Part shown: piece by piece, positions 1 to 64,000 of the stretch | How positions within the stretch are numbered: the first letter of the stretch is position 1 | Layout: the number at the start of each line of letters is the position of its first letter | Origin: Patescibacteria group bacterium | GTDB lineage: Bacteria; Patescibacteriota; Patescibacteriia; UBA9934 | Reading direction: 5' to 3' | Assembly (NCBI GenBank): GCA_041659765.1 | Contig: JBAZXR010000001.1 | Location: forward strand, 595,338-659,337 | DNA: 64,000 bases | Notes under the pieces: model-generated | Told to the model about the DNA's origin: nothing | Database searches by the model: none | The model's input: the letters and a program-made list of their open reading frames with translations, nothing else | Program-made: the position numbers and the translations under genes

Positions 1-265
1 AGAAGGCGAAGAAACCATGACTGAAGTAGTTACTGCTTCCGGCGTAAAGGTGAACATTCAGCGCTACAAGGGTCTTGGTGAAATGAACCCCGATCAGCTC
101 TGGGAAACCACCATGGATCCAGGCACGCGCAAGATGAAACTGGTTACCATTGAAGACGCTGCCCTAGCTGACGAAACATTCGACATTCTCATGGGTGCTG
201 ATGTAGCCCCACGCAAGAAATTCATCCAAACACACGCTAAAGACGTAGCCAACCTCGACGTCTAA
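1..265 (+). CDS. gyrB: DNA gyrase/topoisomerase IV subunit B, C-terminal end (5' part lies outside the window)
   Basis: Translation ...[22 protein letters not shown]...[26 protein letters not shown] is the conserved C-terminus of type IIA topoisomerase B subunits. GyrB and ParE cannot be separated on this fragment. Confidence 0.85.
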
Positions 266-267
266 CA

Positions 268-350
268 CCAAAACAAAACACCAGCATTGCCTAGAAATTT
301 GAGTCGGATTACCTCCTAAAAATTTCTCGACAATACTGGTGTTTTGTTTT
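268..350. repeat. Family-D palindromic intergenic element (copy D1) between convergent gyrB and the membrane ORF
   Basis: Long hairpin AAAACAAAACACCAG...CTGGTGTTTTGTTTT enclosing GAGTCGGATTACCTCCTA. A near-identical inverted copy lies at 59964-60043. Confidence 0.7.
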
Positions 351-369
351 GGAAAGGCTCTGCCTTAGG

Positions 370-825
370 TTACGGAGCTACCGGAGTGGTGCCCGGGGTC
401 TCACCGGTTGGGGCGCCAATGTTGATTGGGGCGACTTCGATGATCTTCTTGTTGATTGGATCGTAAAGAATTGCCTTTTTGGCCGTGGCATAAAGAAGAA
501 CCTTGTAACCCCTCTCAGCGCTAGCGAAGAACGCCTGGCTCTTCAACTGCTCCGGATCAGTCACCGTGGCGATAGTTGGCTCTTCGCCCTGTGGAAGGAC
601 AATCAACCTACCGACTTCTCTGATCAAATCTACGACTTCCTGCTTAGCTACTAACTGAGGATCGGCGCTCAACTTCTTAACTTTTATGACTAGATAACCG
701 TTACCAGCCAGCGAAAGGAGCAGAAAAGCTAAAAGGACCGGGGCCAGCAATCTCTCGCTTATCCCTCCAGTAACCTTCGGTGAAGTTGATTTTTCCATAG
801 AAAAGTACCGGTGAAATTCCTCCAT
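370..825 (-). CDS. hypothetical membrane-anchored protein
   Basis: 151-aa ORF with GGAGGTG upstream of the ATG. An N-terminal hydrophobic helix (LLAPVLLAFLLLSLAG) is followed by a soluble domain. No recognisable family. Confidence 0.55.
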   Translation of the reverse strand: MEEFHRYFSMEKSTSPKVTGGISERLLAPVLLAFLLLSLAGNGYLVIKVKKLSADPQLVAKQEVVDLIREVGRLIVLPQGEEPTIATVTDPEQLKSQAFFASAERGYKVLLYATAKKAILYDPINKKIIEVAPINIGAPTGETPGTTPVAP

Positions 826-957
826 ACTTTAGCACACCTCCCTACTTTACGCGCTGGTCATGTGTACCAAGAAACTATAGTGCGCCTCTGGAACAGGCCC
901 AGCGAATTGGTTGCAATGAAAGGCATACCTTCTTCCCACAGGCCTTAGCCGAACAGC

Positions 958-986
958 TTGCCAAGCTGAAAACTCTTTGCTATAGT
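958..986 (+). promoter_or_regulatory. candidate sigma70-type promoter for secE-nusG
   Basis: TTGCCA, then 17 nt, then TATAGT, about 45 nt upstream of the secE start. Confidence 0.35.
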
Positions 987-1028
987 ATAGCCAAGAACTT
1001 CCCCGTCAGGGGATTTTTAAAATCTTAT

Positions 1029-1241
1029 ATGTTTAGTCTCACTAAGAATCCAGTGACCCGCTACTTCCTGGACGTCCGGGATGAAATCAAGAAAGTAACC
1101 TGGCCCACCCAGAAACAAGCCCTCATGTATTCCGGCTTCGTGATTGGCGGCTGCCTGGTGATTGGTACGTACTTCGGACTCATTGACCACCTCTTTACCA
1201 TTGGCCTCCAAGCTTTGGTTGGCCTGGTGGCCAGCAAATAA
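1029..1241 (+). CDS. secE: preprotein translocase subunit SecE
   Basis: 70 aa with a single C-terminal TM (SGFVIGGCLVIGTYFGLID) and the conserved ...EIKKVTWPT(Q)K... motif. It sits immediately upstream of nusG, as in the conserved secE-nusG-rplKA cluster. Confidence 0.9.
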   Translation: MFSLTKNPVTRYFLDVRDEIKKVTWPTQKQALMYSGFVIGGCLVIGTYFGLIDHLFTIGLQALVGLVASK

Positions 1242-1246
1242 TTTCT

Positions 1247-1792
1247 ATGGCCAAACAAACCGCTAATTACGGCCGGCGCTGGTACGCTATCCACACTTAC
1301 TCCGGCTATGAGGAGAACGTGACAGAAAGCTTGAAACAGCGTATCGACACGATGGACATGAGTGAGAAAATTTTTAATGTCATCGTTCCGAAAGAAAAGA
1401 AAATCAAAATCAAGAACGGGGCGCGAAAAGTCATTGAAGAGAAAATCTTCCCTGGCTACGTGCTTGTTGAAATGATCGTGACGGATGACTCTTGGTACGT
1501 TGTTCGCAATACGCCAAACGTCACCGGTTTCATTGGCACCGGCAACACCCCGACACCAATCGCCCAGGAGGAAGTAGACGCGCTTATGAAACGCGTCGGT
1601 GTCTCAGAACCTGAATTCAAGATTGACGTATCTAAGGGCGACACAGTTGCCATTACGGACGGCCCCTTCAAAGCCCAGCAAGGCAAGGTGGAAGAAGTGG
1701 ACGAAGCCCGTGGCAAGATCAAAGTCATGGTCTCTATGTTCGGCCGCGAGACTCCTCTCGAGCTCGATTTCCTCCAAGTCAAAAAGGTCTAG
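1247..1792 (+). CDS. nusG: transcription termination/antitermination factor NusG
   Basis: N-terminal NGN (WYAIHTYSGYEENV) and C-terminal KOW (KGDTVAITDGPFKAQQGKVEEVD...KIKVMVSMFGRETP). Confidence 0.95.
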   Translation: MAKQTANYGRRWYAIHTYSGYEENVTESLKQRIDTMDMSEKIFNVIVPKEKKIKIKNGARKVIEEKIFPGYVLVEMIVTDDSWYVVRNTPNVTGFIGTGNTPTPIAQEEVDALMKRVGVSEPEFKIDVSKGDTVAITDGPFKAQQGKVEEVDEARGKIKVMVSMFGRETPLELDFLQVKKV

Positions 1793-1799
1793 AACCAAA

Positions 1800-1822
1800 G
1801 CGAGCCACCCGGCTCGTTTTGT
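1800..1822 (+). terminator. hairpin plus T-tract after nusG
   Basis: GAGCC-ACCC-GGCTC followed by GTTTTGTATT. Confidence 0.45.
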
Positions 1823-1845
1823 ATTACCGAGTATAATGAGGACAT

Positions 1846-2253
1846 ATGCACAAAGGCTCATCATGGATTCTGCGTCTGTACTTTGCAGTAATCGCTGCGA
1901 TCACGCTCATCACACTTATGTTCGGGGCGATTGACCTCCTGGCCACGGGGCTCAAGACGTACGTCATCACGGCCGCGGACGCACCAGACTACATGGAAAC
2001 ATGTGACGGCTCTATCCTGGCTAGCCGCAACCCGGCACCTGTACCCACGCCAAAAGACTATCCGATAGTCACCACGGAACAGCTAACGAAAGAATGTGAA
2101 GCTCGCAATAAAGAAAACATCGCCAGCTACAACCGCATGAAGGCCAGCAACGCCGTCAGAAACCTGGCCCTCATCATCATTGCCGCCCCGCTCTTTGGAC
2201 TGCACTTCCGGTTCGTATATAAGGACTGGATTGAAGAACATAAAGGTAAGTAA
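1846..2253 (+). CDS. hypothetical membrane protein inserted between nusG and rplK
   Basis: 135 aa with hydrophobic helices at both ends (LYFAVIAAITLITLMFGAIDLL and LALIIIAAPLFGL). No family recognised. Confidence 0.5.
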   Translation: MHKGSSWILRLYFAVIAAITLITLMFGAIDLLATGLKTYVITAADAPDYMETCDGSILASRNPAPVPTPKDYPIVTTEQLTKECEARNKENIASYNRMKASNAVRNLALIIIAAPLFGLHFRFVYKDWIEEHKGK

Positions 2254-2260
2254 AAAAATC

Positions 2261-2287
2261 GAGCCACGCCCCTATGGGGCGTGGCTC
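2261..2287 (+). terminator. perfect 12-bp GC-rich hairpin (terminator/attenuator) upstream of rplK
   Basis: GAGCCACGCCCC-TAT-GGGGCGTGGCTC, preceded by an A-run and followed by a T-rich stretch. Confidence 0.5.
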
Positions 2288-2393
2288 TTGAGTATATTTG
2301 ACATTTTTCGCAAATAACCGCACTATTCCGCTCGTAATTCACGAGGTAGTCGCTCGGGTAAATTCCCGGGAATCTACTATAAAAACACTCGTT

Positions 2394-2819
2394 ATGGCCA
2401 AGAAGATCAAGGCTATTATCAAGGTTCAGGCAATTGGTGGTGCAGCTACTCCGGCCCCGCCGCTTGGTCCAGTGCTCGGTCAGCAGGGTATTAACATCCA
2501 GGCTTTCGTCCAGGAATTCAATGCGAAGACCCAGGACCGCCGTGGAGAAACTGTGCCAGCCCTCATCACTATTTATGATGATCGCTCGTTCTCCTTCATC
2601 CTGAAGACCGCTCCGGCTTCAGACATGATCAAGAAGATTCTGAACCTCAAGGCAGGTTCTGGAAAGCCATTGACCGAGAAAGTCGGCAAGCTAACTAAGG
2701 CTCAGCTCCGCGATATCGCTGAGCGCAAGATGCCAGACTTGAACACCAAGGATGTAGACGCGGCCATGAAGATCATCGCTGGGACTGCACGTCAGATGGG
2801 AGTGGATGTAGAGGCGTAA
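2394..2819 (+). CDS. rplK: 50S ribosomal protein L11
   Basis: MAKKIKAIIKVQAIGGAATPAPPLGPVLGQQGINIQAFVQEFNAKT... is the canonical L11 N-terminus. The start was chosen at the internal MAKK, not the longer ORF start at 2298. Confidence 0.95.
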   Translation: MAKKIKAIIKVQAIGGAATPAPPLGPVLGQQGINIQAFVQEFNAKTQDRRGETVPALITIYDDRSFSFILKTAPASDMIKKILNLKAGSGKPLTEKVGKLTKAQLRDIAERKMPDLNTKDVDAAMKIIAGTARQMGVDVEA

Positions 2820-2888
2820 GTGATAAAGTTATAAAGTTGTAAAGTAATAAAGTGGGAGCCCAAAAGGCATTAAAACCACACCAAACAT

Positions 2889-3572
2889 ATGCACGGTAAA
2901 CGATTCACAGAATTGAAAACGACGGTTGAAAAGAAACTCTACAACGTAAAGGACGCCGTTGATCTCGTCAAAAAGGACGCGACCGCCAAGTTCGATGAAA
3001 CTGTTGAGTTGCACTTCAACCTCGGGATTGATCCAAAGATGGGCGACCAGCTCATCCGCGGTACCATCACCCTCCCTCACGGGACGGGTAAGAGCAAGAA
3101 AGTTGTTGCATTCGTTGACGCTGGCAACGAAGCAGCTGCCAAGGCTGCTGGTGCCGACATCATTGGTAACGAAGAGTACCTCGAGAACCTGGTAAAGACC
3201 GGCAAGATCGACTTCGACGTCGCCGTTGCTGTGCCAAGCATGATGCCTAAGCTGGCCAAGGCCGCTAAGATCCTCGGACCTCGCGGACTCATGCCTAACC
3301 CAAAGACGGACACTGTTGGACCAAACATCACCAAGATGGTGGAAGAACAGAAGGCTGGTAAGCTGTCTTTCAAGAATGACAACACCGCTAACGTCCACAT
3401 GATTGTGGGCAAGGCGTCATTCCCGGCCGAGAAGCTGGTCAGCAACGTGAACGCGGCTATGGACGCCATCAGCCGCGCCAAGCCACAGAGTGCCAAAGGT
3501 ATCTACATGAAGTCTGTCACCATGACTTCTACAATGGGACCCGCTGTGCGTTTGGAAGTTATCGCCTTATAA
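2889..3572 (+). CDS. rplA: 50S ribosomal protein L1
   Basis: 227 aa with GKRFTELKTTVEKKLYNVKDAVDLVKK...GIDPKMGDQLIRGTITLPHGTGK, typical of L1. Confidence 0.95.
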   Translation: MHGKRFTELKTTVEKKLYNVKDAVDLVKKDATAKFDETVELHFNLGIDPKMGDQLIRGTITLPHGTGKSKKVVAFVDAGNEAAAKAAGADIIGNEEYLENLVKTGKIDFDVAVAVPSMMPKLAKAAKILGPRGLMPNPKTDTVGPNITKMVEEQKAGKLSFKNDNTANVHMIVGKASFPAEKLVSNVNAAMDAISRAKPQSAKGIYMKSVTMTSTMGPAVRLEVIAL

Positions 3573-3579
3573 GAGAGAG

Positions 3580-3610
3580 GCACCGAGATTCCCTCGGTGC
3601 TTTTCTTTTT
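3580..3610 (+). terminator. rho-independent terminator after rplA
   Basis: GCACCGAG-ATTCCC-CTCGGTGC followed by TTTTCTTTTT. Confidence 0.75.
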
Positions 3611-3624
3611 GCGCGCCTGTATAC

Positions 3625-4626
3625 TTGGGCCATATGGCTGAAGGGAGTCGAGGCGAACCGCGCGTCCAGGAAAAATCTTGGCTTGAGCGGCAACGTGAGA
3701 AAACGCGTCTGGCAGCAGTTGCCGGCGCGCTTGCGGTTGGCACGGTCGGCGACGAACCGATACCGGTTCACCATCGAAAGATTGAGGTGATCGTGGAAGA
3801 ACCTGAGCTGAACCCGGTGTTTGATCGTCCGGAATTTTTTGAGCGCGGCCGGGGGCGTCTCACAAAAGAAGAACAACCAGACAGAATCAAAGAGCTGCCA
3901 AATGGCGAGGTCGTGTTTAAGGATACGGGCCTCACATTTTACAAAGTAGAACCCGGCGACACGATTTCCGAAATTCGCGAGCGGCTTTCGCGGTATCCGG
4001 AATACTCGCATCTCAAGAGTCAGAAAGTGAAACTCGAATCATTTAACATTCCACCGCTTGAACTGAAGGCTGGCATGTGGCTCCCAATTCCCATGGAGAA
4101 CGCTGATCGGTTGCTCACGGACGAGGAATTTGAACGCTACGCCAAACTTGCCGTAAAGGACATGAGCGAGAACGAAGGACCGTATCACAAGTCTGTCGAA
4201 AAGATTCTCCGTAAAATTTCACCAGATGAACTTGTGGCATCTCTTGAGGCAGTAGCGAAACAAGAATCCGGAGGAAAACCCATTGGCCAGTTTGAATTTC
4301 ACCGGTACGAACCATCACACGACACGTTCTCCTATTCCCTCTTTCACGTCCTTATGGAAGGACCGGGACTTGAGGCTCGACGAAACCTCGATCTCACCGA
4401 GGGACAAACCTATCATCCGCAAAATGCCGTGGAGCTTATGGTGGGGTTCCTAGTAGAAAAGGGCGAGGAAATAGACGTGAACCCCGCGTCACTATTCCCG
4501 CTTGATAAAGGCAATCATGCGGAAAAATTTGCACGGTTCTATAACGGCGCGGGATGGAAACGCACAAATCCGGACTACACAAAAGATCTCCTGGGGTATT
4601 ACAAAGAAGCACTGGAGAATCTATGA
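3625..4626 (+). CDS. LysM domain-containing membrane-anchored protein
   Basis: LysM signature YKVEPGDTISEIRERL...LKAGMWLPIP. An N-terminal hydrophobic anchor (LAAVAGALAVGTVG) is present. TTG/ATG start ambiguous (3625 or 3634). Ends with a TGA stop. Confidence 0.7.
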   Translation: MGHMAEGSRGEPRVQEKSWLERQREKTRLAAVAGALAVGTVGDEPIPVHHRKIEVIVEEPELNPVFDRPEFFERGRGRLTKEEQPDRIKELPNGEVVFKDTGLTFYKVEPGDTISEIRERLSRYPEYSHLKSQKVKLESFNIPPLELKAGMWLPIPMENADRLLTDEEFERYAKLAVKDMSENEGPYHKSVEKILRKISPDELVASLEAVAKQESGGKPIGQFEFHRYEPSHDTFSYSLFHVLMEGPGLEARRNLDLTEGQTYHPQNAVELMVGFLVEKGEEIDVNPASLFPLDKGNHAEKFARFYNGAGWKRTNPDYTKDLLGYYKEALENL

Positions 4627-5190
4627 TCCGCAGTTTTCTTTCTGGTTCTCCGCTTTTTTGATGGCATTAACGGTTACTGCTTTGTTAAGCTTATCCTGGA
4701 CATCGCCGAGCTCGTACCCAATGATGAGCACCACGCTGTCATATGCAGCAATGGGATACTCGCGAATGTCGTTGATCTTCTTCCCGTTTACATAACCGTA
4801 GATTCCCTTCTCACTTAAATTCTCCGGCGCAAACTGCTGGTGGGTCTGCAAGTATTCAACCAGATTCTTCCAGGTCGTGCCCGCGCGGTGCACGTGAACT
4901 ACATCACCGACTCCATTATGGAGATCCAGAGTTTCGTCCTTTTCGTCATCCGTTTTGTTTGAACCAACATCGCATGGCGCCAATTCCATGTATTCCATGG
5001 CTGAAAAGTCCTGCAACACGTCGTCCACATAAATCTGGAAGCCGGCGTGATAATGGACAGATTCTACCTCTGGAGCAACGACTGCGGTTGGCCGAAAAAC
5101 AAAAGCCAAGACCCCGGCAAGCAAAAAAAATACCCCAAGTCCAAAAACTGGCCTCAGCCGACGATCAATCATAGAAAAGTTTTCATACAC
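4621..5190 (-). CDS. hypothetical protein with N-terminal TM helix
   Basis: 189-aa ORF whose stop overlaps the LysM gene stop (convergent). Hydrophobic segment FGLGVFFLLAGVLAFVF. No family recognised. Confidence 0.5.
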   Translation of the reverse strand: MYENFSMIDRRLRPVFGLGVFFLLAGVLAFVFRPTAVVAPEVESVHYHAGFQIYVDDVLQDFSAMEYMELAPCDVGSNKTDDEKDETLDLHNGVGDVVHVHRAGTTWKNLVEYLQTHQQFAPENLSEKGIYGYVNGKKINDIREYPIAAYDSVVLIIGYELGDVQDKLNKAVTVNAIKKAENQKENCGS

Positions 5191-5236
5191 ATCCTACTCT
5201 TTCCGCGCATATCTGCAATTGCTAAGGTGTGGACGT

Positions 5237-5788
5237 ATGCATATCCCCCAGCGCTATATCACGGACACCGCGGAGCTCAAGAAGATAGTGGAAAGCATGA
5301 AAACGCTGGGCATGAAGATTGTCCTGACTCAAGGCGTTTATGACCTAATCCATGAAGGTCATGCCCTTTATTTAGAGAAGGCCAAGGCACTGGGCGATGT
5401 TCTCATAGTCGCTGTCGACTCCGATGAACTGACAAAGATCCGAAAAGGTCCTAAGCGTCCGATTGTCCCCCAAAATGAGCGTGTGAACATGTTGTTGCAC
5501 TTGAGGCACGTCGATATCGTGACCATCAAAGAAGCTCATCAAGGGCTGGGCGACGTCATTCAAGCTGTGCGACCTGATGTCATGGTGTTTTCGGGATCGA
5601 CCAAGGATATTACGCCGGAACATGTAGCTGAGTACAAAGACTGTTGCGGTGAAATTGTCGTCCTCCCCCCACAGGCGACTACGACTACTACGGCTCGCGT
5701 TCGCAATTTAACGATCGAGGGCGCCGAAAAACTCGCCAAAGAAGTAAACGAACTCATCGCCAAGTTTCTACAACAGATCGGCGAGTAA
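5237..5788 (+). CDS. cytidylyltransferase-like nucleotidyltransferase (RfaE domain II / HldE-C-like)
   Basis: GVYDLIHEGHALYLEKAKALGDVLIVAVDSDE matches the (T/H)xGH nucleotidyltransferase motif of RfaE-II, TagD and RibL. AAGGTG RBS before the ATG at 5237. The longer TTG-start ORF begins at 5219. Confidence 0.7.
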   Translation: MHIPQRYITDTAELKKIVESMKTLGMKIVLTQGVYDLIHEGHALYLEKAKALGDVLIVAVDSDELTKIRKGPKRPIVPQNERVNMLLHLRHVDIVTIKEAHQGLGDVIQAVRPDVMVFSGSTKDITPEHVAEYKDCCGEIVVLPPQATTTTTARVRNLTIEGAEKLAKEVNELIAKFLQQIGE

Positions 5789-5859
5789 TCATCGGCCGCA
5801 AACCTGTTGCCCCAAAATTTGGAGTCGGCAACGAATAAGTACGCCTCCTAACAAATTTT

Positions 5860-6699
5860 GTGACAACAAGTTTTCGTCCTCCCTGTATGCTTATTGCATT
5901 CGTGCCGGTGCTGCATAAGGGCTATGTTGAGCTCTTCAGAAAGTATCCGGGGCAGCTCGGCCTTCTTGGAGCAGATGTTATCTCAGATTTCACCTCGCTC
6001 ATCAGGGACCTTCGAGTGATCGACCCGGCGGAGATGCGAAAGGCTGTTTTCTCTTTAGAATTGTTTGACGAGGTGTTTGTGATGAATAAGCTCGCTCTCG
6101 AAGCGCTCGACGGCCAGTCCCTCATCATGCCGGAAGACGACATTTCACACGCGATCCACGCCCAATATTTCCCGAACGCTGAAGTGATCTTTGAGCCGAT
6201 CTTTTTACGCTGGGACCGGCAGATCTCGACTGCTGAGCATATTGTCGACCCTCAGCGAGTGATCTCGCACGAAGAACTCCACAAACACCTCATCAACTTA
6301 GCGAGCATAGAATCTGCCAAAAGTGCTGACTGGTGGCGGCAGATTGGGGCGCTAATCGTGAAGGACGGCATTATCGTGGCCCAAGCGCACAACCATCATC
6401 TCCCCACAGACTTTCACCTGAGCGCGCATGGTGACCCCAGGAGCAACTTTGACGCCGGTACGAACCTAGACATCTACACGTCTATTCACGGCGAAGCAAG
6501 CGCTATTGCTCAAGCCGCACGAGACGGCATCGGTCTCAAGGGTTCCTCGCTGTACTCAACCGTCTTCCCCTGCCCCAACTGCGCCCGAATCATCTGCGAA
6601 GCGGGAATATCGAAGGTGTATTACGAGAAAGGCTACTCACGCGTAGATGCGGAACAAATTTTTAAGGCGTTTAACGTTGAGATAATTCTCGTCGCCTAA
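5860..6699 (+). CDS. dCMP/cytidine deaminase-family protein with ~140-aa N-terminal extension of unknown function
   Basis: C-terminal half has the zinc-deaminase motifs HGEASAIAQAA and LYSTVFPCPNCARIICEAGISKVYY (the H(A/G)E ... PCxxC pattern). The N-terminal 140 aa have no recognisable family. Confidence 0.7.
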   Translation: MTTSFRPPCMLIAFVPVLHKGYVELFRKYPGQLGLLGADVISDFTSLIRDLRVIDPAEMRKAVFSLELFDEVFVMNKLALEALDGQSLIMPEDDISHAIHAQYFPNAEVIFEPIFLRWDRQISTAEHIVDPQRVISHEELHKHLINLASIESAKSADWWRQIGALIVKDGIIVAQAHNHHLPTDFHLSAHGDPRSNFDAGTNLDIYTSIHGEASAIAQAARDGIGLKGSSLYSTVFPCPNCARIICEAGISKVYYEKGYSRVDAEQIFKAFNVEIILVA

Positions 6700-7136
6700 C
6701 CAATCCGACACAGGACGCCTTTCGACGAATCGTATTCAGGACTATCAGGATCGCCTTGGACGACTTGTGCGTGAAGATGGGTAACCGAAGCTCCTGTGTA
6801 TTTGGTGTCGCCAAAACGCATCATGAGGGCTCCCCCGGCCATATTCCTTGTTTTCGAGAGCTCGACGACGATGTCCTGAAGTTCGCTCCAGGCTTCCTTA
6901 GACAACTCCGAAACCGTCTCGATGTGCGTCTTGTGCACGAGTAGCAAATGCTGCTTCACCGGCTTATACGGATAGGCGTTGTCCGTCACTAACCAGTACG
7001 TCTTTTCGACGATCGGATTCGGGTGAATTCTGTGAATGTGTTCGGGACAAAAAGGACAGATTTTCTCTTTGGCGATGTCGTCGATAACTTTGGCGTAACC
7101 GCCGCGTTGGGAGTTGAAAGGGTTAACGTAGTTCAT
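6696..7136 (-). CDS. HIT-superfamily protein, GalT/Ap4A-phosphorylase-like branch (HxHxQ)
   Basis: CPFCPE zinc-knuckle-like motif near the N-terminus and THLHAQVV (H-x-H-x-Q) as in the galactose-1-phosphate uridylyltransferase half-barrel. Confidence 0.55.
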   Translation of the reverse strand: MNYVNPFNSQRGGYAKVIDDIAKEKICPFCPEHIHRIHPNPIVEKTYWLVTDNAYPYKPVKQHLLLVHKTHIETVSELSKEAWSELQDIVVELSKTRNMAGGALMMRFGDTKYTGASVTHLHAQVVQGDPDSPEYDSSKGVLCRIG

Positions 7137-7142
7137 AGTTTC

Positions 7143-7216
7143 TCCACTCTGAGTCTTGCGAAGAGTCCGACCCTCAGAGGAGAGAGTCGGATCCTTCGCT
7201 CTCGCTCAGGATGGGA
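7143..7216. repeat. Family-B palindromic intergenic element (copy B1)
   Basis: CTCTGAGTCTTGCGAAGAGTCCGACCCTCAGAGG...AGTCGGATCCTTCGCTCTCGCTCAGGATGGGA. About 95% identical to the copy at 48789-48864. Internally self-complementary. Confidence 0.8.
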
Positions 7217-8107
7217 TCAGACAGGCGTGGGGATCAACATCGCAGGATGCGCTTGATATTCAGTGACGACGAAGTGTTCGGGACGGAAGGCAAAGATGTC
7301 GGTGATAGACGGATCGATGGTCATGGTTGGGAACGGCTTTGGTTCGCGAGCGAGGAGTTCCTTCACCTTCTCGTACTGACTTTCGTAGATGTGTGCGTCG
7401 CTGATGGTGTAGACGAGTTCCTTGGGGGTATAGCCCGTTACCTGGCCGATCATCATGAGGAAAGCGGCGTACTGGATGAAGTTAAAAACGACGCCGACAG
7501 GGATATCGCCCGAGCGTTGAAAATGGTGCACGGAAATTTCCTTCGTTTCCGGATACACAAGAATGTGCAGGTAGCCGTGGCATGGGGCGACGACAACCTT
7601 GCGCGGAGGCAAACTCGAGTTCTGAATGCAGTACTGCGGAATCCAGGGAGAAATGATGTGCGTGCGTAGGTTTGGCTTGTCTTTAATCTGCTGGACGACT
7701 TCTTTAATTTGATTGAACGGTGCTCCTTCGGCGGTCGGAAACGCAGTCCATGCTGGTCCGTAAGAACCGGGACCAAGGTCGCCTTCGGGGAGCCCGAAAA
7801 TATCGCAGCGTTCTTTTGTGACCCACTTCTTCCACCAGGCGCAGCCCCATTCGGTCAGCTCCGCCTGCGTTCTGGCGCCGTGCAGAAAGGCGATGTGTTC
7901 GGCCAAGGCGCCGATCATGAACTTCCCCGATAGATCGCGCTCGGTAATCATGGGGAAACCATTTTCAAAGAGAAAACGCATCTGGTGGCCAAGCACCATT
8001 TTGGACTTCTCGCCTTGAATCGGTGAAACTTCGACGCCCTCGCGCATAATGCGTTCAAGCAAATCATGATACTGATGATCCGGCGTGCGTTCGGCGTAAG
8101 GTTTCAT
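7217..8107 (-). CDS. thyA: thymidylate synthase (ThyA family)
   Basis: GHQMRF, GDLGPGSYGPAW, APCH, FQRSGDIPVGVVFNFIQYAAFLMMIGQ (active-site Asn retained), DAHIYESQ, REPKPFP. Confidence 0.9.
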   Translation of the reverse strand: MKPYAERTPDHQYHDLLERIMREGVEVSPIQGEKSKMVLGHQMRFLFENGFPMITERDLSGKFMIGALAEHIAFLHGARTQAELTEWGCAWWKKWVTKERCDIFGLPEGDLGPGSYGPAWTAFPTAEGAPFNQIKEVVQQIKDKPNLRTHIISPWIPQYCIQNSSLPPRKVVVAPCHGYLHILVYPETKEISVHHFQRSGDIPVGVVFNFIQYAAFLMMIGQVTGYTPKELVYTISDAHIYESQYEKVKELLAREPKPFPTMTIDPSITDIFAFRPEHFVVTEYQAHPAMLIPTPV

Positions 8108-8208
8108 ACGGAGTGATGTTATAGGTAATCAGAAATTTAGGAAACCTATAAACGGGGATAATTAAAGAGCCCGACGCATCTGCGCCGGGCCCACGATGAT
8201 CCTCACTT

Positions 8209-8688
8209 CTAGCCGATCGGGAAGTTCACAGGTACCGCACGAGTGACCCCGGGATCTTCGTAGAACTTCTGGCGAGGACGGAAGAAGTGCATGTGACGAT
8301 GAACGATGGTGCGGCCGGAGATGGCCGGATCGCCGAACCGCCATCCGACTCCTCCGCCCTGCCAGCCCAGCTCTTTCGTTACGAAGTCGTACGCTTCGCC
8401 GAGGGCAAGCCAGTCGGACAGGCACATCTCCTCGCCGTGGTGAAGCGGGTAGAAGAGCAGGTGGTCGTCCACCTCCTGTCCCTCCGTGTCCCGACGCTTA
8501 GGACGGCACTCGCACAAAACCCAGTCGTGAGCCTCCCAAACGATCCGCTGATCGTTCGGGAAGCCCGGCGCACAGAAGATGCATTCGCCGGTGCGAGCTG
8601 ATTCGAGCAACTGTTCGTAATACGCGGGACTGCGCTTGGCGTAATCCACATTGGCAACCGGAGACTTCATCCAATCAGGAACCTTAGA
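8209..8688 (-). CDS. HIT family protein (classic HxHxHxx)
   Basis: Start chosen at MSKVPDW, which has a GGAGGT RBS. CIFCAPGFP plus histidine triad IVHRHMHFF. The longer 240-aa ORF would overlap folA and is discounted. Confidence 0.6.
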   Translation of the reverse strand, partial: SKVPDWMKSPVANVDYAKRSPAYYEQLLESARTGECIFCAPGFPNDQRIVWEAHDWVLCECRPKRRDTEGQEVDDHLLFYPLHHGEEMCLSDWLALGEAYDFVTKELGWQGGGVGWRFGDPAISGRTIVHRHMHFFRPRQKFYEDPGVTRAVPVNFPIG

Positions 8689-8740
8689 CATTTGACCTCC
8701 TTGATCTCGCGGCGAAAAGGTACCATACTCTTCCCAATCT

Positions 8741-9265
8741 ATGAAAACCATTCTCCTGGCTGCTGTTACCGCTAATGGCTTCATTGCCCGTTCAACCAAT
8801 GAACTCGCCAATTGGACCAGCAAAGAAGACAAGAAACTGTTCGTCGAAGAAACCAAAAAAGCAGGCGTCATGATCATGGGTCGGACAACTTTTGCGACCA
8901 TTGGAAAACCCTTGCCAGGCCGGCTGATCATAGTGCTAACCGAAAAACCCGAAGAAGTTGCCGTGGTTCCTGGAAGCGTGGAAACCGCGTCCGGTGATTT
9001 GAAAATGATCCTCGAAAACCTTGAAAAGCGTGGCTATTCGTCGGTGATCGTTGCTGGGGGCTCAAATGTCTACTCACAATTCTTAAATGCAGGCTTAGTT
9101 GACGAACTTTTACTCACAGTTGAGGCGGTCATGTTCACAGACGGCATCAGACTGACCCAAAATCTCACCCGCGAAATTACCCTTGAACTCTTGAGTGTCG
9201 AAAAACTTGGAGAGAAGAGCGTTCTTTTCCGCTACTCGACACATCTGTCCACATCTCCTCGTTGA
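8741..9265 (+). CDS. folA: dihydrofolate reductase
   Basis: ILLAAVTANGFIA...LFVEETKKAGVMIMGRTTFATIGKPLPGRLIIVLT and a GG motif at VIVAGGSNVY. Typical DHFR. Confidence 0.9.
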   Translation: MKTILLAAVTANGFIARSTNELANWTSKEDKKLFVEETKKAGVMIMGRTTFATIGKPLPGRLIIVLTEKPEEVAVVPGSVETASGDLKMILENLEKRGYSSVIVAGGSNVYSQFLNAGLVDELLLTVEAVMFTDGIRLTQNLTREITLELLSVEKLGEKSVLFRYSTHLSTSPR

Positions 9266-9346
9266 TTTGTTTCCCGGGTGATGGCACATTCGGCTCTGAA
9301 GCCGACGCACCCCATGCTTGTACGTCGGCTTTTACAATACGCACCT

Positions 9347-9769
9347 ATGCAAGTCATCATTCGCAGGCTTACTCCGGAAGTTCCAATGCCTGAATACAAA
9401 ACTTCAGGCGCCTGTGCGTTCGACATTGCGGTGATTGAAGAAGGAGTCTTGCAGCCGAATGAACGCCGACCATTCCGGACCGGACTAGTCGTCAAAGTAC
9501 CAGACGGACATATTCTTTTACTCGCCCCTCGCTCAAGTAATGCCAAAAAAGGCGTCAGACTAGCAAATGGCATAGGCTACATTGACCGCGATTACTGCGG
9601 ACCAACAGACGAGCTCTTCGCCTACCTCCATAATGTCGGGAACGAACCATACACGGTTCAAAAAGGCGAAAGAATCATGCAGGGCGTTATTGTTCCCTGC
9701 CCAGTCGTCACCTTCATCGAAGGCGAAACGGGAAACGCTGACCGAGGCGGATTTGGGACAACGGGATGA
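9347..9769 (+). CDS. dut: dUTP diphosphatase
   Basis: Dut motifs GACAFDIA, PRSSNAKKG, GIGYIDRDYCGP, ERIMQGVI, RGGFGTTG. The ORF track begins at 9278; the internal Met at 9347 is the more likely start. Ends with a TGA stop. Confidence 0.85.
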   Translation: MQVIIRRLTPEVPMPEYKTSGACAFDIAVIEEGVLQPNERRPFRTGLVVKVPDGHILLLAPRSSNAKKGVRLANGIGYIDRDYCGPTDELFAYLHNVGNEPYTVQKGERIMQGVIVPCPVVTFIEGETGNADRGGFGTTG

Positions 9770-9783
9770 TATAATCCCGCCAT

Positions 9784-10644
9784 ATGGCTTCTCTCATCTC
9801 TCTTGGGCAAGTGATCGATAAGACAATCGCCCACTATCGCAAACACTTTGTTGAACTCTTGAGCATTACGACTTGGATAGTCATCGCTTCAGTGCCCGCA
9901 GCGGCCGCTAAGATTTTGCAGCCATACACGGCTGGTACTGAACCTACGCCACTCCATATTTTCTATCTGGTCTTGAGCTACTCGGGCGCCATTCTGTTGG
10001 CAGTAGTCAGCACCTGGGTTTTACTAAGCATCATCATTGCGGTGGCCGAAGAAGCCTCCGGCACGACCCGTGACCAGAAAGCTCAAGGCAAAAAAGCCTG
10101 GAAATTATTTTTCTCTTACGTCTGGGTATCTATTCTGGTCTCCCTCGTCATGGCGTTAATTCTAGTTCCGCCATTCCTCGGGCTGGTCCTCATCATCATT
10201 GATGCTGCTCGCAATACGTCCACCGTTCTATCATCAATTGGCGGCGTACTGCTCTTCGTGGGAGCGCTCGTTTCTTTCATTCTCCTCGTTAAATACAGTA
10301 TTCAGTACGGCTTCGCCCCATACTCGCTGGTCTTAGAAAACGAGCATGGCGTTAAAGCACTTCAACACTCAGCTACGCTCGTCTCCGGACGCTGGTGGGG
10401 CACGTTCTTCCGTTTTGTGGTCCCCAAGCTCATCTATGCGCTGGTAGTTTTTGTCCTGAATTTCCTCCTCTTGGCGGTCCTCGCCATTCTCCTCATTGTT
10501 CTACTCGGTGAAGGCCAGCTCTACCAAGGGATTGGCAATGCGACCTGGCTTATATTAAGCTCAGTCGTAACGGCGCTCTCGCTACCGCTTATTGCCGTAA
10601 CGGACTTCTACATTTATGACAGCCTCAGAACTACCCGAAGTTAA
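9784..10644 (+). CDS. polytopic membrane protein, unknown function
   Basis: 286 aa with at least six predicted TM helices. Confidence 0.6.
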   Translation: MASLISLGQVIDKTIAHYRKHFVELLSITTWIVIASVPAAAAKILQPYTAGTEPTPLHIFYLVLSYSGAILLAVVSTWVLLSIIIAVAEEASGTTRDQKAQGKKAWKLFFSYVWVSILVSLVMALILVPPFLGLVLIIIDAARNTSTVLSSIGGVLLFVGALVSFILLVKYSIQYGFAPYSLVLENEHGVKALQHSATLVSGRWWGTFFRFVVPKLIYALVVFVLNFLLLAVLAILLIVLLGEGQLYQGIGNATWLILSSVVTALSLPLIAVTDFYIYDSLRTTRS

Positions 10645-11359
10645 GCCCTCTCTTCCTAGCGTCTCTTCTCTCATTTCGACTTCCTACAAGTTCCTAGCCA
10701 CTCCCCCGCACACCTCCGTGCTCTTTGGCTTTGCCGGCTGGCTCTTGATACCTATTCTACTGAACCTTGGCTCAACTTTTCTGAGCCCGCAGGTGGGCGA
10801 AGTGGTTAATCTAATTTCCAACATCCTGGTCTTTGGTCTCTCCCTCTGGGCAACCGCTGCCATGACCATCATGATCACCGGTTTAGTCCGTCCCGATCTG
10901 GCGCCAAAAGATGTAGCCACGAGCGTCAGTGAACTAGCGTGGCGACGTGCCCCATCACTCCTCTGGGTTGGGCTGTTAGTTGCTGTTCTGCAAGCCTTTG
11001 GTCTCCTCCTGCTCGTCATCCCTGGGATTATCTTCACTGTTTGGTTCGCCTTTGCTGAAACCGAAGTGATTCTTACCGGGGCTGGCGTCTTCTCAGCCAT
11101 GGAACAAAGTCGCGAGCGAGTACGAGGGCAATTCTTCCCAGTACTCTGGCGCATGGTGGCTTTCTCGCTACTACTGACCACACTAGTCATGATGATTATT
11201 TGGCCCGTGCTGGTCCTCTCCGGCAATACCGATCTAATGATTGTCCTCACCACTCCCCCGGCGTGGTTAGACACTCTCATGAGCCTCCTTTCCGTCCTCC
11301 TCATGCCCCTCATTTTGACCTACGAACTCCATCTTTACTTTAGCCTCCGAAAGCCGTAA
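10616..11359 (+). CDS. polytopic membrane protein, paralog-like of the preceding gene
   Basis: 247 aa with a similar TM architecture and a similar C-terminal Y..LR ending. Overlaps the upstream gene by 29 nt. Confidence 0.55.
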   Translation: MTASELPEVKPSLPSVSSLISTSYKFLATPPHTSVLFGFAGWLLIPILLNLGSTFLSPQVGEVVNLISNILVFGLSLWATAAMTIMITGLVRPDLAPKDVATSVSELAWRRAPSLLWVGLLVAVLQAFGLLLLVIPGIIFTVWFAFAETEVILTGAGVFSAMEQSRERVRGQFFPVLWRMVAFSLLLTTLVMMIIWPVLVLSGNTDLMIVLTTPPAWLDTLMSLLSVLLMPLILTYELHLYFSLRKP

Positions 11360-11372
11360 GGTACTCACCGAT

Positions 11373-12884
11373 ATGAAACTCGAACCAGTCATCGGATTAG
11401 AAACGCACGTCCAGCTGAACACCAAGACTAAGCTCTTTTGTTCTTGTTCGGCACACGTGAATGACGCTGAGCCAAATGCAAACGTCTGCCCGGTCTGCAC
11501 CGGACATCCAGGTACGCTCCCGGTGCCTAACCGTCAGGCCATTTCTTGGGCTGTCATGCTCGGTCTAGCACTTGAAGGACGCATTACGCCAAAGAGCAAG
11601 TTTGACCGCAAGAACTATTTCTACCCAGACCTGCCAAAGGCCTATCAAATTTCGCAGTTTGACCTCCCGATCATGAGCGAAGGAAAGCTCGATGTAGAAA
11701 TCCCCGGCGAAAACAGAGTCGCTCGTATTCGCATTGAACGCATGCACTTGGAGGAAGATGCCGCTAAAAATATTCACGGTGAAAACGGCAAGACGTATGT
11801 GGATTTCAACCGCGGGGGCACGCCTCTGTGCGAAATTGTTACTCGACCAGATTTCAGAACAGCTGCCGAAGCAAAAGCGTATGTCCAGGAAATTCGCTTG
11901 ATTGTCCGCACTCTTGGCATTAGCGAGGGCGATCTCGAAAAAGGTCACCTGCGTTGCGACGTGAACATTTCGATGCGCGAAGTCGACGACAATGGCAAAC
12001 CAGTTTCGCCGGACCTGTCGCCCAAGACTGAAATCAAGAACATCAACTCTTTTAGAGCTATCGAACGTGCCATTGCCTACGAGATCAAGCGCCAGACAGC
12101 CCTTTGGGAAGAAGGCAACGCGCCTAAAATTACAATTACTAGAGGCTGGAACGATGCCAAGCAGATGACAGAAGGTCAGCGCGAAAAAGAAGACTCAGCT
12201 GATTACAGATATTTCCCGGAACCGGACATCCCACCACTGGAGCTTGAGAGCATCGCAAAGGACGCCAAGCATTTCATGCCAGAACTCCCCGCCGCTAAAC
12301 GTCTCCGCCTAAAGCGCGAATACGGCCTTAAGGATGATGACATCAAGCAGATTGTGGATGATCCCGCGCTCGCCAATTTCACCGAGAACGCCATGAGCGA
12401 ACTTGGCGCGTGGCTCGAAGCGAGACCAGATACAACCCCGGAACAAGTCGAGGAAGAACGCCGCAAGCTGACTAAGCTGTTCTCCGGCTGGTTGCTGTCA
12501 AAGCTCATGGGTCTGCTCCAGGAACGCGGAAGTGACGTGCGGATCATGAAACTTACTCCAGAAAACTTCGCGGAATTCATCACGCTCCTAGCCGACGGAA
12601 GAATTACCGGCCCGAAGGGACTTGAAGTGCTCGGTAAGATGCTCGACGACGGTTCAGACCCATCTCATGTAATAGACGAACTCGGTGCAACGCGAATGGA
12701 CGATCTCTCGGCGCTACAGAAAATTGTCGAAACAGTTGTAGAAGAAAACCCCAAAGAAGTTACGCGCTACAAAGCCGGAGAAACAAAACTCCTGCAGTTC
12801 CTAGTCGGACAGGTCATGAAAATCTCAAAAGGAAACGCTGATCCTGAGAAGACAGCGAGCGTCATTAAGAACGTACTCGGATAG
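11373..12884 (+). CDS. gatB: Asp-tRNA(Asn)/Glu-tRNA(Gln) amidotransferase subunit B
   Basis: IGLETHVQLNTKTKLFCSC...PNANVCPVCTGHPGTLPV...KNYFYPDLPKAYQISQ. Confidence 0.92.
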   Translation: MKLEPVIGLETHVQLNTKTKLFCSCSAHVNDAEPNANVCPVCTGHPGTLPVPNRQAISWAVMLGLALEGRITPKSKFDRKNYFYPDLPKAYQISQFDLPIMSEGKLDVEIPGENRVARIRIERMHLEEDAAKNIHGENGKTYVDFNRGGTPLCEIVTRPDFRTAAEAKAYVQEIRLIVRTLGISEGDLEKGHLRCDVNISMREVDDNGKPVSPDLSPKTEIKNINSFRAIERAIAYEIKRQTALWEEGNAPKITITRGWNDAKQMTEGQREKEDSADYRYFPEPDIPPLELESIAKDAKHFMPELPAAKRLRLKREYGLKDDDIKQIVDDPALANFTENAMSELGAWLEARPDTTPEQVEEERRKLTKLFSGWLLSKLMGLLQERGSDVRIMKLTPENFAEFITLLADGRITGPKGLEVLGKMLDDGSDPSHVIDELGATRMDDLSALQKIVETVVEENPKEVTRYKAGETKLLQFLVGQVMKISKGNADPEKTASVIKNVLG

Positions 12885-13839
12885 CTTCAGCTACAGCCTC
12901 CTTTGCACTCGCGACCCAAGTGATTCGCGAGTCATGCTTGAACCACGTTTCCTGCCGTTTGGCGTAATGACGCGTATCAATCTTGATACGCGTTATTGCA
13001 TTAGAAAGAGTACTTTTTGCGTCCAAGAATTCGCAGATTTGGCGGTAGCCGATTCCCGTCATGCCCGGGGCCTCACTGCCGTACTTAGCGCGGAGGGCGC
13101 GGACTTCGTCCACCAGCCCTTTTGCGACCATAATGTCTACGCGGGTGTCGAGCCTGTCGTAGAGTGTCTCGCGAGGCACGCTCATACCGATCATGACGGG
13201 TTCATAAATCTTTTCGCCCCAAGAACGAGATTCGGCCAGCGGTTTTCCTGTGCCTCGAAGGATCTCGAGGGCGCGTTCGAGCCTTCTCCGATTCTTTTCG
13301 TCGATTGTGGTCGCTGCGTCAGGATCCAATTCGGCGATCTCATCAAACAGTTCAGTGTCACTCTTTGTAGCAACCTCCACGCGGAAGTTTGGATTCGGTG
13401 GAACCTCGGCAAAAGTTGGTCTGTCGACCACAGCGCGAATATACAAACCCGTACCGCCAACAAGAATTGGCATTTTCCCGCGCTTAACAATATCCGCAAT
13501 TTTCTTATCCGCATACGCCTGAAACTCGGAGACCGTGTAAACCTCGTCGGGGTCAGCGATGTCGAGACCCCAGTGAGGGATGCCGTCCACCATCAGAGGT
13601 CGTTCCTGGCCCAAGCCCGACCATCCACCCGGGTTAACCTCCTCCCTTCCGCCTCCTTGGTAAGGAGGAGGGGTCCAATCCCGGACACCCTCAGGTTTGG
13701 CCGTTCCGATGTCCATCCCCTTATAAATAGTTCGAGAATCGGCGCAAATCACTTCCCCATCCACCGCCCGGGCAACCGCAAGACCAGCGTCGGTTTTACC
13801 GGAAGCTGTGGGGCCAAGAATGACGATAAGTTTTTGCAT
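12865..13839 (-). CDS. miaA: tRNA dimethylallyltransferase
   Basis: IVILGPTASGKTDAGLAVA...ICADSRTIYKGMDIGTAKP...ILVGGTGLYIRAV. A ~40-aa Pro/Gly-rich insertion follows the DIGTAKP motif. The 3' end overlaps gatB convergently by 20 nt. Confidence 0.88.
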   Translation of the reverse strand: MQKLIVILGPTASGKTDAGLAVARAVDGEVICADSRTIYKGMDIGTAKPEGVRDWTPPPYQGGGREEVNPGGWSGLGQERPLMVDGIPHWGLDIADPDEVYTVSEFQAYADKKIADIVKRGKMPILVGGTGLYIRAVVDRPTFAEVPPNPNFRVEVATKSDTELFDEIAELDPDAATTIDEKNRRRLERALEILRGTGKPLAESRSWGEKIYEPVMIGMSVPRETLYDRLDTRVDIMVAKGLVDEVRALRAKYGSEAPGMTGIGYRQICEFLDAKSTLSNAITRIKIDTRHYAKRQETWFKHDSRITWVASAKEAVAEAIRVRS

Positions 13840-13893
13840 ACTGTGTATAGTTAACTATATAACAAATGTTCCATAAAGTACCATCAGGACAAT

Positions 13894-14214
13894 ATGAACA
13901 TGGAAAGAGGACCTAAATTTGTAATCGAGAGAAAGCCGACTGAGGAAGATAGAAAAAAATCCGAAGCCGCCTACGAGCAAGCGCACATGAATAGGACGGG
14001 GATAGAACTCCTACCGGATGACCCCATCAATCTCGCCCTCGAAGCGCAAGAAAAGGCAGCTGCCGAGAAAGTGGCGGTTCGCGAGGCCTATAAAAATCGC
14101 TCACCGGAAGTCGTCGCGGCAGCGAAAGCACGTGAAGTCACGCTCGAATCACAGGTGGCACGTTTCAAAGCCGAGGCACTTAAAGCCTACGACGAAGATC
14201 AAGAAGCTGCATAA
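13894..14214 (+). CDS. hypothetical small charged protein
   Basis: 106-aa ORF, Ala/Glu/Lys-rich, followed by a strong terminator. Confidence 0.45.
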   Translation: MNMERGPKFVIERKPTEEDRKKSEAAYEQAHMNRTGIELLPDDPINLALEAQEKAAAEKVAVREAYKNRSPEVVAAAKAREVTLESQVARFKAEALKAYDEDQEAA

Positions 14215-14220
14215 AAAAAG

Positions 14221-14258
14221 GCGCGAGCGTTCCCGTGGGAGCGCTCGCGTTTGTTGTG
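14221..14258. terminator. bidirectional rho-independent terminator
   Basis: GCGCGAGCG-TTCCCGTGGGA-GCGCTCGCG flanked by AAAAAAAG upstream and TTTGTTGTG downstream. Confidence 0.7.
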
Positions 14259-14268
14259 ACCCTAGAAC

Positions 14269-14943
14269 TTAGGACTTAGGAGACGCCTGACGGATCACGC
14301 GCCCGGCCGGCAGCTGATCCTCCACACACCGATAGACAGTGATGAGAAGGAGACTACAGTGAGACCAAGCCGTCGAATCCTTGTACTTTTCCGGGTTCGT
14401 GGTCTTCAGGCCGAGCGCCTGACGAATAGGCCGGTAGAATTCCTTCTTGTAGTACTCGGTCCGCGAAAATGCCTCGCGCTCAGCACATTCGAGGCTGTGC
14501 AGCATGTCGCTGTCACTGGTCTCGGCGAGCTCCTGCCGCACGGCCCGGATTACGTCTGCGCTGGGATCGTGGAGCTTGAAGGCCGAAGACTCGAGCAGAG
14601 CTTTGAGAGCCCCGATCAGATCAGCTGCCTCGCTACCCATGATTAGCTTGTTTCTCACCCGAATCTCGACCAACTCCTGGATCAAGGCCCCCAGGTTCGG
14701 CCAACGCTTCTCCCGCATGCTGGCAGTCAGCCAAGAGGCAATGACCTCCGGGCTGGCCGGCTCAAGCGGTTCTGATGGCGGCGGCGGAGGCGGAATGGCC
14801 AGCTGGACGCCTGGCTTGACTCGCTTGGCCGACTTAAAGTCGATCTTGATGACCTTCGACTCCCCCGTCGGGCTGACTGGTGTAGAGCTCCCGACGTACT
14901 TGCCTGTGAAATTCAACACATTGTCACGTTCAGAAATGGACAT
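14269..14943 (-). CDS. hypothetical protein (poly-Pro linker)
   Basis: Start at MSISERD with a GGGGGAAG RBS. Contains a PPPPPPSEP segment. No family recognised. Confidence 0.5.
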   Translation of the reverse strand: MSISERDNVLNFTGKYVGSSTPVSPTGESKVIKIDFKSAKRVKPGVQLAIPPPPPPSEPLEPASPEVIASWLTASMREKRWPNLGALIQELVEIRVRNKLIMGSEAADLIGALKALLESSAFKLHDPSADVIRAVRQELAETSDSDMLHSLECAEREAFSRTEYYKKEFYRPIRQALGLKTTNPEKYKDSTAWSHCSLLLITVYRCVEDQLPAGRVIRQASPKS

Positions 14944-15034
14944 GCTTCCCCCTGGCATGAGGCTAAAACTAGCAGAAAATAAGCGTTTTGTCAACTGATG
15001 TATACTTGTAGCAATCATTCCCCCTTATTTTGTT

Positions 15035-16801
15035 ATGGCCAACGCGGATTCAATCAACGAGATCCAAATAGATTCCTCACCCCTGGAAGAAGCAGAGGTG
15101 ACGTGGTCTGGCGAAGCTAAAATCACCCCCATGCCGTCTCCGGAGGGTGTACCCGAACGCGGACCGGAAAAGCCCGCCACCACCCCAGTTGAGCGCCTAG
15201 GAAATAATGGCGAAATTGAGGTCTGGAACGCTTATGCTTTAGATACGGATAAAGGTAAAGTGTATTTTATTAACCAAAGAAATAAGGAACGCTGGGCGAT
15301 GGTCCCGGAAGCAGAATGGCTGGTGGAGCAGGAATTACTTGAGGCGACTAAAAAATTCTCTGGAGGCAAAACTTGGAGTACGTTCACTTCCCTACTCACC
15401 GAATCAAAAGATGGGTCGGCTGAACAAACAAAACTGAAAGAATACCTAGACCAAAATAAGGGTCGAATCTTGGAGTTTGCCGCCTGGATGGCCAAAGAGT
15501 ACAAAATCTCCAAAGAACAGGCCATCGAGCACACTAAGGAAAAAGTAAAAGCCGAGGCCGACAAAGCAACCGACAAGCGCTATTTCGAACTCGACTACGC
15601 CGTCATCGCTAAAGCAATCAATGAAGAAACGAGCGCTTTTAAAGTCCGCGAATGGGCCACGGAAGACGCCATACTAACGGCTCGTGAAAAAAGCGCAGCC
15701 GTGGTCAACTGGATCTCTCGCCAAGTGCAAATTGGAGAGGCTAAACCTTCGGAAGAAGTGACTTTAAATTTGGATCTTAGACGAGCGATTCGTGGTGATC
15801 AAAAATTGGAACGTCTAATGCTTGACCATGAGCTGGAAAAACCAGCAAATAAGGCCGATCTTGAAACGCCACTGGCCGCACTTTATGCCAAAGTAGCTAC
15901 CGAGCTAGACGCTCTTTACGGTGAAATTAAAAATAGCCAGCCGTCGCTTGGAGAACTCCGCCAAGAGAGTGAAACGCTGATTAATGACTTCAAACTTTAC
16001 AGCTACGCAGCCGCGCGTGACTTAGCCAAAAGTGCTTCTGACTTAAGTCCCCAGCTAAAAGAGTTCTTTGGCTTATCAGCCGAAACCAAGACAAAACGAG
16101 CTTCTAAAACAAAGGCTAGCAAGCCGTTAGAACCCATTAGTGAAGCTTTCGGCGGGCGAATTAAAAATATCCAAAACATTCCAGGCGACACAGGTGCTGA
16201 TGAAGTTCCGTTTGGTTTTGCTAATCCGGAACAAGTCTCCGTCTCTAACAGAGAGGCTCCCCAGAATCTCCCAGTCGAACCAGAAAAGGCAGAGATTACG
16301 GCAGTAATGCCCAAACGGCCAAAGCAGGTCACGCGCCGGTACGTAGTCCCCGAAGCGCCCAGAACCATCAGCGAACAGCTCCAAAACCTTCCGGAGACGA
16401 TTGAAGCCGAGAAAACGGAGCTCATCACGCCGGAAGAGAGACAGGCATCTTTAGCTAAAACAAAAATCGAGAAACCACCCAGAATCAAATCAAAAGCCAG
16501 GATGATTCTGGATCAGTCGTTGATGGAGGAGGGAAAGGCTAGTGAGCCAGGCTGGCTCGAGACACAGAACGCTGACGTTATCCCGCTCCCAGAAAAAGAA
16601 CAACCTCTAGAACCAGGGACGGATGTTCCAAAGTCGCGCAAAGCAAAAGAACTCGAGGCAGACTTCGATAAAGCGCATGAACCGCGCATGAGTACTTTTG
16701 AAGAACAGTATCTGCCGAGTAAGAGCAGAAATCGTCCGAATATCTTTAAACGCATGTGGAATGCTTTATTCGAAGCAGAAGACGCGGCGTTCGAAGAATA
16801 A
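15035..16801 (+). CDS. hypothetical acidic low-complexity protein (588 aa)
   Basis: Long uninterrupted ORF, E/K/A-rich and predicted largely disordered/coiled-coil. First gene of a three-gene same-strand set. Confidence 0.55.
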   Translation: MANADSINEIQIDSSPLEEAEVTWSGEAKITPMPSPEGVPERGPEKPATTPVERLGNNGEIEVWNAYALDTDKGKVYFINQRNKERWAMVPEAEWLVEQELLEATKKFSGGKTWSTFTSLLTESKDGSAEQTKLKEYLDQNKGRILEFAAWMAKEYKISKEQAIEHTKEKVKAEADKATDKRYFELDYAVIAKAINEETSAFKVREWATEDAILTAREKSAAVVNWISRQVQIGEAKPSEEVTLNLDLRRAIRGDQKLERLMLDHELEKPANKADLETPLAALYAKVATELDALYGEIKNSQPSLGELRQESETLINDFKLYSYAAARDLAKSASDLSPQLKEFFGLSAETKTKRASKTKASKPLEPISEAFGGRIKNIQNIPGDTGADEVPFGFANPEQVSVSNREAPQNLPVEPEKAEITAVMPKRPKQVTRRYVVPEAPRTISEQLQNLPETIEAEKTELITPEERQASLAKTKIEKPPRIKSKARMILDQSLMEEGKASEPGWLETQNADVIPLPEKEQPLEPGTDVPKSRKAKELEADFDKAHEPRMSTFEEQYLPSKSRNRPNIFKRMWNALFEAEDAAFEE

Positions 16802-16810
16802 CCAAGACAT

Positions 16811-17941
16811 ATGCAAATGTACAAATTCCCCAACTCGGATGCCATTCCTGGAGCGCCAAAACGAATGTTCAGTCCCAAACGACCACCAGTAGGCGAAGAA
16901 CGCGCCGACCACACAAAAGCTCTGTTTGAAGCACAGGCTGAAAGACGAGCGAAGACGCCAGAAAATAACAGTCGCGTCGCAATTACCGGAGCAGATGGAA
17001 AAGAATACACCGGCACGGTGTTATTAGCTGATGCAGAAGCTGGGACTTATGAGGCTGTCTACAGAAATGACAAGGGCGAGTTGGTAGTGGTCGAACAAAA
17101 CGTCGAGCAGGCTGAAGCGCCAAAGGCCGAGGCGGTCGAAGCCAAGGAGGCAGCTCCGGAGGTTTCGGCTGAGCAGGTAGTCGAGGCAAAGATGGAAGAA
17201 CTGAAAGAAGAACAAGAAGGAATGGCCGCTAAACTCAAAAAAGGAGCCACAGGCTTCATGAAGAGTTTTAGTAAATATTTTGCTGCAAAAACTGGTGAAC
17301 CGTTGAATGAAGATGCTTGGTTAGCCGAGGGCGATAAAATGACGGAGGTTAATGAAGAAGCGCAGGACGCACTCGAGCAGACATCCTCAGCTAAGAACAT
17401 TAAAGCTGCAGCCATGGAGCTTGGTGTTGGCGTATTTGAACAAAGCGCTATTCCAAAGATGATGAAAGCTGTGGCCGAAACCGTCGCCGCAGATTTAGTC
17501 ACTGATGAACTTACCCCGGGACGAAAATATATGGAGCGCGCCGCCTCTTGGCTGTCCGAAAAATTATCGCCGGTTGATTTTGAGATGGATGAAATCAACA
17601 AAGCAGAAGGCAGTCTTGAGTTTAGCAAAATGGCCCTTGAACAGAGCGTCTCGGCAGAAAATACTAAACTAGACAATGCTGTCACGGATCGCCGGCTAGA
17701 GAAACTCAAGGCAAAACTAGCCAAAAGCATTGGCGCTAAAGCAAAACTCATGACTCAGCCAAAAAACATGAGTCTGAGCGGACGACGGGACCCTCTGCGC
17801 GAACTTTCAGCCTCGATCGAAGCACAGTCAGGTGAAATCAGCGCTGAACTCGCAGATAGAGCCACACTTCTTGAGGCACTTAAAACTATTAGCGGCGCGG
17901 AACAAACAAAAGACGAGCTCGACGAACTACTCGCTGCTTAA
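16811..17941 (+). CDS. hypothetical Ala/Glu/Lys-rich coiled-coil protein (376 aa)
   Basis: Begins 10 nt after the previous gene. Compositionally similar to it. Confidence 0.55.
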   Translation: MQMYKFPNSDAIPGAPKRMFSPKRPPVGEERADHTKALFEAQAERRAKTPENNSRVAITGADGKEYTGTVLLADAEAGTYEAVYRNDKGELVVVEQNVEQAEAPKAEAVEAKEAAPEVSAEQVVEAKMEELKEEQEGMAAKLKKGATGFMKSFSKYFAAKTGEPLNEDAWLAEGDKMTEVNEEAQDALEQTSSAKNIKAAAMELGVGVFEQSAIPKMMKAVAETVAADLVTDELTPGRKYMERAASWLSEKLSPVDFEMDEINKAEGSLEFSKMALEQSVSAENTKLDNAVTDRRLEKLKAKLAKSIGAKAKLMTQPKNMSLSGRRDPLRELSASIEAQSGEISAELADRATLLEALKTISGAEQTKDELDELLAA

Positions 17942-17949
17942 ACTATATT

Positions 17950-18315
17950 ATGGAGAACGCAAAGGAGAAGATTCAAGGGATTCTAGATCGAGCACCGTTG
18001 CCAGTTCAGATGCGTGCCTATTACAAGGCTCGACTGGAACGTGAAGGCGTTACGCCGATTTTGATCGAGAGCATCAAGAGCGCTATGCGCGCACTTGAGA
18101 ATGACGCTTTCGGTCGAACCGGCATCACGGTAGACGAAGACGATGACGTAGAAATTCAAAAAGCGGTCAACATGTATTCATCTGCAGTTGCAAAGGCTGC
18201 CGATGCTTACTTGAAGGCCGCTAATGAAGCCGTGGCTCAAACTGTGAAAATAACTGGTAAAGCTACTAAGAAGATTGAGAAGGCGGAGGTGGAGCTGCTT
18301 AAACAGGCAGCCTAG
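17950..18315 (+). CDS. hypothetical coiled-coil protein (121 aa)
   Basis: Begins 9 nt after the previous gene. Its 3' end overlaps the thrS 3' end convergently. Confidence 0.5.
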   Translation: MENAKEKIQGILDRAPLPVQMRAYYKARLEREGVTPILIESIKSAMRALENDAFGRTGITVDEDDDVEIQKAVNMYSSAVAKAADAYLKAANEAVAQTVKITGKATKKIEKAEVELLKQAA

Positions 18316-20044
18316 CCTCGTCAGCGATACGTGAGAGAAGATCCGCTTGCGTAATAGTGAGCGGATTTTCTGTTCCAAAGACTTTTACCTGCAGGTCTCC
18401 CCCGTTGGCTTCTTTTTCGCCAATAACTATAGTCCACGGGACTTTGGACATAGCTGCTTCGCGGATTTTTTTGCCGAGTTTTTCAGAAGAATCGTCGAGC
18501 GACACGCGGACACCGGCTTCGACAAGTTTCTGCTTCAACTCAGCGGCGAACGGCACAAATGAGTCAGCCACCGTGGCCAAACGAACCTGTTCAGGCGCGA
18601 GCCAGAATGGGAAGGCGCCGGCGTAGTGCTCAATCATGATGCCGATGAAGCGTTCAACGGAACCAAGGATGGCGCGGTGAATCATGACCGGGCGCTTTTT
18701 TGTATTGTCGGCGTCTGTGTACTCGAGCTCAAAGCGTTCGGGCAGGTTGAAATCGAGCTGGATAGTGGCCAACTGCCATTCACGGCCAATAGCATCTGTA
18801 GCGATGAAGTCGATCTTCGGACCGTAGAAGGCAGCTTCGCCAATTCCCCACTCAAAAGCCTCGCCTACTTCCGCGCGGAGGATGCCTTCAAGGGTGCTAA
18901 TCGCGTTCTGCCAGACTTCTTTGCCACCCAAGTACTTCTCAGGCTCTTTCTCGTCCCAGATCGATAGACGAGGGCGGATGGACATGCCAAAAGCCTTATA
19001 AAACTTCTTCACGATCTCATAAATGTTCTTCGCCTCCACTTCAACCTGATCCATGCGACAGAACACGTGGGCGTCGTCCTGAGTAATCGAGCGAACCCTC
19101 GACAATCCTTGGAGCTGGCCGGTGTTCTCGTCGCGATAAACCGTTGTGACCTCAGAGAAACGCAAAGGCAAGTCGCGATAGCTACGAGGACGAGAAGCGA
19201 AAATCTGCGTGTGGTGCGGACAGTTCATCGGCTTCAGCACGAAAGTTTCGTCCGTCTTCTTGCTCGACACGTGGAAGATGTCGTCGGCAAATTTATCCCA
19301 GTGGCCAGAAGTCTTATAAAGATCTGCCTTGGCCATATGTGGAATGTTCACTTTCTGATAGCCGTACGGCTTCATGAGCGCCCAAACAAAGTTTGTCAGC
19401 CCTTCGCGCAACAGAGTTCCCCGAGGAGTAAAGAGAGGGAGACCGGGACCAACGAGTGACGAGAAGGCGAAGAGATCAAGCTCTACGCCGAGCTTGCGGT
19501 GGTCACGCTTCTTAGCCTCTTCCTGCATCTTCTCGTAGGCTTCAAGCTCAACGGCAGTGCCAAAGGCCAAACCGTAAATACGCGTCAGCTGCGCGTTCTT
19601 CTCGTCTCCGCGCCAGTAGGCACCGGCGAGCTTAGTCAGCTTGAAAGAGTTAACGTCCACGCGCGACAAATCCTCGTCATGTCCGCCGCGACAGAGGTCA
19701 ACATACGTTCCCGAGGTGTAGAGCGACAATGTCTGGCCTTCAGTGGCGAACTCCCGGATAAGCTCAAGTTTAAACTGGTTGTCGGCGAACAATTTCTCGG
19801 CTTCTGCCTTTGTGATCTCGGAGCGGTCAAACGAGGTGAACATGGAGATCATCTTGCGCATCTGTTTCTGGATCTTTGGGAGATCATCCTCCGAAATAGG
19901 AGTTGAAAACTGGAAGTCGTAATAGAAACCGTCGTCGATCGCTGGTCCGATCGTGCGTTTGGCATCTGGATAGAGTTCGAGAACTGCCGCGGCTAGTAAG
20001 TGAGCAAGTGAGTGTCGGCGGTGTTCGAGTTCTTGTGGAGACAT
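18299..20044 (-). CDS. thrS: threonyl-tRNA synthetase (no N-terminal TGS domain)
   Basis: HRRHSLAHLLAAAV (editing-domain motif), class II motifs (FRDE...LSRVRSITQDDAHVFC) and a C-terminal anticodon-binding domain. At 581 aa it begins within the editing domain. Confidence 0.9.
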   Translation of the reverse strand: MSPQELEHRRHSLAHLLAAAVLELYPDAKRTIGPAIDDGFYYDFQFSTPISEDDLPKIQKQMRKMISMFTSFDRSEITKAEAEKLFADNQFKLELIREFATEGQTLSLYTSGTYVDLCRGGHDEDLSRVDVNSFKLTKLAGAYWRGDEKNAQLTRIYGLAFGTAVELEAYEKMQEEAKKRDHRKLGVELDLFAFSSLVGPGLPLFTPRGTLLREGLTNFVWALMKPYGYQKVNIPHMAKADLYKTSGHWDKFADDIFHVSSKKTDETFVLKPMNCPHHTQIFASRPRSYRDLPLRFSEVTTVYRDENTGQLQGLSRVRSITQDDAHVFCRMDQVEVEAKNIYEIVKKFYKAFGMSIRPRLSIWDEKEPEKYLGGKEVWQNAISTLEGILRAEVGEAFEWGIGEAAFYGPKIDFIATDAIGREWQLATIQLDFNLPERFELEYTDADNTKKRPVMIHRAILGSVERFIGIMIEHYAGAFPFWLAPEQVRLATVADSFVPFAAELKQKLVEAGVRVSLDDSSEKLGKKIREAAMSKVPWTIVIGEKEANGGDLQVKVFGTENPLTITQADLLSRIADEARLPV

Positions 20045-20260
20045 ATATAGAGATTAAAAAACGGCCCAAACCTTCAAATAAAGGCCTAAGCCGGGACCAG
20101 GATTTCTCCCGGTGGTTCCACCCGTATTCCCTTTACAGGGCACTTTTCTGAATTGTCTTTTCGCTCGCGGATTCGTGGTCCGGTCAGTGCGAATAGAGAC
20201 ATGATAAACCTCCTAGGAATGATGTCAAATGTGGACAAGGCGGTCATTTTATGATAACCT
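20045..20260 (-). promoter_or_regulatory. putative T-box leader (tRNA-sensing riboswitch) of thrS
   Basis: On the minus strand, about 65 nt upstream of the thrS ATG, lies GAAUACGGGUGGAACCACCGGGAG. This compares with the T-box consensus AAUUAGGGUGGNACCGCGG; the GGGUGGNACC core is exact. Its 3' half is included in a downstream hairpin, CCGGGA-GAAAUCCUGG-UCCCGG, followed by U-rich sequence, giving an antiterminator/terminator-like arrangement. The Stem I specifier was not resolved. Confidence 0.4.
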
Positions 20261-20359
20261 TTCTGGTCACGACGAGACGCATTCCGCAACTCGTTTCGAC
20301 ACCTCCTAGCAATAGCTCGGAGTTCACGGGTCTGCCGCCCATTCACCAAGAGGTGCAAA

Positions 20360-20791
20360 ATGGCAGCGTTCACCATCCCGTCAGTCCTGATCGAGACCAC
20401 CCGTCAGCTGAACCAGCTACTCGGAATCAACCTCGGAGTTCCCCTCAGTGGAATGTTACCGAAAGAATGCAGCGAAGACATCGGAGTGGCTATCGAGCTC
20501 TACTTCCCCAACTGCTCCGACGACTCATTCCGGCGGGTCAAAATCGAAGCCGGCATCCACACGGGAGTCTCTGACGATGTACGGAAGACTGGTCTCTCCC
20601 GTTGGGTTGCACTCGAGCACGTATCCTTCCGAGGCTGGCTGCTGCCCGGCCGCAAGCTCGGACGAGATCTTCTTCAGAGGCTCGAGCGCATTGAGGTCGA
20701 GGTCACGGGGAAGGATTCTCCCCAACTCGGTTGTTCGTTCGCGCTCAATCTCCACCAAATGGACCTACTGAAGTGGGTAGACGTCGCCTAG
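20360..20791 (+). CDS. hypothetical protein (143 aa)
   Basis: AAGAGGTG RBS 6 nt before the ATG. The ORF ends just before a bidirectional terminator. Confidence 0.4.
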   Translation: MAAFTIPSVLIETTRQLNQLLGINLGVPLSGMLPKECSEDIGVAIELYFPNCSDDSFRRVKIEAGIHTGVSDDVRKTGLSRWVALEHVSFRGWLLPGRKLGRDLLQRLERIEVEVTGKDSPQLGCSFALNLHQMDLLKWVDVA

Positions 20792-20805
20792 CCAACACCG
20801 CCAAC

Positions 20806-20849
20806 GAAAAACCGACCCCGCAGGGTCAGTCTCTCGGGGCGGTTTTTTT
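20806..20849. terminator. bidirectional rho-independent terminator
   Basis: GAAAAACCGACCCCG...CGGGGCGGTTTTTTT: an imperfect GC stem with an A-tract on one side and a T-tract on the other. It lies just downstream of the minus-strand gene ending at 20852. Confidence 0.6.
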
Positions 20850-20851
20850 AA

Positions 20852-22117
20852 TTACTTAGGATCTACTATTTCAATCTTAATATGATCCTTAAGCGTTGGC
20901 ACGCGCTTCAGCCAGAATGGGGTGAAGGAAACCGTGACCTCCCGTACGCCGTCGTTGGAGCGGAGAAGCGTGAGGACTTCATTTGGCGAACGGCCGACGA
21001 AGCGGTCCTTACTCAAAGCGGAAGATTCGAGCGAGAGACGAGCAGTGCCGTCCAAGTAAATCGAGATTCTGGCCTCGCCGGTTTTTGCGTCAGCTGCTTC
21101 AACCTTCACTTGCATACCGTCCACGTTAACCTTAGTCGCCTCGTAACCTTCTGAAATACGCTTCTGGAACAAGTTCTGCGCGTAGGTCTTAACGAGGTCA
21201 CCCTGATAGTAAACGCCGGTTACATCGAGTGACAGCGTCAAAGTAAACGATCCAGTCTGCGTACCAACAGGGACATCCGTTTTCTGATCAACCACGCTCG
21301 ACTTCAAAGAGATGCCATTGAGCGCTAGGTCAAGACCCTGTGCGAACTCTGCCTCGGCCTGCTTCAGCAAGTCGTCCGATAGAGCGGCGACAGCATCCGT
21401 AATATCCTTTTCAGTCAGTGAGCGAACATAGACTACGCCGCCGACCATGGGATTCGAGCTCGCACCCGTGATCAGCTTCTGGGCGTTAGCGTTCAAGCCA
21501 GGAACTGTAAACTTAGCTGGATCAATCTCCCCGCCCTTGCCGGGCAGATCAGCATGAACTATGGCCTCAACTTTACCATTAGCTGGCACATTAACGGCCT
21601 TATCGATCCTGAAAAGTACGCCCGTATCAGAGAGTAAACGCGTGGTAGCTACCAGTGCCTGCGCAGAAGTACCAGCGTTCGTGATAGTCACCGTGCCGCC
21701 AGCCTTAGCTTCAACGGCCTGGGAGCCTTCGCTTGGCAAAGTAAAGGTCTTTGAGCTAGTAAAAGTCTTCTCTTTCACGGCACCAGCGATCTGACCGTCC
21801 GCGGTTGGATTAGCCACTACATCAGCCACCGCATTCACAGTGATAAGTTTTGGATTGGCGACGATCTTGATCGTAGCGCGGGAGACCGACAAATAAAGTA
21901 CGGCCAAAAGCAAGGCAAAGGTCAGGGCCACGAAAACCACCGCAATTCTCTGATAGAGACGAAGTGACCGGGAGAGCGGTTTTTTTCCGGCACTGACAAA
22001 CTTGGCCCCACCATATCTGGTGGATGGTGGCGGTGGCGGAGCTGGCGGACGTTTCAAAGAAGAGGCAGACATAGATAGTGCAATTATAGCACTAGTATTT
22101 GACGTTTTCTTCCCCAA
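20852..22117 (-). CDS. hypothetical signal-anchored (type II membrane) protein co-transcribed with dnaE
   Basis: 421 aa with an N-terminal PPAPPPPP segment, then a TM helix (IAVVFVALTFALLLAVLYL), then a large extracytoplasmic domain. Overlaps the dnaE stop by 26 nt. Confidence 0.6.
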   Translation of the reverse strand: MGKKTSNTSAIIALSMSASSLKRPPAPPPPPSTRYGGAKFVSAGKKPLSRSLRLYQRIAVVFVALTFALLLAVLYLSVSRATIKIVANPKLITVNAVADVVANPTADGQIAGAVKEKTFTSSKTFTLPSEGSQAVEAKAGGTVTITNAGTSAQALVATTRLLSDTGVLFRIDKAVNVPANGKVEAIVHADLPGKGGEIDPAKFTVPGLNANAQKLITGASSNPMVGGVVYVRSLTEKDITDAVAALSDDLLKQAEAEFAQGLDLALNGISLKSSVVDQKTDVPVGTQTGSFTLTLSLDVTGVYYQGDLVKTYAQNLFQKRISEGYEATKVNVDGMQVKVEAADAKTGEARISIYLDGTARLSLESSALSKDRFVGRSPNEVLTLLRSNDGVREVTVSFTPFWLKRVPTLKDHIKIEIVDPK

Positions 22118-25100
22118 CTATTTCACCGACTTTGCGGGCGACCTCTCGAGTGGCAGCGACACAGTATTCTGTCGCGATTTTCTTGGGCTCGCCAGCGCTC
22201 ATGACCTCGAGATGTACACGAACCGTGCCAGGTGAAGCTCGGAAGATGTCGCGTAGCTTCATGATCATTTCATTGGATGGTCGATCCGGCACCTTGATGG
22301 TGAAGGTTGTAGGTTGCTGGGTGTTGGTCGTCGGGGAGAATTCAACCTTCTTTGGTGCGACACGCTCCGCATCAAATCCGCCCTGGCCAAGCATGCCGGC
22401 GATTTCGGGAATTTCAGCCTCGGTAAAGGAGATGACGCCGTCGACGAGGATCGAATGCTCTTCGATCTCTGAATCTTCGCGCTTGCGGACAGATACTTTG
22501 CCGGTGATGACCACGAAGGCGTCAGGATTCAGCTTTTCGCGAACAACAACGTAAGTCTTTGGGAAAACCACGCACTCCACTCCCCCACTTGGGTCTTCGA
22601 TTCGCACAAAGGCCATGGGTTCGTTCTTCGCTTTAGTGTAGATCTGCTTCACCGCAGCAATAACACCACAAACTTTCACCATGGTCTTGTCCGTAAGCTC
22701 GTTGATCTTTTTAGTCGGCACGACGAACCGCGAGAATTGGTCGAAGAATAGTCCAGCCGGGTGACTCGACACATACAAACCGAGCAATTCTTTTTCCCAG
22801 GCCAGCATGGCGCTCTTAGGAATCGGATCAGCTGGGCGAAGAATGAGTTTCTTCGAGTTCATCTCCGGCGTCAGCTCGAACAATGACGACTGGTTCCGTT
22901 CGCGCTCTTCGTTCACCTGCTTGTTGTACATGACGAGGCTGTCGAGGTTGGTCACGAGCGTGATTCGGTCGCCGAACTTATCGAACGCGCCGGTCTTAAG
23001 CAAAGCCTCGAGCGTTTTCTTGTTAAACGCACGTGAATTGACTCGAGCCAAGAAGTCCGGAAGATCAAGAAACGGTCCGCCCTTCTTACGCTCCTTCACA
23101 ATCAGTTCAGCAACCTCCGTGCCCACGTTCTTAATAGCCATGAGTCCCCAGCGAATGTTCGTAGTCCCCTTCACCACCGCAAAACCCGCGAATGATTCGT
23201 TCACGTCCGGCGGCAACACCTTCATGCCCATGCGGGTACACTCGTCCACCTCAATGGTGATGCGGTCGATATTCCCCGCGTCCGAGTTCATGAGCGCCGC
23301 CATGAAGCAGGCCGGGTAATACGCCTTCAGGTACGCGGTGCGATACGCAATCATGGCATAACAGGCCGCGTGCGATTTGTTAAACCCGTAAGCGGCAAAG
23401 TCCTCCAGCTTTTGGAAAATCTTCACAGCTACCTGCTCCTTAACGCCATTCTTCATGGCGCCTTCTACAAATTTCACTTTCATCTTGGCCATGAGTTCAG
23501 CAATCTTCTTGCCCATGGCTTTACGCAAACTGTCAGCTTCTCCCCCAGTGAAACCAGCGAGGTCCTTCGACACCTGCATAACCTGCTCCTGGTAAACAGG
23601 AATACCGTACGTTTCCTTAAACGCGTTTTCCATTAAAGGATGCTCGTAGATAACCTTTTCGAGTCCGTGCTTTCGACGAATGTAGCTTTCAATAAACTGC
23701 ATCGGTCCCGGGCGGTACAGGGACACCATAGCGATGATGTCCTCGAAGGCACTCGGCTGAAGTTCCTTGATGTAACGCTTCATGCCGTCGGATTCCAACT
23801 GAAAGACGCCAGTAGTTTCAGCGCGACCAAGAAGAGCAAAAACTTTCGGATCTTTTAAGTTGATGGTGTCAATATCAATCACGTCGCCGGTGACAGCTTT
23901 AATGATCGCCATCGCGTCCTCAATCACCGTTAAGTTCGACAACCCAAGGAAGTCCATCTTCACCAGGCCCGCTGCTTCAGACGAGTTCAACGAATACTGC
24001 GTGATGAGGGCCATGTCTTCGTGCTGACCAGCCTGCAGCGGCGCTCGCTCGACGAGCGGACGATCGCCGATCACAATTCCGCAGGCGTGCTGAGACGCAT
24101 GACGAGGGTTACCTTCAAGTTTCATGGCGAGATCAATCACCCGGCGGGCCATGGGATTGCCCTCATACATCATCTTCATGTCCGGCGCCTCGACAATGGC
24201 CACCTTGAGCGGTGTATGTTTGCCCTGCACGGGCGGCGGAACGACTTTCGCGATTTGATCTCCTTCCTGGAACGAAAGGCCAAGAACACGCGACGCATCG
24301 CGAATGGCAGCGCGCGGCATAAGTGTTCCGAAAGTAATAATGCCAGCCACGTGGTCAGCGCCATACTTGGCCGTCACATACTCAAGCACCTTGCCGCGAC
24401 CAGTATCAGCAAAGTCCGTATCAATATCTGGCAAACTAATACGATCAGGGTTCAAGAAACGCTCGAAGAGCAGGCCGTAGGCAAGTGGGTCGATGTCCGT
24501 AATCTTCAGCGCGTAAGCGATGATGGAACCAGCGGCCGAGCCACGACCAGGACCCACGAGCACGCCGTGATCTTTAGCCCACACAATGTAATCTTGCACG
24601 ATTAAGAAGTATGACGGGAAGCCCATCTTCACGATAGTCGAGTACTCAAACTCGAACCGCTCCATCACGGCCGGCGAGATCGGGTTGCCATAGCGAAACT
24701 CGAGGCCCTTCAGACACAGCTCGCGCAACTCTTCCGCGTCTGTTTTGCCTGGTGGCAAAGGATAATTTGGCAAAAAGTTCTTGCCGAGTTCCATCTGGAA
24801 GTTGATTCTGTCCGCAATCTTTCGAGTATTCTCGAACGCTTCTGGAGTGTCAGCGAACGCGTGCATGATCTCGGCCGGCTCGCCAAAAGAGAGATCAACC
24901 TCGTCCGTGCTGGTCCGTCTGTACTCCTCGAGCGTTCGGCCGCGCTGAATACAAAGCTGAGCTTCGTAACCTTCGCGATCTTCCGTGTCCAAATAGAAGG
25001 TATTTCGAGTGGCAACGAGTGGCGCGCCAGTCTCGATGGAGAGCTTTCGAAACGCCTCATTCACTTCAACCTGTCTTGGCATGTCCGGATGATGAATCAT

Positions 25101-25628
25101 CTCCAAGAAAAAGTTTTCTTTACCAAAAATATCCTGATACTCAGCAATCAATGTTTTAGCTTTTTCGAGATCTCCATTACTCGCCGCATTAGGAATCTCG
25201 CCGGCGACCGCGCCAGAGAGTGCGATAAGTCCCTTCGAGTGCGCTCGCAGATATTCTTTATCGACACGCGGCTTGTAGTAGAAACCTTCAAGGAACCCCG
25301 CCGTCACGATCTTACAAATATTTCTGTAGCCTTCTTCGTTCTCAATTAAAAGAACAAGCCGGTACGGTCGATCATCTAGCCGAGCCCGTCGATCAGTCAT
25401 GCGGTGTTGCGCGATATACATGTCGACCCCAAGGATCGGCTTCATCTCCGCATCCTTACACGCCTTGAAAAACTCGACCGCCCCGTAAAGGTTCGCATTA
25501 TCCGTCAGCGCCACGGCCGTCATGCCGAGTTCTTTAGCACGCTTAACCACCGCTTTTGGCTTTGGCAGCGCCTCAAGCAGTGAATAGTGCGAATGATTGT
25601 GGAGATAGACGAAGTCCTTCGATTCCAT
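22092..25628 (-). CDS. dnaE: DNA polymerase III alpha subunit
   Basis: PHP domain (VYLHNHSHYSLLEALPKPK...ALTDNANLYGAVEFF), polymerase core and a C-terminal OB fold. Start chosen at MESKDF (25628), not the upstream extension of the ORF track. Confidence 0.95.
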   Translation of the reverse strand: MESKDFVYLHNHSHYSLLEALPKPKAVVKRAKELGMTAVALTDNANLYGAVEFFKACKDAEMKPILGVDMYIAQHRMTDRRARLDDRPYRLVLLIENEEGYRNICKIVTAGFLEGFYYKPRVDKEYLRAHSKGLIALSGAVAGEIPNAASNGDLEKAKTLIAEYQDIFGKENFFLEMIHHPDMPRQVEVNEAFRKLSIETGAPLVATRNTFYLDTEDREGYEAQLCIQRGRTLEEYRRTSTDEVDLSFGEPAEIMHAFADTPEAFENTRKIADRINFQMELGKNFLPNYPLPPGKTDAEELRELCLKGLEFRYGNPISPAVMERFEFEYSTIVKMGFPSYFLIVQDYIVWAKDHGVLVGPGRGSAAGSIIAYALKITDIDPLAYGLLFERFLNPDRISLPDIDTDFADTGRGKVLEYVTAKYGADHVAGIITFGTLMPRAAIRDASRVLGLSFQEGDQIAKVVPPPVQGKHTPLKVAIVEAPDMKMMYEGNPMARRVIDLAMKLEGNPRHASQHACGIVIGDRPLVERAPLQAGQHEDMALITQYSLNSSEAAGLVKMDFLGLSNLTVIEDAMAIIKAVTGDVIDIDTINLKDPKVFALLGRAETTGVFQLESDGMKRYIKELQPSAFEDIIAMVSLYRPGPMQFIESYIRRKHGLEKVIYEHPLMENAFKETYGIPVYQEQVMQVSKDLAGFTGGEADSLRKAMGKKIAELMAKMKVKFVEGAMKNGVKEQVAVKIFQKLEDFAAYGFNKSHAACYAMIAYRTAYLKAYYPACFMAALMNSDAGNIDRITIEVDECTRMGMKVLPPDVNESFAGFAVVKGTTNIRWGLMAIKNVGTEVAELIVKERKKGGPFLDLPDFLARVNSRAFNKKTLEALLKTGAFDKFGDRITLVTNLDSLVMYNKQVNEERERNQSSLFELTPEMNSKKLILRPADPIPKSAMLAWEKELLGLYVSSHPAGLFFDQFSRFVVPTKKINELTDKTMVKVCGVIAAVKQIYTKAKNEPMAFVRIEDPSGGVECVVFPKTYVVVREKLNPDAFVVITGKVSVRKREDSEIEEHSILVDGVISFTEAEIPEIAGMLGQGGFDAERVAPKKVEFSPTTNTQQPTTFTIKVPDRPSNEMIMKLRDIFRASPGTVRVHLEVMSAGEPKKIATEYCVAATREVARKVGEIVGEENVKY

Positions 25629-25763
25629 GTGGCTGAATGGTAGAAGGTAGAGGGTAGAAGGGCAATGCGTAAATCCCCAATACATTCAATGCTTCCCCAG
25701 GTTATCCACAGGAGTTTGACCTGGCATAAGCAGAGTTCCACTACTATGCCGCCGGGAGGAATC

Positions 25764-26393
25764 ATGATTGGACTCAAAAACCTTGCTAATGATGGAAAAC
25801 GCCGCCCGGAAATCCTGGTGGATATGGACGATGTACTCGTAGATTGGCGAGGTGAAGCCCTCCGCCAAGCGACCGATCACCCAGAGTTGAGGAGACTCCT
25901 CGACGCGGAAGCCTGGACGCATCACGATCTGTTTACAAGCGTACGGGACGTCTGCGGAGCCCACCTGAATGCGGAACTCTACCGCGTTATTGAGCAACCG
26001 CACTTCCACCGCGATCTCCCGTGGATCCCCGGAGGGAAAGAGGCGCTGGCAGACATGGAAGAGCTGGGCTACGAGGTGCGGATTGTCACCTGGCCATGGG
26101 CCGGTCATCAAACTTGCGCCTCGGAAAAGCTGGAAAGCGTCCGGCGCCATCTGGGACGCGCCTGGGAGTCCCGTGTCATCATCACAAGCGAGAAAGCGGC
26201 CGTACTCGGCCAAGTGCTGATTGATGACAAGCCGCACGCTGGCACGCTGGACGGCTACCCGCCGCCTTGGGTCCATGTGCTCTTTGAAGATTCACCCGTG
26301 TGTGTGAAAAAGTTTGCTACGCACCCGCCGGAATATCGCCTCCCCAACTGGTCAAAGTGGCGAGAGGTCATTCAACCGCTGGTTTCGCGGTAA
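25764..26393 (+). CDS. 5'(3')-deoxyribonucleotidase-like HAD hydrolase (NT5C family)
   Basis: ILVDMDDVLVDW is the DxDx(T/V) HAD motif characteristic of NT5C-type deoxyribonucleotidases. Start chosen at MIGLKN (25764); the ORF track starts at 25665. Confidence 0.6.
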   Translation: MIGLKNLANDGKRRPEILVDMDDVLVDWRGEALRQATDHPELRRLLDAEAWTHHDLFTSVRDVCGAHLNAELYRVIEQPHFHRDLPWIPGGKEALADMEELGYEVRIVTWPWAGHQTCASEKLESVRRHLGRAWESRVIITSEKAAVLGQVLIDDKPHAGTLDGYPPPWVHVLFEDSPVCVKKFATHPPEYRLPNWSKWREVIQPLVSR

Positions 26394-26401
26394 GCCCCAT
26401 C

Positions 26402-26436
26402 GCCGTCCGTCACTACGGACGGCTTTTCTTTTTTTG
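26402..26436 (+). terminator. rho-independent terminator after the nucleotidase gene
   Basis: GCCGTCCGT-CACTA-CGGACGGC followed by TTTTCTTTTTTTG. Confidence 0.75.
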
Positions 26437-26469
26437 GGACATCAATTACAATACGGTTGTTCCAAAATT

Positions 26470-26597
26470 GAATACGTATCAAGAGTCCGTCGAGGGTCCT
26501 GGCCCAATGACACGGCAGCAGCCTACGCAAGTAAGGTGCTAACTCCAGCCCTAACGGGAAAGATAATTATTATCCGACGCCGTCATGGCGTTTTTTT
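26470..26597 (+). promoter_or_regulatory. SAM-I (S-box) riboswitch with terminator, upstream of metK
   Basis: UAUCAAGAG...CGAGGGUCCUGGCCCAAUGACACGGCAGC...GGUGCUAACUCCAGC...GGGAAAGAUAA carries the conserved SAM-I blocks. It is followed by the expression-platform hairpin ACGCC-GUCAU-GGCGU plus U7, which abuts the metK ATG. Confidence 0.85.
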
Positions 26598-27557
26598 ATG
26601 CTCACTCCCCTAATCTATACCGTCGAATCCGTCACAGTTGGTCATCCGGACAAAGTCTGCGATCAGATTTCCGATGCAATTCTCGACGCGTGTGTAAAGC
26701 AAGACCCAAATAGTCGTGTCGCGATTGAAACATTCGGCAGTCATGGACTCTTAGTTCTTGGCGGTGAGATTACGACGAAGGCGAAGGTCGATTATTCAGC
26801 GATCGCGCTCAAGGTCTACAGAGATATTGGTTACACGGATGATCTCAAAGTCCTCGTCCATATCACCGAGCAGTCCCCGGACATCGCCCAAGGCGTAGAC
26901 ACCGGCGGCGCAGGTGACCAAGGAATTATGTACGGCTTTGCCACGGACGAAACGCCAGAGTTCCTCCCCCGCGGCCTGGTGTACGTTCGACAATTAACCG
27001 ACAAACTGACGGAACTCAGAAAATCCGGCGAGGTTGCTTGGTTGAAACCCGACGGTAAGGCGCAGATTACGATGCAAAACGGCAAAGCGACGGTCGTTTT
27101 AATCAGCACACAGCATGACGAAGCCGTCTCTCAGGATGAGATCAGAAAAACCCTCATCGAAAAAGTCATCTACGCCGTCATCCCCGAAGAATATCGCGCA
27201 CTAGGAATGGAAATCCTCACAAACCCCACGGGCAAGTTTGTCATTGGCGGATTTGCTGCAGACACCGGACTCACTGGTCGAAAGTTGGCCGTCGACTCCT
27301 ATGGCGGAATCGTCGCCCACGGCGGTGGTGCTACAGCCGGCAAAGACATGACCAAGGTCGACAGATCAGCCGCCCGCAAAGCCCGCGAAGTCGCCCTCGA
27401 CATTGTTAAATCTGGAAAGGCGCACGAGTGTTTGATTTCCGTGGCCTACGCAATTGGCAAAGCCGAACCCGTCATGCTTTGGGCACAAAACGAAAACCAA
27501 GAAGACATCACCCCATTACTCGCCGGAATTAGTTTCTTGCCGAAGGATCTCCGCTAG
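26598..27557 (+). CDS. metK: S-adenosylmethionine synthetase (short form, 319 aa)
   Basis: ESVTVGHPDKVCDQISDAILDA, GAGDQGIMYGFATDETPEFLP and GGGATAGKD motifs. About 60 aa shorter at the C-terminus than typical bacterial MetK. Confidence 0.9.
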   Translation: MLTPLIYTVESVTVGHPDKVCDQISDAILDACVKQDPNSRVAIETFGSHGLLVLGGEITTKAKVDYSAIALKVYRDIGYTDDLKVLVHITEQSPDIAQGVDTGGAGDQGIMYGFATDETPEFLPRGLVYVRQLTDKLTELRKSGEVAWLKPDGKAQITMQNGKATVVLISTQHDEAVSQDEIRKTLIEKVIYAVIPEEYRALGMEILTNPTGKFVIGGFAADTGLTGRKLAVDSYGGIVAHGGGATAGKDMTKVDRSAARKAREVALDIVKSGKAHECLISVAYAIGKAEPVMLWAQNENQEDITPLLAGISFLPKDLR

Positions 27558-27805
27558 TCCTCTCTCGTGAATCTCCGCACCGACTCCCCTTTCAACTCAA
27601 CCATCTCTCCCCATTCTCGCAATGGTCGCGTAAAAAATGGCGCGTCGGGGTTTTCGTACAGAGGTTCGTACACCACCATCCACTCGGCGTCATTCGAGTG
27701 CTCGGCGAGCAAGATAATCCGATACAGGTCGCCTTTGTAATGGCGATACGTCTCCCCCGCCTTGGGGGCGTCGGGTGGGAGGGGTGGGACGGGGTCTCCT
27801 CTCAT
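27554..27805 (-). CDS. DUF1653 family protein
   Basis: YRHYKGDLYRIILLAEHSNDAEWMVVYEPLY....FTRPLREW is the DUF1653 signature. Its ATG overlaps the TGA of the upstream ORF (ATGA coupling). Confidence 0.75.
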   Translation of the reverse strand: MRGDPVPPLPPDAPKAGETYRHYKGDLYRIILLAEHSNDAEWMVVYEPLYENPDAPFFTRPLREWGEMVELKGESVRRFTRED

Positions 27806-29154
27806 AGTGCAGCGAGAAATTTCTTGTAGATCTCAACCATCGCCAGCGTGTCCAGTTCGCAATAGGCGAGCATGTCTTTGCGTAGCTGAGATTTTGTTTC
27901 GGGAGCCGCCCCGGGATCAGTCAGAACGGGCCAGCTAGCAGAGGCCGTGCCGCCTTCATGAATCGTCAGGGCGTCGTAGGAGAGCTCGGGACACATGACG
28001 GGGAGCACTTTTTTGAGTGATGCGCTGCCACCAAAACGGGAGTCGTCGTAATAGCCCTTACTCACGATAGTCTTCAAATCAAACATTCGCTCATTCAAAG
28101 ACGACATGAACGCGTCATACTTCGGCACCATGCGGGCGAGCTCGGCGTTGCGTGCAGCTTCAAAGGACATATGCCAAACGATCACACCCCCTGTGTCACC
28201 AACATGTCCCCGCAGGGATTCGACGAGAGTCGCGGCCGGGTCTGCGAACTCGTCCATCAAAAATTCGACGTGCTCGAGTCCCGCGTCCGGCGACGTGAGA
28301 ATATGAATCGAGTATTGAAACGGGCATTGCTGATACGGTCGATATCCGTCAAACGGCGGAATAGCGGGTCCGTAGGTTTCGTAGTCGAGGAAATAGAGGG
28401 GATACTCGAGCGCGTCCAGCTCTTCACGAATAGCCTCCTTGTTCACGGTCAGCCCAGGTTTCCCCGAAGACACAATGGGTTCTTCGACCTCGCCTTCGAT
28501 AGCCTGCAAGATACACGCCCGGAATTCGCATTTGGCCGGATCAGTACAATTTTTAATAATGTCGAGGTTCGGCTCAGTCCCCCATCCCAAAACCGCCAGC
28601 GCACGAGGGATTTCCTTCCTGCACAACGGCAACAATTCTTCGACCTCATGCGTCACGTCCGTCCGCGCGAACAATTTCTCTGGGTCGATTGCACCCTGCT
28701 TCACATACTGGTTGTCGATGTGGACGTGGACGGTTTTTCTAATCTTCAGCCCCGCATCTTCTAGACATACGCGCTGGAACGCCATATCCATCAAATGCTC
28801 CGGCTTCACCTGGGTAGTGCTTTTCACCTCTAGCAGATCTCAAGAATCATCGCTATTCTTTTTCAGGATATCCGCGCGACACGTGATCTCCCCGGCCATA
28901 AACGTTGGCTGGAGTAAAACCTTCGCACCGTCAGCGATAGCCTTCTCCGTATTCCCCGCCCCAGCCTTCCCAAAGCCCATCACGTTCACGCCCTTTGGGT
29001 ATAACTTCATCGCCCACGCATCCACCTCGTTGCCGGTTGTGAAAGCTCTCAATGTATCGGCGTCGAACGCCGGCGCAAGATCGGGGCGTTGCTTGAAGAG
29101 CCAAAGTTCGCACGAGCAACGAAGAAATTGGTTGAAGTTAGACTTCGAGATCAT
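27802..29154 (-). pseudogene. DUF2779-family (PD-(D/E)XK nuclease + RNase-H-like exonuclease) gene interrupted by a single in-frame TGA
   Basis: The N-part (28840-29154, MISKSNFNQFLRCSCELWLFKQ...RADILKKNSDDS*) and the C-part (27802-28827, DLLEVKSTTQ...LYFLDYETYGPAIPPFDG...) are in the same frame. A TGA at 28840-28842 falls between the D and the E-V-K of the nuclease motif. This is either a pseudogene or a sequencing error. Confidence 0.65.
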
Positions 29155-29164
29155 AGGCTATCGA

Positions 29165-29491
29165 TCAGTTACTCAACGATCGGAGATATTCTTTAACCGG
29201 CTCTGCTACTGTTTCTTCGCTTATGTTTCTCTCAATACAATAAGCCGTCTTGAACCAAACTGACAGATCCTTCGCTCCTCTACTCGAGTTACAACTTCCA
29301 CAGCAAATAGCGGCATAAAACTTCTCATTAAAAGGGCCGTCATTATGAAAGTGCTCAATAGTAGCTCTATCTTTGTAGTGATCCTTCGTGCCGATGCCAC
29401 CACCCATCACCTTGCGACAATAAACACACGCACTGTCTCTTGCGCGAATCTCCGCCTCGTCACTAGCTGAGATACCGTAGGTGTTGGACAT
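29165..29491 (-). CDS. HNH endonuclease-domain protein
   Basis: CVYCRK...DHYKDRATIEHFHNDG...NEKFYAAICCGSCNSSRG shows the C-x2-C ... H-x-H ... N ... C-x2-C HNH/zinc-finger pattern. It lies 11 nt upstream of DUF2779 on the same strand. Confidence 0.65.
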   Translation of the reverse strand: MSNTYGISASDEAEIRARDSACVYCRKVMGGGIGTKDHYKDRATIEHFHNDGPFNEKFYAAICCGSCNSSRGAKDLSVWFKTAYCIERNISEETVAEPVKEYLRSLSN

Positions 29492-29593
29492 AAATAATAG
29501 CGGGGGCTACGAAGCACCATCTTACAATCGAAAGCTCGAGGAGCAGCGGAGGAAGGAGGTGAAGTGAGATTTGGAGAGCATAGACATGACCAA

Positions 29594-30310
29594 CTATACA
29601 ACCTTTCCATTCAGATAATTCGTAGCGATGTCCCGAAAAACTGCCTCAGAGAGTTCGAAGTTGAATAAACGGAAAAGTTCATCTGTGACATTCCTCGCCA
29701 AAAGGAAGATCTCTTCATCATTATTCAATTTATCAATATTCGTAGTTAAAACCGTCTCACTCGTTTTCTCTCTAACGCATAAGTATTCCCAAAAAAGCAT
29801 TCGTGAAGAATTTGCCGACATCAGCCGTCTCCCTTGAAGTTGATGGTGACGAACGGTGATAGATACGGTGGTGTCGCCGGCGATCTTTGCTAAGCGAAAA
29901 AAATTACGGAGATACATCAATGTTTCCGTCACTCGAATGATACGCGTATCGAAAAATACCGCGTTCTCTTTACGCTCATCTTCAAAGATTGTTTTGTATA
30001 AATAGAAAGCCCCGATCGCGTTCCAAGCCCAAAAATCTAAACTTCCTCGGCTTTTGTCGAATACCCGAGCAACGTGACCATCACGATCAGGTTGCGGCTT
30101 AAACTCACTACGATCCAAAAATACAGCAATCGGCCAACCAAACGTCTTAATTGTAGAATCCTTTGCCCAAGTGAGGATATCTCTCTTTTGAAGGCTAAGC
30201 TCATTATCAAAAAATACCTCAACCTCCATAATCCCTCTTTTTTTATCCAACGGAATGGACCTAGCTTCAGTCTTCATTCTATCGAACCACTGTTTTTGAT
30301 TTGCGGTCAT
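29594..30310 (-). CDS. hypothetical protein (238 aa), candidate partner/antitoxin of the upstream RelA/SpoT-domain protein
   Basis: No recognisable domain and no HD motif. Its start overlaps the stop of the RelA/SpoT gene by 4 nt (ATGA). Confidence 0.5.
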   Translation of the reverse strand: MTANQKQWFDRMKTEARSIPLDKKRGIMEVEVFFDNELSLQKRDILTWAKDSTIKTFGWPIAVFLDRSEFKPQPDRDGHVARVFDKSRGSLDFWAWNAIGAFYLYKTIFEDERKENAVFFDTRIIRVTETLMYLRNFFRLAKIAGDTTVSITVRHHQLQGRRLMSANSSRMLFWEYLCVREKTSETVLTTNIDKLNNDEEIFLLARNVTDELFRLFNFELSEAVFRDIATNYLNGKVV

Positions 30311-31071
30311 AAACCATTCTTTTTATCATCCTGCTCTCTAGCCTGCTTTTGTACAAGTTGCCACACCTTTTCACACCCCCTATGAATCAAAGAAATTGCG
30401 TCGCTCAGGTCCTTGGAGTCACCTTTCTCGTCTCTGCCATATAGATATTTCCTATCTTGCACTGCCCAGGCATCACCCAAAACCGTTCTAAGTTGAATTT
30501 CACAATGCAAATCACGCGCGATTCGGTCGTATCTCATTGTCTTGGTTACAGTAAAATGGATTGCGTCATAAAACGGACTTGATCGTCTATCCAGTGTAGC
30601 AGTGTCAGTTTTATTGTTAGTCAATCCTAAAGGAGGTTGATTCCTCATTGGAGTCTTAGTGTCGAATACACCATGTTCATCTTTCGATGTTTTTACACAC
30701 TTACCCTCAAGGCGATATGCCTTCAATTCATTGTCTAATCGGTCAGCAAATTTCCAGAGATCGTCTGCACAATTCAACGTAACCCTTACCCCTGCTATGT
30801 CTTTAAAAGAAAATAGACTTTTATACTTTTTCTTCCCAGAGTTTTTATTCCCATCATTATAATTCTCTAAAATCTTACCGATGTCTTTTATATTCTTTCT
30901 AGCGCCGATTGTCTCCACATCGATTCCAGCCTCCTCACACTCCTCACAGATCTGGTTTACAAACCGTAGAATATTTCTTTGCAACTTTAAATACACAGGA
31001 GCCCAAACCACATATTCCTCTCTAATCTTATCCTCAGCCTTCATAAAACCCGCTTGGGTCAATCGCTCCAA
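30307..31071 (-). CDS. RelA/SpoT-domain nucleotidyltransferase (small alarmone synthetase-like; possible toxSAS)
   Basis: FKDIAGVRVTLNCADDL and HCEIQLRTVLGDAWAVQDRKYLYG match the (p)ppGpp-synthetase fold motifs (D-x-A-G-x-R ... EIQ(I/L)RT). 254 aa. Overlaps the 3' end of the hsdM-S gene by 13 nt. Confidence 0.7.
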   Translation of the reverse strand: MERLTQAGFMKAEDKIREEYVVWAPVYLKLQRNILRFVNQICEECEEAGIDVETIGARKNIKDIGKILENYNDGNKNSGKKKYKSLFSFKDIAGVRVTLNCADDLWKFADRLDNELKAYRLEGKCVKTSKDEHGVFDTKTPMRNQPPLGLTNNKTDTATLDRRSSPFYDAIHFTVTKTMRYDRIARDLHCEIQLRTVLGDAWAVQDRKYLYGRDEKGDSKDLSDAISLIHRGCEKVWQLVQKQAREQDDKKNGL

Positions 31072-33482
31072 AGCTTCGCGATCGTTTCTTTAGTTTTTTG
31101 CTCGTAAATCTCAATCAGTTTCTTGGCAGATTCCATGAGCACACGCTCAGCCTCGATTTTTTCCACTATTTGTTTTTGGATGACAAGAGGTGGAAGAGGG
31201 ATTATTACATTTCTAACGATCTCGGAATTAAGATTTCTAACTACCCCACCCGTAGCGGCGTTCTCGAATTGTTCCACCACAATATCTGAACTCAGAATGT
31301 AGTACAGAAAATCTTTTCCGATCTTCTTAGCGTCTTCGGTTAAGCGCAACCAACCGTCATGAATATATCCGTCAATTTTCATTATATATGGACGCCCAAA
31401 ACTCATTGAGTTTGAAAGTACAAAATCACCAACAACGACTTTACGAGATTTTTCTGCGCCCTCCTTTGTCACTCTCTCCGCCGTATGAGTAATATATTTA
31501 TCAGCATTTTTTGTATCCCCAATTTTTACCCAATTAAATCCATCTGAGCTCTCTGTTATAAACTTATCTATCGGGCGCGGCGATGCCCCTCTTTCGATTT
31601 TACAAACTTCGCTGATTTTTACCTTCTCCCACTCTAAACCGATGTCAATTTTTGGTTTCCAATTTTGAGCGATTTGTTTCGCGCCAGCTATGATACCTGC
31701 GTAGCCGCTCAACTCCGCCACGATTTGCTCTTGAAATTCGAGGGAAGGAAGAGGAATCTTGAATTTAGAATATTGAGATATCCAGTATCGCTTGTGCTCA
31801 CCGGGAGTAAACGGGATATTCTGCATTACGTAATAGACATAGCGTATGTTCGCCAACTCTTTTTTTGTGTGTAGTATCTTCATTGCGGAAGACTTCACCT
31901 TGAACGGAAAATCGACAAATTTAGTTGCGGTTGTAAAATCATCAAATATTATCACTGGCAACCCCTCACGAAAAATACCCGTCGTCTCGTTGGTGTGGCC
32001 CAATACAAACGTCTTCCCTGCAGTGAGAACGGGGGTCAGATATTCATCTTTATAATCAACGGATTCGACCAAATACTTAGTGGGCTGCTCGTAGTCCAGA
32101 ACCTCGCCCAATTCTACCATCGGCCATTTTACGTTCGAGTGATCCATAGCGACCCGATATCGATCCGCGGAGAGATTGTAATCATCATTCTTCGCTATGT
32201 CCGTTTTTTCTACATAAATAACGTGCGCATCTTGAGCTTTCTTTCCCTTGGTCCATTCTCTCAAGATATTGACGGATGCAGGTAGATCGTTCTTGCCGAT
32301 GGGTCTACGAGTAGCACCGAGGTCGAATCCATCGTTTTCTATCTTAATAAATACTATTTCATTGAGCGTTTTGGCCAAAGTCACGTCAAAGAAAAGGATG
32401 CTTGTTTTGACGCCGGCGTATGGATTAAATACACCACCGGGAAGACTCACGACAGCAAAAAGACCATCTTCTACCAGATTCTTTCTTAGTTGTTTATACG
32501 CGCTACCCGACTGAAAGATGACCCCTTCTGGCACAATCACGCCCGCCCGGCCGCCTGGTCGCAAGTGGCTCATGATGTAATCGACGAAAAGCACCTCCGC
32601 ACGGTTAGATTGAACTCCAAATTTAGTATGCGGCTTAATCCCGCCTTTTGGAGACATGAATGGTGGGTTAGCTAAGATCACATCGAACTTATCGTTCCAA
32701 CGCTCGTCGCTGGAAAGAGAGTCATACTGGAAAATCTTTGGATTCTTAAATTGGTGGAGGTATGTATTTACCTGGGCAATACGAACCATTCCAGGATCTA
32801 TATCGTAACCCTCAAAATTATTCATCAGCTTGCGCTTCTCGTCTGGAGTAAGCGGTTTCTCTTTCTTTTCTGGGTCATCCTTACCATCGTGTTGCTCTAA
32901 AATGTGCCTATACGAGCTCACCAAAAATCCACCCGTTCCACAGGCAGGATCGAGGACCTTATCATCTTTGGTTGGGTTAACTACATCTACAATGAAATCG
33001 ATAATGTGACGCGGCGTGCGAAACTGGCCGGCATCACCCTGGCTAGACATGATCGAAAGAAGGTATTCGTATGCGTTACCAAGTTCTTCGGAATGCGAAT
33101 AATCAAAATAGTTAATTTCATTCAAAAACAAACCGAGAACTTCAGGCGATCTGTATGGCAAAAAAGCGGACTTAAAGATTCCACGAAATAATTCTGGTAG
33201 CTGTTTCGCCTCAGAAAACTTCAGAAGCGCTTCAGAATAGAGATTCATGCGCTCCTGGTTGCCCATACGTTGATCCATGAGGCGCGTCCAAGCGTAACGC
33301 TCGAGCTCACCCACGAAGAAGGACGGATCTCCGCCAGCCTTAATAGCAGCCTGATCCATGTCATCCATGAACTTATAGATAAGTGCGTTGGTGATCTGGT
33401 CAATTTGAGATGTTGGATTTGGCACTACGCCTACCAAAACCTGGCGAGCAGCATCAATGTGGCGTTTTGTTTCGGTATTCAT
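31059..33482 (-). CDS. hsdM: type I restriction-modification fused methyltransferase-specificity protein (HsdM-HsdS fusion)
   Basis: N-terminal N6-adenine MTase (FRTPRHIIDFIVDVV...VLDPACGTGGFLV; ILANPPF) is followed by two target-recognition modules. Each module ends in an HsdS conserved spacer (IPLPSLEFQEQIVAELS and IIPLPPLVIQKQIVEKIEAE). 807 aa. Confidence 0.85.
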   Translation of the reverse strand: MNTETKRHIDAARQVLVGVVPNPTSQIDQITNALIYKFMDDMDQAAIKAGGDPSFFVGELERYAWTRLMDQRMGNQERMNLYSEALLKFSEAKQLPELFRGIFKSAFLPYRSPEVLGLFLNEINYFDYSHSEELGNAYEYLLSIMSSQGDAGQFRTPRHIIDFIVDVVNPTKDDKVLDPACGTGGFLVSSYRHILEQHDGKDDPEKKEKPLTPDEKRKLMNNFEGYDIDPGMVRIAQVNTYLHQFKNPKIFQYDSLSSDERWNDKFDVILANPPFMSPKGGIKPHTKFGVQSNRAEVLFVDYIMSHLRPGGRAGVIVPEGVIFQSGSAYKQLRKNLVEDGLFAVVSLPGGVFNPYAGVKTSILFFDVTLAKTLNEIVFIKIENDGFDLGATRRPIGKNDLPASVNILREWTKGKKAQDAHVIYVEKTDIAKNDDYNLSADRYRVAMDHSNVKWPMVELGEVLDYEQPTKYLVESVDYKDEYLTPVLTAGKTFVLGHTNETTGIFREGLPVIIFDDFTTATKFVDFPFKVKSSAMKILHTKKELANIRYVYYVMQNIPFTPGEHKRYWISQYSKFKIPLPSLEFQEQIVAELSGYAGIIAGAKQIAQNWKPKIDIGLEWEKVKISEVCKIERGASPRPIDKFITESSDGFNWVKIGDTKNADKYITHTAERVTKEGAEKSRKVVVGDFVLSNSMSFGRPYIMKIDGYIHDGWLRLTEDAKKIGKDFLYYILSSDIVVEQFENAATGGVVRNLNSEIVRNVIIPLPPLVIQKQIVEKIEAERVLMESAKKLIEIYEQKTKETIAKLWSD

Positions 33483-33484
33483 AC

Positions 33485-36052
33485 TTATCCTAAATTGGTT
33501 AGCTGATAAGCGTAGTCACGGACATATTGCGGAACTGTAGTTTTGAACCCGTTAAGTTTTTGATAGTCATCGAAATCAAATGAACCACGAACATTAAATT
33601 CGGCCGGCTTGTTCTGCTTTACAATGTCGCGAACCTCTTCGTCCACAATATACGCCTTAAAGAAGTTTTTGGTTGGTTGGTAGTGTTCCTGGTCTACTTC
33701 ATAAATATCCATGAACTTCTGCCACTCTGACTCCAGAACGTCATCCTTCATCTCGAATGTATCTTTTTCACCAAATGCTACCTGCAAAAACTCTCGAACG
33801 GTGATCCGGCGATCAACACCGAAAATTTTACGGATCTTATCAAGGTTAAGGAAGTATTTTGGCTTGTCGAAAATCTGCTTTTTCGCAAAATCCTCGGCGC
33901 CTTCGGTGTCGCCATTACTCCAGAGATTCTTAAGCGTTTCATTGCCTAGCACATCTTCCTCAACAGCACGCTTAAAACCTTCACGATCAATTCGCATGCC
34001 TTCCTCACCGACTGGAGTCTCCGAAATAGTGGCCAGCTCGTCAGAAGTGGCCAAATCCACGATCCCCTTAAATATCTTCTTGCCATTCTCATCTACAAAT
34101 TCTCCCTGCGCTAATTCCTTACCCGTTGCGGTCTTTTTCTCCTCTGCCTTCTTAACTACCGGAAGCTTGATCTTCTCGTCGTACTTGAATTCTTTTTCAA
34201 AATACTCGCACGTGGCAAAGAAATCGAAAAACTTAAACTTGTCTTTAGCTACCGCGATAACATCACTGTCTTTATAATCCTTATGTTCAAACAAATATGT
34301 TCTAGTTCCACGTCCCTTTATCTGAACAAAATCTGCCGGACTAAAAACCGGACGCATTAGACCAATGTTGAGAAGATCCTGACAGTCGTATCCCGTGGTC
34401 ATCATGCCGACAGTAACAACAACGCGTGTCTTGCCCGTATCATATCCCTCCGGCTCCTTTGCATGACCGCCGAGGCGGTTATTCGCAAAATTAATGGTCA
34501 TTTGTTGTGCATCTTGCACCTGAGAAGTAACCTGCATGGCAAAATCAGATTCTCCGTATTGTTTTGGCCACTTTTCAAACGCTAATCTATTGAGAATATT
34601 AGTGACTCGCGCTGCATGTTTCTGTGAGACACAAAAGACAATGGACTTGCCGAATAATTGAACGCCCAATTTTTCTGCCACTGGATCAAAGATGCCGTTA
34701 TCAACAAATGCCTTACACATGGCAATATTCGTTTCTTCGTTGAAAAACTTTCGCTCGTAGTGCTTTGCGCTATATGTCTCGTCGACCGTTTCTCCACTTT
34801 CAGCTGCAGTGTGAACGCTATACCCTTTTTCCGACAACAACTCAGTCGTGATTTCCGTTCTTGCGTCTACTATCACGGGATTAATCAAATACCCATCTTT
34901 TACACCAGACAACAAATCATATCTAAATGTAGGCTCGCCGGATTCGCAGCCGAAGGTCTTGTACGTGCTTAAAAGCACACGTCGCTCATATTCACGCTGA
35001 GTATCCGCGTCCTCAGCGTCTACGCCCTTTAAGTAGTCCTTCGGAGTCGCGGTTAAACCGAGCTTATAGCCAACAAAGTATTCGAATACTGCCCGACTAT
35101 TACCACCAATTGAACGGTGAGCTTCGTCAGAAATCACTAGCTCAAAATCTGTGGGTGAAAATTCTTTCTTATACCGATCACCTGCCATGAAAGATTGAAT
35201 GGTCGAAACCACTACACTCGCATTCTGCCAAGAATCACGGCTCTCTTTATAGATAACACTTCTAAAATCCTTTCCAAGATACTGAGAAAATGCCTTCTGC
35301 GCCTGGTCCTCAAGCTCGATTCTGTCCACTAAGAATAAAACACGACGAGCATTGCCAGATTTCAGGAAAAGCTTAATAACCGCCGCAGAAATAAGTGTCT
35401 TGCCGGTACCCGTCGCCATTTCAAACAAGAATCTTTGTTTTCCCTCCTTGGCTGACTCTTGCAACGCCTTGATTGCCTGTACTTGATACGGACGAAGCTG
35501 TTTAAGATTATTATTTCTCAAAAATTCGCTTCGCGTTTCCGCATCCTTAAATGCTGGATCCTTAAAAAATCCAGGCATCTGCGTATCTACTACATAGTTC
35601 CCATCAACTAACGTTTTTGCTAGTTCGTCAGGATTCGGGGTGTATTTCTCATATTGTGTAATGGAATCCTGAGTGGGAAAACGAGAAATAGTATCAGGAT
35701 TTCCTTGCTTTGTATCCCAAAAATAGTGAATATTCCCATTTGAAAGAATGATAAATCTCGCTCCAACATTCCGAGCATAATTCCTCGCCTGTTCTTTTGC
35801 TGACAAAGGATCAACAGACTCTTTTTTAGCCTCAACCACAACTAATGGCCTACCGTCTTTATCTAAAAGAAGAAAATCTATAAAACCATGAGCCTCATAC
35901 TCAAAATCATCGCCAAGATCAGCGTATTTCACGCCTGGCTCCAGCTGAATATTCGCCCTGCCCTTCTTCTTATCATCCTCAAACCGCCAGCCTGATTCTT
36001 CGAGGAGTTTGTTAATCTTTATTCTAGCCTTAGCCTCTTTTGCATTTGCCAT
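33485..36052 (-). CDS. hsdR: type I restriction enzyme R subunit (N-terminal PD-(D/E)XK nuclease + SF2 helicase)
   Basis: Nuclease motif GFIDFLLLDKDGRPLVVVEAKK. Helicase motifs ATGTGKT, VISDEAHRS and QIKGRGTR. The stop overlaps the hsdM-S start (ATGA). Confidence 0.85.
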   Translation of the reverse strand: MANAKEAKARIKINKLLEESGWRFEDDKKKGRANIQLEPGVKYADLGDDFEYEAHGFIDFLLLDKDGRPLVVVEAKKESVDPLSAKEQARNYARNVGARFIILSNGNIHYFWDTKQGNPDTISRFPTQDSITQYEKYTPNPDELAKTLVDGNYVVDTQMPGFFKDPAFKDAETRSEFLRNNNLKQLRPYQVQAIKALQESAKEGKQRFLFEMATGTGKTLISAAVIKLFLKSGNARRVLFLVDRIELEDQAQKAFSQYLGKDFRSVIYKESRDSWQNASVVVSTIQSFMAGDRYKKEFSPTDFELVISDEAHRSIGGNSRAVFEYFVGYKLGLTATPKDYLKGVDAEDADTQREYERRVLLSTYKTFGCESGEPTFRYDLLSGVKDGYLINPVIVDARTEITTELLSEKGYSVHTAAESGETVDETYSAKHYERKFFNEETNIAMCKAFVDNGIFDPVAEKLGVQLFGKSIVFCVSQKHAARVTNILNRLAFEKWPKQYGESDFAMQVTSQVQDAQQMTINFANNRLGGHAKEPEGYDTGKTRVVVTVGMMTTGYDCQDLLNIGLMRPVFSPADFVQIKGRGTRTYLFEHKDYKDSDVIAVAKDKFKFFDFFATCEYFEKEFKYDEKIKLPVVKKAEEKKTATGKELAQGEFVDENGKKIFKGIVDLATSDELATISETPVGEEGMRIDREGFKRAVEEDVLGNETLKNLWSNGDTEGAEDFAKKQIFDKPKYFLNLDKIRKIFGVDRRITVREFLQVAFGEKDTFEMKDDVLESEWQKFMDIYEVDQEHYQPTKNFFKAYIVDEEVRDIVKQNKPAEFNVRGSFDFDDYQKLNGFKTTVPQYVRDYAYQLTNLG

Positions 36053-36243
36053 AGTCCTGGAGATTCTATCACCGGTCTAAAAACCCCGCCACATCAAGTA
36101 AAGTCAGCTTGCCGACGAGTGCATGCCTTATGCGCAAAGTATCCCCTTCCCCCGAAGCCTATTATCAGCGAGTATAGGCATGGCGGATCGGGAGGTGGTC
36201 GAACCCGCGAAGTCAATTAATATTAACCCCAGTACACACACCT

Positions 36244-36453
36244 ATGACAGACATCAAAGGGAACCAGGACGGACCCGGCGGTCGAAACGAAACGTATAAA
36301 ATCGGTTCGCGCCGTGAAGTCCCCCGAGTGCAGGCAGTACGAGAGGTAAAGGCCGGAACACACGACGGAGCTCATGTGGTCAAAATCAATGGCCGGGAGT
36401 ACGTTCGTGACAATCCGGACAGCTCCAAGCGTGACAACGTCAACCAACGTTAA
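36244..36453 (+). CDS. small hypothetical protein (69 aa)
   Basis: Gly/Arg-rich N-terminus. A conserved-looking HVVKINGREYVRDNPDS core. Followed by a bidirectional terminator. Confidence 0.4.
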   Translation: MTDIKGNQDGPGGRNETYKIGSRREVPRVQAVREVKAGTHDGAHVVKINGREYVRDNPDSSKRDNVNQR

Positions 36454-36561
36454 GGTTAATGGAAAAGCTGCACGAGTAGATAGAGCCCGCTCGGAAGGAG
36501 TAAATGAGGCAGTTGTAATCTGAAAATGGCGCTCGAAAGGTAGCACCTTCCAAAGTCACAC

Positions 36562-36590
36562 AAAACCCCGTCGGCCAGGCGGGGTTTTGC
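36562..36590. terminator. bidirectional terminator
   Basis: AAAACCCCG-TCGGCCAGG-CGGGGTTTT. Confidence 0.6.
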
Positions 36591-36699
36591 TTACGCTCTC
36601 TCTTCATCTTCGCGGTTTTGAAGTCTTCGCCTCCCCTATAAAGGGACTGCTGCGGGTGCCCGCCGTAGTCAGTAAACCTATGGCTTTAAACATCTGCGC

Positions 36700-38256
36700 T
36701 TACTGCGTCTTCTCACCTGTGAGTAAAAAGTCTAACTCGTTGTCAAAGATTCTTTTAAATTCCGATCGTGGATCCGCATGATCAATAATCTGTTTTGCAA
36801 CTAGATGGGCGTATTTATCTTTAATTATTCCCTCAGGATAATTAATCCTGTGATCTACGCTGCATCCAGAAAGTTCAGCATCGAAATCATTCTTCATTTC
36901 ATTATCGTAGTAATCTTCAATCTGCTTCCTTGATAATACAACGAAACGTTTGGCCGCGATATCCACGTTCATCTTCTGCATCTTCTTGTATTCGGGAGTA
37001 TTTTGGTATTCAGGATCAGTGGGGCTATCAATGATAATGCTGTATTTATCGTAGTAAAATGGGTTGCACTTAAGGAGTGTCTGCTCGGTGTTGAACCTTC
37101 GAATGTGTTCTGCAAAAAGTGGTACATTATTTGCCCCTGCGGCTGAAATAAACCCCCAATTCTTCACGATCCCTTTCTTCTTTAATGCGTCAAGCAATTT
37201 TTGAAGACTAGCCTCCTCGAGAAGACAATAATTTTCAACGTAGCCAAAATCCGTCTCGTCAGCCCCCACCATCTTTGCAGCAATATAGTTAACGCTCTGA
37301 TCATCGAACCCGTCGTTGCCTTTCCCCGGATTACCGTGCTCGTCTACGGTTTGTCCGCCATCAATTAAATATACCTTTTGATCTCTTGGAAAACTTCCGG
37401 ATTTCGAAACAATAAATGGCGAATGTGTAGTTACGAAAAACATTGCGTTATTGACTGATGATAAATCGTTTAAGATTTTTGGAACCAATTTTTGATACTC
37501 AGGGTGAAGAGATGTTTCCGGTTCCTCGATGCAGATGATGTGAAAATAATTTGGGACCTCCGGTCTATCGTTCCTTTTGTAGGACTCCAAATCATTGATC
37601 AATTTCTGCAAATTGAAATAAATCGAAATAAGGCGGATTTGTCCAGACGACAATGCCTTGAGATTAATTCTAGAGCCATCTTCAAGAAGTAACTGAATTG
37701 ATTCAACGCCCGCTGCCGATCTCATTACGTTCGTCACGGGAGAGTTGGTGTATCGATGTCTATTAATGAAATCTCTTAGATCACGTTCTAAAATGAAACT
37801 CGGCAACTTATCAAGATTGATCGCGAGACCCTCCTTGTGGGGCAACGTTCGTCTTGTGTCACTGAAATCGAAATATCGGGCAATATCTCCTAGGGGGAGA
37901 GTTGTGGCCCCTCCTTCAGCCTTCTGCATAACAGCTTTCCCATTTTTAATGAGTGAGGGATCCAGATGCACGTTTACTGTATTGCCTATTCCTTCCGGCT
38001 CGTCATATGAATACGAGAAGTTGAAGTCTGGATGGAATACTTCGAGAGGATCGCCAAAGGCCTCGTCGATGTTGGCGTCACTACGATTGTAATATTGGGA
38101 ATTAAAAGCCATCATGATCAATTCGAGAACCGAGCTTTTTCCTGCGCCGTTTTTTCCAATTAAATAATTGACCTTCTTTAATTTTGTAATTTCAAATGAT
38201 GAAGCCTTGATATTTTTATACCCAGAGATACTTAATTTGCTCAACATAAACTCCAT
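36700..38256 (-). CDS. ABC-type AAA ATPase of the OLD/AAA_15-21 family with a possible C-terminal Toprim-like domain (putative anti-phage defence)
   Basis: Walker A LIGKNGAGKSSVLE, ABC signature-like ALSSGQIRLISIY, Walker B IICIEEPETSLHP, H-loop VTTHSP. The C-terminal ~200 aa carry Toprim-like acidic residues (CLLEEAS ... IIIDSPTDPE). Confidence 0.6.
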   Translation of the reverse strand: MEFMLSKLSISGYKNIKASSFEITKLKKVNYLIGKNGAGKSSVLELIMMAFNSQYYNRSDANIDEAFGDPLEVFHPDFNFSYSYDEPEGIGNTVNVHLDPSLIKNGKAVMQKAEGGATTLPLGDIARYFDFSDTRRTLPHKEGLAINLDKLPSFILERDLRDFINRHRYTNSPVTNVMRSAAGVESIQLLLEDGSRINLKALSSGQIRLISIYFNLQKLINDLESYKRNDRPEVPNYFHIICIEEPETSLHPEYQKLVPKILNDLSSVNNAMFFVTTHSPFIVSKSGSFPRDQKVYLIDGGQTVDEHGNPGKGNDGFDDQSVNYIAAKMVGADETDFGYVENYCLLEEASLQKLLDALKKKGIVKNWGFISAAGANNVPLFAEHIRRFNTEQTLLKCNPFYYDKYSIIIDSPTDPEYQNTPEYKKMQKMNVDIAAKRFVVLSRKQIEDYYDNEMKNDFDAELSGCSVDHRINYPEGIIKDKYAHLVAKQIIDHADPRSEFKRIFDNELDFLLTGEKTQ

Positions 38257-38302
38257 TTGATCTTACGCGTTATTAAAAACCGCCACGCAAAGTGACGGTT
38301 TT

Positions 38303-38405
38303 TGGAGGGCCCGGAAGGAATCGAACCTACTTCGGGGCATTGCAGTGCTGACATCGAGGATATCGTCACTGTCAGTGCCTCTTGTCCGCCACTGGACTCG
38401 GGCCC
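38303..38405 (-). tRNA. tRNA-like gene, 103 nt, with a ~29-nt insertion in the anticodon region; one parse gives tRNA-Val(GAC)
   Basis: Minus strand: 7-bp acceptor GGGCCCG/CGGGCCC, discriminator U, encoded CCA, and a canonical T-arm GTAGG-TTCGATT-CCTTC (GGTTCGATTCC). The D-arm is GTCC-AGTGGC-GGAC. Between them, CUGACA pairs with UGUCAG across a 16-nt loop. Removing GTGACGATATCCTCGATGTCAGCACTGCA leaves a 74-nt cloverleaf with anticodon loop CUGACAA. Confidence 0.55.
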
Positions 38406-38514
38406 ATATACCAAGGCTAACACGCATCAATCTTGAGGTCGAGCGACGGAAACGGGGATAACTTATGAAACGCATAAGGGGGCTCCGGGATGACTTCCTG
38501 CTACCATTCTCCCT

Positions 38515-39054
38515 ATGCCCCTCCCTCTCTTCACCTTAAAACGCCACCCCCGCTCCCGAGGCGTTCGTATTCGTATTCGTATTGGGGCTGATGGGCAGTG
38601 TACGGTCACGGCGCATAAACGAGTCCCCGTCTGGATGATCAACCAATTTGTAGAGCAAAAGTCCGCTTGGATCCAAGAACACGTCGCCAAAGCCAAAAGC
38701 AGGCCGCAGAGTTTGCTTCATGGGGGTACGAAGGCGGATTACACTCGCCTAAAAGTACGCGCGCTTGAGCTGGCGCATGCAAGGCTCGAATATTTCAATG
38801 CAGTCTACAAGCTCACCTACAAAAAAGTTTCTATTCGCAATCAAAAAACCCGCTGGGGCAGTTGTACAAGTAATGGGGCGTTGAGTTTTAATTATCGGAT
38901 CGTGCAACTGTCGGCGGAACAGGTTGATTACATCGTTGTTCATGAACTCTGCCACCTGGCGCAGATGAATCACTCGGTGAAGTTTTGGAGGTTGGTTGAG
39001 AAAACTATTCCAGACCACAAACGACTCCGAGCGACGATTAGGAACGCAAAGTAA
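38515..39054 (+). CDS. DUF45/YgjP-family zinc metallohydrolase (M48/SprT-like HExxH)
   Basis: VVHELCHLAQMNHS (HExxH) and a typical DUF45 N-terminus (RIRIRIGADGQCTVTAHKRVP...WI). Proteins of this family are often encoded beside type I R-M systems. Contains an internal (CGTATT)x3 microsatellite. Confidence 0.75.
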   Translation: MPLPLFTLKRHPRSRGVRIRIRIGADGQCTVTAHKRVPVWMINQFVEQKSAWIQEHVAKAKSRPQSLLHGGTKADYTRLKVRALELAHARLEYFNAVYKLTYKKVSIRNQKTRWGSCTSNGALSFNYRIVQLSAEQVDYIVVHELCHLAQMNHSVKFWRLVEKTIPDHKRLRATIRNAK

Positions 39055-39085
39055 AACCCCGCCATTACAGCGGGGATTTTTACTT
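39055..39085. terminator. bidirectional terminator
   Basis: AAAACCCCGC-CATTACAG-CGGGGATTTTTACTTTTT. Confidence 0.65.
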
Positions 39086-39358
39086 TTTCTTTTTTGCATT
39101 CACGAACTGCAGCGCGATGGCGAGGAGCGTTGGGATGGTAAAACCGATCAACAGCGGCCATGCGACAACCCATTCTTCGTGCGGATAACAGTATGCAGGA
39201 ACGTCGCCGGCGAATAACGCAACCTTACAGATCGCGCTGCCTTCTACAAGCATTTTTCTTACGAGCAGCCCCGAGGGCACTGCAATAAGCCACGCGCCCA
39301 AACAAAGGCCAAGAAGAAAACCTCGATGCTTTATTAGTAAATTCCCGAGGTTCTTCAT
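39080..39358 (-). CDS. small membrane protein (92 aa)
   Basis: Two predicted TM helices and a C-terminal KKKK. Confidence 0.4.
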   Translation of the reverse strand: MKNLGNLLIKHRGFLLGLCLGAWLIAVPSGLLVRKMLVEGSAICKVALFAGDVPAYCYPHEEWVVAWPLLIGFTIPTLLAIALQFVNAKKKK

Positions 39359-39360
39359 AG

Positions 39361-39678
39361 TTACATCACATCCTCATCCTCCCCCTTATACGTCTTTTTT
39401 TCTTTCACCGTGTAACCGTCTCTTGATTTGAGTGCTTCCATGATTCGGCGGACACCGTCAGCAATACCGGTGATGAGAGCGACGTTGCCGTCAAACTTCC
39501 GCTTCATGCCCATGATGGAGTTTTCGAGGTCGTCGAGTTTTACTTTTACTTCGTCAACAAGTCCGTGCAGGCGCTTGAGTAGTCCTGCAGCCTGGAAGAG
39601 AAGCCAGCAAAGAAAAGCAGTAAACCACAATGCACAAAACGCAAGCACTATGAATAGAATGTCTTGGGTTCCCAGCAT
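39361..39678 (-). CDS. small membrane/coiled-coil protein (DUF948-like architecture)
   Basis: N-terminal TM (ILFIVLAFCALWFTAFLCWLLF) followed by a coiled-coil. Confidence 0.45.
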   Translation of the reverse strand: MLGTQDILFIVLAFCALWFTAFLCWLLFQAAGLLKRLHGLVDEVKVKLDDLENSIMGMKRKFDGNVALITGIADGVRRIMEALKSRDGYTVKEKKTYKGEDEDVM

Positions 39679-39696
39679 ATTAACTAAATAATACCA

Positions 39697-40314
39697 CTAC
39701 TTAATCGGCGTTGTCCGCAAATCCGGGGTAACCTCCAAACACGCATCACGACATTGTAAAGGAATTTCCCTTTTTAACATAACATCGACCTGATCCCTAG
39801 TATAGATGTACTCATTGTTCGAGTCCTCGAGTCGGCTCTCGATACGTTGATCCAAAAGACGCTGAAACTCGATCGACTCCGGCGGAGGATTCAGTGGCGC
39901 GAATCGCAATAAGCATACTGATCCAATCCCCAACAAAATTAAAACACAAAACAAAATCATTCTTACGTCAGACAAACCTTCGATTTTCTTGATCAAAACA
40001 AGATCCATCACCAGAATAAACAACGTCATCGCACAAAAAATTAATACAATAAACAAACCCGCACTCCAGGCGTCCGCGATTCGACCAAAAATCTGAATAC
40101 TGACTGAAACAAAAGTAAAAAGTGCGACAAAAACTCCCAGTGCTTCAATCGACCTTATCTGCCTCTCATCCGCGCGCTTATCGTAGTCATCGATCTTGGC
40201 AACAAGGTCCGCTCGGAGAGTTTGAAAATCGTTCAAGGAAGGGACGTTGCCGGATCCAGCCTGGGATGCGACACCACGCTGAGGGTACGCGCTGCCTATT
40301 CCAAAGTTGGCCAT
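39697..40314 (-). CDS. hypothetical membrane protein (205 aa)
   Basis: Central pair of TM helices. No family recognised. Confidence 0.45.
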   Translation of the reverse strand: MANFGIGSAYPQRGVASQAGSGNVPSLNDFQTLRADLVAKIDDYDKRADERQIRSIEALGVFVALFTFVSVSIQIFGRIADAWSAGLFIVLIFCAMTLFILVMDLVLIKKIEGLSDVRMILFCVLILLGIGSVCLLRFAPLNPPPESIEFQRLLDQRIESRLEDSNNEYIYTRDQVDVMLKREIPLQCRDACLEVTPDLRTTPIK

Positions 40315-41024
40315 AATGTCTTTTCAATCTCTTTAAGCTTAAAACTTTCTTTGGATTGCTCTATAAACTTTCTTATTGAAAAATTAGAAAATTTGGACGA
40401 CAAATTCTCCGTCGGATTTGAGTTAAAATCGCGGGTGATCTGGATGCCCGCCACCTCAGAGGGTTCGCCCGAAAGTCTCGCACTCATCCTTTCCAAAGTA
40501 ACGAAATTATTTACATTAAAGTCGAACTCATCAAATTTAACGCTCCTGACATACCTCACAAAAACTTCAACAAACGCGGATTCTGATTCAATGCCGAATA
40601 GATCTCTAAATCCCGGAACAATTGCCTGCTCAATAACTTTATCCTGACTTTGTTCCGGAATAAAAAAACGAGAAACGAACCCAACCCGTTTGATCGGCAG
40701 AGATTCGGCTCCGCAAAAAGCAATCAATTTCTCGGACAATTCGGTGATTGTCTTCATCTTAGCCTCAAACGGCTGCCTCCCTTCCCCGGCCACAAATAAA
40801 TCAATTCGCCCTCGCGCAATATTGCAACCGTATATGCCATCTTTGGAACTCAGCTGAACCACCGGGATATCGCTAAGCTCAATAGGGATAGGAAGCGCTA
40901 TCAGATTCCCATCCATTATTCCACCCAGTGCTTCATTAAGACGCTGATAACGATCTTCCGGGCGATCTATTAAACGATCTAGAAATAATGCCAGCTGGGT
41001 GTTAATGAGAATCTCATCCTTCAT
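40296..41024 (-). CDS. hypothetical protein (242 aa)
   Basis: Overlaps the downstream gene by 19 nt. Lies 16 nt downstream of the pheT stop on the same strand. Confidence 0.5.
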   Translation of the reverse strand: MKDEILINTQLALFLDRLIDRPEDRYQRLNEALGGIMDGNLIALPIPIELSDIPVVQLSSKDGIYGCNIARGRIDLFVAGEGRQPFEAKMKTITELSEKLIAFCGAESLPIKRVGFVSRFFIPEQSQDKVIEQAIVPGFRDLFGIESESAFVEVFVRYVRSVKFDEFDFNVNNFVTLERMSARLSGEPSEVAGIQITRDFNSNPTENLSSKFSNFSIRKFIEQSKESFKLKEIEKTLWPTLE

Positions 41025-41039
41025 AAATCAACGAGTTAG

Positions 41040-43460
41040 CTACCCCCTCAACGCCGCACCGAATTTGCCTTCGAGAGCCGTCGTGATGCGCTTAATTTCA
41101 TTTTCTACCTCGTCGCTCGTCAGTGTTCGATCATTAGCCGAAAAGGTCAGAGAAAGGGTCAACGACTTCTTACCGGACTCGACTCCTGCGCCGCGGTAAA
41201 TGTCAGTCAGCGAGATGTCGGTGAGTAACGGGCCAGCGACAGCGGCGGCGATTTCGTCGTAGGCGGTGCGTTCGTTCAACATGAAAGACAAGTCTCGTCG
41301 AGAAGCTGGGAAGGCACTGAGGAGTTCGTAGCGGAGAGCTTTTTTGAGATGCGGCAGAAGGGCTTCGAGGTCTAGGTCGATAAGGAAGACCTGCTTCTCA
41401 AGTCCGAAAGCACGTTCGTAGGCAGGCGCAACTTCCCCCATCATGCCAACAAGGGTGCGGACGCCGTTAATCTCGGCATGAATGTCCGCAGCGCGGCTGG
41501 GGTGATAGCGTGGAGTGTCCTGTACGCGGGTGAGCGAGAAGGCGACGCCGGTTTCTTTGCCGAGGCGTTCGAGCGTGCCCTTGAGGCGCATAAAAGCGGC
41601 CTCGGAGTTGTCGTAGCCGTAGTCGGCGATAACTAAACGATACTGTTCGAGAGGTAGGTTGCTGGTTGCGGGTTGCAGGTTAGAGAGGAGATGCACGCGA
41701 GAGAGTTCGAAAATACGAGCCGAAGGAGAGGTAGCCTGGTTCTTTTCGATATCCCGAAGAATCGAGGGAACTAGCGTGGGGCGCAGGTAGCTCAAGTCTT
41801 CGGCAAGCGGGTTGAGCAGCTTAACTGCATCAAGCGGGGTGATGCCGTAGCGTTCCAAGTCCTTGCCGTCAATGAGCGAAACGCCGAAGAACTCGGTATA
41901 ACCAAGAGATGCAAGAACGCGCTTCAGTTTGCGTTCCCAAACGACTGCAACGTCATTAACTGCTGGAGGAGGCGTCACGGCAGGCAACGTGCTCGGCATG
42001 TTGTGGTAGCCGTAGATGCGCGCAACTTCTTCGGTGAGATCAACCTCGGACTCAATGTCGTGATCACGCCAGAATGGAACGGTGGCCGTGATGATGTGGC
42101 CTTTCTTCGTCAGCATGAAGCCGAGCTTCGTCAGAATCTTCTCGATCTGTTCGTCCGAAATATCAACGCCGATTCTTGAGCGAATCTTCTTCGTAGACGT
42201 CTTGTACACGCGAGGTTTATACGCCTTCTCTTTTTCGTGGCGCGTGTCTGACAGTCCTTCGACGGTACCGCCAGCGAGTTGTTGTACAAGCTCAAGTGCG
42301 CGCGCCATGGCAATTGGCAACGCCTCCGTGGACAAACCTTTTTCGAAGACTAACTGAGAGTCAGAGTAAAGGTTCAGGTCGCGTGCGGTTCTGCGAACAG
42401 AGACGGCATCAAAAGCGGCTGCCTCGAAAACAACCGTCGTCGTTTCGTTCGTGGTCGAGCTCGCTTCCCCGCCCATGACACCAGCCACGGCCATCGGTCC
42501 TTCTTGGTCAGCAATGATGAGGTTTGTCTTTGAAAGTTCGTATTCCTTGCCATCGAGGGCTTTGAGCTTCTCCCCCTTCTGCGCGTCACGAATCACAATC
42601 TGATTACCGCGGATTTTGCTTGCGTCAAAGGCGTGCATCGGCTGGCCGAGCTCATGCAAGACCAAGTTTGTGATGTCAACAATGTTATTAATCGGCCGAT
42701 GACCAGCGAGCAACAATTTCTTCTGAAGCCACCACGGTGATGGGCCGACTTTTACGTTTTTTACCACGGCTGCCATGTAGCGTGGACACTTTTTGGAGTT
42801 GATCGAGACCCTGAAACCCTGAACCTCCTCCGACTCCTCCTTGGAAAGGAGGAGAGGAGCGAAAGTGAACTGACCATCGGTCGAGGCTGAACCTTCGCGG
42901 GCGAGACCGACGATGCTCATGCAGTCGGGGCGATTTGTAGTTACCTCGATATCAAAAATGGTGTCATTGAGTTCAAGTGCTTCGACAATCGGCGTGCCGG
43001 CTTTTGCGTCGGTTACTTTCGAAAGATCCCAAATCTCATGTTCGCCAGCGGGAATCTTGTCGAAACCGACTTCGGCTGCCGCGCAAATCATGCCAATGCT
43101 CTTTACTCCACGGATTTCAACCTCGGCGAGCGTGACCAGTTCGCCCTCACCATGCCACTTAACCTTTGCGCCCGGGAGCGCTACGAACACGCGCTGGCCA
43201 ACTTCAAGATTCGATCCGCCACACACAACTTCGACAGTCTTCTCGCCAATATCCGTCACCGCAATGCGAAGTTTGTTCGCATTGGGGTGCGCTTTGATCT
43301 CCTTGATAACGCCGACCACCATGTGTTCAAATTTGCCCCAAAGAGCGTCGATTTTTTCGACGGACATGGACTTGAGCGAGAGTTCTTTAGCAAACTCATC
43401 CGCAGAAAGCGTGGTGTTCAAGTATTCGCGGATCCAATTGTAAGAGGCGAGGATGTTCAT
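41040..43460 (-). CDS. pheT: phenylalanyl-tRNA synthetase beta subunit
   Basis: 806 aa with an N-terminal tRNA-binding domain (MNILASYNWIREYL...), B3/4, B5 and a C-terminal FDX-ACB domain. Confidence 0.92.
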   Translation of the reverse strand: MNILASYNWIREYLNTTLSADEFAKELSLKSMSVEKIDALWGKFEHMVVGVIKEIKAHPNANKLRIAVTDIGEKTVEVVCGGSNLEVGQRVFVALPGAKVKWHGEGELVTLAEVEIRGVKSIGMICAAAEVGFDKIPAGEHEIWDLSKVTDAKAGTPIVEALELNDTIFDIEVTTNRPDCMSIVGLAREGSASTDGQFTFAPLLLSKEESEEVQGFRVSINSKKCPRYMAAVVKNVKVGPSPWWLQKKLLLAGHRPINNIVDITNLVLHELGQPMHAFDASKIRGNQIVIRDAQKGEKLKALDGKEYELSKTNLIIADQEGPMAVAGVMGGEASSTTNETTTVVFEAAAFDAVSVRRTARDLNLYSDSQLVFEKGLSTEALPIAMARALELVQQLAGGTVEGLSDTRHEKEKAYKPRVYKTSTKKIRSRIGVDISDEQIEKILTKLGFMLTKKGHIITATVPFWRDHDIESEVDLTEEVARIYGYHNMPSTLPAVTPPPAVNDVAVVWERKLKRVLASLGYTEFFGVSLIDGKDLERYGITPLDAVKLLNPLAEDLSYLRPTLVPSILRDIEKNQATSPSARIFELSRVHLLSNLQPATSNLPLEQYRLVIADYGYDNSEAAFMRLKGTLERLGKETGVAFSLTRVQDTPRYHPSRAADIHAEINGVRTLVGMMGEVAPAYERAFGLEKQVFLIDLDLEALLPHLKKALRYELLSAFPASRRDLSFMLNERTAYDEIAAAVAGPLLTDISLTDIYRGAGVESGKKSLTLSLTFSANDRTLTSDEVENEIKRITTALEGKFGAALRG

Positions 43461-43468
43461 AGTCGATA

Positions 43469-43560
43469 GCTGAAAAGTTGAAAAGGTTGAAAAAGCTGTA
43501 AAGTGGGAATCTGATTGAATTACTTTTTTAACTTTCTTTGGCTTTTTTAACTTTTTTAAC
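43469..43560. repeat. Family-E AT-rich inverted-repeat element (copy E1) between pheS and pheT
   Basis: AAAAGTTGAAAAGGTTGAAAAAGCTGTAAAG ... CTTTTTTAACTTTCTTTGGCTTTTTTAACTTTTTTAAC. The arms match the element at 60044-60138. Confidence 0.65.
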
Positions 43561-43561
43561 T

Positions 43562-44644
43562 CTAAAACTGTTCAAGAAACCTCAAATCATTCTTATACAT
43601 GATGCGGATGTCGTCGATGTTTAAACCGGAACGCATCATAGCGGTGCGCTCAACTCCCCAACCGAAGGCAAAACCTTGATACTCTTTGGGATCAAGTCCG
43701 CCGGCTTTCAAAACATTCGGATGCACCATGCCGGCGCCGCCGAGTTCAAGCCAACCAGCTTTACAAAGCTTACATTTCACACCAGCGACAAGTCCTGTGC
43801 CTTCGCACATACCGCAAGAAATGTCGAGTTCAAAGCTCGGCTCGGTAAAGCGGAAATGATATGGACGCAAACGGGTAACGCGCCCTTCGCCGAAGAATTG
43901 TTTTGCGAAGTAATCGCAAACGCCCTTGAGTTCCGTGACGGTCGCGGTTTTGTCGATAACTAAACCTTCGAACTGGTGGAACATCGAGAGATGACGAGGT
44001 GTGGATTGTCGACGATAGCATTTGCCGATGTTGATCATGCGAATTGGCAACTGGCCTTTCTCCATCTCGCGTACCTGTGCGTTACTTGTGTGTGGAGTTA
44101 ATACAATCTTGCCTTTTTCGCCTGTCGCGGTTGTTGGTTGTCGGCCGTCGGTCGTCGAGGCGACAAAAAATGTTTCCCAATCATCACGAGCCGGATGATC
44201 CTTTGGCATGTTGAGCGACTCGAACGCGTAATAATCCCAATCGATCTCGGGATGACGAGCGCGGACAAAGCCGATGCGCGAAAAAATATCGGAAATTTCC
44301 TCGATCGCCTGGCTCGTAATATGGAGATGGCCGACAGCGGGCTCGGTTCCTGGCAAAGAAATGTCCAGCCATTCTTTTTCTGCACGTGAAGCAGACTCCG
44401 TGGCGTCCAGTCTCGCCTTTGCGGCCTCGAAAGCTCCCTCTATGGCAGCTTTCACTTCATTGGCCTTCTGTCCGGCAGCTCTCTTTTCTTCGTTCGATAA
44501 GCTTGGCAAGTCAGACATGATGTCCGCCAGTCTTCCCTTTCGGCCAAGGAACGCAACTCTGGAAGCCTCAAGTTCTTCCGCGTTCGCGATTGTCGAAAAT
44601 GCTTTGAGGCACTCGGTTTCAAGTTCTTGTAGTCGGTTGATCAT
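43562..44644 (-). CDS. pheS: phenylalanyl-tRNA synthetase alpha subunit
   Basis: Class II core with FRFTEPSFELD and GAGMVHPNVL motifs. Confidence 0.92.
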   Translation of the reverse strand: MINRLQELETECLKAFSTIANAEELEASRVAFLGRKGRLADIMSDLPSLSNEEKRAAGQKANEVKAAIEGAFEAAKARLDATESASRAEKEWLDISLPGTEPAVGHLHITSQAIEEISDIFSRIGFVRARHPEIDWDYYAFESLNMPKDHPARDDWETFFVASTTDGRQPTTATGEKGKIVLTPHTSNAQVREMEKGQLPIRMINIGKCYRRQSTPRHLSMFHQFEGLVIDKTATVTELKGVCDYFAKQFFGEGRVTRLRPYHFRFTEPSFELDISCGMCEGTGLVAGVKCKLCKAGWLELGGAGMVHPNVLKAGGLDPKEYQGFAFGWGVERTAMMRSGLNIDDIRIMYKNDLRFLEQF

Positions 44645-44662
44645 AGAATTTTGTTCGGCTCA

Positions 44663-44738
44663 GTCATCCTGAGGAGCTCCGAGCGACGAAGGATCCGATT
44701 GGGCAACCATTCAGATTCTTCGCTCCGCTCAGAATGAC
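44663..44738. repeat. Family-A palindromic intergenic element (copy A1, inverted relative to A2)
   Basis: GTCATCCTGAGGAGCTCCGAGCGACGAAGGATCCGATTGGGCAACCATTCAGATTCTTCGCTCCGCTCAGAATGAC. Its reverse complement is about 92% identical to 47821-47893. Confidence 0.8.
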
Positions 44739-44752
44739 ACTACCGTTTGTCC

Positions 44753-45835
44753 TCAAAAGAGTTTCACGATGTCCTTATATGTAACAAACAATACCAGCAA
44801 GATCAACAGCGCAAAGCCAATGGTGTGGGCGGCTTGTTCGAACTGGAGGCTATTGGGTTTTCGACGAACGGCTTCGACAAAGACAAAGAGGGCGCGACCG
44901 CCGTCTAGGGCTGGAAACGGAATAGCATTTAAGACGGCCAAGTTAACAGACAAGAGCGCGGCAAATTGCACCAAATGCCAGAAGCCTAGGCGTGCCACCT
45001 GACCAGTCAAGGAGGCGATTCCGATCGGACCAGAGAGGTCAGCCGCCACGTTCCGATGTTGGAAGAGACCCGCGATAAGTCCAACAAATGCACCGACTAT
45101 GTCATACGTCATGCCCGCCGTGGTCACCAGTCCCTTAATAGGCGCGACGTAGAAAGGAAAACGCACCGTACCTGTCTCCACAATGGCTACACCAATAATC
45201 GGTCTGCCCGCCTCAGCGTTGAACTCAGGGATGATGTCCGCCTCTTTAGTTCCGCCATCATGTGTAAAAACAACATGTACCGGCGAGCCGTCCGCATGCG
45301 GTACGAGTGCGGCACGAGCCTCTTCGCCGTTAGCGTACGTTTTGCCATCAATAGCCGTGATCTGATCCCCCTCACTTAGTCCAGCTTTGTGCGCGGGGCT
45401 CTCAGAAAGAACCTGCATGACGTTCACGGCGCGGTTTGAAATAATGGCTGATTTATAATCCACGCCCTCAATGATTGAGGGCAGACCAAACATAAAACCC
45501 GCGGTGAATAACACCCAGGCCAACAGAAAGTTCATGATGACGCCCGCGAACAACACGTACAGACGCGCTGGAATACTCTTTTGGGCAAACGCGTCATGTT
45601 CGCCTCTCTTCTCCCCATTCTCACCCTTAATACGCACAAAACCGCCGAGGGGGATAAGGTTCACGCTCCACAGCATGCCGTTTCTGTCTTTCTTCCCAAA
45701 AAGCCTAGGCGGAAAACCAAAACCAAATTCTTCAACACTCATCCCCATCTGCCGCGCCGCAATATAGTGGCCAAGTTCATGCACGAGCACGAGCAAGGAG
45801 AGAACGAGAAGAAAAACAAAGATGGTGAGCAGCAT
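44753..45835 (-). CDS. rseP: site-2 protease RseP (M50 zinc metalloprotease with PDZ domain)
   Basis: HELGHY (HExxH), a PDZ segment and LNAIPFPALDGG (LDG motif). Confidence 0.9.
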   Translation of the reverse strand: MLLTIFVFLLVLSLLVLVHELGHYIAARQMGMSVEEFGFGFPPRLFGKKDRNGMLWSVNLIPLGGFVRIKGENGEKRGEHDAFAQKSIPARLYVLFAGVIMNFLLAWVLFTAGFMFGLPSIIEGVDYKSAIISNRAVNVMQVLSESPAHKAGLSEGDQITAIDGKTYANGEEARAALVPHADGSPVHVVFTHDGGTKEADIIPEFNAEAGRPIIGVAIVETGTVRFPFYVAPIKGLVTTAGMTYDIVGAFVGLIAGLFQHRNVAADLSGPIGIASLTGQVARLGFWHLVQFAALLSVNLAVLNAIPFPALDGGRALFVFVEAVRRKPNSLQFEQAAHTIGFALLILLVLFVTYKDIVKLF

Positions 45836-45853
45836 AATATCGGGGAGATTGTA

Positions 45854-47188
45854 CTACCCCTGGATGATTTTCGCGAGTTCGTCGCGTTTTGCCTCCATCA
45901 GCTCCTTAGAAGTCGCTTCGACGATGAGGCGGAGCAAGGGTTCGGTGTTTGAGGCGCGCAGAATAAACCACCAGTCGCGACCAAATTCGCAACGGATACC
46001 GTCCAGGCGGTTGACGGAGCTCGCCTGCGAGACGTATGCGTCTTCCACACGCTTTGTGGCCGCGACCTTATCATGGACTTCGAAGTTTACTTCCCAGCTG
46101 TTCGAGTATTTGCGAAGAGGGGCGGAGATTTTGCTAAGGGGTTTCTTGGCTTTGGCGATGAGCGACAACATTCGGCAGAAAGCAAAGTCAACAGCCTCCA
46201 GGCCGGCGAATTCGGCAAAAAAGAAGTGACTAGACACTTCCCCGCCGAGCTTTGCGCCTTCGGTTCTCATGCCTTCAACCACGCGCGTGCGGCCGATTTG
46301 TCTCTGTACGCCTTTGCCGCCGTGTTCATTGATAGCGTCGAGTGTAGCCCAGGTGTGATTTGGCTGATAAATGATTGTCGCTCCTGGATTTCTTTCAAGT
46401 TCGTCGGCCGCTAACAGCGCAAGGGTTTCATCCCCGCGGAGCGGGACACCCTTGTTGTCGAGGAACCCGATTCTATCTGCGTCACCGTCGAGCGCTGCCC
46501 CAAAGGCAAAGTCGCCTGAAGCAAGAAGCTTCTCAATCTCGGCCAATGTTTCGCGCTTGTTTGGGTTGGCTTCGTGATTTGGGAATCGGGCGTCGGGCTC
46601 GGCGTAAAGCTCCGTGAGTTCAAGTCCGAGACGCTTGGCGAGCGGCCGGAAGGCAACCGTTCCCATGCCATTGCCGTAGTCCACAGCGATCTTCATGCCC
46701 TTCACGTCCGGGAGATTTGCGTTCTTGATGCAGGCCTCCACGTACTCCTCGACCACGTTGTGATCAGTCACTTTTCCTAGATCGAGCAGTGCGCCATCGT
46801 CCTTTTTGATCTCGTCGAGAATAGCTGGCCCGGAAATCGGCAACCCCGAACCATCTCCAAATTTAATACCGTTGTACTCCGCGGGATTATGAGAAGCAGT
46901 CACCATGAGCCCGGCGTCGACATTCTTGAGACTTGATATGGCAAAATTGAAGACACTCGTAGTCGTTAGACCGATATTGAGTGCATCGGCACCCATGCTT
47001 CTGATGCCTCTGATCGCCTCCGCTTGCAGTGCCTCGCTCGTGCTGCGCATATCACGGCCGACGACGACTGTTTTTGCGCCAGTCTTACGCACAATTGCTC
47101 GACCGGCCAGGTACGCGACCTCTGGCGAGACCTCTTCAAGTAAACCGCGAATGTCATTAGCTTTGAAAATATGTTCCGGAAGTTGCAT
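45854..47188 (-). CDS. phosphoglucosamine/phosphomanno-mutase (alpha-D-phosphohexomutase family)
   Basis: FKANDIRG start, active-site TASHNPAEYNG, metal loop DGDADR. Confidence 0.85.
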   Translation of the reverse strand: MQLPEHIFKANDIRGLLEEVSPEVAYLAGRAIVRKTGAKTVVVGRDMRSTSEALQAEAIRGIRSMGADALNIGLTTTSVFNFAISSLKNVDAGLMVTASHNPAEYNGIKFGDGSGLPISGPAILDEIKKDDGALLDLGKVTDHNVVEEYVEACIKNANLPDVKGMKIAVDYGNGMGTVAFRPLAKRLGLELTELYAEPDARFPNHEANPNKRETLAEIEKLLASGDFAFGAALDGDADRIGFLDNKGVPLRGDETLALLAADELERNPGATIIYQPNHTWATLDAINEHGGKGVQRQIGRTRVVEGMRTEGAKLGGEVSSHFFFAEFAGLEAVDFAFCRMLSLIAKAKKPLSKISAPLRKYSNSWEVNFEVHDKVAATKRVEDAYVSQASSVNRLDGIRCEFGRDWWFILRASNTEPLLRLIVEATSKELMEAKRDELAKIIQG

Positions 47189-47245
47189 AGATGGCTGAAG
47201 AATACTACAGTAATGCTAATACTCTTTAACCGTTGAGGCAAAACT

Positions 47246-47797
47246 ATGATGTTTCTACCAATCATTGTCTTGATCCTAGTGGCTGTCGGTTTCTGGCTGA
47301 TCGGAGTGTACAACGGATTGGTCACACTCAAAACTCGCGTAGAAGAAGCTCTTGGCGATATTGAGGTTCAGCTCAAGCGCCGCTATGACCTCATTCCAAA
47401 CCTGGTAAACACGGTTAAAGGTTACGCGCAGCATGAAGATTCTGTTTTTACGAAAGTCACCGAGGCACGCAGTCACGCTATGCAAGCTTCCACGCCGGCT
47501 CAACACGCGGAGGCCGAGGGCATGCTAACGAACACGCTTAAATCGCTCTTCGCGGTTGCCGAAAGCTACCCAGACCTTAAGGCCAATGACAACTTCCGCC
47601 ATTTGCAATCAGAGCTAGTGGACACCGAAGACAAGATTCAAGCCTCCCGCCGTTTCTACAACGGCCAGGTTCGCGATTTCAACATTCGCCTAGCCGTCTT
47701 CCCAAACAACATGATCGGCAACTCTCTTGGTTTCAAAAAGTACGATTTCTACGATGCACCAGATGAGGCAAATGCAGTGCCTGAGGTGAAATTCTAA
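47246..47797 (+). CDS. lemA: LemA family protein
   Basis: N-terminal TM followed by VQLKRRYDLIPNLVNTVKGYAQHE, the LemA signature. Confidence 0.88.
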   Translation: MMFLPIIVLILVAVGFWLIGVYNGLVTLKTRVEEALGDIEVQLKRRYDLIPNLVNTVKGYAQHEDSVFTKVTEARSHAMQASTPAQHAEAEGMLTNTLKSLFAVAESYPDLKANDNFRHLQSELVDTEDKIQASRRFYNGQVRDFNIRLAVFPNNMIGNSLGFKKYDFYDAPDEANAVPEVKF

Positions 47798-47820
47798 GAC
47801 GACGAAGGAAAGCGAATACA

Positions 47821-47893
47821 GTCATTCTGAGCGTAGCGAAGAATCTGAATGGTCAACCAATCAGATCCTTCGTCGCGGAGCTCCTCAGGATGA
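47821..47893. repeat. Family-A palindromic intergenic element (copy A2)
   Basis: GTCATTCTGAGCGTAGCGAAGAATCTGAATGGTCAACCAATCAGATCCTTCGTCGCGGAGCTCCTCAGGATGAC. The left and right halves are mutually complementary. Confidence 0.8.
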
Positions 47894-48774
47894 CTGAACT
47901 TATGTACTCCCAAATCACCGCCAACAAACGCAAGACCTGGTTATTGATTGCAATTGCCTGCGCGGTGATTGTGGTTTTAAGTGTGGCCTTTGGCGCGGCA
48001 TATAACGTGGACGCGGGGTCGTCTGTTGTCATCGGTACAATCTTTGCGAGTATTTACTCGCTCTTCAGCTATTACTTCTCCGACAAAATTGCGCTCTCGG
48101 TAAACGGAGCAAAACAGATAGAGAAAAAAGATGCGCCGGAGATTTGGAACATTGTGGAGAACCTGTGTATTGCTGACGGCGTCCCGATGCCGAAGATCTA
48201 CATCATGGATGACGCCGCGCCAAATGCGTTTGCCACAGGTCGAGATCCTCAGCATGCATCAATTGCGTTTACAACGGGTCTCCTCTCAATTCTCGATAAA
48301 CAAGAACTGGAAGGCGTGACGAGCCACGAGCTGTCGCACATTAAGAATTATGATCTGCGCGTGATGACCATCGTTGTCGTCCTGGTGGGCGCGATCATGA
48401 TCATGAGTAACATCTTCCTCCATTCTCGATTCAGTGGCGGGGGAAGGAAAAATGACGCGCTCGTTGCTTTTGTGCTCGTCGGTATTGTGCTTTCAATCCT
48501 CTCCCCCATCTTCGCCCAGCTCATTCAGCTCGCCGTATCACGACAGCGGGAATACCTCGCCGACGCGTCTGGAGCGTTACTGACGCGGTTCCCCGAGGGA
48601 CTTGCAAGTGCGCTTGAGAAGATTTCCCGCGCCAACGTACCCATGCAGAATGCGAACAAAGCTACGGCCCACTTGTTCATCGCCAACCCGTTCGGGAACA
48701 AAGTGGCCGGCTGGTTTTCTACGCATCCTCCCGTCGAGGAGAGAATTAAACGATTGAGGGAAATGGGAGGTTAA
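47890..48774 (+). CDS. htpX: protease HtpX (M48)
   Basis: HELSHIKNYD (HExxH), four TM segments, classic lemA-htpX pairing. The start may instead be the ATG at 47902. Confidence 0.88.
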   Translation: MTELMYSQITANKRKTWLLIAIACAVIVVLSVAFGAAYNVDAGSSVVIGTIFASIYSLFSYYFSDKIALSVNGAKQIEKKDAPEIWNIVENLCIADGVPMPKIYIMDDAAPNAFATGRDPQHASIAFTTGLLSILDKQELEGVTSHELSHIKNYDLRVMTIVVVLVGAIMIMSNIFLHSRFSGGGRKNDALVAFVLVGIVLSILSPIFAQLIQLAVSRQREYLADASGALLTRFPEGLASALEKISRANVPMQNANKATAHLFIANPFGNKVAGWFSTHPPVEERIKRLREMGG

Positions 48775-48788
48775 GCCGTCTCCACTCT

Positions 48789-48864
48789 GAGCCTTGCGAA
48801 GAGTCCGACCCTCAGAGGGGAAAGTCGGATCCTTCGCTCTCGCTCAGGATGGGAACCATCGATA
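48789..48864. repeat. Family-B palindromic intergenic element (copy B2)
   Basis: CTCTGAGCCTTGCGAAGAGTCCGACCCTCAGAGGGGAAAGTCGGATCCTTCGCTCTCGCTCAGGATGGGA. About 95% identical to B1 at 7143-7216. Confidence 0.8.
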
Positions 48865-48870
48865 ATCCAT

Positions 48871-51177
48871 ATGTCCGACTTAGTTGATAAATTTTCTCCC
48901 CACTTAAACACCGCGCTCACCCGGGCGTTGACTTTGGTTCTCCAGGAAGGAAGCGAGTCGATTACGCCGGAACATTTGTTTTGGGCAATTGGAACGGAAG
49001 ATTCCTGTCTGGGCGCACAGCTCCTCAAAAAGTCAGGACTCGAGGCGGCTGCTTTTGAAGAACTCACCAAACCGGCCGGCCGTAGCTCAATGACTGACCC
49101 GAAAGCTCCAAAAACTAAACCCTTTCTTTCGGTCGACGCTAAGGCTGCCATGGAGAAGGCAATGCTCGCTGCCAACCTGCACGATCACCCGCTCGTGACA
49201 ACCGAGCATCTTTTATTTGGCATCCTCGCCCTCCGTCCGCTCGCGATCAGCGCCGTGTTCAAAAAAGCTGGTGTTGATGCCGAGAAAATACAGGAAGAAC
49301 TCACTCAAATTTTTAGGGAGACGCGCGCACCAGAACCACAGCCCGCCGAAGTTCGCCCGACCGGCGTGCGCGAAGTTAAGAAAGCGCCCGCTCAGCCGTG
49401 TATAAAGTGTGGACACGTTCACGATGAAGTAGCTGACGCCAACGAGCAATCCGCGCTCGAGTTTTTTAGTACTGAGTTAACGGGTGCCGATCACGTCAAA
49501 AAGATCGATGCCTTAATTGGTCGTAACATGGAGATCGATAGACTCGCGCGCATTCTTACGCGGAAAACAAAAAATAACCCGCTTCTCCTTGGTGCTCCGG
49601 GCGTAGGCAAAACGGCGATCGTCGAGGGTCTCGCCAAGAGAATTGTCGACGGTTCCGCTCCGGCCGGGCTCAAGGGAACAAAAATTTACATGCTCGATAT
49701 GTCCGCCATGCTGGCTGGCACTATGTATCGAGGTGATTTCGAGGAACGCTTGCACGATGTTATCGAGGATCTTAAGGAGGCAAAGAATGCTGTTTTATTT
49801 ATTGACGAAGTCCACACGCTCGTCGGCACTGGTTCTGGATCCGGCGCACTCGACGCGGCGAACATTATGAAGCCGTCCCTGGCCCGTGGCGAGATTCGCG
49901 TCATTGGGGCCACGACGCGCGAGGAGTACAAAAAACACATTGAAGATGACGGCGCGCTAGCGCGCCGTTTCGCCCCCGTTTCGGTTCGTGAACCATCTGC
50001 CGATGAGACCAAATCGATCTTGATCGGCCTGGCCCCCGCCTACGCCAAGCATCACGGTGTGACCTTTGCCAAAGAAGCCTTTGCGACAATTGTCGAAATT
50101 TCTGGCCGTTACTTCCCGCATAAAGCATTTCCAGACAAGGCTATCGACCTACTCGACGAAGTTGGCAGCGCCTGCCGGACAAAGAAACTCGACATCACCA
50201 CAGACGACGTGCGCCGTGTGGCCGCCACCGTAACCGGCGTTCCGCTCGAGAGGCTCGAAGCCAATGATAGTGACAAACTCAAAACGCTCAAATCTCGACT
50301 TGCCGACCGTGTCCTTGCTCAGACAGAAGCCGTCGAAGCCGTAGCATCAAGCATCATCCGCGCCAAACTCGGCTTTCACCGCGCCGAGAAACCGCTCGCC
50401 TCTTTTCTGTTCGTCGGTCCGTCCGGAGTTGGGAAGACAGAAATGGCCAAGGCCGTAGCAGCGGAAGTTTTTGAAGATGAGAAGGCTTTGATCCGGCTCG
50501 ACATGAGTGAATATGCGGAAAGTTTTAGCGCCAGCAAACTCATTGGTTCTCCCCCAGGCTACGTGGGTTACAAAGAGGTCGCTCGATTAACTGATGCGGT
50601 CAAAGCTCGCCCATACTCGGTCGTCTTGTTCGACGAACTTGAAAAAGCACACAAAGACGTTCATCACCTACTTCTCCAAATTCTCGACGAAGGAACCATT
50701 ACTGACGCGACTGGTACGGCCGTTAATTTCAGAAACACCGTCATCATCATGACTTCAAACGCCGGTCGAGAGTTGTTCGAGCGCGGTTCCCTTGGCTTCA
50801 CCGGTAAGGCGATTAAGGAGAAGATCGATATGCGCACGATTCTCGAAGACGAGTTTAAGGCCGAATTTTTGAACCGCATCGATCGCATTTGTTTGTTCGG
50901 TGCGTTAACACCCGCCGACATGGAAAAGATTGCCAAGCGCGAACTAAAAGAACTCGAACTTCGCCTCAAGAACCGTGGAATCTCGCTCAAAGCCGATGCT
51001 GCCGCTCTAACTCAACTCGCGAAGTCCGTGAACCCCAAACTCGGTGCCCGGGATGTCCGCCGCGTCATTGCCGAAGCCATCGAACGACCGCTGGCAGACA
51101 AGGTACTAAATAATCTTGGAAAGAAAGCAAAAAACTATCGAGTCCGCGCCGGTAAGAAAGGGGTAGAGATCGCATAA
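48871..51177 (+). CDS. clpC: Clp/Hsp100 ATPase with two AAA+ modules (ClpC/ClpA-like)
   Basis: Clp-N repeat, NBD1 ([15 protein letters not shown]...VLFIDEVHTLVG), NBD2 (FVGPSGVGKTEMAKA...VVLFDELEKAH...RNTVIIMTSNAG). A short CIKCGH insert lies between the N-domain and NBD1. Confidence 0.85.
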   Translation: MSDLVDKFSPHLNTALTRALTLVLQEGSESITPEHLFWAIGTEDSCLGAQLLKKSGLEAAAFEELTKPAGRSSMTDPKAPKTKPFLSVDAKAAMEKAMLAANLHDHPLVTTEHLLFGILALRPLAISAVFKKAGVDAEKIQEELTQIFRETRAPEPQPAEVRPTGVREVKKAPAQPCIKCGHVHDEVADANEQSALEFFSTELTGADHVKKIDALIGRNMEIDRLARILTRKTKNNPLLLGAPGVGKTAIVEGLAKRIVDGSAPAGLKGTKIYMLDMSAMLAGTMYRGDFEERLHDVIEDLKEAKNAVLFIDEVHTLVGTGSGSGALDAANIMKPSLARGEIRVIGATTREEYKKHIEDDGALARRFAPVSVREPSADETKSILIGLAPAYAKHHGVTFAKEAFATIVEISGRYFPHKAFPDKAIDLLDEVGSACRTKKLDITTDDVRRVAATVTGVPLERLEANDSDKLKTLKSRLADRVLAQTEAVEAVASSIIRAKLGFHRAEKPLASFLFVGPSGVGKTEMAKAVAAEVFEDEKALIRLDMSEYAESFSASKLIGSPPGYVGYKEVARLTDAVKARPYSVVLFDELEKAHKDVHHLLLQILDEGTITDATGTAVNFRNTVIIMTSNAGRELFERGSLGFTGKAIKEKIDMRTILEDEFKAEFLNRIDRICLFGALTPADMEKIAKRELKELELRLKNRGISLKADAAALTQLAKSVNPKLGARDVRRVIAEAIERPLADKVLNNLGKKAKNYRVRAGKKGVEIA

Positions 51178-51197
51178 TTTCTGGTATACTGGCGCAT

Positions 51198-52160
51198 ATG
51201 GCAGCTACTGCCACAGCGCAATTTTCTAATACGCAGACCCAGGCTGCGTCTACTTTGCGTCAAGATAGAACGGCGGCCAAACGAACCCAACCGGGAATGA
51301 TCGGCCGGATGAGTGAACATGCCACCAGAACCATGCGGGCGGCCGTGCTTGGAGCCTCCCTCATGGCTGACAGCGGTTTTTCACGCGGAGCTGAACTCGA
51401 AGATGTAGAAGGAGACAGAATAGAAGAAGCTGGCGGAAACGTAGAGAGCCATACTGCTGGACTCTCTGCTCAAGCAAGATTTGCTGAAGCAGAACAGCGC
51501 CAGCGAACCTTAAACGCGACTCGCCGCGATGTGCTTCCAGAACAACGTTCTGAGGACATGACGCCGGAAAATCAGGCAGCTTCAGCTGAGGCTCAAGAAG
51601 CCATCAGACAAGACAGCTTAATGCGCGATGTAGCTGAACTCGGGCCAACCCGGGCCATGCGTCAACAAGTGGCGGATGAAGCGGCTAAGATGGCAGCTAA
51701 ACTAGCTCAAGATAAGGCTCAAGAATTAATTGCGCGTCTAGCGGTGTTCGCAGCGGATGATGTAGGCGGAGGGCTAGTGGAAGTAACAGAAGGTGCGGCC
51801 CTGGAGACGGATCTCGGCATTGGAACGATAACGGACGTGTCTTACAAATACACTCGGTTTGGCCGCACCATTCTAATCCCCCAAGCCACCAACGTGGGCA
51901 CCACAGCCAGAGACGCTGTTCAGTACACAGCTAATAAAGCTCTTGATCTAGCACTTCCGCCCTACAAATTTATCTTTGGCGGGGCCAACATGGCTGATCT
52001 GGCCGATGACGCAGATCTGGCGTTTACCTTACTCGTAACCGTCCCAGTAATTCTGATCATCGGGCTAACGGCTTTTATTGTCTTCATGATTTTAGCCTAC
52101 GGGTATTATTATTTAGGTTCTCTACTTGATATAAACGCCATCTTATCGCTTTTAACATAG
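51198..52160 (+). CDS. hypothetical tail-anchored protein (C-terminal TM)
   Basis: 320 aa, Ala/Glu-rich, ending in the hydrophobic helix TLLVTVPVILIIGLTAFIVFMILAY. Confidence 0.5.
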   Translation: MAATATAQFSNTQTQAASTLRQDRTAAKRTQPGMIGRMSEHATRTMRAAVLGASLMADSGFSRGAELEDVEGDRIEEAGGNVESHTAGLSAQARFAEAEQRQRTLNATRRDVLPEQRSEDMTPENQAASAEAQEAIRQDSLMRDVAELGPTRAMRQQVADEAAKMAAKLAQDKAQELIARLAVFAADDVGGGLVEVTEGAALETDLGIGTITDVSYKYTRFGRTILIPQATNVGTTARDAVQYTANKALDLALPPYKFIFGGANMADLADDADLAFTLLVTVPVILIIGLTAFIVFMILAYGYYYLGSLLDINAILSLLT

Positions 52161-52161
52161 T

Positions 52162-53388
52162 ATGAACGAGCGTAACCAAATGATCGTCCGGCTAGTTATC
52201 CTAGGCGTAGTGACCCTCGCCCTGGGCGCCGGCATGTATTTCCTCTTTTTCCGCGCCAGACCGAGCGTAGTTCCGGTCACGCCGGGCACCGGAGTCACCA
52301 CGCCAGTAGGCGGCGGCCTGCCAGCTGCCGGCGGGGCTGCGCCGTTTGTTCCTGGCGCGGTTACCCAGCCAACTGGTCCCGGCGGTCTGCCTATTTCACC
52401 CGTGGCGAATGGCGGCCTGACCTCCACCACTACTTTGACGACGAGCGCCGTTAAATCGCCTACCATCACAGCTGCCGGCAAGGTGTCCTACTATGACCCG
52501 GGTGACGGCAAGTTTTATACGATCGATGAGAACGGCAATAACATCGCACTCTCTTCGGCCAAATTTCCAGAAGCCTCAAGCGTGGTCTTCGCCACCGGTG
52601 GCGCCACCGCAGCTATAGAATTTCCAGACGGCAGTAACGTAGTCTATAACTTTGACACCGGGGTCCAGTCTACTTTGCCCTCACACTGGGAAGATTTTTC
52701 CTTCTCTCAAGATGGCGGAACAATCGCCACTAAAAGCGTGGCCACTGATCCTTCCGCGCGGTCACTAGTTATATCATCGGCAGATGGCTCCTCGGCCACG
52801 CCGATTGCCGCGCTTGGCACGAACCAAGACAAAGTCAGCGTCGTGATGTCGCCCGACGGCAGTATTGTCGGCTTCTCAGCTACGGGCTCAGTAGCCACCA
52901 GCACGTTTGGTCAAAATAGCATTTATCTAATCGGCAAAGACGGCAAAGACGCTGGTGTGCTATTTGTTACCGGCTCCAACTTCACGCCAAAATGGTCACC
53001 GGACTCTGCTCATCTAATCTACTCGGTCGCGGATGCTGGTGAAGACTATAAAGCTTCGCTCTGGTACGCAGATAAAGACGGCGATCAGAAAACTGCTACC
53101 CGCAAACAAATTCCGCTCCAAACGCTGGCTACAAAATGCACCTTCGGCTCAAACACTCTGCTGTATTGCGCCGTGCCAACGGTCATGCCCCCGGGCGGTG
53201 GATCTTCAGCCTCCCTCATCACCTCTACGGACAACCTATACAAAGTCGACTTAAGCACATTAAAGGCTACGCTCGTAGCAAAACCGGCCGTTGACACTCA
53301 GATGTCTAACCTGTCCGTCTCCCCCGCCGGTGATCTACTGTTCTTTGCCGATAAATTTGGCCGATTAAATTCTATCCGGCTCAAATAA
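52162..53388 (+). CDS. membrane-anchored TolB-like beta-propeller (PD40-repeat) protein
   Basis: N-terminal TM, Gly/Pro/Thr linker, then repeated ...SPDGS.../...WSPDSAHLIY... propeller blades. Confidence 0.55.
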   Translation: MNERNQMIVRLVILGVVTLALGAGMYFLFFRARPSVVPVTPGTGVTTPVGGGLPAAGGAAPFVPGAVTQPTGPGGLPISPVANGGLTSTTTLTTSAVKSPTITAAGKVSYYDPGDGKFYTIDENGNNIALSSAKFPEASSVVFATGGATAAIEFPDGSNVVYNFDTGVQSTLPSHWEDFSFSQDGGTIATKSVATDPSARSLVISSADGSSATPIAALGTNQDKVSVVMSPDGSIVGFSATGSVATSTFGQNSIYLIGKDGKDAGVLFVTGSNFTPKWSPDSAHLIYSVADAGEDYKASLWYADKDGDQKTATRKQIPLQTLATKCTFGSNTLLYCAVPTVMPPGGGSSASLITSTDNLYKVDLSTLKATLVAKPAVDTQMSNLSVSPAGDLLFFADKFGRLNSIRLK

Positions 53389-53390
53389 CT

Positions 53391-54032
53391 ATGAAGTACT
53401 TCTGGCAATTCTTCGCCGTTATCATTGGACTCAGCGCCGTCATCTTTCTCTTTTTTGTACTGTCCGTAAAAACGAAGGATTCCATCACCTTTACCGGCCA
53501 AAGAATCGTCACCACGCCGGAAATAACTTCAGCTGATCCAAGCCGTGGTCCGGCAAACGCTCCGGTTACGCTTGTCATGTATGAAGATTTTCAGTGCTCA
53601 GCCTGTGCCGAACTCGAACCAGTGCTTAACACGCTCCTAGCAAACTACGGTACCGCTCTCCGCTTAGTCTGGAAGGATCTGCCAAATAACGGAGCGCATC
53701 CGGAAGCTATCCCAGCGGCCGTAGCTGCCCGCTGTGCTGGCAAGCAAAATAAATTCTGGGAATTCCATGATACGCTCATGGCTAACCAGCCCCTCTTGGG
53801 TGACGATCTCTACACCCGGATTGCCGGCGAACTAAAACTAAAAGCCAACGCCTTTAGCCAGTGCGTTAAAAACCAGGACACCCTACCACTAGTCGAGCGC
53901 GGTTATGACGAAGGCTTAGCCCTCCAGATCGCCTCTACGCCAACTATCTTCTTAAACGGCACACGGTACAGTGGGTCACTCTCCCTAAGCGAACTCACCC
54001 GCGCCATTGACGCCCTACTCCCAACCATGTGA
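53391..54032 (+). CDS. DsbA-family thiol:disulfide oxidoreductase, membrane-anchored
   Basis: N-terminal TM and a thioredoxin fold with CSAC (CxxC) in VTLVMYEDFQCSACAELEP. Confidence 0.8.
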   Translation: MKYFWQFFAVIIGLSAVIFLFFVLSVKTKDSITFTGQRIVTTPEITSADPSRGPANAPVTLVMYEDFQCSACAELEPVLNTLLANYGTALRLVWKDLPNNGAHPEAIPAAVAARCAGKQNKFWEFHDTLMANQPLLGDDLYTRIAGELKLKANAFSQCVKNQDTLPLVERGYDEGLALQIASTPTIFLNGTRYSGSLSLSELTRAIDALLPTM

Positions 54033-55387
54033 AGCACCTCTTCCTCGCCTTTCTCCTGGCTCTCACCCTCTCCCCCGCCCCAGCCCTGGCGGTCGGGCTA
54101 AATTGTGGTCAGCCAAACGCGCTCAATGCCACCTGTACGTGCATGTACCCAAATGGGTTTACCACCTTTGAGGCAAGCCAGGAAACAGTCTGTATCTCAA
54201 CCTGCAACGATACCTATCATGGCGACTCCTACCAATACGACTATTGCGATGAAACGGATCCTACTATTCAGCGCTCAAGCGGCAGGCTGAACCTGCATGA
54301 TGCTCCCGTAGCCTCAGATCTAGTAGCCCCTGATGCGCCGGTAACTCCAGGCATAGTGGAACAATTCGTGACTGCCCCAAGAGAAATAGTTATCCCTATT
54401 TTGAACGTGCCGATTCCTGGTCTTGATCTAGCGGGGTCAGTCACCAAATCTGATGGCACTGTCCGCTCTAACCTCATTGGTCTGTATGTCCAAGCCGCCT
54501 ACAGATTCCTACTAGTGGCCGGCACACTTATGGCCGTGACCATGCTCATGGTGGGCGGGCTGGAGTATGTGATGTCGGGTGGTAGCTCAAAGCGCGTAGA
54601 CAAGGCCAAGACCCGTATTAAAAACGCGGTCATTGGGCTAGTGCTTCTGTTTGCGGCATTTGATTTGGCGTTTCTGATTGATCCGGGAACTGTGCTCTTC
54701 AAATCGCTGGTGGTTGAATCTGTGCCTCAGATGGCCAGCGACGTGCGGTCCAGCTTCATGTTGGCCGAGTCTCAAGTTACAGGCGGTGCGTCGGCCAAGA
54801 GCACTGATTTAGAACGCTTCAAAGCCATGGGCACACCAACCAAAGACGAATTAGAAAAAGGCGTCCCATTCTTTATAACTTCTTATTACGCCCCAGCCTA
54901 CGGCGACAAGCAGGGCGATCTAAGTTTTGAATGCAACATTGCCATGCAGTGTTCCTGTCCAGATTCACCTATCAGTGGTCGAAAAAATGCTCCCCAGTCA
55001 GCTAAGACCTGCTACAGCAAAGGCTTGAATTACTACTGGGAACCATGTACTCCATTTGCTTCGACTGTTCCTTTCTGTAACAAAACAACAGCTTTCAAAG
55101 AAGGCCTCGTGACTACGCCGCCAGAAGGCCACCATACGGCGGCGGTCAGCAGGAACGTCCTGCCGCTCGGCACAGTCTTCAAAATATTCGGGGCGCCGGA
55201 CGCGGCTTCAAACAGTGCTATCTGGTACGCGGAAGACACCGGTGGAGAAATCAAAGGAAGACGTGTAGACTTGTTCATGGGTAGCGGCTCATCAGCGCTG
55301 GCTACGGCCAAAAGAAATATTGGCGAGGTGACGCTCCGCGTCTGCCCTGGCAACGATCCGGCCAAATGCCCAACAACATTGAACTAG
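54029..55387 (+). CDS. secreted/membrane protein with Cys-rich N-domain, two central TM helices and a C-terminal 3D (MltA/RlpA-like DPBB) domain
   Basis: Signal peptide MKHLFLAFLLALTLSPAPALA. The C-terminus FFITSYYAPAYG...AAVSRNVLPLGTVFKIF...GEIKGRRVDLFMGS fits the 3D-domain pattern. Confidence 0.55.
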   Translation: MKHLFLAFLLALTLSPAPALAVGLNCGQPNALNATCTCMYPNGFTTFEASQETVCISTCNDTYHGDSYQYDYCDETDPTIQRSSGRLNLHDAPVASDLVAPDAPVTPGIVEQFVTAPREIVIPILNVPIPGLDLAGSVTKSDGTVRSNLIGLYVQAAYRFLLVAGTLMAVTMLMVGGLEYVMSGGSSKRVDKAKTRIKNAVIGLVLLFAAFDLAFLIDPGTVLFKSLVVESVPQMASDVRSSFMLAESQVTGGASAKSTDLERFKAMGTPTKDELEKGVPFFITSYYAPAYGDKQGDLSFECNIAMQCSCPDSPISGRKNAPQSAKTCYSKGLNYYWEPCTPFASTVPFCNKTTAFKEGLVTTPPEGHHTAAVSRNVLPLGTVFKIFGAPDAASNSAIWYAEDTGGEIKGRRVDLFMGSGSSALATAKRNIGEVTLRVCPGNDPAKCPTTLN

Positions 55388-55390
55388 CAT

Positions 55391-56662
55391 ATGTTTGTCT
55401 GCTCGCACTGCGACGCCCAGGTCCTTAAGTGGTCTGGGCGATGTATAGAATGTGGAAAATGGGGAACGTTGACCGAGGAGGACGGCCACGCGCCGTCTTC
55501 TTTATCTCAACAAAAATTGTCCTCTAAACCGGCGCCCGTTTTAAAGTTGGGCGAAGCATCCGCCACGGTAACTACACCTATCCCCACAGGTCTTTCCGAG
55601 CTTGATCGAGTTCTGGGCGGAGGCATCGTGCCCGGATCAGTCACCTTACTTGCTGGCGAACCCGGAATCGGCAAGTCGACAATCGTTGCACAAATCGCCG
55701 GCTTCCAGAGCGCGTACTATGCGTCCGGCGAAGAGAGCGAAGGCCAAGTTCGCCTGCGGTTTGAACGCCTCGGCATTAACCCGTCGACTATTTTGTTTTC
55801 GAACGCTGTCGACGTTGGCGCGATCATTGCCGCGGCGAAAGAAGCTAAGCCGTCTATTGTCATTGTCGATTCTATTCAAACGATGATGGTGGCGGAGGCT
55901 GACGCATTTCCAGGGACGCCGACCGCGGTGCGTGCGGCCACGACCGAGCTGATTAGTTTTGCAAAATCCACCAACACGCCTGTTTTAATCATCGGCCAAG
56001 TAACTAAAGAAGGAACCGTGGCCGGTCCAAAGACACTCGAACATCTAGTCGACACCTTGCTCACCCTCGAAGGCGACCCGGAATCGACCTATCGCATCCT
56101 TCGAGCGAACAAACATCGTTTTGGCAGTACGGAAGAAATAGGCGTTTTTGAAATGACAGAAAAAGGATTAATCGCAGTCGAGAATCCCTCGGCACGGTTC
56201 CTCAAGGAGCGGGTACCGGGCCCAGGCTCCGTGGTCACCTGCATCATGGAGGGCAGTCGACCGTTCCTAGTAGAAATCCAGGCGCTCGTCGATAAGTCTT
56301 TCTTCCCAAACCCGGTTCGACGAACCAGCGGCTATGACGCGTCTAGGCTTCAGATGGTCCTCGCGATTGTTTCCAAACGTGCTGGCATCAAGGTGTATGA
56401 CCAGGACGTATTCGTAAATGTTGTCGGTGGAATCAAGATCGATGAACACGCCGCGGACCTTGCCGTGGCAGCCGCCATCATCTCCGCCATCAATGACAAA
56501 ACCTTCCCCGCTGACACCATCATTGTGGGCGAACTAGGCCTGGGAGGCGAAGTGCGCTCCGTCCCCTTCCTCGAACGTCGGCTCAAAGAAGCCGAACGCC
56601 TCGGCATGGCTGCCTCGCTGACACCGAAGAATACTAAACACATCCGAGAGCTTGCTCGATAG
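55391..56662 (+). CDS. radA: DNA repair protein RadA/Sms
   Basis: Zinc finger CSHCDAQVLKWSGRCIECGKWG, Walker A GEPGIGKST, KNRFG motif, Lon-like C-terminal domain. Confidence 0.92.
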   Translation: MFVCSHCDAQVLKWSGRCIECGKWGTLTEEDGHAPSSLSQQKLSSKPAPVLKLGEASATVTTPIPTGLSELDRVLGGGIVPGSVTLLAGEPGIGKSTIVAQIAGFQSAYYASGEESEGQVRLRFERLGINPSTILFSNAVDVGAIIAAAKEAKPSIVIVDSIQTMMVAEADAFPGTPTAVRAATTELISFAKSTNTPVLIIGQVTKEGTVAGPKTLEHLVDTLLTLEGDPESTYRILRANKHRFGSTEEIGVFEMTEKGLIAVENPSARFLKERVPGPGSVVTCIMEGSRPFLVEIQALVDKSFFPNPVRRTSGYDASRLQMVLAIVSKRAGIKVYDQDVFVNVVGGIKIDEHAADLAVAAAIISAINDKTFPADTIIVGELGLGGEVRSVPFLERRLKEAERLGMAASLTPKNTKHIRELAR

Positions 56663-56668
56663 TATTTT

Positions 56669-56712
56669 CAGTCCTTGCGAGACCGGCTGTAATCAGCCGT
56701 GTCGAAGCAATC
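56669..56712. repeat. Family-C hairpin repeat (copy C1)
   Basis: CAGTCCTTGCGAGACCGGCTGTAATCAGCCGTGTCGAAGCAATC. Confidence 0.7.
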
Positions 56713-56715
56713 TCA

Positions 56716-57015
56716 ATGACATCTATGGAAGAGCGAAACTACTACGTGTATTTCATGACGAATCCTAATAATTCCGTCATCTATACAGGAGTTACGAATG
56801 ATATCTCTCGTCGAGTGCAGGAGCATAAGGAGAAGTATGTCGAAGGATTCACGAAGAGATACAACTGCACCAAACTTGTTTACGTTGAGGTGTTTTCGAC
56901 TGCATACGATGCCATTTCTCGCGAAAAACAGATCAAGGGCGGATCGAGGAATAAAAAGATGCTTCTTATTGCGCAGGAGAACCCAACGTGGCGAGATATT
57001 TCTGAGGAGCTCTAA
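56716..57015 (+). CDS. GIY-YIG nuclease superfamily protein (UPF0213/YhbQ-like, 99 aa)
   Basis: YYVYFMTNPNNSVIYTGVTNDISRRVQEHK...LVYVEVF...REKQIKGGSRNKK. Flanked on both sides by family-C repeats. Confidence 0.8.
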   Translation: MTSMEERNYYVYFMTNPNNSVIYTGVTNDISRRVQEHKEKYVEGFTKRYNCTKLVYVEVFSTAYDAISREKQIKGGSRNKKMLLIAQENPTWRDISEEL

Positions 57016-57022
57016 CTCCTTC

Positions 57023-57126
57023 AGTCTTTGCGAGACCAGACGTAATCGTCTGTGTCGAAGCAATCCCAATGCTATCTTTTTCGAGGTTGCTTCGAGTTGC
57101 CGTCAAACGGCACTCTCGCAAAGACC
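57023..57126. repeat. Two adjacent family-C hairpin repeats in opposite orientation (C2 direct, C3 inverted)
   Basis: CAGTCTTTGCGAGACCAGACGTAATCGTCTGTGTCGAAGCAATC, then ~20 nt, then TTGCTTCGAGTTGCCGTCAAACGGCACTCTCGCAAAGAC. Confidence 0.7.
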
Positions 57127-57184
57127 CTGACCACCCTCGCCTTCGCTCGGGGACCTGAACAATGCGGTATACTTAGGCAAAGTT

Positions 57185-58189
57185 TTGCCTATGGATCCGA
57201 ATGTCTTGTGGGGCATAGCAATTATTTGCGGCATCGTAGGTGCCATTCTTTTGTATCAGGGGAAATCGGGAGGATCTGGCAGTGTGAAGAAGTCGAGCAA
57301 ACCAAGCGCGTTTTCGACCGATCTCATCGACCAAGCCAAAAAAGGCAAACTTGATCCTTTTTCTGATCGCGAAGGCGAGATTGAGCGAACAATTCATATT
57401 CTTTTGCGTCGAAGTAAGAATAATCCCCTTCTAATCGGCGAGCCTGGAGTTGGCAAGACGGCGATCGTGCATGGACTCGCAGACAGAATCGCGAAAGGCG
57501 ATGTTCCAGCTTCGCTCAAAGACAAATCGCTTATTGCGATCAACCTAGCTTCCCTCTTTGGGGAGACGAAGTTCCGCGGAGAACTCGAGAAACGGGTCAG
57601 CGACTTTTTGAAAGACCTCGAAGGCCAGTCTCGAGAAACTATTTTGTTTATTGATGAAGTGCACATGATTGTTCAAGGCAGTGGCAGTGAAGGTTCACTA
57701 AATGTTACCGATTTGTTCAAGCCCGCCCTCGCGCGTGGCGATCTGCACATCATTGGCGCGACGACATGGGATGAATACGCGAAATACATCAAGACCGACG
57801 CGGCCCTCGATAGACGGTTCCAACCAGTACTCGTCGACGAGCCAGAGCCGGAGCAGGCGGTGCGGATGCTCAAAACACTCAGACCCGAATACGAAGCCTT
57901 TCACAAAGTAACTATTCCAGACGACGTGCTCAAAGAGGCGGTTCGACTATCTGACAAGTACATAAGAGGACGTTTCCTTCCGGACAAGGCGATCGATTTA
58001 ATCGACGAAGCCTCAGCCAAAGTATCAATTGAGTTCGAGGACAAACAACACGGCAAACATCTCGGGATTGTCCACGGTGCAGCCAAACAAACCAAACACC
58101 CCACAGTCACAAAAGACGACGTCGAAGACGTAGTAAACCAGTGGCGGGAACACATGGACGCGCAAAAATTACGACAAACCAATAAATAA
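57185..58189 (+). CDS. membrane-anchored single-module AAA+ protein homologous to Clp/Hsp100 NBD1
   Basis: N-terminal TM ([17 protein letters not shown]) replaces the Clp-N domain. Then [50 protein letters not shown]...[11 protein letters not shown]...[12 protein letters not shown]...ALDRRFQPV, which is colinear with NBD1 of the clpC-like gene at 48871. Confidence 0.7.
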
Positions 58190-58190
58190 T

Positions 58191-59900
58191 ATGAAAACAA
58201 CTTCATCAACCGCAGTACAAACAACAACAGCTACCCTCGTCGGAATTGCCATCATGGCCACCGGATTACTCGCGGCCGCAGCCGGGTTTGTCGTCGCGGC
58301 AAGTAATACAGGGCCGGTTCTCAACATTAAGGCAACGCCTCTACCTGGCGCACACGGAACCGTACAGGGCGCTCAACGAGAACCCATGCTCGGCTTCACG
58401 CTCGAGGCGAAAAATAAGGCTATCCTCATCGAATCGCTCACCTTTAATGTCCTGGCGGACAGCGACGGGAACTTCAAGGAAATTCAAAACGATCTCTCCG
58501 CCAGTGATCTCCTCCTGTCGTGCATGCTGATCAACAAGCGAACCGGGGCTGCAGTAGCGAGCCCGGTTTCTGTAACCAACGGGAACATGATCACATTTGA
58601 AGATAAGTTTACCCTTACTGCAAACTCAATCACCCCTTTCACCATTCTCTGCGACCATGCAAATACACTCATCACTAATCCGTACATCATGGGCGTTGAG
58701 CTGACCGGATATCCAGGGTATGTCGTGGCGACGGTCGCGGCTACCGGAAACAATTTGCCGGACAACCGTATCAATGTAGGAACTATCACGGATGCTGGAG
58801 TGAACGTAGCACTCACCACCTCGGTAACGATTCGTTCACGCGGCATGCTCCAGGTTTCATTAAGCCCCATCGCCCCAAGCAGCGACCTCACCATCAAAAA
58901 TAGCTCCGTCAAAGCAGCAGCATTTAAATTCACCGCGGCAGGTGAAGCTTACACAATCCAAAAACTCACCATTCAAAATATAGGCGATGACGCAGCGGTG
59001 AAAACAATCAAAATCACCTATAAGAACGCCTCTGGAGCCACAATTACAAACACCTCGACCCTTTCGAACCATTTTGCACAGTTCTCTGGGATTGATATTG
59101 CAGTGCCGACTGGCGCAGCGAACGCTGCAACGGTTGAAGTAACTGTAGATACAGCCGATATCAGCGCTACGGGCTCCGGCTCGTCCGGACAGACCTTTAG
59201 TGAAGCAATCGCCTTCTTGCCGGGCGGACTCTTTAAGGCCGTAGGCAACACCTCAGGCTCCGTTATCACCGAAAGTGAAATGGGCTACGGTTATCAGGGC
59301 GGAACCTTTACCCTCCGTGAAACTCGCCCGACCATTACCCTCCATTCAGCAAGCCCAACCGGTCCAGCTGTACCAGGTCGCAACGAGGTCTTACGATTCA
59401 ACGTAGCTGCTGATCCAGCCGAAGATCTGAGCATGTCCCAAATAACCTTCAAAGTTAACGCAACGTCCGTTGACTCGCCGTGGGCATCATGCGGTTCTTC
59501 AACAGTTAGCGGACTAGGCGATGTCACCAAATGGGAACTTAAAGACCTCACAACCGGTGAAGTGCTAACCAATAACAATTCTTGGATAATCATGAATGCG
59601 GATGGCGGCCAGTGTGGTCCGACTGATCGTGTGCAATCCGTGATCGCCTACGCACTCGCAAACCTGGTACATGGCACCATCTTCGCAGGAACAACTCACA
59701 CGCTCTCACTTATTGTAGATTCAACCGGCGCAAGCCAAAGTCAGGACGATCAAATTCAAGTTGAAATAACAAGTGAGCCAACACATGAGTTTCCACTTCT
59801 TCATAGCATCCAGTGGCGCGAAGGAGTTAATGGACCAGATCTCATAAACGGTAGTTTTATTAAGAACCTCCCAATTCGTGGCTTTACGCTCCAGTTCTAA
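58191..59900 (+). CDS. large Thr/Ser/Ala-rich cell-surface protein (569 aa), N-terminal signal anchor
   Basis: Starts 2 nt after the stop of the AAA gene. N-terminal hydrophobic segment. Predicted beta-rich extracellular repeats. No family recognised. Confidence 0.55.
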   Translation: MKTTSSTAVQTTTATLVGIAIMATGLLAAAAGFVVAASNTGPVLNIKATPLPGAHGTVQGAQREPMLGFTLEAKNKAILIESLTFNVLADSDGNFKEIQNDLSASDLLLSCMLINKRTGAAVASPVSVTNGNMITFEDKFTLTANSITPFTILCDHANTLITNPYIMGVELTGYPGYVVATVAATGNNLPDNRINVGTITDAGVNVALTTSVTIRSRGMLQVSLSPIAPSSDLTIKNSSVKAAAFKFTAAGEAYTIQKLTIQNIGDDAAVKTIKITYKNASGATITNTSTLSNHFAQFSGIDIAVPTGAANAATVEVTVDTADISATGSGSSGQTFSEAIAFLPGGLFKAVGNTSGSVITESEMGYGYQGGTFTLRETRPTITLHSASPTGPAVPGRNEVLRFNVAADPAEDLSMSQITFKVNATSVDSPWASCGSSTVSGLGDVTKWELKDLTTGEVLTNNNSWIIMNADGGQCGPTDRVQSVIAYALANLVHGTIFAGTTHTLSLIVDSTGASQSQDDQIQVEITSEPTHEFPLLHSIQWREGVNGPDLINGSFIKNLPIRGFTLQF

Positions 59901-59910
59901 AACCAAAAGC

Positions 59911-59949
59911 TTGCTTCGAGCTGCCGTCGAACGGCACTCTCGCAAAGAC
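59911..59949. repeat. Family-C hairpin repeat (copy C4, inverted)
   Basis: TTGCTTCGAGCTGCCGTCGAACGGCACTCTCGCAAAGAC. Confidence 0.7.
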
Positions 59950-59963
59950 TGAGCAGACAAGGA

Positions 59964-60043
59964 AAAACAAAAACCAGTGTTGGCGAGAAAATGTTAGGAG
60001 GTAATCCGACTCCATTTTCGAGACAATACTGGTCTTTTGTTTT
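59964..60043. repeat. Family-D palindromic element (copy D2, inverted relative to D1)
   Basis: AAAACAAAAACCAG...TAGGAGGTAATCCGACTC...CTGGTCTTTTGTTTT. Confidence 0.75.
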
Positions 60044-60138
60044 AGTTGAAAAAGTTAAAAAAGCCGAAGAAGGTTAAAAAGTAAATGCACCATCGGGATG
60101 GTACTTTACAGCTTTTTCAACTTTTTTAACTTTGTTAA
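60044..60138. repeat. Family-E AT-rich inverted-repeat element (copy E2)
   Basis: AGTTGAAAAAGTTAAAAAAGCCGAAGAAGGTTAAAAAGTAAA-[TGCACCATCGGGATGGTAC]-TTTACAGCTTTTTCAACTTTTTTAACTTTGTTAAC. Confidence 0.7.
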
Positions 60139-62214
60139 CTACTCAAAATGCACCTCGTCCACGTACTCGTAGAGACGCTCGCGGAGTTTGGGATAGTTCG
60201 TCAGGTCTGGGCTTTCGTCGAGTAGCTCTTTAGAGAAGTCCTTAGCAAAGCTCATGAGGTCAATGTCGTTCATGGTGCCGAGCTTGAACTGGTCGAAGCC
60301 TGACTGGTTTGTGCCGAAGACGCTACCGGGGCCACGGAGTTGGAGATCGCGCTCAGCTAGATCGAATCCATCCTGGCTGCCTTCAATAGCCTTCATGCGC
60401 TCACGAGCCACGTCGCCGAGCATCCCTGACGGATGCAGATAACAATAGCTCTGATGTTCGCCACGACCAACGCGTCCGCGGAGCTGGTGGAGCTGAGCCA
60501 GACCGAAACGCTCGGCACCTTCCACGTACATGACCGTGGCGTTCGGCACGTCCACACCAACCTCGACCACAGTCGTCGAGATAAGCATGTTGGATCTCCC
60601 CTCGGCGAACTCACGCATAACAGCATCCTTCTCTGCCGTCTTCATTCGACCGTGCAACATGGAGACCTTGTAGCCACGGAAAGCCTCAAGCATGAATTCC
60701 TTGTACACCTCATGAACCGAGTTCACACCGAGCGCGTCGGATTCCTCGATCAAAGGACAGACCACAAAAATCTGCCGACCTTCATTCATCTGCTCGCGCA
60801 TCATTTGATAAATGGGCTCCTCACGGCCGAGCTCGACAACTTCCGTCAAAATCGGCTTACGGCCAGCCGGGTACTCGTTCAAAATAGAACGGTCGAGATC
60901 GCCGTAAAGCACGAGAGCAAGAGAGCGAGGGATCGGCGTAGCAGTCATCGAAAGAAGATGCGGGATGCCATCCTGGTCACCCTGTTTGTCCTTGAGCGCT
61001 TGGCGCTGTTTCACACCAAAGCGGTGTTGTTCATCGACGACGATAAGTCCGAGGCGATCGAAAAGTACGTCCTGCGTTAGCAAGGCGTGCGTGCCGACCA
61101 CAAATTGCGCTCCCCCGTTTTTAAGCGCTGAAAGTAGCTGTGCTTTTGTCACCTCTTTACCGCCCACGCGACGCTTTGTCCTCGTATAAAGCGCGATCGT
61201 TAGTCTGCTACCAAATAGCTTCTGCAAAGTCTGGGCGTGTTGTTCAGCCAGGATTTCCGTGGGCGCCAGCATAGCCGTCTGCCAACCGTCTTTCTGCGCG
61301 TTACAAGCAACCAGCGCGGCCACCACCGTCTTACCACTGCCTACGTCACCTTCCAGGAGACGGTTCATCGGTTCCGGGCGGTTCATGTCCTTAATAATCG
61401 CCCAGACCGCTTTCTTCTGCGCGCCGGTGAGCTCAAAAGGCAACCCAGCGACGAGTTCCTTCATGTACGCCTCGTTGAACGGAACCTTTGGCGCCTTGCG
61501 CATTTTCAATTCTCGACGGCTCTTGGCATGGAGTAATTGGTGCAAGAAAAACTCGTCGAATTTTAATCGGCGCAGCGCTTTGTCTTTTTCTTCAGTCGTC
61601 GACGGAAAATGGAGCTCAGTAATGGCTCCGTGGAGTCCCATGAGCTCAACCTCGGACACGATCTTGTCAGGCATCCATTCCTCAACCTCTTTCACCGCAC
61701 CAAGAGAGGCCTCAGCCACCTTTCTACGAACCTTTTGTGTCAACGCACCGGTCAATTTATAAATCGGAACAATCCGGCCGGTTTCTTTGCCGATTTTTCC
61801 ACTGCCAACCACCTCATACGCTGGGTTTACGAGCGAGAGCCCGTAGCGATCATCCACCTTACCGGCCATGGAAATAATTTGACCCGGCTTCAAAACCTTA
61901 GTTAAAAAACCTTGATGAAACCACACGCCTTTAATCGCGCCAGTGCCGTCCTCGATAATCGCTTCCGTCACCATCATCTTTCGAGACTTCTGACTCTGGC
62001 GGTTCTCGATATTCATGATCGTGCCCTGAACCGTCACCTTCTGGCCAGGCTTCACGTCGGCAATAACGACCGCGTGCGAGAGGTCATCGTAACGAAACGG
62101 AAAATCAAAGAGCGCTTCGTGTAGTGTGTTGATGCCAAGCCGGGCAAAGTCTTTCGCCTTTGCGGCTCCGATCGTCGCTATAGAAGCGATGGTGTCCTTC
62201 AAATGGATCGCCAT
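60139..62214 (-). CDS. recG: ATP-dependent DNA helicase RecG
   Basis: Wedge domain, GDVGSGKT, DEQHRFGV, TATPIPRS and a TRG motif. 691 aa. Confidence 0.92.
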   Translation of the reverse strand: MAIHLKDTIASIATIGAAKAKDFARLGINTLHEALFDFPFRYDDLSHAVVIADVKPGQKVTVQGTIMNIENRQSQKSRKMMVTEAIIEDGTGAIKGVWFHQGFLTKVLKPGQIISMAGKVDDRYGLSLVNPAYEVVGSGKIGKETGRIVPIYKLTGALTQKVRRKVAEASLGAVKEVEEWMPDKIVSEVELMGLHGAITELHFPSTTEEKDKALRRLKFDEFFLHQLLHAKSRRELKMRKAPKVPFNEAYMKELVAGLPFELTGAQKKAVWAIIKDMNRPEPMNRLLEGDVGSGKTVVAALVACNAQKDGWQTAMLAPTEILAEQHAQTLQKLFGSRLTIALYTRTKRRVGGKEVTKAQLLSALKNGGAQFVVGTHALLTQDVLFDRLGLIVVDEQHRFGVKQRQALKDKQGDQDGIPHLLSMTATPIPRSLALVLYGDLDRSILNEYPAGRKPILTEVVELGREEPIYQMMREQMNEGRQIFVVCPLIEESDALGVNSVHEVYKEFMLEAFRGYKVSMLHGRMKTAEKDAVMREFAEGRSNMLISTTVVEVGVDVPNATVMYVEGAERFGLAQLHQLRGRVGRGEHQSYCYLHPSGMLGDVARERMKAIEGSQDGFDLAERDLQLRGPGSVFGTNQSGFDQFKLGTMNDIDLMSFAKDFSKELLDESPDLTNYPKLRERLYEYVDEVHFE

Positions 62215-62291
62215 AAGTTCCGCGGATTATACCAGGTCGTTGCCAAAATGCAAGTTTACGGTTCCCTCCAAATACGCTAAGGTAGCTTGAT

Positions 62292-62996
62292 ATGAAATGG
62301 GCTCTCGGAATAATCACTATTATCCTCACTATTTTCATCGCAAGCACAATTGTGCCGATGTTTTTCACGCCAGAAAACGCGATACGCCAGCGAATAACCC
62401 GCACGACGAGCGCAGCGATATCAACGAAGGATGTCTCCAAGTGCTCCGCTCTTCCTAAGACCCTAGAACACCAACGAGACCCTAATGATGAAAAAGGTGG
62501 CGGACCGTACATGACGTACCCGGCCGACGAATGCCTGAGTTCTTTCTACAGAGCCATATCGGATCCCTCGGCTTGTGAACGCTTCTACCAGCCCACGTCG
62601 GCGAATGTTTGTTTTGAATATATGGCAAAAACTCTCTCCGATGCATCATTCTGCTATCGCACCACTAACCCGCGGAAAAATTCATCCAATGCCTGTCGCG
62701 CCGCCGCGACAGGTGACATTAACGAATGCGACGTCTACAAAACAAGCCCCTACGTCTTCGCTGGCTGCGTCGAATCCGTCGTCCTACGGACGCACGATAA
62801 AAATCAGTGCCTCCTGCTACTGCCAAATACCGATGAACACGGAGTTCAGTCGAGGTTCAATGATTGCCTCCGTATCGTAGGCGAGACGAAACCGGAAGAA
62901 CGCCCTGAGCTTTGCGCCCTTATGCAATATCCGGAGTGGACTCTTCCAGAAAAGAAAGCCCAATGTATTGCCGAAAACTGGCCAAATGCCGAATAA
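62292..62996 (+). CDS. hypothetical Cys-rich membrane-anchored protein
   Basis: N-terminal TM (ALGIITIILTIFIASTIVPMFF). About 14 Cys in the extracytoplasmic part. Confidence 0.5.
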   Translation: MKWALGIITIILTIFIASTIVPMFFTPENAIRQRITRTTSAAISTKDVSKCSALPKTLEHQRDPNDEKGGGPYMTYPADECLSSFYRAISDPSACERFYQPTSANVCFEYMAKTLSDASFCYRTTNPRKNSSNACRAAATGDINECDVYKTSPYVFAGCVESVVLRTHDKNQCLLLLPNTDEHGVQSRFNDCLRIVGETKPEERPELCALMQYPEWTLPEKKAQCIAENWPNAE

Positions 62997-62997
62997 T

Positions 62998-64000
62998 ATG
63001 ACGAAAGAAACTAAACTTTGGAATGCGTCCGTCCTTCTTTGGATGATCGCGCCCGTTCTCACCTTCTTAGGAATACTCGCCGTTGAAAGATTGCTGTTTA
63101 CCAACACAGACGATGGATCCATCATGCTTTTTGCCGCGGTGGGATCCGCAGCGCTTTGCATAGCCGCAGAATTGTTTCTCGTGAGATCAGCCTTGCTCCG
63201 ACAAGAAAAATACGGCTTCGTGCTCTTTTTTGCCGCATTATTGCAGTTTCTCATTCCGCTCTCACTGGTGATCGCGCTATCTCATGCCAAATACGACGGT
63301 GACGCGTTGGTCACCCTCGCTTTCATCGCCGGCTTCAATTTCTTCATTACTGTCCTAGAAATCCTCGCTCTTGCAGTCTTCTCTGCCATTGTAAAAATTC
63401 TCCAGCATACGCGCCACTCATCACGCGCCGAGAAAGTACTGCTCGCAGGAGCTATCCTCAGTATTCATGTCGCCGTTCTCTTTCCTGTTCTCATTTTGTT
63501 GATTACAAAGCCTCCACACCATAAAACCGCTACTCCGAGCTATTTATATGACGCGTCTTCAGTTGATTTTCGACGGGACGAGAAGGTAAAAACGACCCTC
63601 GGTCAACTCCCAAGACCATTGAAAATCTTCCGCAAAGCAGACGAATTCTTCGCCATGAGTCCTACAGGCCAGACAGTCTCATTACCTTTCATGGAGAATG
63701 TAGATGCCGATGCGGGCAAATTCATCTTCTTTGATGTCTACACGGATCGCGTCTACTACGAGCAGCATGGGGATGTCATGATGCTCGACATCAATTCTAA
63801 AAAAATCAAAAAGCTACCGGACGCGTTCACTCGTGCGCTCAAAGAGGAATCTTGTTTCTCAACCATGGTCGCCAACTGTAACCCGCGCCATATTCTCGGG
63901 GCACATAATAACGAACTCGCCCTGGGGTTTCAGGGGGATGTCGCAGTAATCAACATTGAAACCGGCGAAAGAACTAATACTAGCTACGAGGGCGGCGACT
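62998..64000 (+). CDS. hypothetical polytopic membrane protein (3' end beyond window)
   Basis: ATG at 62998 opens a frame that stays open to the end of the window (more than 330 codons). Several TM helices in the first 180 aa. It is not in the supplied ORF track because no stop lies within the window. Confidence 0.5.
   Translation, partial: MTKETKLWNASVLLWMIAPVLTFLGILAVERLLFTNTDDGSIMLFAAVGSAALCIAAELFLVRSALLRQEKYGFVLFFAALLQFLIPLSLVIALSHAKYDGDALVTLAFIAGFNFFITVLEILALAVFSAIVKILQHTRHSSRAEKVLLAGAILSIHVAVLFPVLILLITKPPHHKTATPSYLYDASSVDFRRDEKVKTTLGQLPRPLKIFRKADEFFAMSPTGQTVSLPFMENVDADAGKFIFFDVYTDRVYYEQHGDVMMLDINSKKIKKLPDAFTRALKEESCFSTMVANCNPRHILGAHNNELALGFQGDVAVINIETGERTNTSYEGGD

Follow-up and report, generated by a model that had tools for sequence, protein, structure and literature searches.

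A membrane-anchored Clp/Hsp100 NBD1 ATPase of Patescibacteria and its conserved linkage to genes for N-terminally anchored envelope proteins

The window, that is, the whole 64,000-nucleotide stretch of DNA analysed here, comes from a Patescibacteria group bacterium of the candidate phyla radiation (CPR), of Patescibacteria/Uhrbacteria type, and encodes a 334-aa ATPase in which a single transmembrane (TM) helix precedes the NBD1 core of the Clp/Hsp100 proteins. Its relatives are linked to genes for envelope proteins that share an N-terminal anchor, termed here the TKT anchor. The overall best reading of these observations is a membrane-tethered NBD1 ring acting on the cytoplasmic tails of neighbouring TKT-anchored envelope proteins. 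This reading is tentative, with a probability of roughly 0.45. The ATPase gene and its parts are as follows.

57185..58189, plus strand: gene for the membrane-anchored, putatively single-ring Clp/Hsp100 NBD1 ATPase (ORF list, Pfam, NCBIfam, AF2, Foldseek)
57197..57265, plus strand: N-terminal TM helix, residues 5-27 (AF2 helix, Kyte-Doolittle)
57266..57310, plus strand: flexible basic Gly/Ser/Lys linker from the TM helix to NBD1, residues 28-42 (low pLDDT)
57311..57847, plus strand: large (alpha/beta) subdomain of NBD1, residues 43-221 (motif positions, invariant columns in 78 homologues)
57437-57460, plus strand: Walker A, GEPGVGKT, residues 85-92 (read from the sequence)
57569-57580, plus strand: pore loop, KFRG, residues 129-132 (read from the sequence)
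57641-57658, plus strand: Walker B, ILFIDE, residues 153-158 (read from the sequence)
57755-57766, plus strand: sensor-1, GATT, residues 191-194 (read from the sequence)
57812-57817, plus strand: Arg fingers R210/R211 (read from the sequence)
57848..58186, plus strand: small (lid) subdomain of NBD1 and family-specific tail, residues 222-334 (AAA_lid_9, tail alignments, AF2)

The length of 334 aa corresponds to a TTG start at 57185. Homologues start at the ATG at 57191 (MDPNVLW...), which yields 332 aa and is likely the true start. Pfam detects AAA at residues 82-194 and AAA_lid_9 at residues 222-289, while NCBIfam aligns residues 42-287 to positions 158-403 of the 853 positions of ClpB (TIGR03346), with 340 bits where the cut-off is 1232. 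This partial coverage and low score identify the protein as NBD1 only. Walker A, Walker B, the pore loop, sensor-1 and the Arg fingers are all invariant among 78 homologues, in agreement with the claim of an earlier note on this DNA that the NBD1 core of ClpA/B/C is kept. The AF2 model (pLDDT 88.5) finds its best Foldseek matches in the NBD1 of ClpC, ClpB and ClpA; motifs, Pfam domains and predicted fold place the protein in the AAA+ superfamily, in its Clp/Hsp100 NBD1 type. Just 2-5 residues, mostly acidic, stand ahead of the TM helix. The linker behind it is K/R-rich and of variable length in the alignment, and its pLDDT falls to blocks of 68 and 56, with residues 29-31 below 50. The C-terminal part of the model consists of helices spanning residues 267-333.

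What the protein lacks is equally well defined. Pfam gives no Clp_N match, the N-terminus being the TM helix in the AF2 model and in the homologues alike, and neither AAA_2 nor ClpB_D2-small is matched in Pfam or NCBIfam, so that NBD2 is missing. The ClpP loop of ClpA and ClpC sits in NBD2; an IGF/IGL-type docking loop is accordingly absent as well. The earlier note had described exactly this exchange of Clp-N for one TM helix and the loss of NBD2 and the ClpP-binding loop. To these losses the M-domain must be added: in the alignments and the AF2 model the lid contains no coiled coil, its place being taken by a short loop (H..LG.VHAAAK, about 20 aa) followed by V..D[IV]..VV[DN]QW. The protein ends after the lid without a Peptidase_M41 match, and FtsH models score weakly or not at all. 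A Clp-N domain hidden by a mis-called start was considered and rejected. The upstream frame contains an in-frame stop and a GIY-YIG gene at 56716..57015, which leaves no room for such a domain, and the homologues are of equal length. An Rfam scan of the repeat region upstream returned no match. A defence-system reading was likewise discarded, since PADLOC yields a single match (TRIP13, 26 bits), which is of a generic AAA kind.

More than 120 clusters of homologues, 320-340 aa long and without exception from Patescibacteria or Candidatus Uhrbacteria, share this architecture, with many instances on long contigs. Judged by these sequences, the TM + NBD1 protein is a conserved family and not a one-off or a mis-called start. 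No description of the family was found in a literature search. That only the NBD1 of a usually two-ring protein is covered might suggest a degenerate remnant, i.e., a functionless, truncated clpB/clpC pseudogene fragment with a fortuitously hydrophobic N-terminus. However, the constant length across the clusters, the retained TM helix, the family-specific tail, the invariant catalytic residues, the confident AF2 model and the many instances on long contigs all speak against decay. Such a remnant is extremely improbable, and family conservation appears to have effectively refuted it already. As the earlier note had indicated, the window also holds a full clpC-like gene, with both AAA modules detected:

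48871..51177, plus strand: resident full-length ClpC-like ATPase, 768 aa (Clp_N, AAA, AAA_lid_9, AAA_2 and ClpB_D2-small in Pfam)

This protein is a comparison paralogue outside the system. The NBD1 of the short ATPase is 35% identical to that of the resident ClpC-like protein versus 50-56% to the NBD1s of ClpB/ClpC from unrelated phyla, and an origin as a recent duplicate of the resident clpC was rejected on these values. A scan of genome contigs with the whole-family alignment used patterns common to all ClpB/ClpC ([IL]GxPGVGKTA and R[YF]LPDKA[IF]D), and each of the 80 loci recovered proved to be an ordinary Clp gene from another phylum; these loci served as a negative control and not for neighbourhood analysis. 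A scan of metagenome contigs with an alignment of the family-specific tail gave 15 loci.

Directly downstream of the ATPase gene lies the partner gene of the window.

58191..59900, plus strand: gene for a 569-aa anchored surface-type protein (ORF list; AF2 pLDDT 87.3)
58191..58304, plus strand: TKT-anchor module, residues 1-38 (16-anchor alignment, HMM E=1e-10)
58317..59897, plus strand: ectodomain, residues 43-569 (DSSP on the AF2 model)

The gap between the two genes is 1 nt after the TAA stop, which corrects the 2 nt given previously, and no terminator-like site lies between them. The two genes are very probably co-transcribed in this window. Co-transcription is not universal, as the partner lies on the opposite strand at many loci. 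The TKT anchor of the 569-aa protein consists of a Thr-rich tail, MKTTSSTAVQTTTAT, followed by an Ala/Gly-rich hydrophobic helix, LVGIAIMATGLLAAAAGFVVAA. The tail contains a single Lys and is weakly basic, and residues 1-38 are modelled with pLDDT below 50. Small residues follow the anchor TM helix, a point that bears on signal-peptidase cleavage. The ectodomain is confidently predicted to form three beta-sandwich domains (approximately residues 43-200, 212-365 and 369-569), and its Cys434/Cys475 pair is invariant.

Anchor and beta-sandwich domains together give the 569-aa protein the look of a surface or adhesin-type protein. With 21% Thr+Ser, it fits the description of a Thr/Ser-rich anchored surface protein given in the earlier note; an S-layer role, also raised there, would be conceivable. 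Foldseek comparison of the model with the PDB yields generic Ig-like similarity only (integrin alpha legs, adhesins, pilins; TM-score 0.1-0.2), and Pfam and NCBIfam contain no match to the protein, including none to SLH or other S-layer domains. A broader comparison of the 569-aa protein and of the polytopic and small anchored proteins discussed below with Pfam, NCBIfam, PADLOC and PDB sequences produced nothing meaningful. The protein has 772 representative relatives at E<=1e-3, and 569-type ectodomains are also found behind ordinary Sec or lipoprotein signals.

The linkage between the ATPase and TKT-anchor proteins is well supported. The feature conserved in the neighbours is a Thr/Lys-rich, acid-free cytoplasmic tail of about 17 aa (TKTKT-like) joined to an Ala-rich TM helix. 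In 20 of 21 distinct loci, a gene encoding it lies at most two genes from the ATPase, despite a mutual identity of just ~50-60% among the ATPases of the compared loci. Gene order, strand and flanking genes differ among these loci, and the anchors carry four or more unrelated ectodomains. The anchored neighbours include proteins with 569-type, CARDB-type and Cys-rich ectodomains as well as proteins of ~100 aa with PGYG repeats. The claim that the gene pair is conserved thus needs qualification: linkage persists through the anchor module, whereas the 569-aa family is not a fixed partner. In the reverse direction, anchor proteins chosen by ectodomain similarity had an adjoining ATPase in all four informative look-ups (P0122, P0144, P0176, P0260); the relative looked up as a control, P0139 (L108), whose ectodomain follows a Sec signal, is located on a short contig.

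Within the window, the anchor HMM matches only the 569-aa protein, and the remaining secreted proteins have ordinary signal peptides. No further match occurs in ~273 kb of CPR DNA. In control loci totalling 1.07 Mb there is one weak match (E=0.64). This enrichment is partly circular because the HMM was trained on ATPase neighbours. A link to the upstream T4SS-pilin/DsbA/radA cluster was considered and dropped, since apart from the closest relatives (L004, L102) no locus has this cluster beside the ATPase. Taken as a sequence pattern, the conserved adjacency suggests a dedicated, undescribed motor-client system.

Topology signals bear on how such a system could be arranged, and the earlier note had asked which side of the membrane the ATPase faces. 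Over 78 members, the TM helix has a mean Kyte-Doolittle value of 2.1 across 19 aa, with a net charge of -0.6 on its N-terminal and +3.3 on its C-terminal flank. By the positive-inside rule, 95% of these members are N-out/C-in, which directs the ATPase domain to the cytoplasm. Among 50 partner anchors, the tail has a net charge of +3.6 versus +0.8 after the TM helix, so that the tails are assigned N-in. Tail and ring would consequently lie on the same side of the membrane.

In the preferred mechanism, the 334-aa protein would be an active, ring-forming AAA+ translocase descended from a ClpB/ClpC-type NBD1. Invariant trans-acting Arg fingers make sense only in an oligomer and, together with the conserved pore loop, they point to a hexamer with a central pore. 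Such a ring may be held at the cytoplasmic membrane face by its six N-terminal TM helices and linkers of ~15 aa. The substrate-entry face of Clp/Hsp100 rings carries the N-terminus of NBD1; the pore entrance should therefore face the bilayer, giving an FtsH/Msp1-like geometry. The clients would be envelope proteins from adjacent genes with an N-in/C-out anchor and the short Thr/Lys-rich, acid-free tail, and in this window the 569-aa three-beta-sandwich protein would be the candidate substrate of a chaperone-like ATPase. Aromatic pore loops would grip the tail, and the ring would pull on the anchor helix. ClpB favours basic and aromatic peptides, and FtsH requires a tail of ~20 aa. The pulling could serve extraction and turnover, quality control before export, or the clearance or release of anchors after ectodomain cleavage. 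Complete retro-translocation of a folded and probably disulfide-bonded 530-aa ectodomain is implausible, and the pulling model therefore needs an added assumption: that the motor acts on cleaved anchors, on pre-export precursors, or through a tug that triggers release. Two further observations count against this mechanism, namely that the ATPase has neither a protease domain nor a ClpP-docking loop, and that the anchor tail in this window is so weakly basic.

The gene content of other loci allows a different emphasis, in which TKT-anchored envelope proteins would have a system of their own for biogenesis, sorting or assembly, powered by the ATPase. At six loci (L001, L003, L006, L088, L096, L097), an uncharacterised protein of 630-715 aa with 13-14 TM helices adjoins or lies near the ATPase, and the same six carry anchor proteins of ~100 aa with PGY[GT] repeats. 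Two or three anchor paralogues stand in tandem at several loci (L097, L107). The ATPase would cooperate with the polytopic protein, taken to be the platform or processing enzyme, and with the PGYG proteins, and the TKT anchor would act as the sorting signal, so that the whole would resemble systems built from an ATPase, a platform and pilins, or those based on sortase/exosortase signals, instead of a turnover dislocase. An ATPase, a polytopic protein and several N-anchored substrates are indeed the kind of gene content seen in assembly systems. However, the polytopic and small PGYG genes are missing from this 64-kb window and several other loci. Members of the polytopic family share an invariant GFGFDPFxHR loop, and their C-terminal domain is conserved. 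The family matches nothing in Pfam, NCBIfam or PDB sequences and belongs to no recognisable catalytic family, and all 18 relatives are annotated as hypothetical. Moreover, with its entry face turned to the membrane, a Clp-type pore would thread chains into the cytoplasm and not outward. The assembly role is considered rather doubtful. The stricter proposal that ATPase, 13-14-TM protein and TKT module constitute an unrecognised CPR-specific sorting or envelope-assembly system is unlikely. If true, the TKT module would be a dedicated sorting signal read by a membrane-tethered Clp-type motor, and the system would be either an N-terminal counterpart of sortase/exosortase systems or a new kind of machine for assembling surface layers or filaments.

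A general role in membrane quality control, as a minimal ClpB/FtsH-like unfoldase or holdase of CPR cells, would make the linkage a matter of operon convenience or inherited synteny. The generic Clp NBD1 core without an obvious substrate-recognition domain fits this role, reduced CPR genomes may need compact chaperones, and housekeeping genes also recur nearby, namely pyrG (L001, L005, L088, L099) and rpmA, encoding L27 (L001, L088, L089, L095). Against mere convenience, the linkage outlasts rearrangement of order and strand, exchange of ectodomains and ~50% sequence divergence, whereas the rest of the neighbourhood varies. The neighbours also share exactly the part that would face the ATPase, the cytoplasmic tail and TM helix, and no copy of the anchor motif remote from the ATPase turned up in the DNA searched. 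Such a general function is judged improbable, and the membrane-tethered ring acting on TKT-anchored neighbours is retained as the preferred reading.

Clp/Hsp100 motors are soluble double-ring machines, and a conserved membrane-tethered version with NBD1 only would imply that a single Clp ring can persist as a stand-alone machine. The surface of CPR/Patescibacteria is the interface of their presumed episymbiotic lifestyle, and to our knowledge almost nothing is known about it experimentally. Being tightly linked to a new type of N-terminal anchor on diverse surface proteins, the ATPase offers a lead into how these ultra-small cells build or renew their surface. Even on its own, the TKT-anchor motif can be used as a bioinformatic marker for candidate envelope proteins in CPR/Patescibacteria genomes.

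Among known systems, ClpB, ClpC and ClpA are the closest in sequence: the NBD1 is 42-48% identical to the solved structures of ClpC1, ClpB and ClpA, with the same motifs and AAA_lid_9. In contrast to these proteins, the ATPase has no N-domain, M-domain/coiled coil, NBD2 or ClpP-binding loop, carries a TM helix instead of the N-domain, falls far below all equivalog cut-offs (TIGR03346, TIGR02639; e.g., 340 vs 1232 bits), and would form a single ring where theirs is double. FtsH is an N-terminally anchored AAA+ ring under the membrane, and it begins its work on membrane proteins at their short cytoplasmic tails (see also PMC7949044). The ATPase would share this membrane-anchored ring arrangement; it differs in the absence of the M41 protease and periplasmic domain, in having one TM helix instead of two, and in its Clp-type AAA module. 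Plasmodium PTEX HSP101 is a full two-ring ClpB-like protein without a TM helix, whose exit face docks to EXP2 and which pushes proteins across a membrane. It provides a precedent for a Clp/Hsp100 ATPase at a membrane acting on secreted or surface proteins (see also PMC8016102), although the geometry proposed here suggests pulling from the membrane and not pushing.

An arrangement similar in outline is that of Msp1/ATAD1, with an N-terminal TM anchor, a short linker, one AAA+ ring and an entry face expected toward the membrane. Msp1 is an N-terminally anchored single-ring extractor (see also PMC12793716). The candidate clients here are likewise single-pass proteins with short cytosolic ends. 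However, clients of Msp1 are tail-anchored by a C-terminal TM helix, whereas the anchors here are N-terminal and carry large ectodomains. Classical-clade models (CDC48, CdvC) score only ~16-22 bits on the ATPase, and family and structure searches alike place Clp/Hsp100 NBD1s at the top. Since the ATPase derives from the Clp/HCLR-type clade and not from the classical meiotic/Msp1 clade, it is best described as an analogue of Msp1 and not as a strict homologue. In structural terms, the family may be regarded as a bacterial counterpart of eukaryotic Msp1/ATAD1.

The membrane-anchored ATPase of the window is a short protein with the motifs of a Clp-type NBD1.

57185..58189, + strand: ATPase ORF, 334 aa counted from a TTG codon
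residues 85-92: Walker A, GEPGVGKT
residues 129-132: pore loop, KFRG
residues 153-158: Walker B, ILFIDE
residues 191-194: sensor-1, GATT
residues 210-211: Arg-finger pair, R210/R211

Homologues begin at an ATG (MDPNVLW...) six bases past the TTG, which makes a length of 332 aa probable. The Pfam matches are AAA (residues 82-194) and AAA_lid_9 (222-289). In NCBIfam, residues 42-287 align with the stretch 158-403 of the ClpB model (853 positions; 340 bits vs a cut-off of 1232), and the ClpA, ClpV, ClpK and ClpG models give similar scores. Judged by these extents, the ATPase is a complete NBD1 and no other part of a Clp/Hsp100 protein. In the AF2 model (pLDDT 88.5), residues 5-27 form a helix, the linker is of low confidence and the NBD1 is compact; the top Foldseek matches are the NBD1 of ClpC1, ClpC, ClpB and ClpA (42-48% identity). 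The single-NBD1 architecture proposed in the earlier note does not result from a mis-called start. A hidden Clp-N exon is ruled out because the upstream frame is ended by a stop and the 470 nt ahead of the ATPase gene contain a 99-aa GIY-YIG gene and repeats.

Other genes of the window are as follows.

31059..33482, - strand: fused HsdM+HsdS
33485..36052, - strand: HsdR
48871..51177: full-length ClpC-like gene, 768 aa (Clp_N, AAA, lid, AAA_2, D2-small)
53391..54032: DsbA-like thioredoxin, upstream cluster
54029..55387: 452-aa protein with T4SS_pilin and 3D domains, upstream cluster
55391..56662: radA, after the upstream cluster
56716..57015: 99-aa GIY-YIG gene
58191..59900: 569-aa partner protein, starting 1 nt past the ATPase stop

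The GIY-YIG gene is flanked by a 58-nt direct repeat (56667-56724 and 57020-57077, 83% identity) containing a hairpin with compensatory changes (CCGGCTG-TAAT-CAGCCGT vs CCAGACG-TAAT-CGTCTGT); the repeat region has no Rfam match. The same small GIY-YIG gene also lies between radA and the ATPase gene in two other loci with ATPase homologues, L004 and L102; the arrangement could reflect a mobile cassette carrying GIY-YIG, or else an RNA hairpin present in repeat copies. The upstream cluster (51198-55387), which also encodes two unknown proteins of 320 and 408 aa, is syntenic in the same two loci, but in genomes at greater distance it is unlinked to the ATPase. Positions 30000-38000, carrying the type I restriction-modification system, have a low GC content (41-45% vs about 52% elsewhere) and are probably a horizontally acquired island. 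The full two-module clpC-like gene noted earlier is present. Its NBD1 shares only 35% identity with that of the ATPase, vs 50-56% for ClpB/ClpC genes of many other phyla, so the ATPase is not a recent local duplicate.

In a search of 5.8 billion proteins, the best 120 matches are 288-353 aa long (nearly all 310-345) and 49-91% identical to the query over nearly full length; their named sources are Candidatus Uhrbacteria or 'Patescibacteria group'. Databases name these proteins 'AAA family ATPase' or mislabel them ClpA or ClpC. Aligned in sets of 22 and 78, the members begin with a hydrophobic segment, followed by a Gly/Ser/Lys linker of basic character, and their catalytic residues are invariant. 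In the C-terminus, which is specific to the family, a short H..LG.VHAAAK loop stands in place of the ClpB/C M-domain and leads into V..DI..VVDQW. Most members end in HSKEE.KRDAR, which is absent from the window's ATPase. The TM-NBD1 ATPase is thus a family, not an accident. Across 78 members, net charge is -0.6 in the 2-5 residues before the TM helix and +3.3 in the 15 after it, the C-flank being more positive in 95%. On the question of which side the ATPase faces, the positive-inside rule predicts an N-out/C-in topology with a cytoplasmic ATPase domain, consistent with its need for ATP. A TM-anchored NBD1-only Clp protein did not turn up in literature searches, nor did the TKT-type anchor (a Thr/Lys-rich N-terminal tail and Ala-rich TM helix) carried by the partners of the ATPase.

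The earlier note had placed the partner gene 2 nt past the ATPase stop; the closeness stands, with an actual gap of 1 nt, and there is no terminator-like site between the genes. The 569-aa protein (21% Thr+Ser, four Cys) has no match in Pfam or NCBIfam. At E<=1e-3, a full-library HMM search finds 772 representative relatives; most have 350-1,400 aa, the extremes being about 100 and about 2,070. The pair Cys434/Cys475 is invariant. In the AF2 model (pLDDT 87.3), residues 1-38 are unstructured or anchor and are followed by three beta-sandwich domains. Foldseek gives a generic Ig-like likeness (TM-scores 0.1-0.2) to integrin alpha leg domains, large adhesins, Gram-positive pilins and MSCRAMMs. 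The earlier description as a signal-anchored surface protein is borne out, and an anchored extracytoplasmic location is well supported.

The anchor consensus is M..T(K/R)T(K/S)T.(K/R)T.V(G/A)(V/I)A(L/I)......AAAA(G)F. In 50 examples, the tail ahead of the helix has a median of 17 aa (range 11-25), 38% Thr+Ser, a net charge of +3.6 and 7 acidic residues among 829. The flank past the helix carries +0.8, a difference that predicts a cytoplasmic tail with the remainder of the protein outside.

Table. Ectodomains behind the TKT anchor, by locus (WIN, the window's own)
569-type: WIN, L004, L102, L001, L087, L096, L097 (two copies), L098, L100, L103, L104, L107 (three copies)
CARDB-containing, 594-693 aa: L005, L099
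Cys-rich, ~220 aa: L089, L095
~100-aa proteins with PGY[GT] repeats: L001, L003, L006, L088, L096, L097

At L107:2786-7429, three TKT-anchor paralogues of ~400 aa (409, 402 and 400) stand in tandem after a single ATPase gene, which indicates local expansion and diversification of client genes. In L102, the closest sequenced relative, a second copy (7787-9419) follows an intact 572-aa partner gene. It is split by the gene caller into overlapping ORFs of 183 and 374 aa (P0124), which suggests a duplicated, then frameshifted paralogue.

Among 21 distinct loci, the ATPase is almost always beside at least one gene whose product begins with the anchor module. Conservation of the gene pair holds in part: in 20/21 loci the ATPase has an anchor gene no more than two genes away, while ectodomain, position and strand vary. 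The remaining locus, L091, terminates at the ATPase stop. The partner is downstream on the same strand in WIN and L098, upstream on the same strand in L005 and L099, divergent in L001, L087 and L092, and convergent in L096, L097 and L100. The remaining neighbours are unrelated among loci (relA/parAB, pyrG, rpmA, radA/GIY-YIG, glycosyltransferases). The anchor HMM has no further match in the 64-kb window or the flanks of candidate phyla radiation (CPR) loci, about 273 kb in total; control loci containing ClpB (1.07 Mb) give only one weak match (E=0.64). The signal peptides of the window's other exported proteins are ordinary.

Because this HMM was trained on ATPase neighbours, a reverse test started from ectodomain relatives, comprising the 150 best-listed and P0122. 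At E<=1, 42 of these 151 proteins carry the anchor, visual inspection adds a few more with the motif, and the remainder have Sec-type or lipoprotein signals; ectodomain and anchor thus appear to be separable modules. Six anchor-bearing proteins were traced to their contigs. The TM-NBD1 ATPase is an immediate or near neighbour in 4/4 contigs long enough (P0122, P0144, P0176, P0260); in L103, the fragment upstream reads ...VVDQWIIHSKEEKKRDARVDH*. The contigs of P0152 and P0195 are too short to show one, and that of the Sec-signal control P0139 is likewise short.

A gene for a polytopic protein (630-715 aa, 13-14 predicted TM segments) overlaps or abuts the ATPase gene in five loci and lies 3.2 kb away in L006. 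Small anchored PGY-repeat genes usually adjoin it.

Table. Polytopic and small PGY genes
Polytopic: L001:6963-8873, L003:6306-8399, L088:4956-6980, L096:5237-7129(-), L097:5240-7147(-), L006:10226-12373(-)
Small PGY (~60-116 aa; same anchor, then PGYG, PGYT or PGGYV): L001:8887-9225, L003:8396-8596, L006:5636-5977, L088:6889-7170, L096:4954-5253(-), L097:4938-5234(-)

In the polytopic protein, the GFGFDPFxHR loop is invariant and a soluble C-terminal domain (..LxNQMxSAAA..PTGGxLY) is conserved. The protein has no match in Pfam, NCBIfam or PDB sequences and is CPR-specific, and 18/18 relatives are annotated 'hypothetical'. At L091:6940-7161 (-), a 73-aa fragment matching the family HMM adjoins the ATPase; the genes further out are unrelated, and the fragment may represent a disrupted polytopic gene. 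That the ATPase and this protein form a biogenesis or sorting system is unlikely; the adjacency speaks for it, and a homologue is absent from the 64-kb window. Less probable still is a general quality-control unfoldase with incidental synteny, a reading against which the 20/21 linkage speaks. A pseudogene remnant has a negligible chance, being excluded by the conservation of the family.

The favoured reading, at a probability of roughly 45% and on the basis of genomic context, is a dedicated dislocase or remodeller pulling on TKT anchors. The only common feature of the linked proteins is the cytoplasmic basic Thr-rich tail and Ala-rich TM helix, and the ATPase has a conserved, motif-intact NBD1 with a pore loop and trans-acting Arg fingers, which we infer to form a hexamer. 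In ClpA/B/C structures, the entry face of the NBD1 ring is where the N-domains are located; by analogy, the entry face of the ATPase ring should point to the membrane. FtsH and Msp1/ATAD1 also have the entry face towards the membrane, and both engage membrane proteins first at a short cytosolic end. A tail of 17 residues and a tether of ~15 residues have dimensions compatible with the tail reaching the pore. ClpB prefers basic and aromatic peptides, a preference that the Lys-rich, acid-free tail would fit. The ring would engage the cytoplasmic tail and pull on the anchor. Retro-translocation of a folded 530-aa ectodomain through the membrane is implausible, so the motor would more likely act on precursors ahead of export, act on anchor remnants left after cleavage (possible by signal peptidase, since small residues follow the TM helix), or trigger release by a tug.

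That a Clp NBD1 should be conserved on its own, tethered to the membrane and with motif-specific genomic partners, would surprise a specialist. The NBD1 of the ATPase is homologous to those of ClpB, ClpC and ClpA, but their defining features (two rings, N-domain, M-domain and ClpP loop) are all missing, whereas Msp1 and FtsH are alike in architecture only.

What the first reader, a model, noticed from the sequence alone, without database searches (positions are those of the whole stretch)
59901..60138. Repeat hotspot: three different palindromic element families (C, D, E) stacked back-to-back upstream of recG
The 238-nt gap between the surface-protein gene and recG consists almost entirely of a family-C hairpin (also at 56669-56712 and 57023-57126), then a family-D element (an inverted copy of the one at 268-350), then an AT-rich family-E inverted repeat (also at 43469-43560). 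Family D encloses GAGTCGGATTACCTCCTA; its reverse complement is TAGGAGGTAATCC. That resembles the 16S rRNA 3' end / anti-SD (GGATCACCTCCTTA) in one orientation and a perfect Shine-Dalgarno in the other. This could be coincidence or a translational decoy. Nested insertion of small elements into each other is typical of MITEs.
Basis: seen in the sequence. Interest (0 to 1): 0.6.

Follow-up and report, generated by a model that had tools for sequence, protein, structure and literature searches.

The report
Three hairpin repeats between convergent genes
The short gap where two genes of a tiny Patescibacteria genome meet tail to tail is packed with three unrelated hairpin-forming repeats, and the middle one belongs to an apparently undescribed family with a nearly constant tip and a fast-changing, always-paired stem.

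Summary
The gap 59901-60138 contains copies of three repeat families, at the stated coordinates and far above chance. One detail is wrong: recG is on the minus strand, so the gap is downstream of recG, between two convergent genes. The elements lie side by side, not nested.

- **C (59910-59951):** its other copies flank a 99-aa single-domain GIY-YIG nuclease gene. That layout matches the recently described Ssn nuclease/NTS systems.
- **E (60043-60141):** an AT-rich palindrome missing from both matching sites in a close relative. It supplies recG's stop codon.
- **D (59964-60043):** the resident element, and the only occupant of this gap in a relative with 88% identical RecG. Across 17 copies from three Uhrbacteria-like genomes, 29 of 30 stem pairs covary. 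The tip (UUAGGAGGUAAUCCGACUC) stays nearly constant.

The Shine-Dalgarno look of D is probably incidental. AGGAGG is predicted to pair inside an apical helix containing tandem G·A pairs, and genes here show no Shine-Dalgarno enrichment.

Near-identical D copies sit at unrelated loci, so D spreads as a unit. In convergent gaps its base carries A/T tracts like a bidirectional terminator. D matches no Rfam family and no paper in the library searched. Its function is inferred, not shown.

The parts
58191..59900 (+).
   Evidence: ORF list. No Pfam or NCBIfam hit. The translation shows a hydrophobic N-terminal segment. The relative L018 has five tandem paralogues.
59910..59951 (-). Family C copy. 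The consensus on the minus strand is CAGTCTTTGCGAGA-[variable 6-7-bp hairpin]-(C)TCGAAGCAA.
   Evidence: 93% identical to 57084-57125. The 4-copy alignment has invariant flanks and a compensating inner stem. Absent from the same gap in relative L018.
59964..60043 (+). Family D hairpin. The strand given is the better-folding one, with the tip reading UUAGGAGGUAAUCCGACUC.
   Evidence: Covariance-model score 78 bits. RNA folding energy is -33.2 kcal/mol on the plus strand against -24.1 on the minus strand. An orthologous D fills this gap in L018.
59994..60012 (+). Conserved apical module of D. It is predicted to fold as A-U, G-C, G.A, A.G, G-C, G-C capped by a UAAU loop.
   Evidence: Identical in 17 copies, although these were collected by this 19-mer. 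Variants in L018, L007 and window 5789-5884 keep GGAGG and CCGAC. Fold.
60043..60141 (.). Family E: a 99-nt AT-rich palindromic element. Its last 3 nt (CTA on the plus strand) form the recG stop codon TAG.
   Evidence: 81% identical to 43474-43561. Hairpin z=-5 to -7. Absent from L018 at this site.
60139..62214 (-). recG (ATP-dependent DNA helicase), whose 3' end faces the gap.
   Evidence: Pfam RecG_wedge, DEAD, Helicase_C and RecG_dom3_C. 100% match to a Patescibacteria RecG on an 897-kb contig.
268..352 (-). Second D copy, filling the convergent gap between the gyrB 3' end and ORF 370-825.
   Evidence: Covariance-model score 90.6 bits. RNA folding energy -48.1 against -36.6 kcal/mol. An orthologous copy follows gyrB in L012.
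5789..5884 (-). Third, divergent D copy. The UAAU loop is replaced by a 15-nt insertion that extends the apical helix. It lies between two plus-strand genes.
   Evidence: Covariance-model score 37.4 bits. Sequence and fold.
56667..56712 (+). Family C copy immediately upstream of the GIY-YIG gene.
56716..57015 (+). 99-aa single-domain GIY-YIG nuclease gene flanked by C copies.
   Evidence: Pfam PF01541, E=3e-18. PDB 1zg2 (UPF0213), E=2e-6.
57020..57125 (.). Two C copies downstream of the GIY-YIG gene: 57020-57065 direct and 57084-57125 inverted. The inverted copy and 59910-59951 are direct repeats that bracket the AAA-ATPase and 569-aa genes.
43468..43561 (.). Second E copy, filling the pheS-pheT intercistronic gap.
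   Evidence: pheS and pheT identified by Pfam. The relative has a family-A element here instead.

Best explanation
The gap is the shared 3' end of two convergent genes in a small, gene-dense Patescibacteria (Uhrbacteria-like) genome. It has collected three independent hairpin-forming repeats.

**D, the resident element.** D is an ~80-85-nt hairpin from a REP/REPIN-like dispersed family.
- Shown: the ~30-bp stem is kept paired by compensatory change.
- Shown: the apical ~19 nt, a G.A motif and an A/U helix below the tip are conserved.
- Shown: whole hairpins are copied to unrelated loci.
- Shown: copies are retained at orthologous gene ends.
- Shown: copies in convergent gaps have an A-rich 5' base and a T-rich 3' base.
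- Inferred: in such gaps D acts as the bidirectional intrinsic terminator and 3'-end protecting hairpin for both genes, much as REP/BIME elements or inverted uptake-sequence pairs are used elsewhere.
- Inferred: the conserved tip is the determinant recognised by whatever protein copies or binds the element.
- Inferred: the Shine-Dalgarno or anti-Shine-Dalgarno look is a by-product of a GGAG/CGAC tandem-G.A helix.

**C.** C is a later insertion. It is the hairpin repeat tied to the neighbouring 99-aa GIY-YIG nuclease gene, in a repeat-gene-repeat layout like Ssn/NTS. Inferred: it is the single-stranded-DNA target of that nuclease.

**E.** E is a later insertion of an AT-rich palindromic, MITE-like element that landed on the recG stop codon.
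For: **D structure**
- In 17 copies, 29 of 30 stem pairs show double changes. 85-88% of cells are paired, against 55-57% in shuffles and 37-53% when partners are slid.
- Hairpin z-scores are -4 to -11.5.

**D strand asymmetry**
- There are 23 G.U cells on the AGGAGG strand against 6 on the other (binomial p=0.002).
- A G.A mismatch sits at a fixed position in 11 of 17 copies, as a tandem G.A/A.G in 8.
- RNA folding energy is 9-12 kcal/mol better on that strand. DNA folding energy is 1-4 kcal/mol better.

**D copying**
- L005 vs L008 is 95% and L005 vs L012 is 90% over 81 nt, with no flank similarity. L006 and L007, from two different genomes, share only the element.
- There is a subfamily with 67-90% arm identity. 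The remaining copies are near random, with a median of 36%.

**D retention**
- D follows gyrB in both the window and L012.
- D sits in the recG gap in both the window and L018.

**D context**
- About 11 of 20 copies lie in convergent gaps, and D often fills the entire spacer.
- A T-rich base goes with a convergent context (Mann-Whitney p=0.0003).

**C**
- Copies lie on both sides of the GIY-YIG ORF.
- The published Ssn family shows the same layout (PMC11893778).

**C and E as insertions**
- Both are absent from the relative's recG gap.
- E is absent from the relative's pheS-pheT gap.
- Neither was found in 289 kb of relatives' loci.
Against: - No transcript data exist, so termination is inferred from anatomy only.
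- Seven to nine D copies lack T-tracts, and some sit inside operons. Termination therefore cannot be the family's common function.
- The simple terminator scan does not flag D, because its loop exceeds the scan's 8-nt limit.
- No target-site duplication, transposase or RAYT-like gene was found. The copying mechanism is unknown.
- In known REP and NTS families the stem sequence is conserved and the loop varies. D shows the opposite pattern.
- The 17 aligned D copies were collected by exact match to the 19-mer, so the tip's invariance is partly built in. Only 3 model-found copies test it.
- C does not match the published SRM consensus (0 hits). The GIY-YIG protein could not be placed in the cd10448 clade.
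Confidence: 0.55

Rival explanations
1. D is primarily a strand-specific structured RNA, the strand whose tip reads UUAGGAGGUAAUCCGACUC. It would sit in 3' UTRs or between cistrons. Its apical helix, with two tandem-G.A motifs and a UAAU loop, would be the binding site of a dedicated RNA-binding protein or a processing signal. For example, it could be a ruler for RNase III cleavage of the long stem. Terminator use would be secondary.
For: - Overwhelming covariation.
- G.U and G.A features lie on one strand only, and the strand difference is larger with RNA than with DNA energy parameters.
- The apical helix is supported by an A-U to G-C change in L018 and by a helix-extending insertion at 5789-5884.
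- A D-bearing genome encodes RNase III directly beside a D copy. RNase III is retained across Patescibacteria (PMC12641178).
Against: - In co-directional gaps the element is found in both orientations. The other strand is sense in window 5789, L013, L014a and probably L004. The AGGAGG strand is sense in L006, L007b and L014b.
- Near-identical copies at unrelated loci need a DNA-level copying step.
- Flanking genes have no common function.
Confidence: 0.25
2. D is a translational decoy or rRNA mimic. In one orientation its tip would act as a free Shine-Dalgarno sequence that docks 30S subunits. In the other it would mimic the 16S 3' tail and sequester Shine-Dalgarno sequences or proteins that bind the tail.
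For: - The tip contains AGGAGGU. Its complement GGAUUACCUCCUAA matches 12 of 14 positions of the E. coli 16S 3' end as recalled from general knowledge.
- The motif is kept across genomes.
Against: - AGGAGG is predicted to be base-paired within the apical helix, with one compensatory change.
- Genes in this window show no Shine-Dalgarno enrichment (4 of 37 against a 12% background), and many look leaderless. There is little for a decoy to compete with.
- The element occurs in both orientations.
- The same 15-mer in 44 viral contigs is never in such a hairpin. There it is often a plain ribosome-binding site.
Confidence: 0.05
3. D acts at the DNA level, like NTS/SRM. It would be a single-stranded-DNA hairpin that is the specific target of a site-specific nuclease or recombinase. 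It would modulate recombination or uptake of DNA in these competence-dependent epibionts. Its place at gene ends would only reflect where insertions are tolerated.
For: - Orientation is independent of transcription.
- Strand-specific G.T and G.A features are also stabilising in DNA.
- D co-resides with other hairpin repeats and a GIY-YIG nuclease.
- D and family A share ATCCGACTC(C).
- Ssn nucleases act on one DNA strand only (PMC11893778).
Against: - For Ssn, changing the stem sequence while keeping the hairpin abolishes activity. D stems vary freely.
- No gene is consistently adjacent to D.
- No bias relative to GC skew was seen.
- The link between a T-rich base and convergent gaps argues for selection at the RNA level.
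Confidence: 0.15

Closest known systems
REP / BIME / REPIN elements (repetitive extragenic palindromes, mobilised by RAYT transposases)
   Same: - Short extragenic palindromes that are dispersed and found at gene ends and between cistrons.
- Copied as units.
- Strand-asymmetric hairpins.
- Known to serve as terminators or mRNA 3'-end stabilisers (PMC2817692, PMC3116915, PMC3184786, listed; roles from general knowledge).
   Different: - In REPs the stem sequence and a GTAG or CGTC tag are conserved while the loop varies. In D the tip is conserved and the ~20-bp outer stem is free to vary.
- No RAYT gene was seen.
- Copy number is low: 3 in 64 kb here and about 10 exact-core copies in a 0.9-Mb genome.
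Ssn nuclease with NTS/SRM hairpin repeats (Chenal et al. 2025, PMC11893778)
   Same: Applies to family C. A ~94-100-aa single-domain GIY-YIG gene is flanked on both sides by its own oriented 20-50-nt hairpin repeat. Further copies bracket a membrane-protein gene, in a repeat-gene-repeat layout.
   Different: - C has conserved flanks and a variable inner stem. It does not match the published SRM degenerate pattern (0 hits).
- Clade membership of the protein (cd10448) and single-stranded-DNA cleavage are untested.
- Patescibacteria are not mentioned in the paper.
Bacterial MITEs that fold as long RNA hairpins (Correia/NEMIS in Neisseria, ERIC/IRU in enterobacteria)
   Same: Applies to E, and partly to D. 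These are ~100-nt palindromic elements in transcribed intergenic DNA. They show presence/absence differences between relatives, and insertions abut stop and start codons.
   Different: - Correia elements have defined terminal inverted repeats, a TA duplication and an IHF site.
- For E the TA..TA flank is ambiguous, with only two copies known.
- For D no duplication is seen.
Bidirectional intrinsic terminators, including inverted DNA-uptake-sequence pairs in Neisseria and Haemophilus
   Same: Hairpins between convergent genes with an A-tract before and a T-tract after the stem, carrying a conserved sequence unrelated to termination.
   Different: - In uptake-sequence pairs the conserved sequence forms the stem. 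In D it forms the tip.
- D is far too rare to be an uptake signal.
Integron attC sites
   Same: Structure-conserved, sequence-variable hairpins located 3' of genes and read on one strand.
   Different: - attC conserves the base of the stem (R and L boxes) and varies the centre. D does the opposite.
- No integrase or cassette array is present here.

Membership tests
MITE | Terminal inverted repeats | tested here: met
   The arms of E are inverted arrays of AGTTRAAAAAG-type units. D is palindromic over its whole length. C has only an imperfect outer pairing.
MITE | Target-site duplication flanking each copy | tested here: inconclusive
   TA..TA flanks both E copies, but the boundaries are ambiguous because TTTTAG(AG)TT is shared, also with the empty site in L070. 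No duplication is visible for D or for C.
MITE | Multiple dispersed copies with unrelated flanks, and presence/absence between relatives | tested here: met
   D. C and E are absent from the relative's recG gap, and E is absent from its pheS-pheT gap.
MITE | A cognate autonomous element or transposase with the same ends | not tested
   Only 64 kb of the source genome is available. None was noticed in the window or the loci.
REP/REPIN-RAYT | Conserved palindrome sequence with a GTAG or CGTC tag at one end | tested here: not met
   D outer arms have a median identity of 36% against 26% expected from composition. No common tag is seen in the flanks.
REP/REPIN-RAYT | A RAYT (IS200/IS605-like Y1 transposase) gene in the genome | not testable with these tools
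   The whole source genome is not retrievable.
Ssn / SRM (family C with the GIY-YIG ORF) | Single-domain GIY-YIG protein of about 94-100 aa | tested here: met
   99 aa, with PF01541 covering residues 8-81 and no other domain.
Ssn / SRM (family C with the GIY-YIG ORF) | Gene flanked 5' and 3' by the same oriented hairpin repeat | tested here: met
   C copies at 56667-56712 and 57020-57065 in the same orientation, plus an inverted copy at 57084-57125.
Ssn / SRM (family C with the GIY-YIG ORF) | Repeat matches the SRM degenerate consensus HGTCWYN(0-2)YYVSBRHN(0-5)WNVSBRGN(0-2)RNCYNB | tested here: not met
   0 matches in the window on both strands. Random sequences gave a mean of 0.44. Pattern taken.
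Ssn / SRM (family C with the GIY-YIG ORF) | Protein belongs to the cd10448 clade and cleaves only single-stranded DNA next to the repeat | not testable with these tools
   There is no CDD search or biochemistry here. The nearest solved structure is UPF0213 (1zg2, E=2e-6).
Rfam structured RNA families | Match to any of 4227 covariance models | tested here: not met
   The only hit in the window at gathering thresholds is a SAM riboswitch elsewhere. A sensitive scan of 59800-60250 gave only sub-threshold generic microRNA-hairpin hits.
Intrinsic (bidirectional) terminator | Stable stem followed by a U-tract, on both strands | tested here: inconclusive
   The last 14 nt of the hairpin hold 6-11 T in 10 convergent-gap copies, against 2-7 T in the others. 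The simple scan does not flag D because its loop is too long. No 3'-end data exist.
Shine-Dalgarno / anti-Shine-Dalgarno mimic | Complementarity or identity to the organism's own 16S 3' end | not testable with these tools
Shine-Dalgarno / anti-Shine-Dalgarno mimic | Motif displayed single-stranded, in a genome that uses Shine-Dalgarno-led initiation | tested here: not met
   The motif is predicted to be paired in the apical helix. A Shine-Dalgarno 4-mer lies upstream of 4 of 37 ORFs, which equals background.

The most novel reading that the evidence does not exclude
D is an undescribed structured nucleic-acid module specific to Uhrbacteria-like Patescibacteria. It would be a long covarying hairpin whose apical helix (two tandem G.A motifs, a UAAU loop and an embedded AGGAGG) is the ligand of a dedicated partner. 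That partner would be a protein, or the otherwise idle anti-Shine-Dalgarno tail of the ribosome in a genome that does not use Shine-Dalgarno initiation. The module would ride on terminator hairpins and act as a post-transcriptional or ribosome-docking signal rather than as a passive repeat.
Probability: 0.25. Interest if true: 0.75.

Novelty: new variant of a known kind. Interest (0 to 1): 0.5.

Why it matters
Patescibacteria genomes are under 1 Mb and gene-dense, so non-coding DNA that persists is informative. This 64-kb window holds 13 copies of five hairpin repeat families.

- **Ssn-like systems:** the repeat-nuclease-repeat layout of the newly described Ssn single-stranded-DNA nucleases appears here, possibly with a different target motif. 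These bacteria depend on DNA uptake.
- **A testable new motif:** D has a conserved tip and a free but paired stem, the reverse of REP and NTS repeats. It has 29 of 30 covarying pairs and no match in Rfam or the literature searched.
- **Gene ends in these bacteria:** D may be part of how they terminate or process transcripts.
- **A caution for motif reading:** a perfect AGGAGG can be a structural helix element in a genome that shows no Shine-Dalgarno use.

Tried and rejected
- **Source genome retrieval.** Exact-protein look-ups of RecG failed. No genome-wide census or 16S check was therefore possible.
- **Rfam.** Both the gathering scan and the sensitive scan found nothing relevant.
- **Metagenome scan of the 19-mer.** It returned two hits, both without a hairpin, as expected by chance. 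One genome hit (L009) is likewise chance.
- **Viral-contig scan of AGGAGGTAATCCGAC.** It returned 44 hits and none lies in a hairpin. I used this as a negative control.
- **Replication-strand bias of D.** None was found. The strand carrying the AGGAGG orientation has positive GC skew in 9 copies and negative in 11. GC skew does not switch within the window.
- **A gene-class theme among D neighbours.** None was found. Neighbours include gyrB, recG, rnc, adk/map, topA, CTP synthase, a transketolase subunit and peroxiredoxin.
- **My model that E truncated pheS.** I had proposed an original pheS-pheT ATGA overlap. This is rejected, because every PheS homologue ends in ..QF as in the window.
- **The published SRM pattern on families A, B and C.** It gave no matches.
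- **Literature search.** The tip sequence and Patescibacteria hairpin repeats returned nothing relevant.
- **K-turn reading of the G.A motifs.** Rejected by inspection, because there is no 3-nt bulge next to the G.A pairs.

Full report
**Setting**

The window has 50.6% GC. Its RecG is 100% identical to a protein annotated on an 897-kb contig of a 'Patescibacteria group bacterium', and more distant homologues are named Candidatus Uhrbacteria. The plus-strand ORF 58191-59900 encodes a 569-aa protein with a hydrophobic N-terminal anchor and no Pfam match. It ends at 59900. recG is the minus-strand ORF 60139-62214. The 238-nt gap therefore lies between two converging stop codons and is downstream of recG, not upstream.

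**Observation**

A self-BLAST of the gap and the repeat finder confirm three families.
- C: 59908-59949 is 93% identical to 57084-57125 (E=9e-10) and inverted relative to 56667-56712 and 57020-57065.
- D: 59964-60046 is an inverted copy of 267-350 (86% over 84 nt, E=3e-19).
- E: 60039-60159 matches 43449-43568 (76%, E=8e-19).

They lie side by side: C 59910-51, a 12-nt spacer, D 59964-60043, E 60043-60141. They are not nested. A covariance model later found a third, divergent D copy at 5789-5884. Rfam has nothing here.

**Family D: distribution**

The 19-mer GAGTCGGATTACCTCCTAA was scanned in one genome per species of GTDB. It hit two genomes repeatedly.
- A Candidatus Uhrbacteria MAG (CAWGHH01, four contigs of about 0.9 Mb) gave 9 matches.
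- A MAG labelled Gammaproteobacteria (CAYGEQ01) gave 6 matches. One of its loci, L003, is 78-84% identical in DNA to window 55390-58158, so this MAG is a relative of the window's organism.

One further genome hit and two metagenome hits have no hairpin. About four such hits are expected by chance for a 19-mer in 596 Gb.

**Family D: structure**

In every real copy the 19-mer is the tip of a ~30-bp stem. The outer stem sequence differs from copy to copy but stays complementary.
- On the ungapped 17-copy alignment, 29 of 30 pairs show changes on both sides.
- 85-88% of cells are paired, against 55-57% after shuffling and 37-53% with slid partners.
- The 17 copies were collected by the exact 19-mer, so the tip's invariance is partly built in.
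- Three copies found by the model test the tip independently. L018 has UUGGGAGGUAAUCCGACCA. L007 has CCAGGAGGUAAUCCGACUC. Window 5789-5884 keeps UUAGGAGG and CCGACUC but has 15 nt in place of UAAU.

**Family D: which strand folds**

- Mismatches are G.U on the AGGAGG strand in 23 cells, against 6 on the other strand (binomial p=0.002).
- A G.A mismatch sits 7-8 bp below the tip in 11 of 17 copies, as a tandem G.A/A.G in 8.
- The AGGAGG strand folds 9-12 kcal/mol better as RNA and 1-4 kcal/mol better as DNA.
- On that strand the '19-nt loop' is predicted to fold further: A-U, G-C, G.A, A.G, G-C, G-C capped by UAAU.
- The L018 variant changes the A-U pair to G-C. The 15-nt insertion in the third window copy extends this helix.

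AGGAGG is therefore most likely a helix strand, not a displayed Shine-Dalgarno sequence.

**Family D: Shine-Dalgarno use in this genome**

Only 4 of 37 ATG-start ORFs have GGAG, GAGG or AGGA at -20 to -4, equal to the 12% background. Many starts have a TAnnnT box 5-18 nt upstream, which suggests leaderless mRNAs. This weakens the decoy idea. The organism's 16S 3' end could not be obtained.

**Family D: context**

About 11 of 20 copies lie between convergent genes or gene ends and often fill the whole spacer. Examples are gyrB/ORF in the window, recG/surface gene in the window and L018, and tRNA-Arg/rnc in L010.
- In those copies the hairpin base is A-rich at the 5' end and T-rich at the 3' end, with 6-11 T in the last 14 nt.
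- Copies inside co-directional gaps have 2-7 T (Mann-Whitney p=0.0003).
- This is the design of a bidirectional intrinsic terminator. The role is inferred, with no transcript data.
- In co-directional gaps both orientations occur.
- There is no bias with GC skew.
- Neighbouring genes are unrelated housekeeping genes.
- Ordinary GC-rich terminators and other long hairpins also exist in these genomes.

**Family D: history**

D follows gyrB in both the window and the Uhrbacteria MAG (L012), and it fills the recG gap in the relative with 88% identical RecG (L018), where it is the only element. Relatives at 78-82% RecG identity have recG converging directly on radA and have no D there.

Whole hairpins are also copied.
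- L005 vs L008 is 95% and L005 vs L012 is 90% over 81 nt, with unrelated flanks.
- L006 and L007b, from two different genomes, share only the element.
- Outer-arm identity splits into a 67-90% subfamily and near-random singletons.

D is thus a dispersed, copied element with old, diversified lineages. It is REP/REPIN-like in behaviour but has the opposite conservation pattern. No target duplication or transposase was seen.

**Family C**

Four copies share invariant flanks (GTC.TTGCGAGA ... TCGAAGCAA) around a 6-7-bp inner stem that changes with compensation.
- Two direct copies flank a 99-aa single-domain GIY-YIG ORF (Pfam E=3e-18; nearest structure UPF0213 1zg2).
- An inverted copy follows.
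- That inverted copy and the one in the gap are direct repeats bracketing the ClpB-like AAA ATPase and the 569-aa protein.

This is the repeat-nuclease-repeat and repeat-gene-repeat layout described for Ssn single-stranded-DNA nucleases and their NTS/SRM hairpins (PMC11893778). The published SRM pattern finds nothing in the window, and clade membership and activity are untested. C 'works like' an Ssn target, but membership is not established. C is absent from the relative's gap and from 289 kb of relatives' loci.

**Family E**

Two copies share arms built of AGTTRAAAAAG-type units in inverted arrays, around a variable GC mini-hairpin.
- E1 ends in CTA, which is recG's TAG stop. The relative ends RecG at the same residue with TGA followed directly by D.
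- E2 fills the pheS-pheT gap. In the 87% relative that gap holds a family-A element instead.

E is therefore lineage-specific at both sites. TA..TA flanks are compatible with a TA duplication but are not proven.

**Verdict**

The MITE-like reading is partly right. The rRNA-mimic reading is unlikely but not fully testable. The most notable result is family D, a covarying hairpin family with a conserved tandem-G.A tip. It has no match in Rfam 15 or in the paper library searched.

Noticed in passing
window 26473-26569 (+): SAM riboswitch (Rfam RF00162, 56 bits, E=2.6e-10) just upstream of ORF 26598-27557.
   Followed up: no
window, upstream of ORF starts (e.g. 62214 minus strand, 9784 plus strand, 51198 plus strand): No Shine-Dalgarno enrichment: 4 of 37 ORFs against a 12% background. 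Many starts have a TAnnnT box 5-18 nt before the ATG, which suggests widespread leaderless or near-leaderless mRNAs.
   Followed up: partly
window 7141-7216 and 48779-48854 (family A); 44683-44738 and 47821-47876 (family B); L070 1889-1963 and 7093-7189: Two more long-hairpin repeat families with GCGAAG..CTTCGC and CTGAG..CTCAG frames. By eye they resemble NTS/SRM (GTCATTC..GAATC), but the published SRM pattern does not match them. Family A also occurs in the 87% relative, including its pheS-pheT gap.
   Followed up: partly
window 7185-7194 / 59994-60012; L070 7113-7124: Families A and D share ATCCGACTC(C), 9-10 nt. My rough chance estimate is 0.01-0.02. This may hint at a common recognition motif or a common origin.
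   Followed up: no
window 28000-38000: A low-GC block (0.43-0.46 against 0.50-0.54 elsewhere) with strongly negative GC skew. It holds large minus-strand ORFs (31059-33482, 33485-36052) and may be acquired DNA.
   Followed up: no
L018 12159-21130; window 57185-59900: The relative carries five tandem paralogues (546-683 aa, no Pfam) of the window's single membrane-anchored 569-aa protein. They sit next to the same truncated ClpB-like AAA ATPase. In more distant relatives this whole block is missing and recG converges on radA.
   Followed up: partly
L014 882-1046; L010 795-959: Two D copies lie head to head upstream of topA. Another D copy is wedged exactly between the 3' end of tRNA-Arg and the stop codon of the RNase III gene.
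   Followed up: partly
L003 6050-6119; L008 6802-6896; L013 675-746: Other very long, near-perfect intergenic hairpins (22-26-bp stems) without the D tip. Long hairpins seem to be a general feature of gene ends in these genomes.
   Followed up: no
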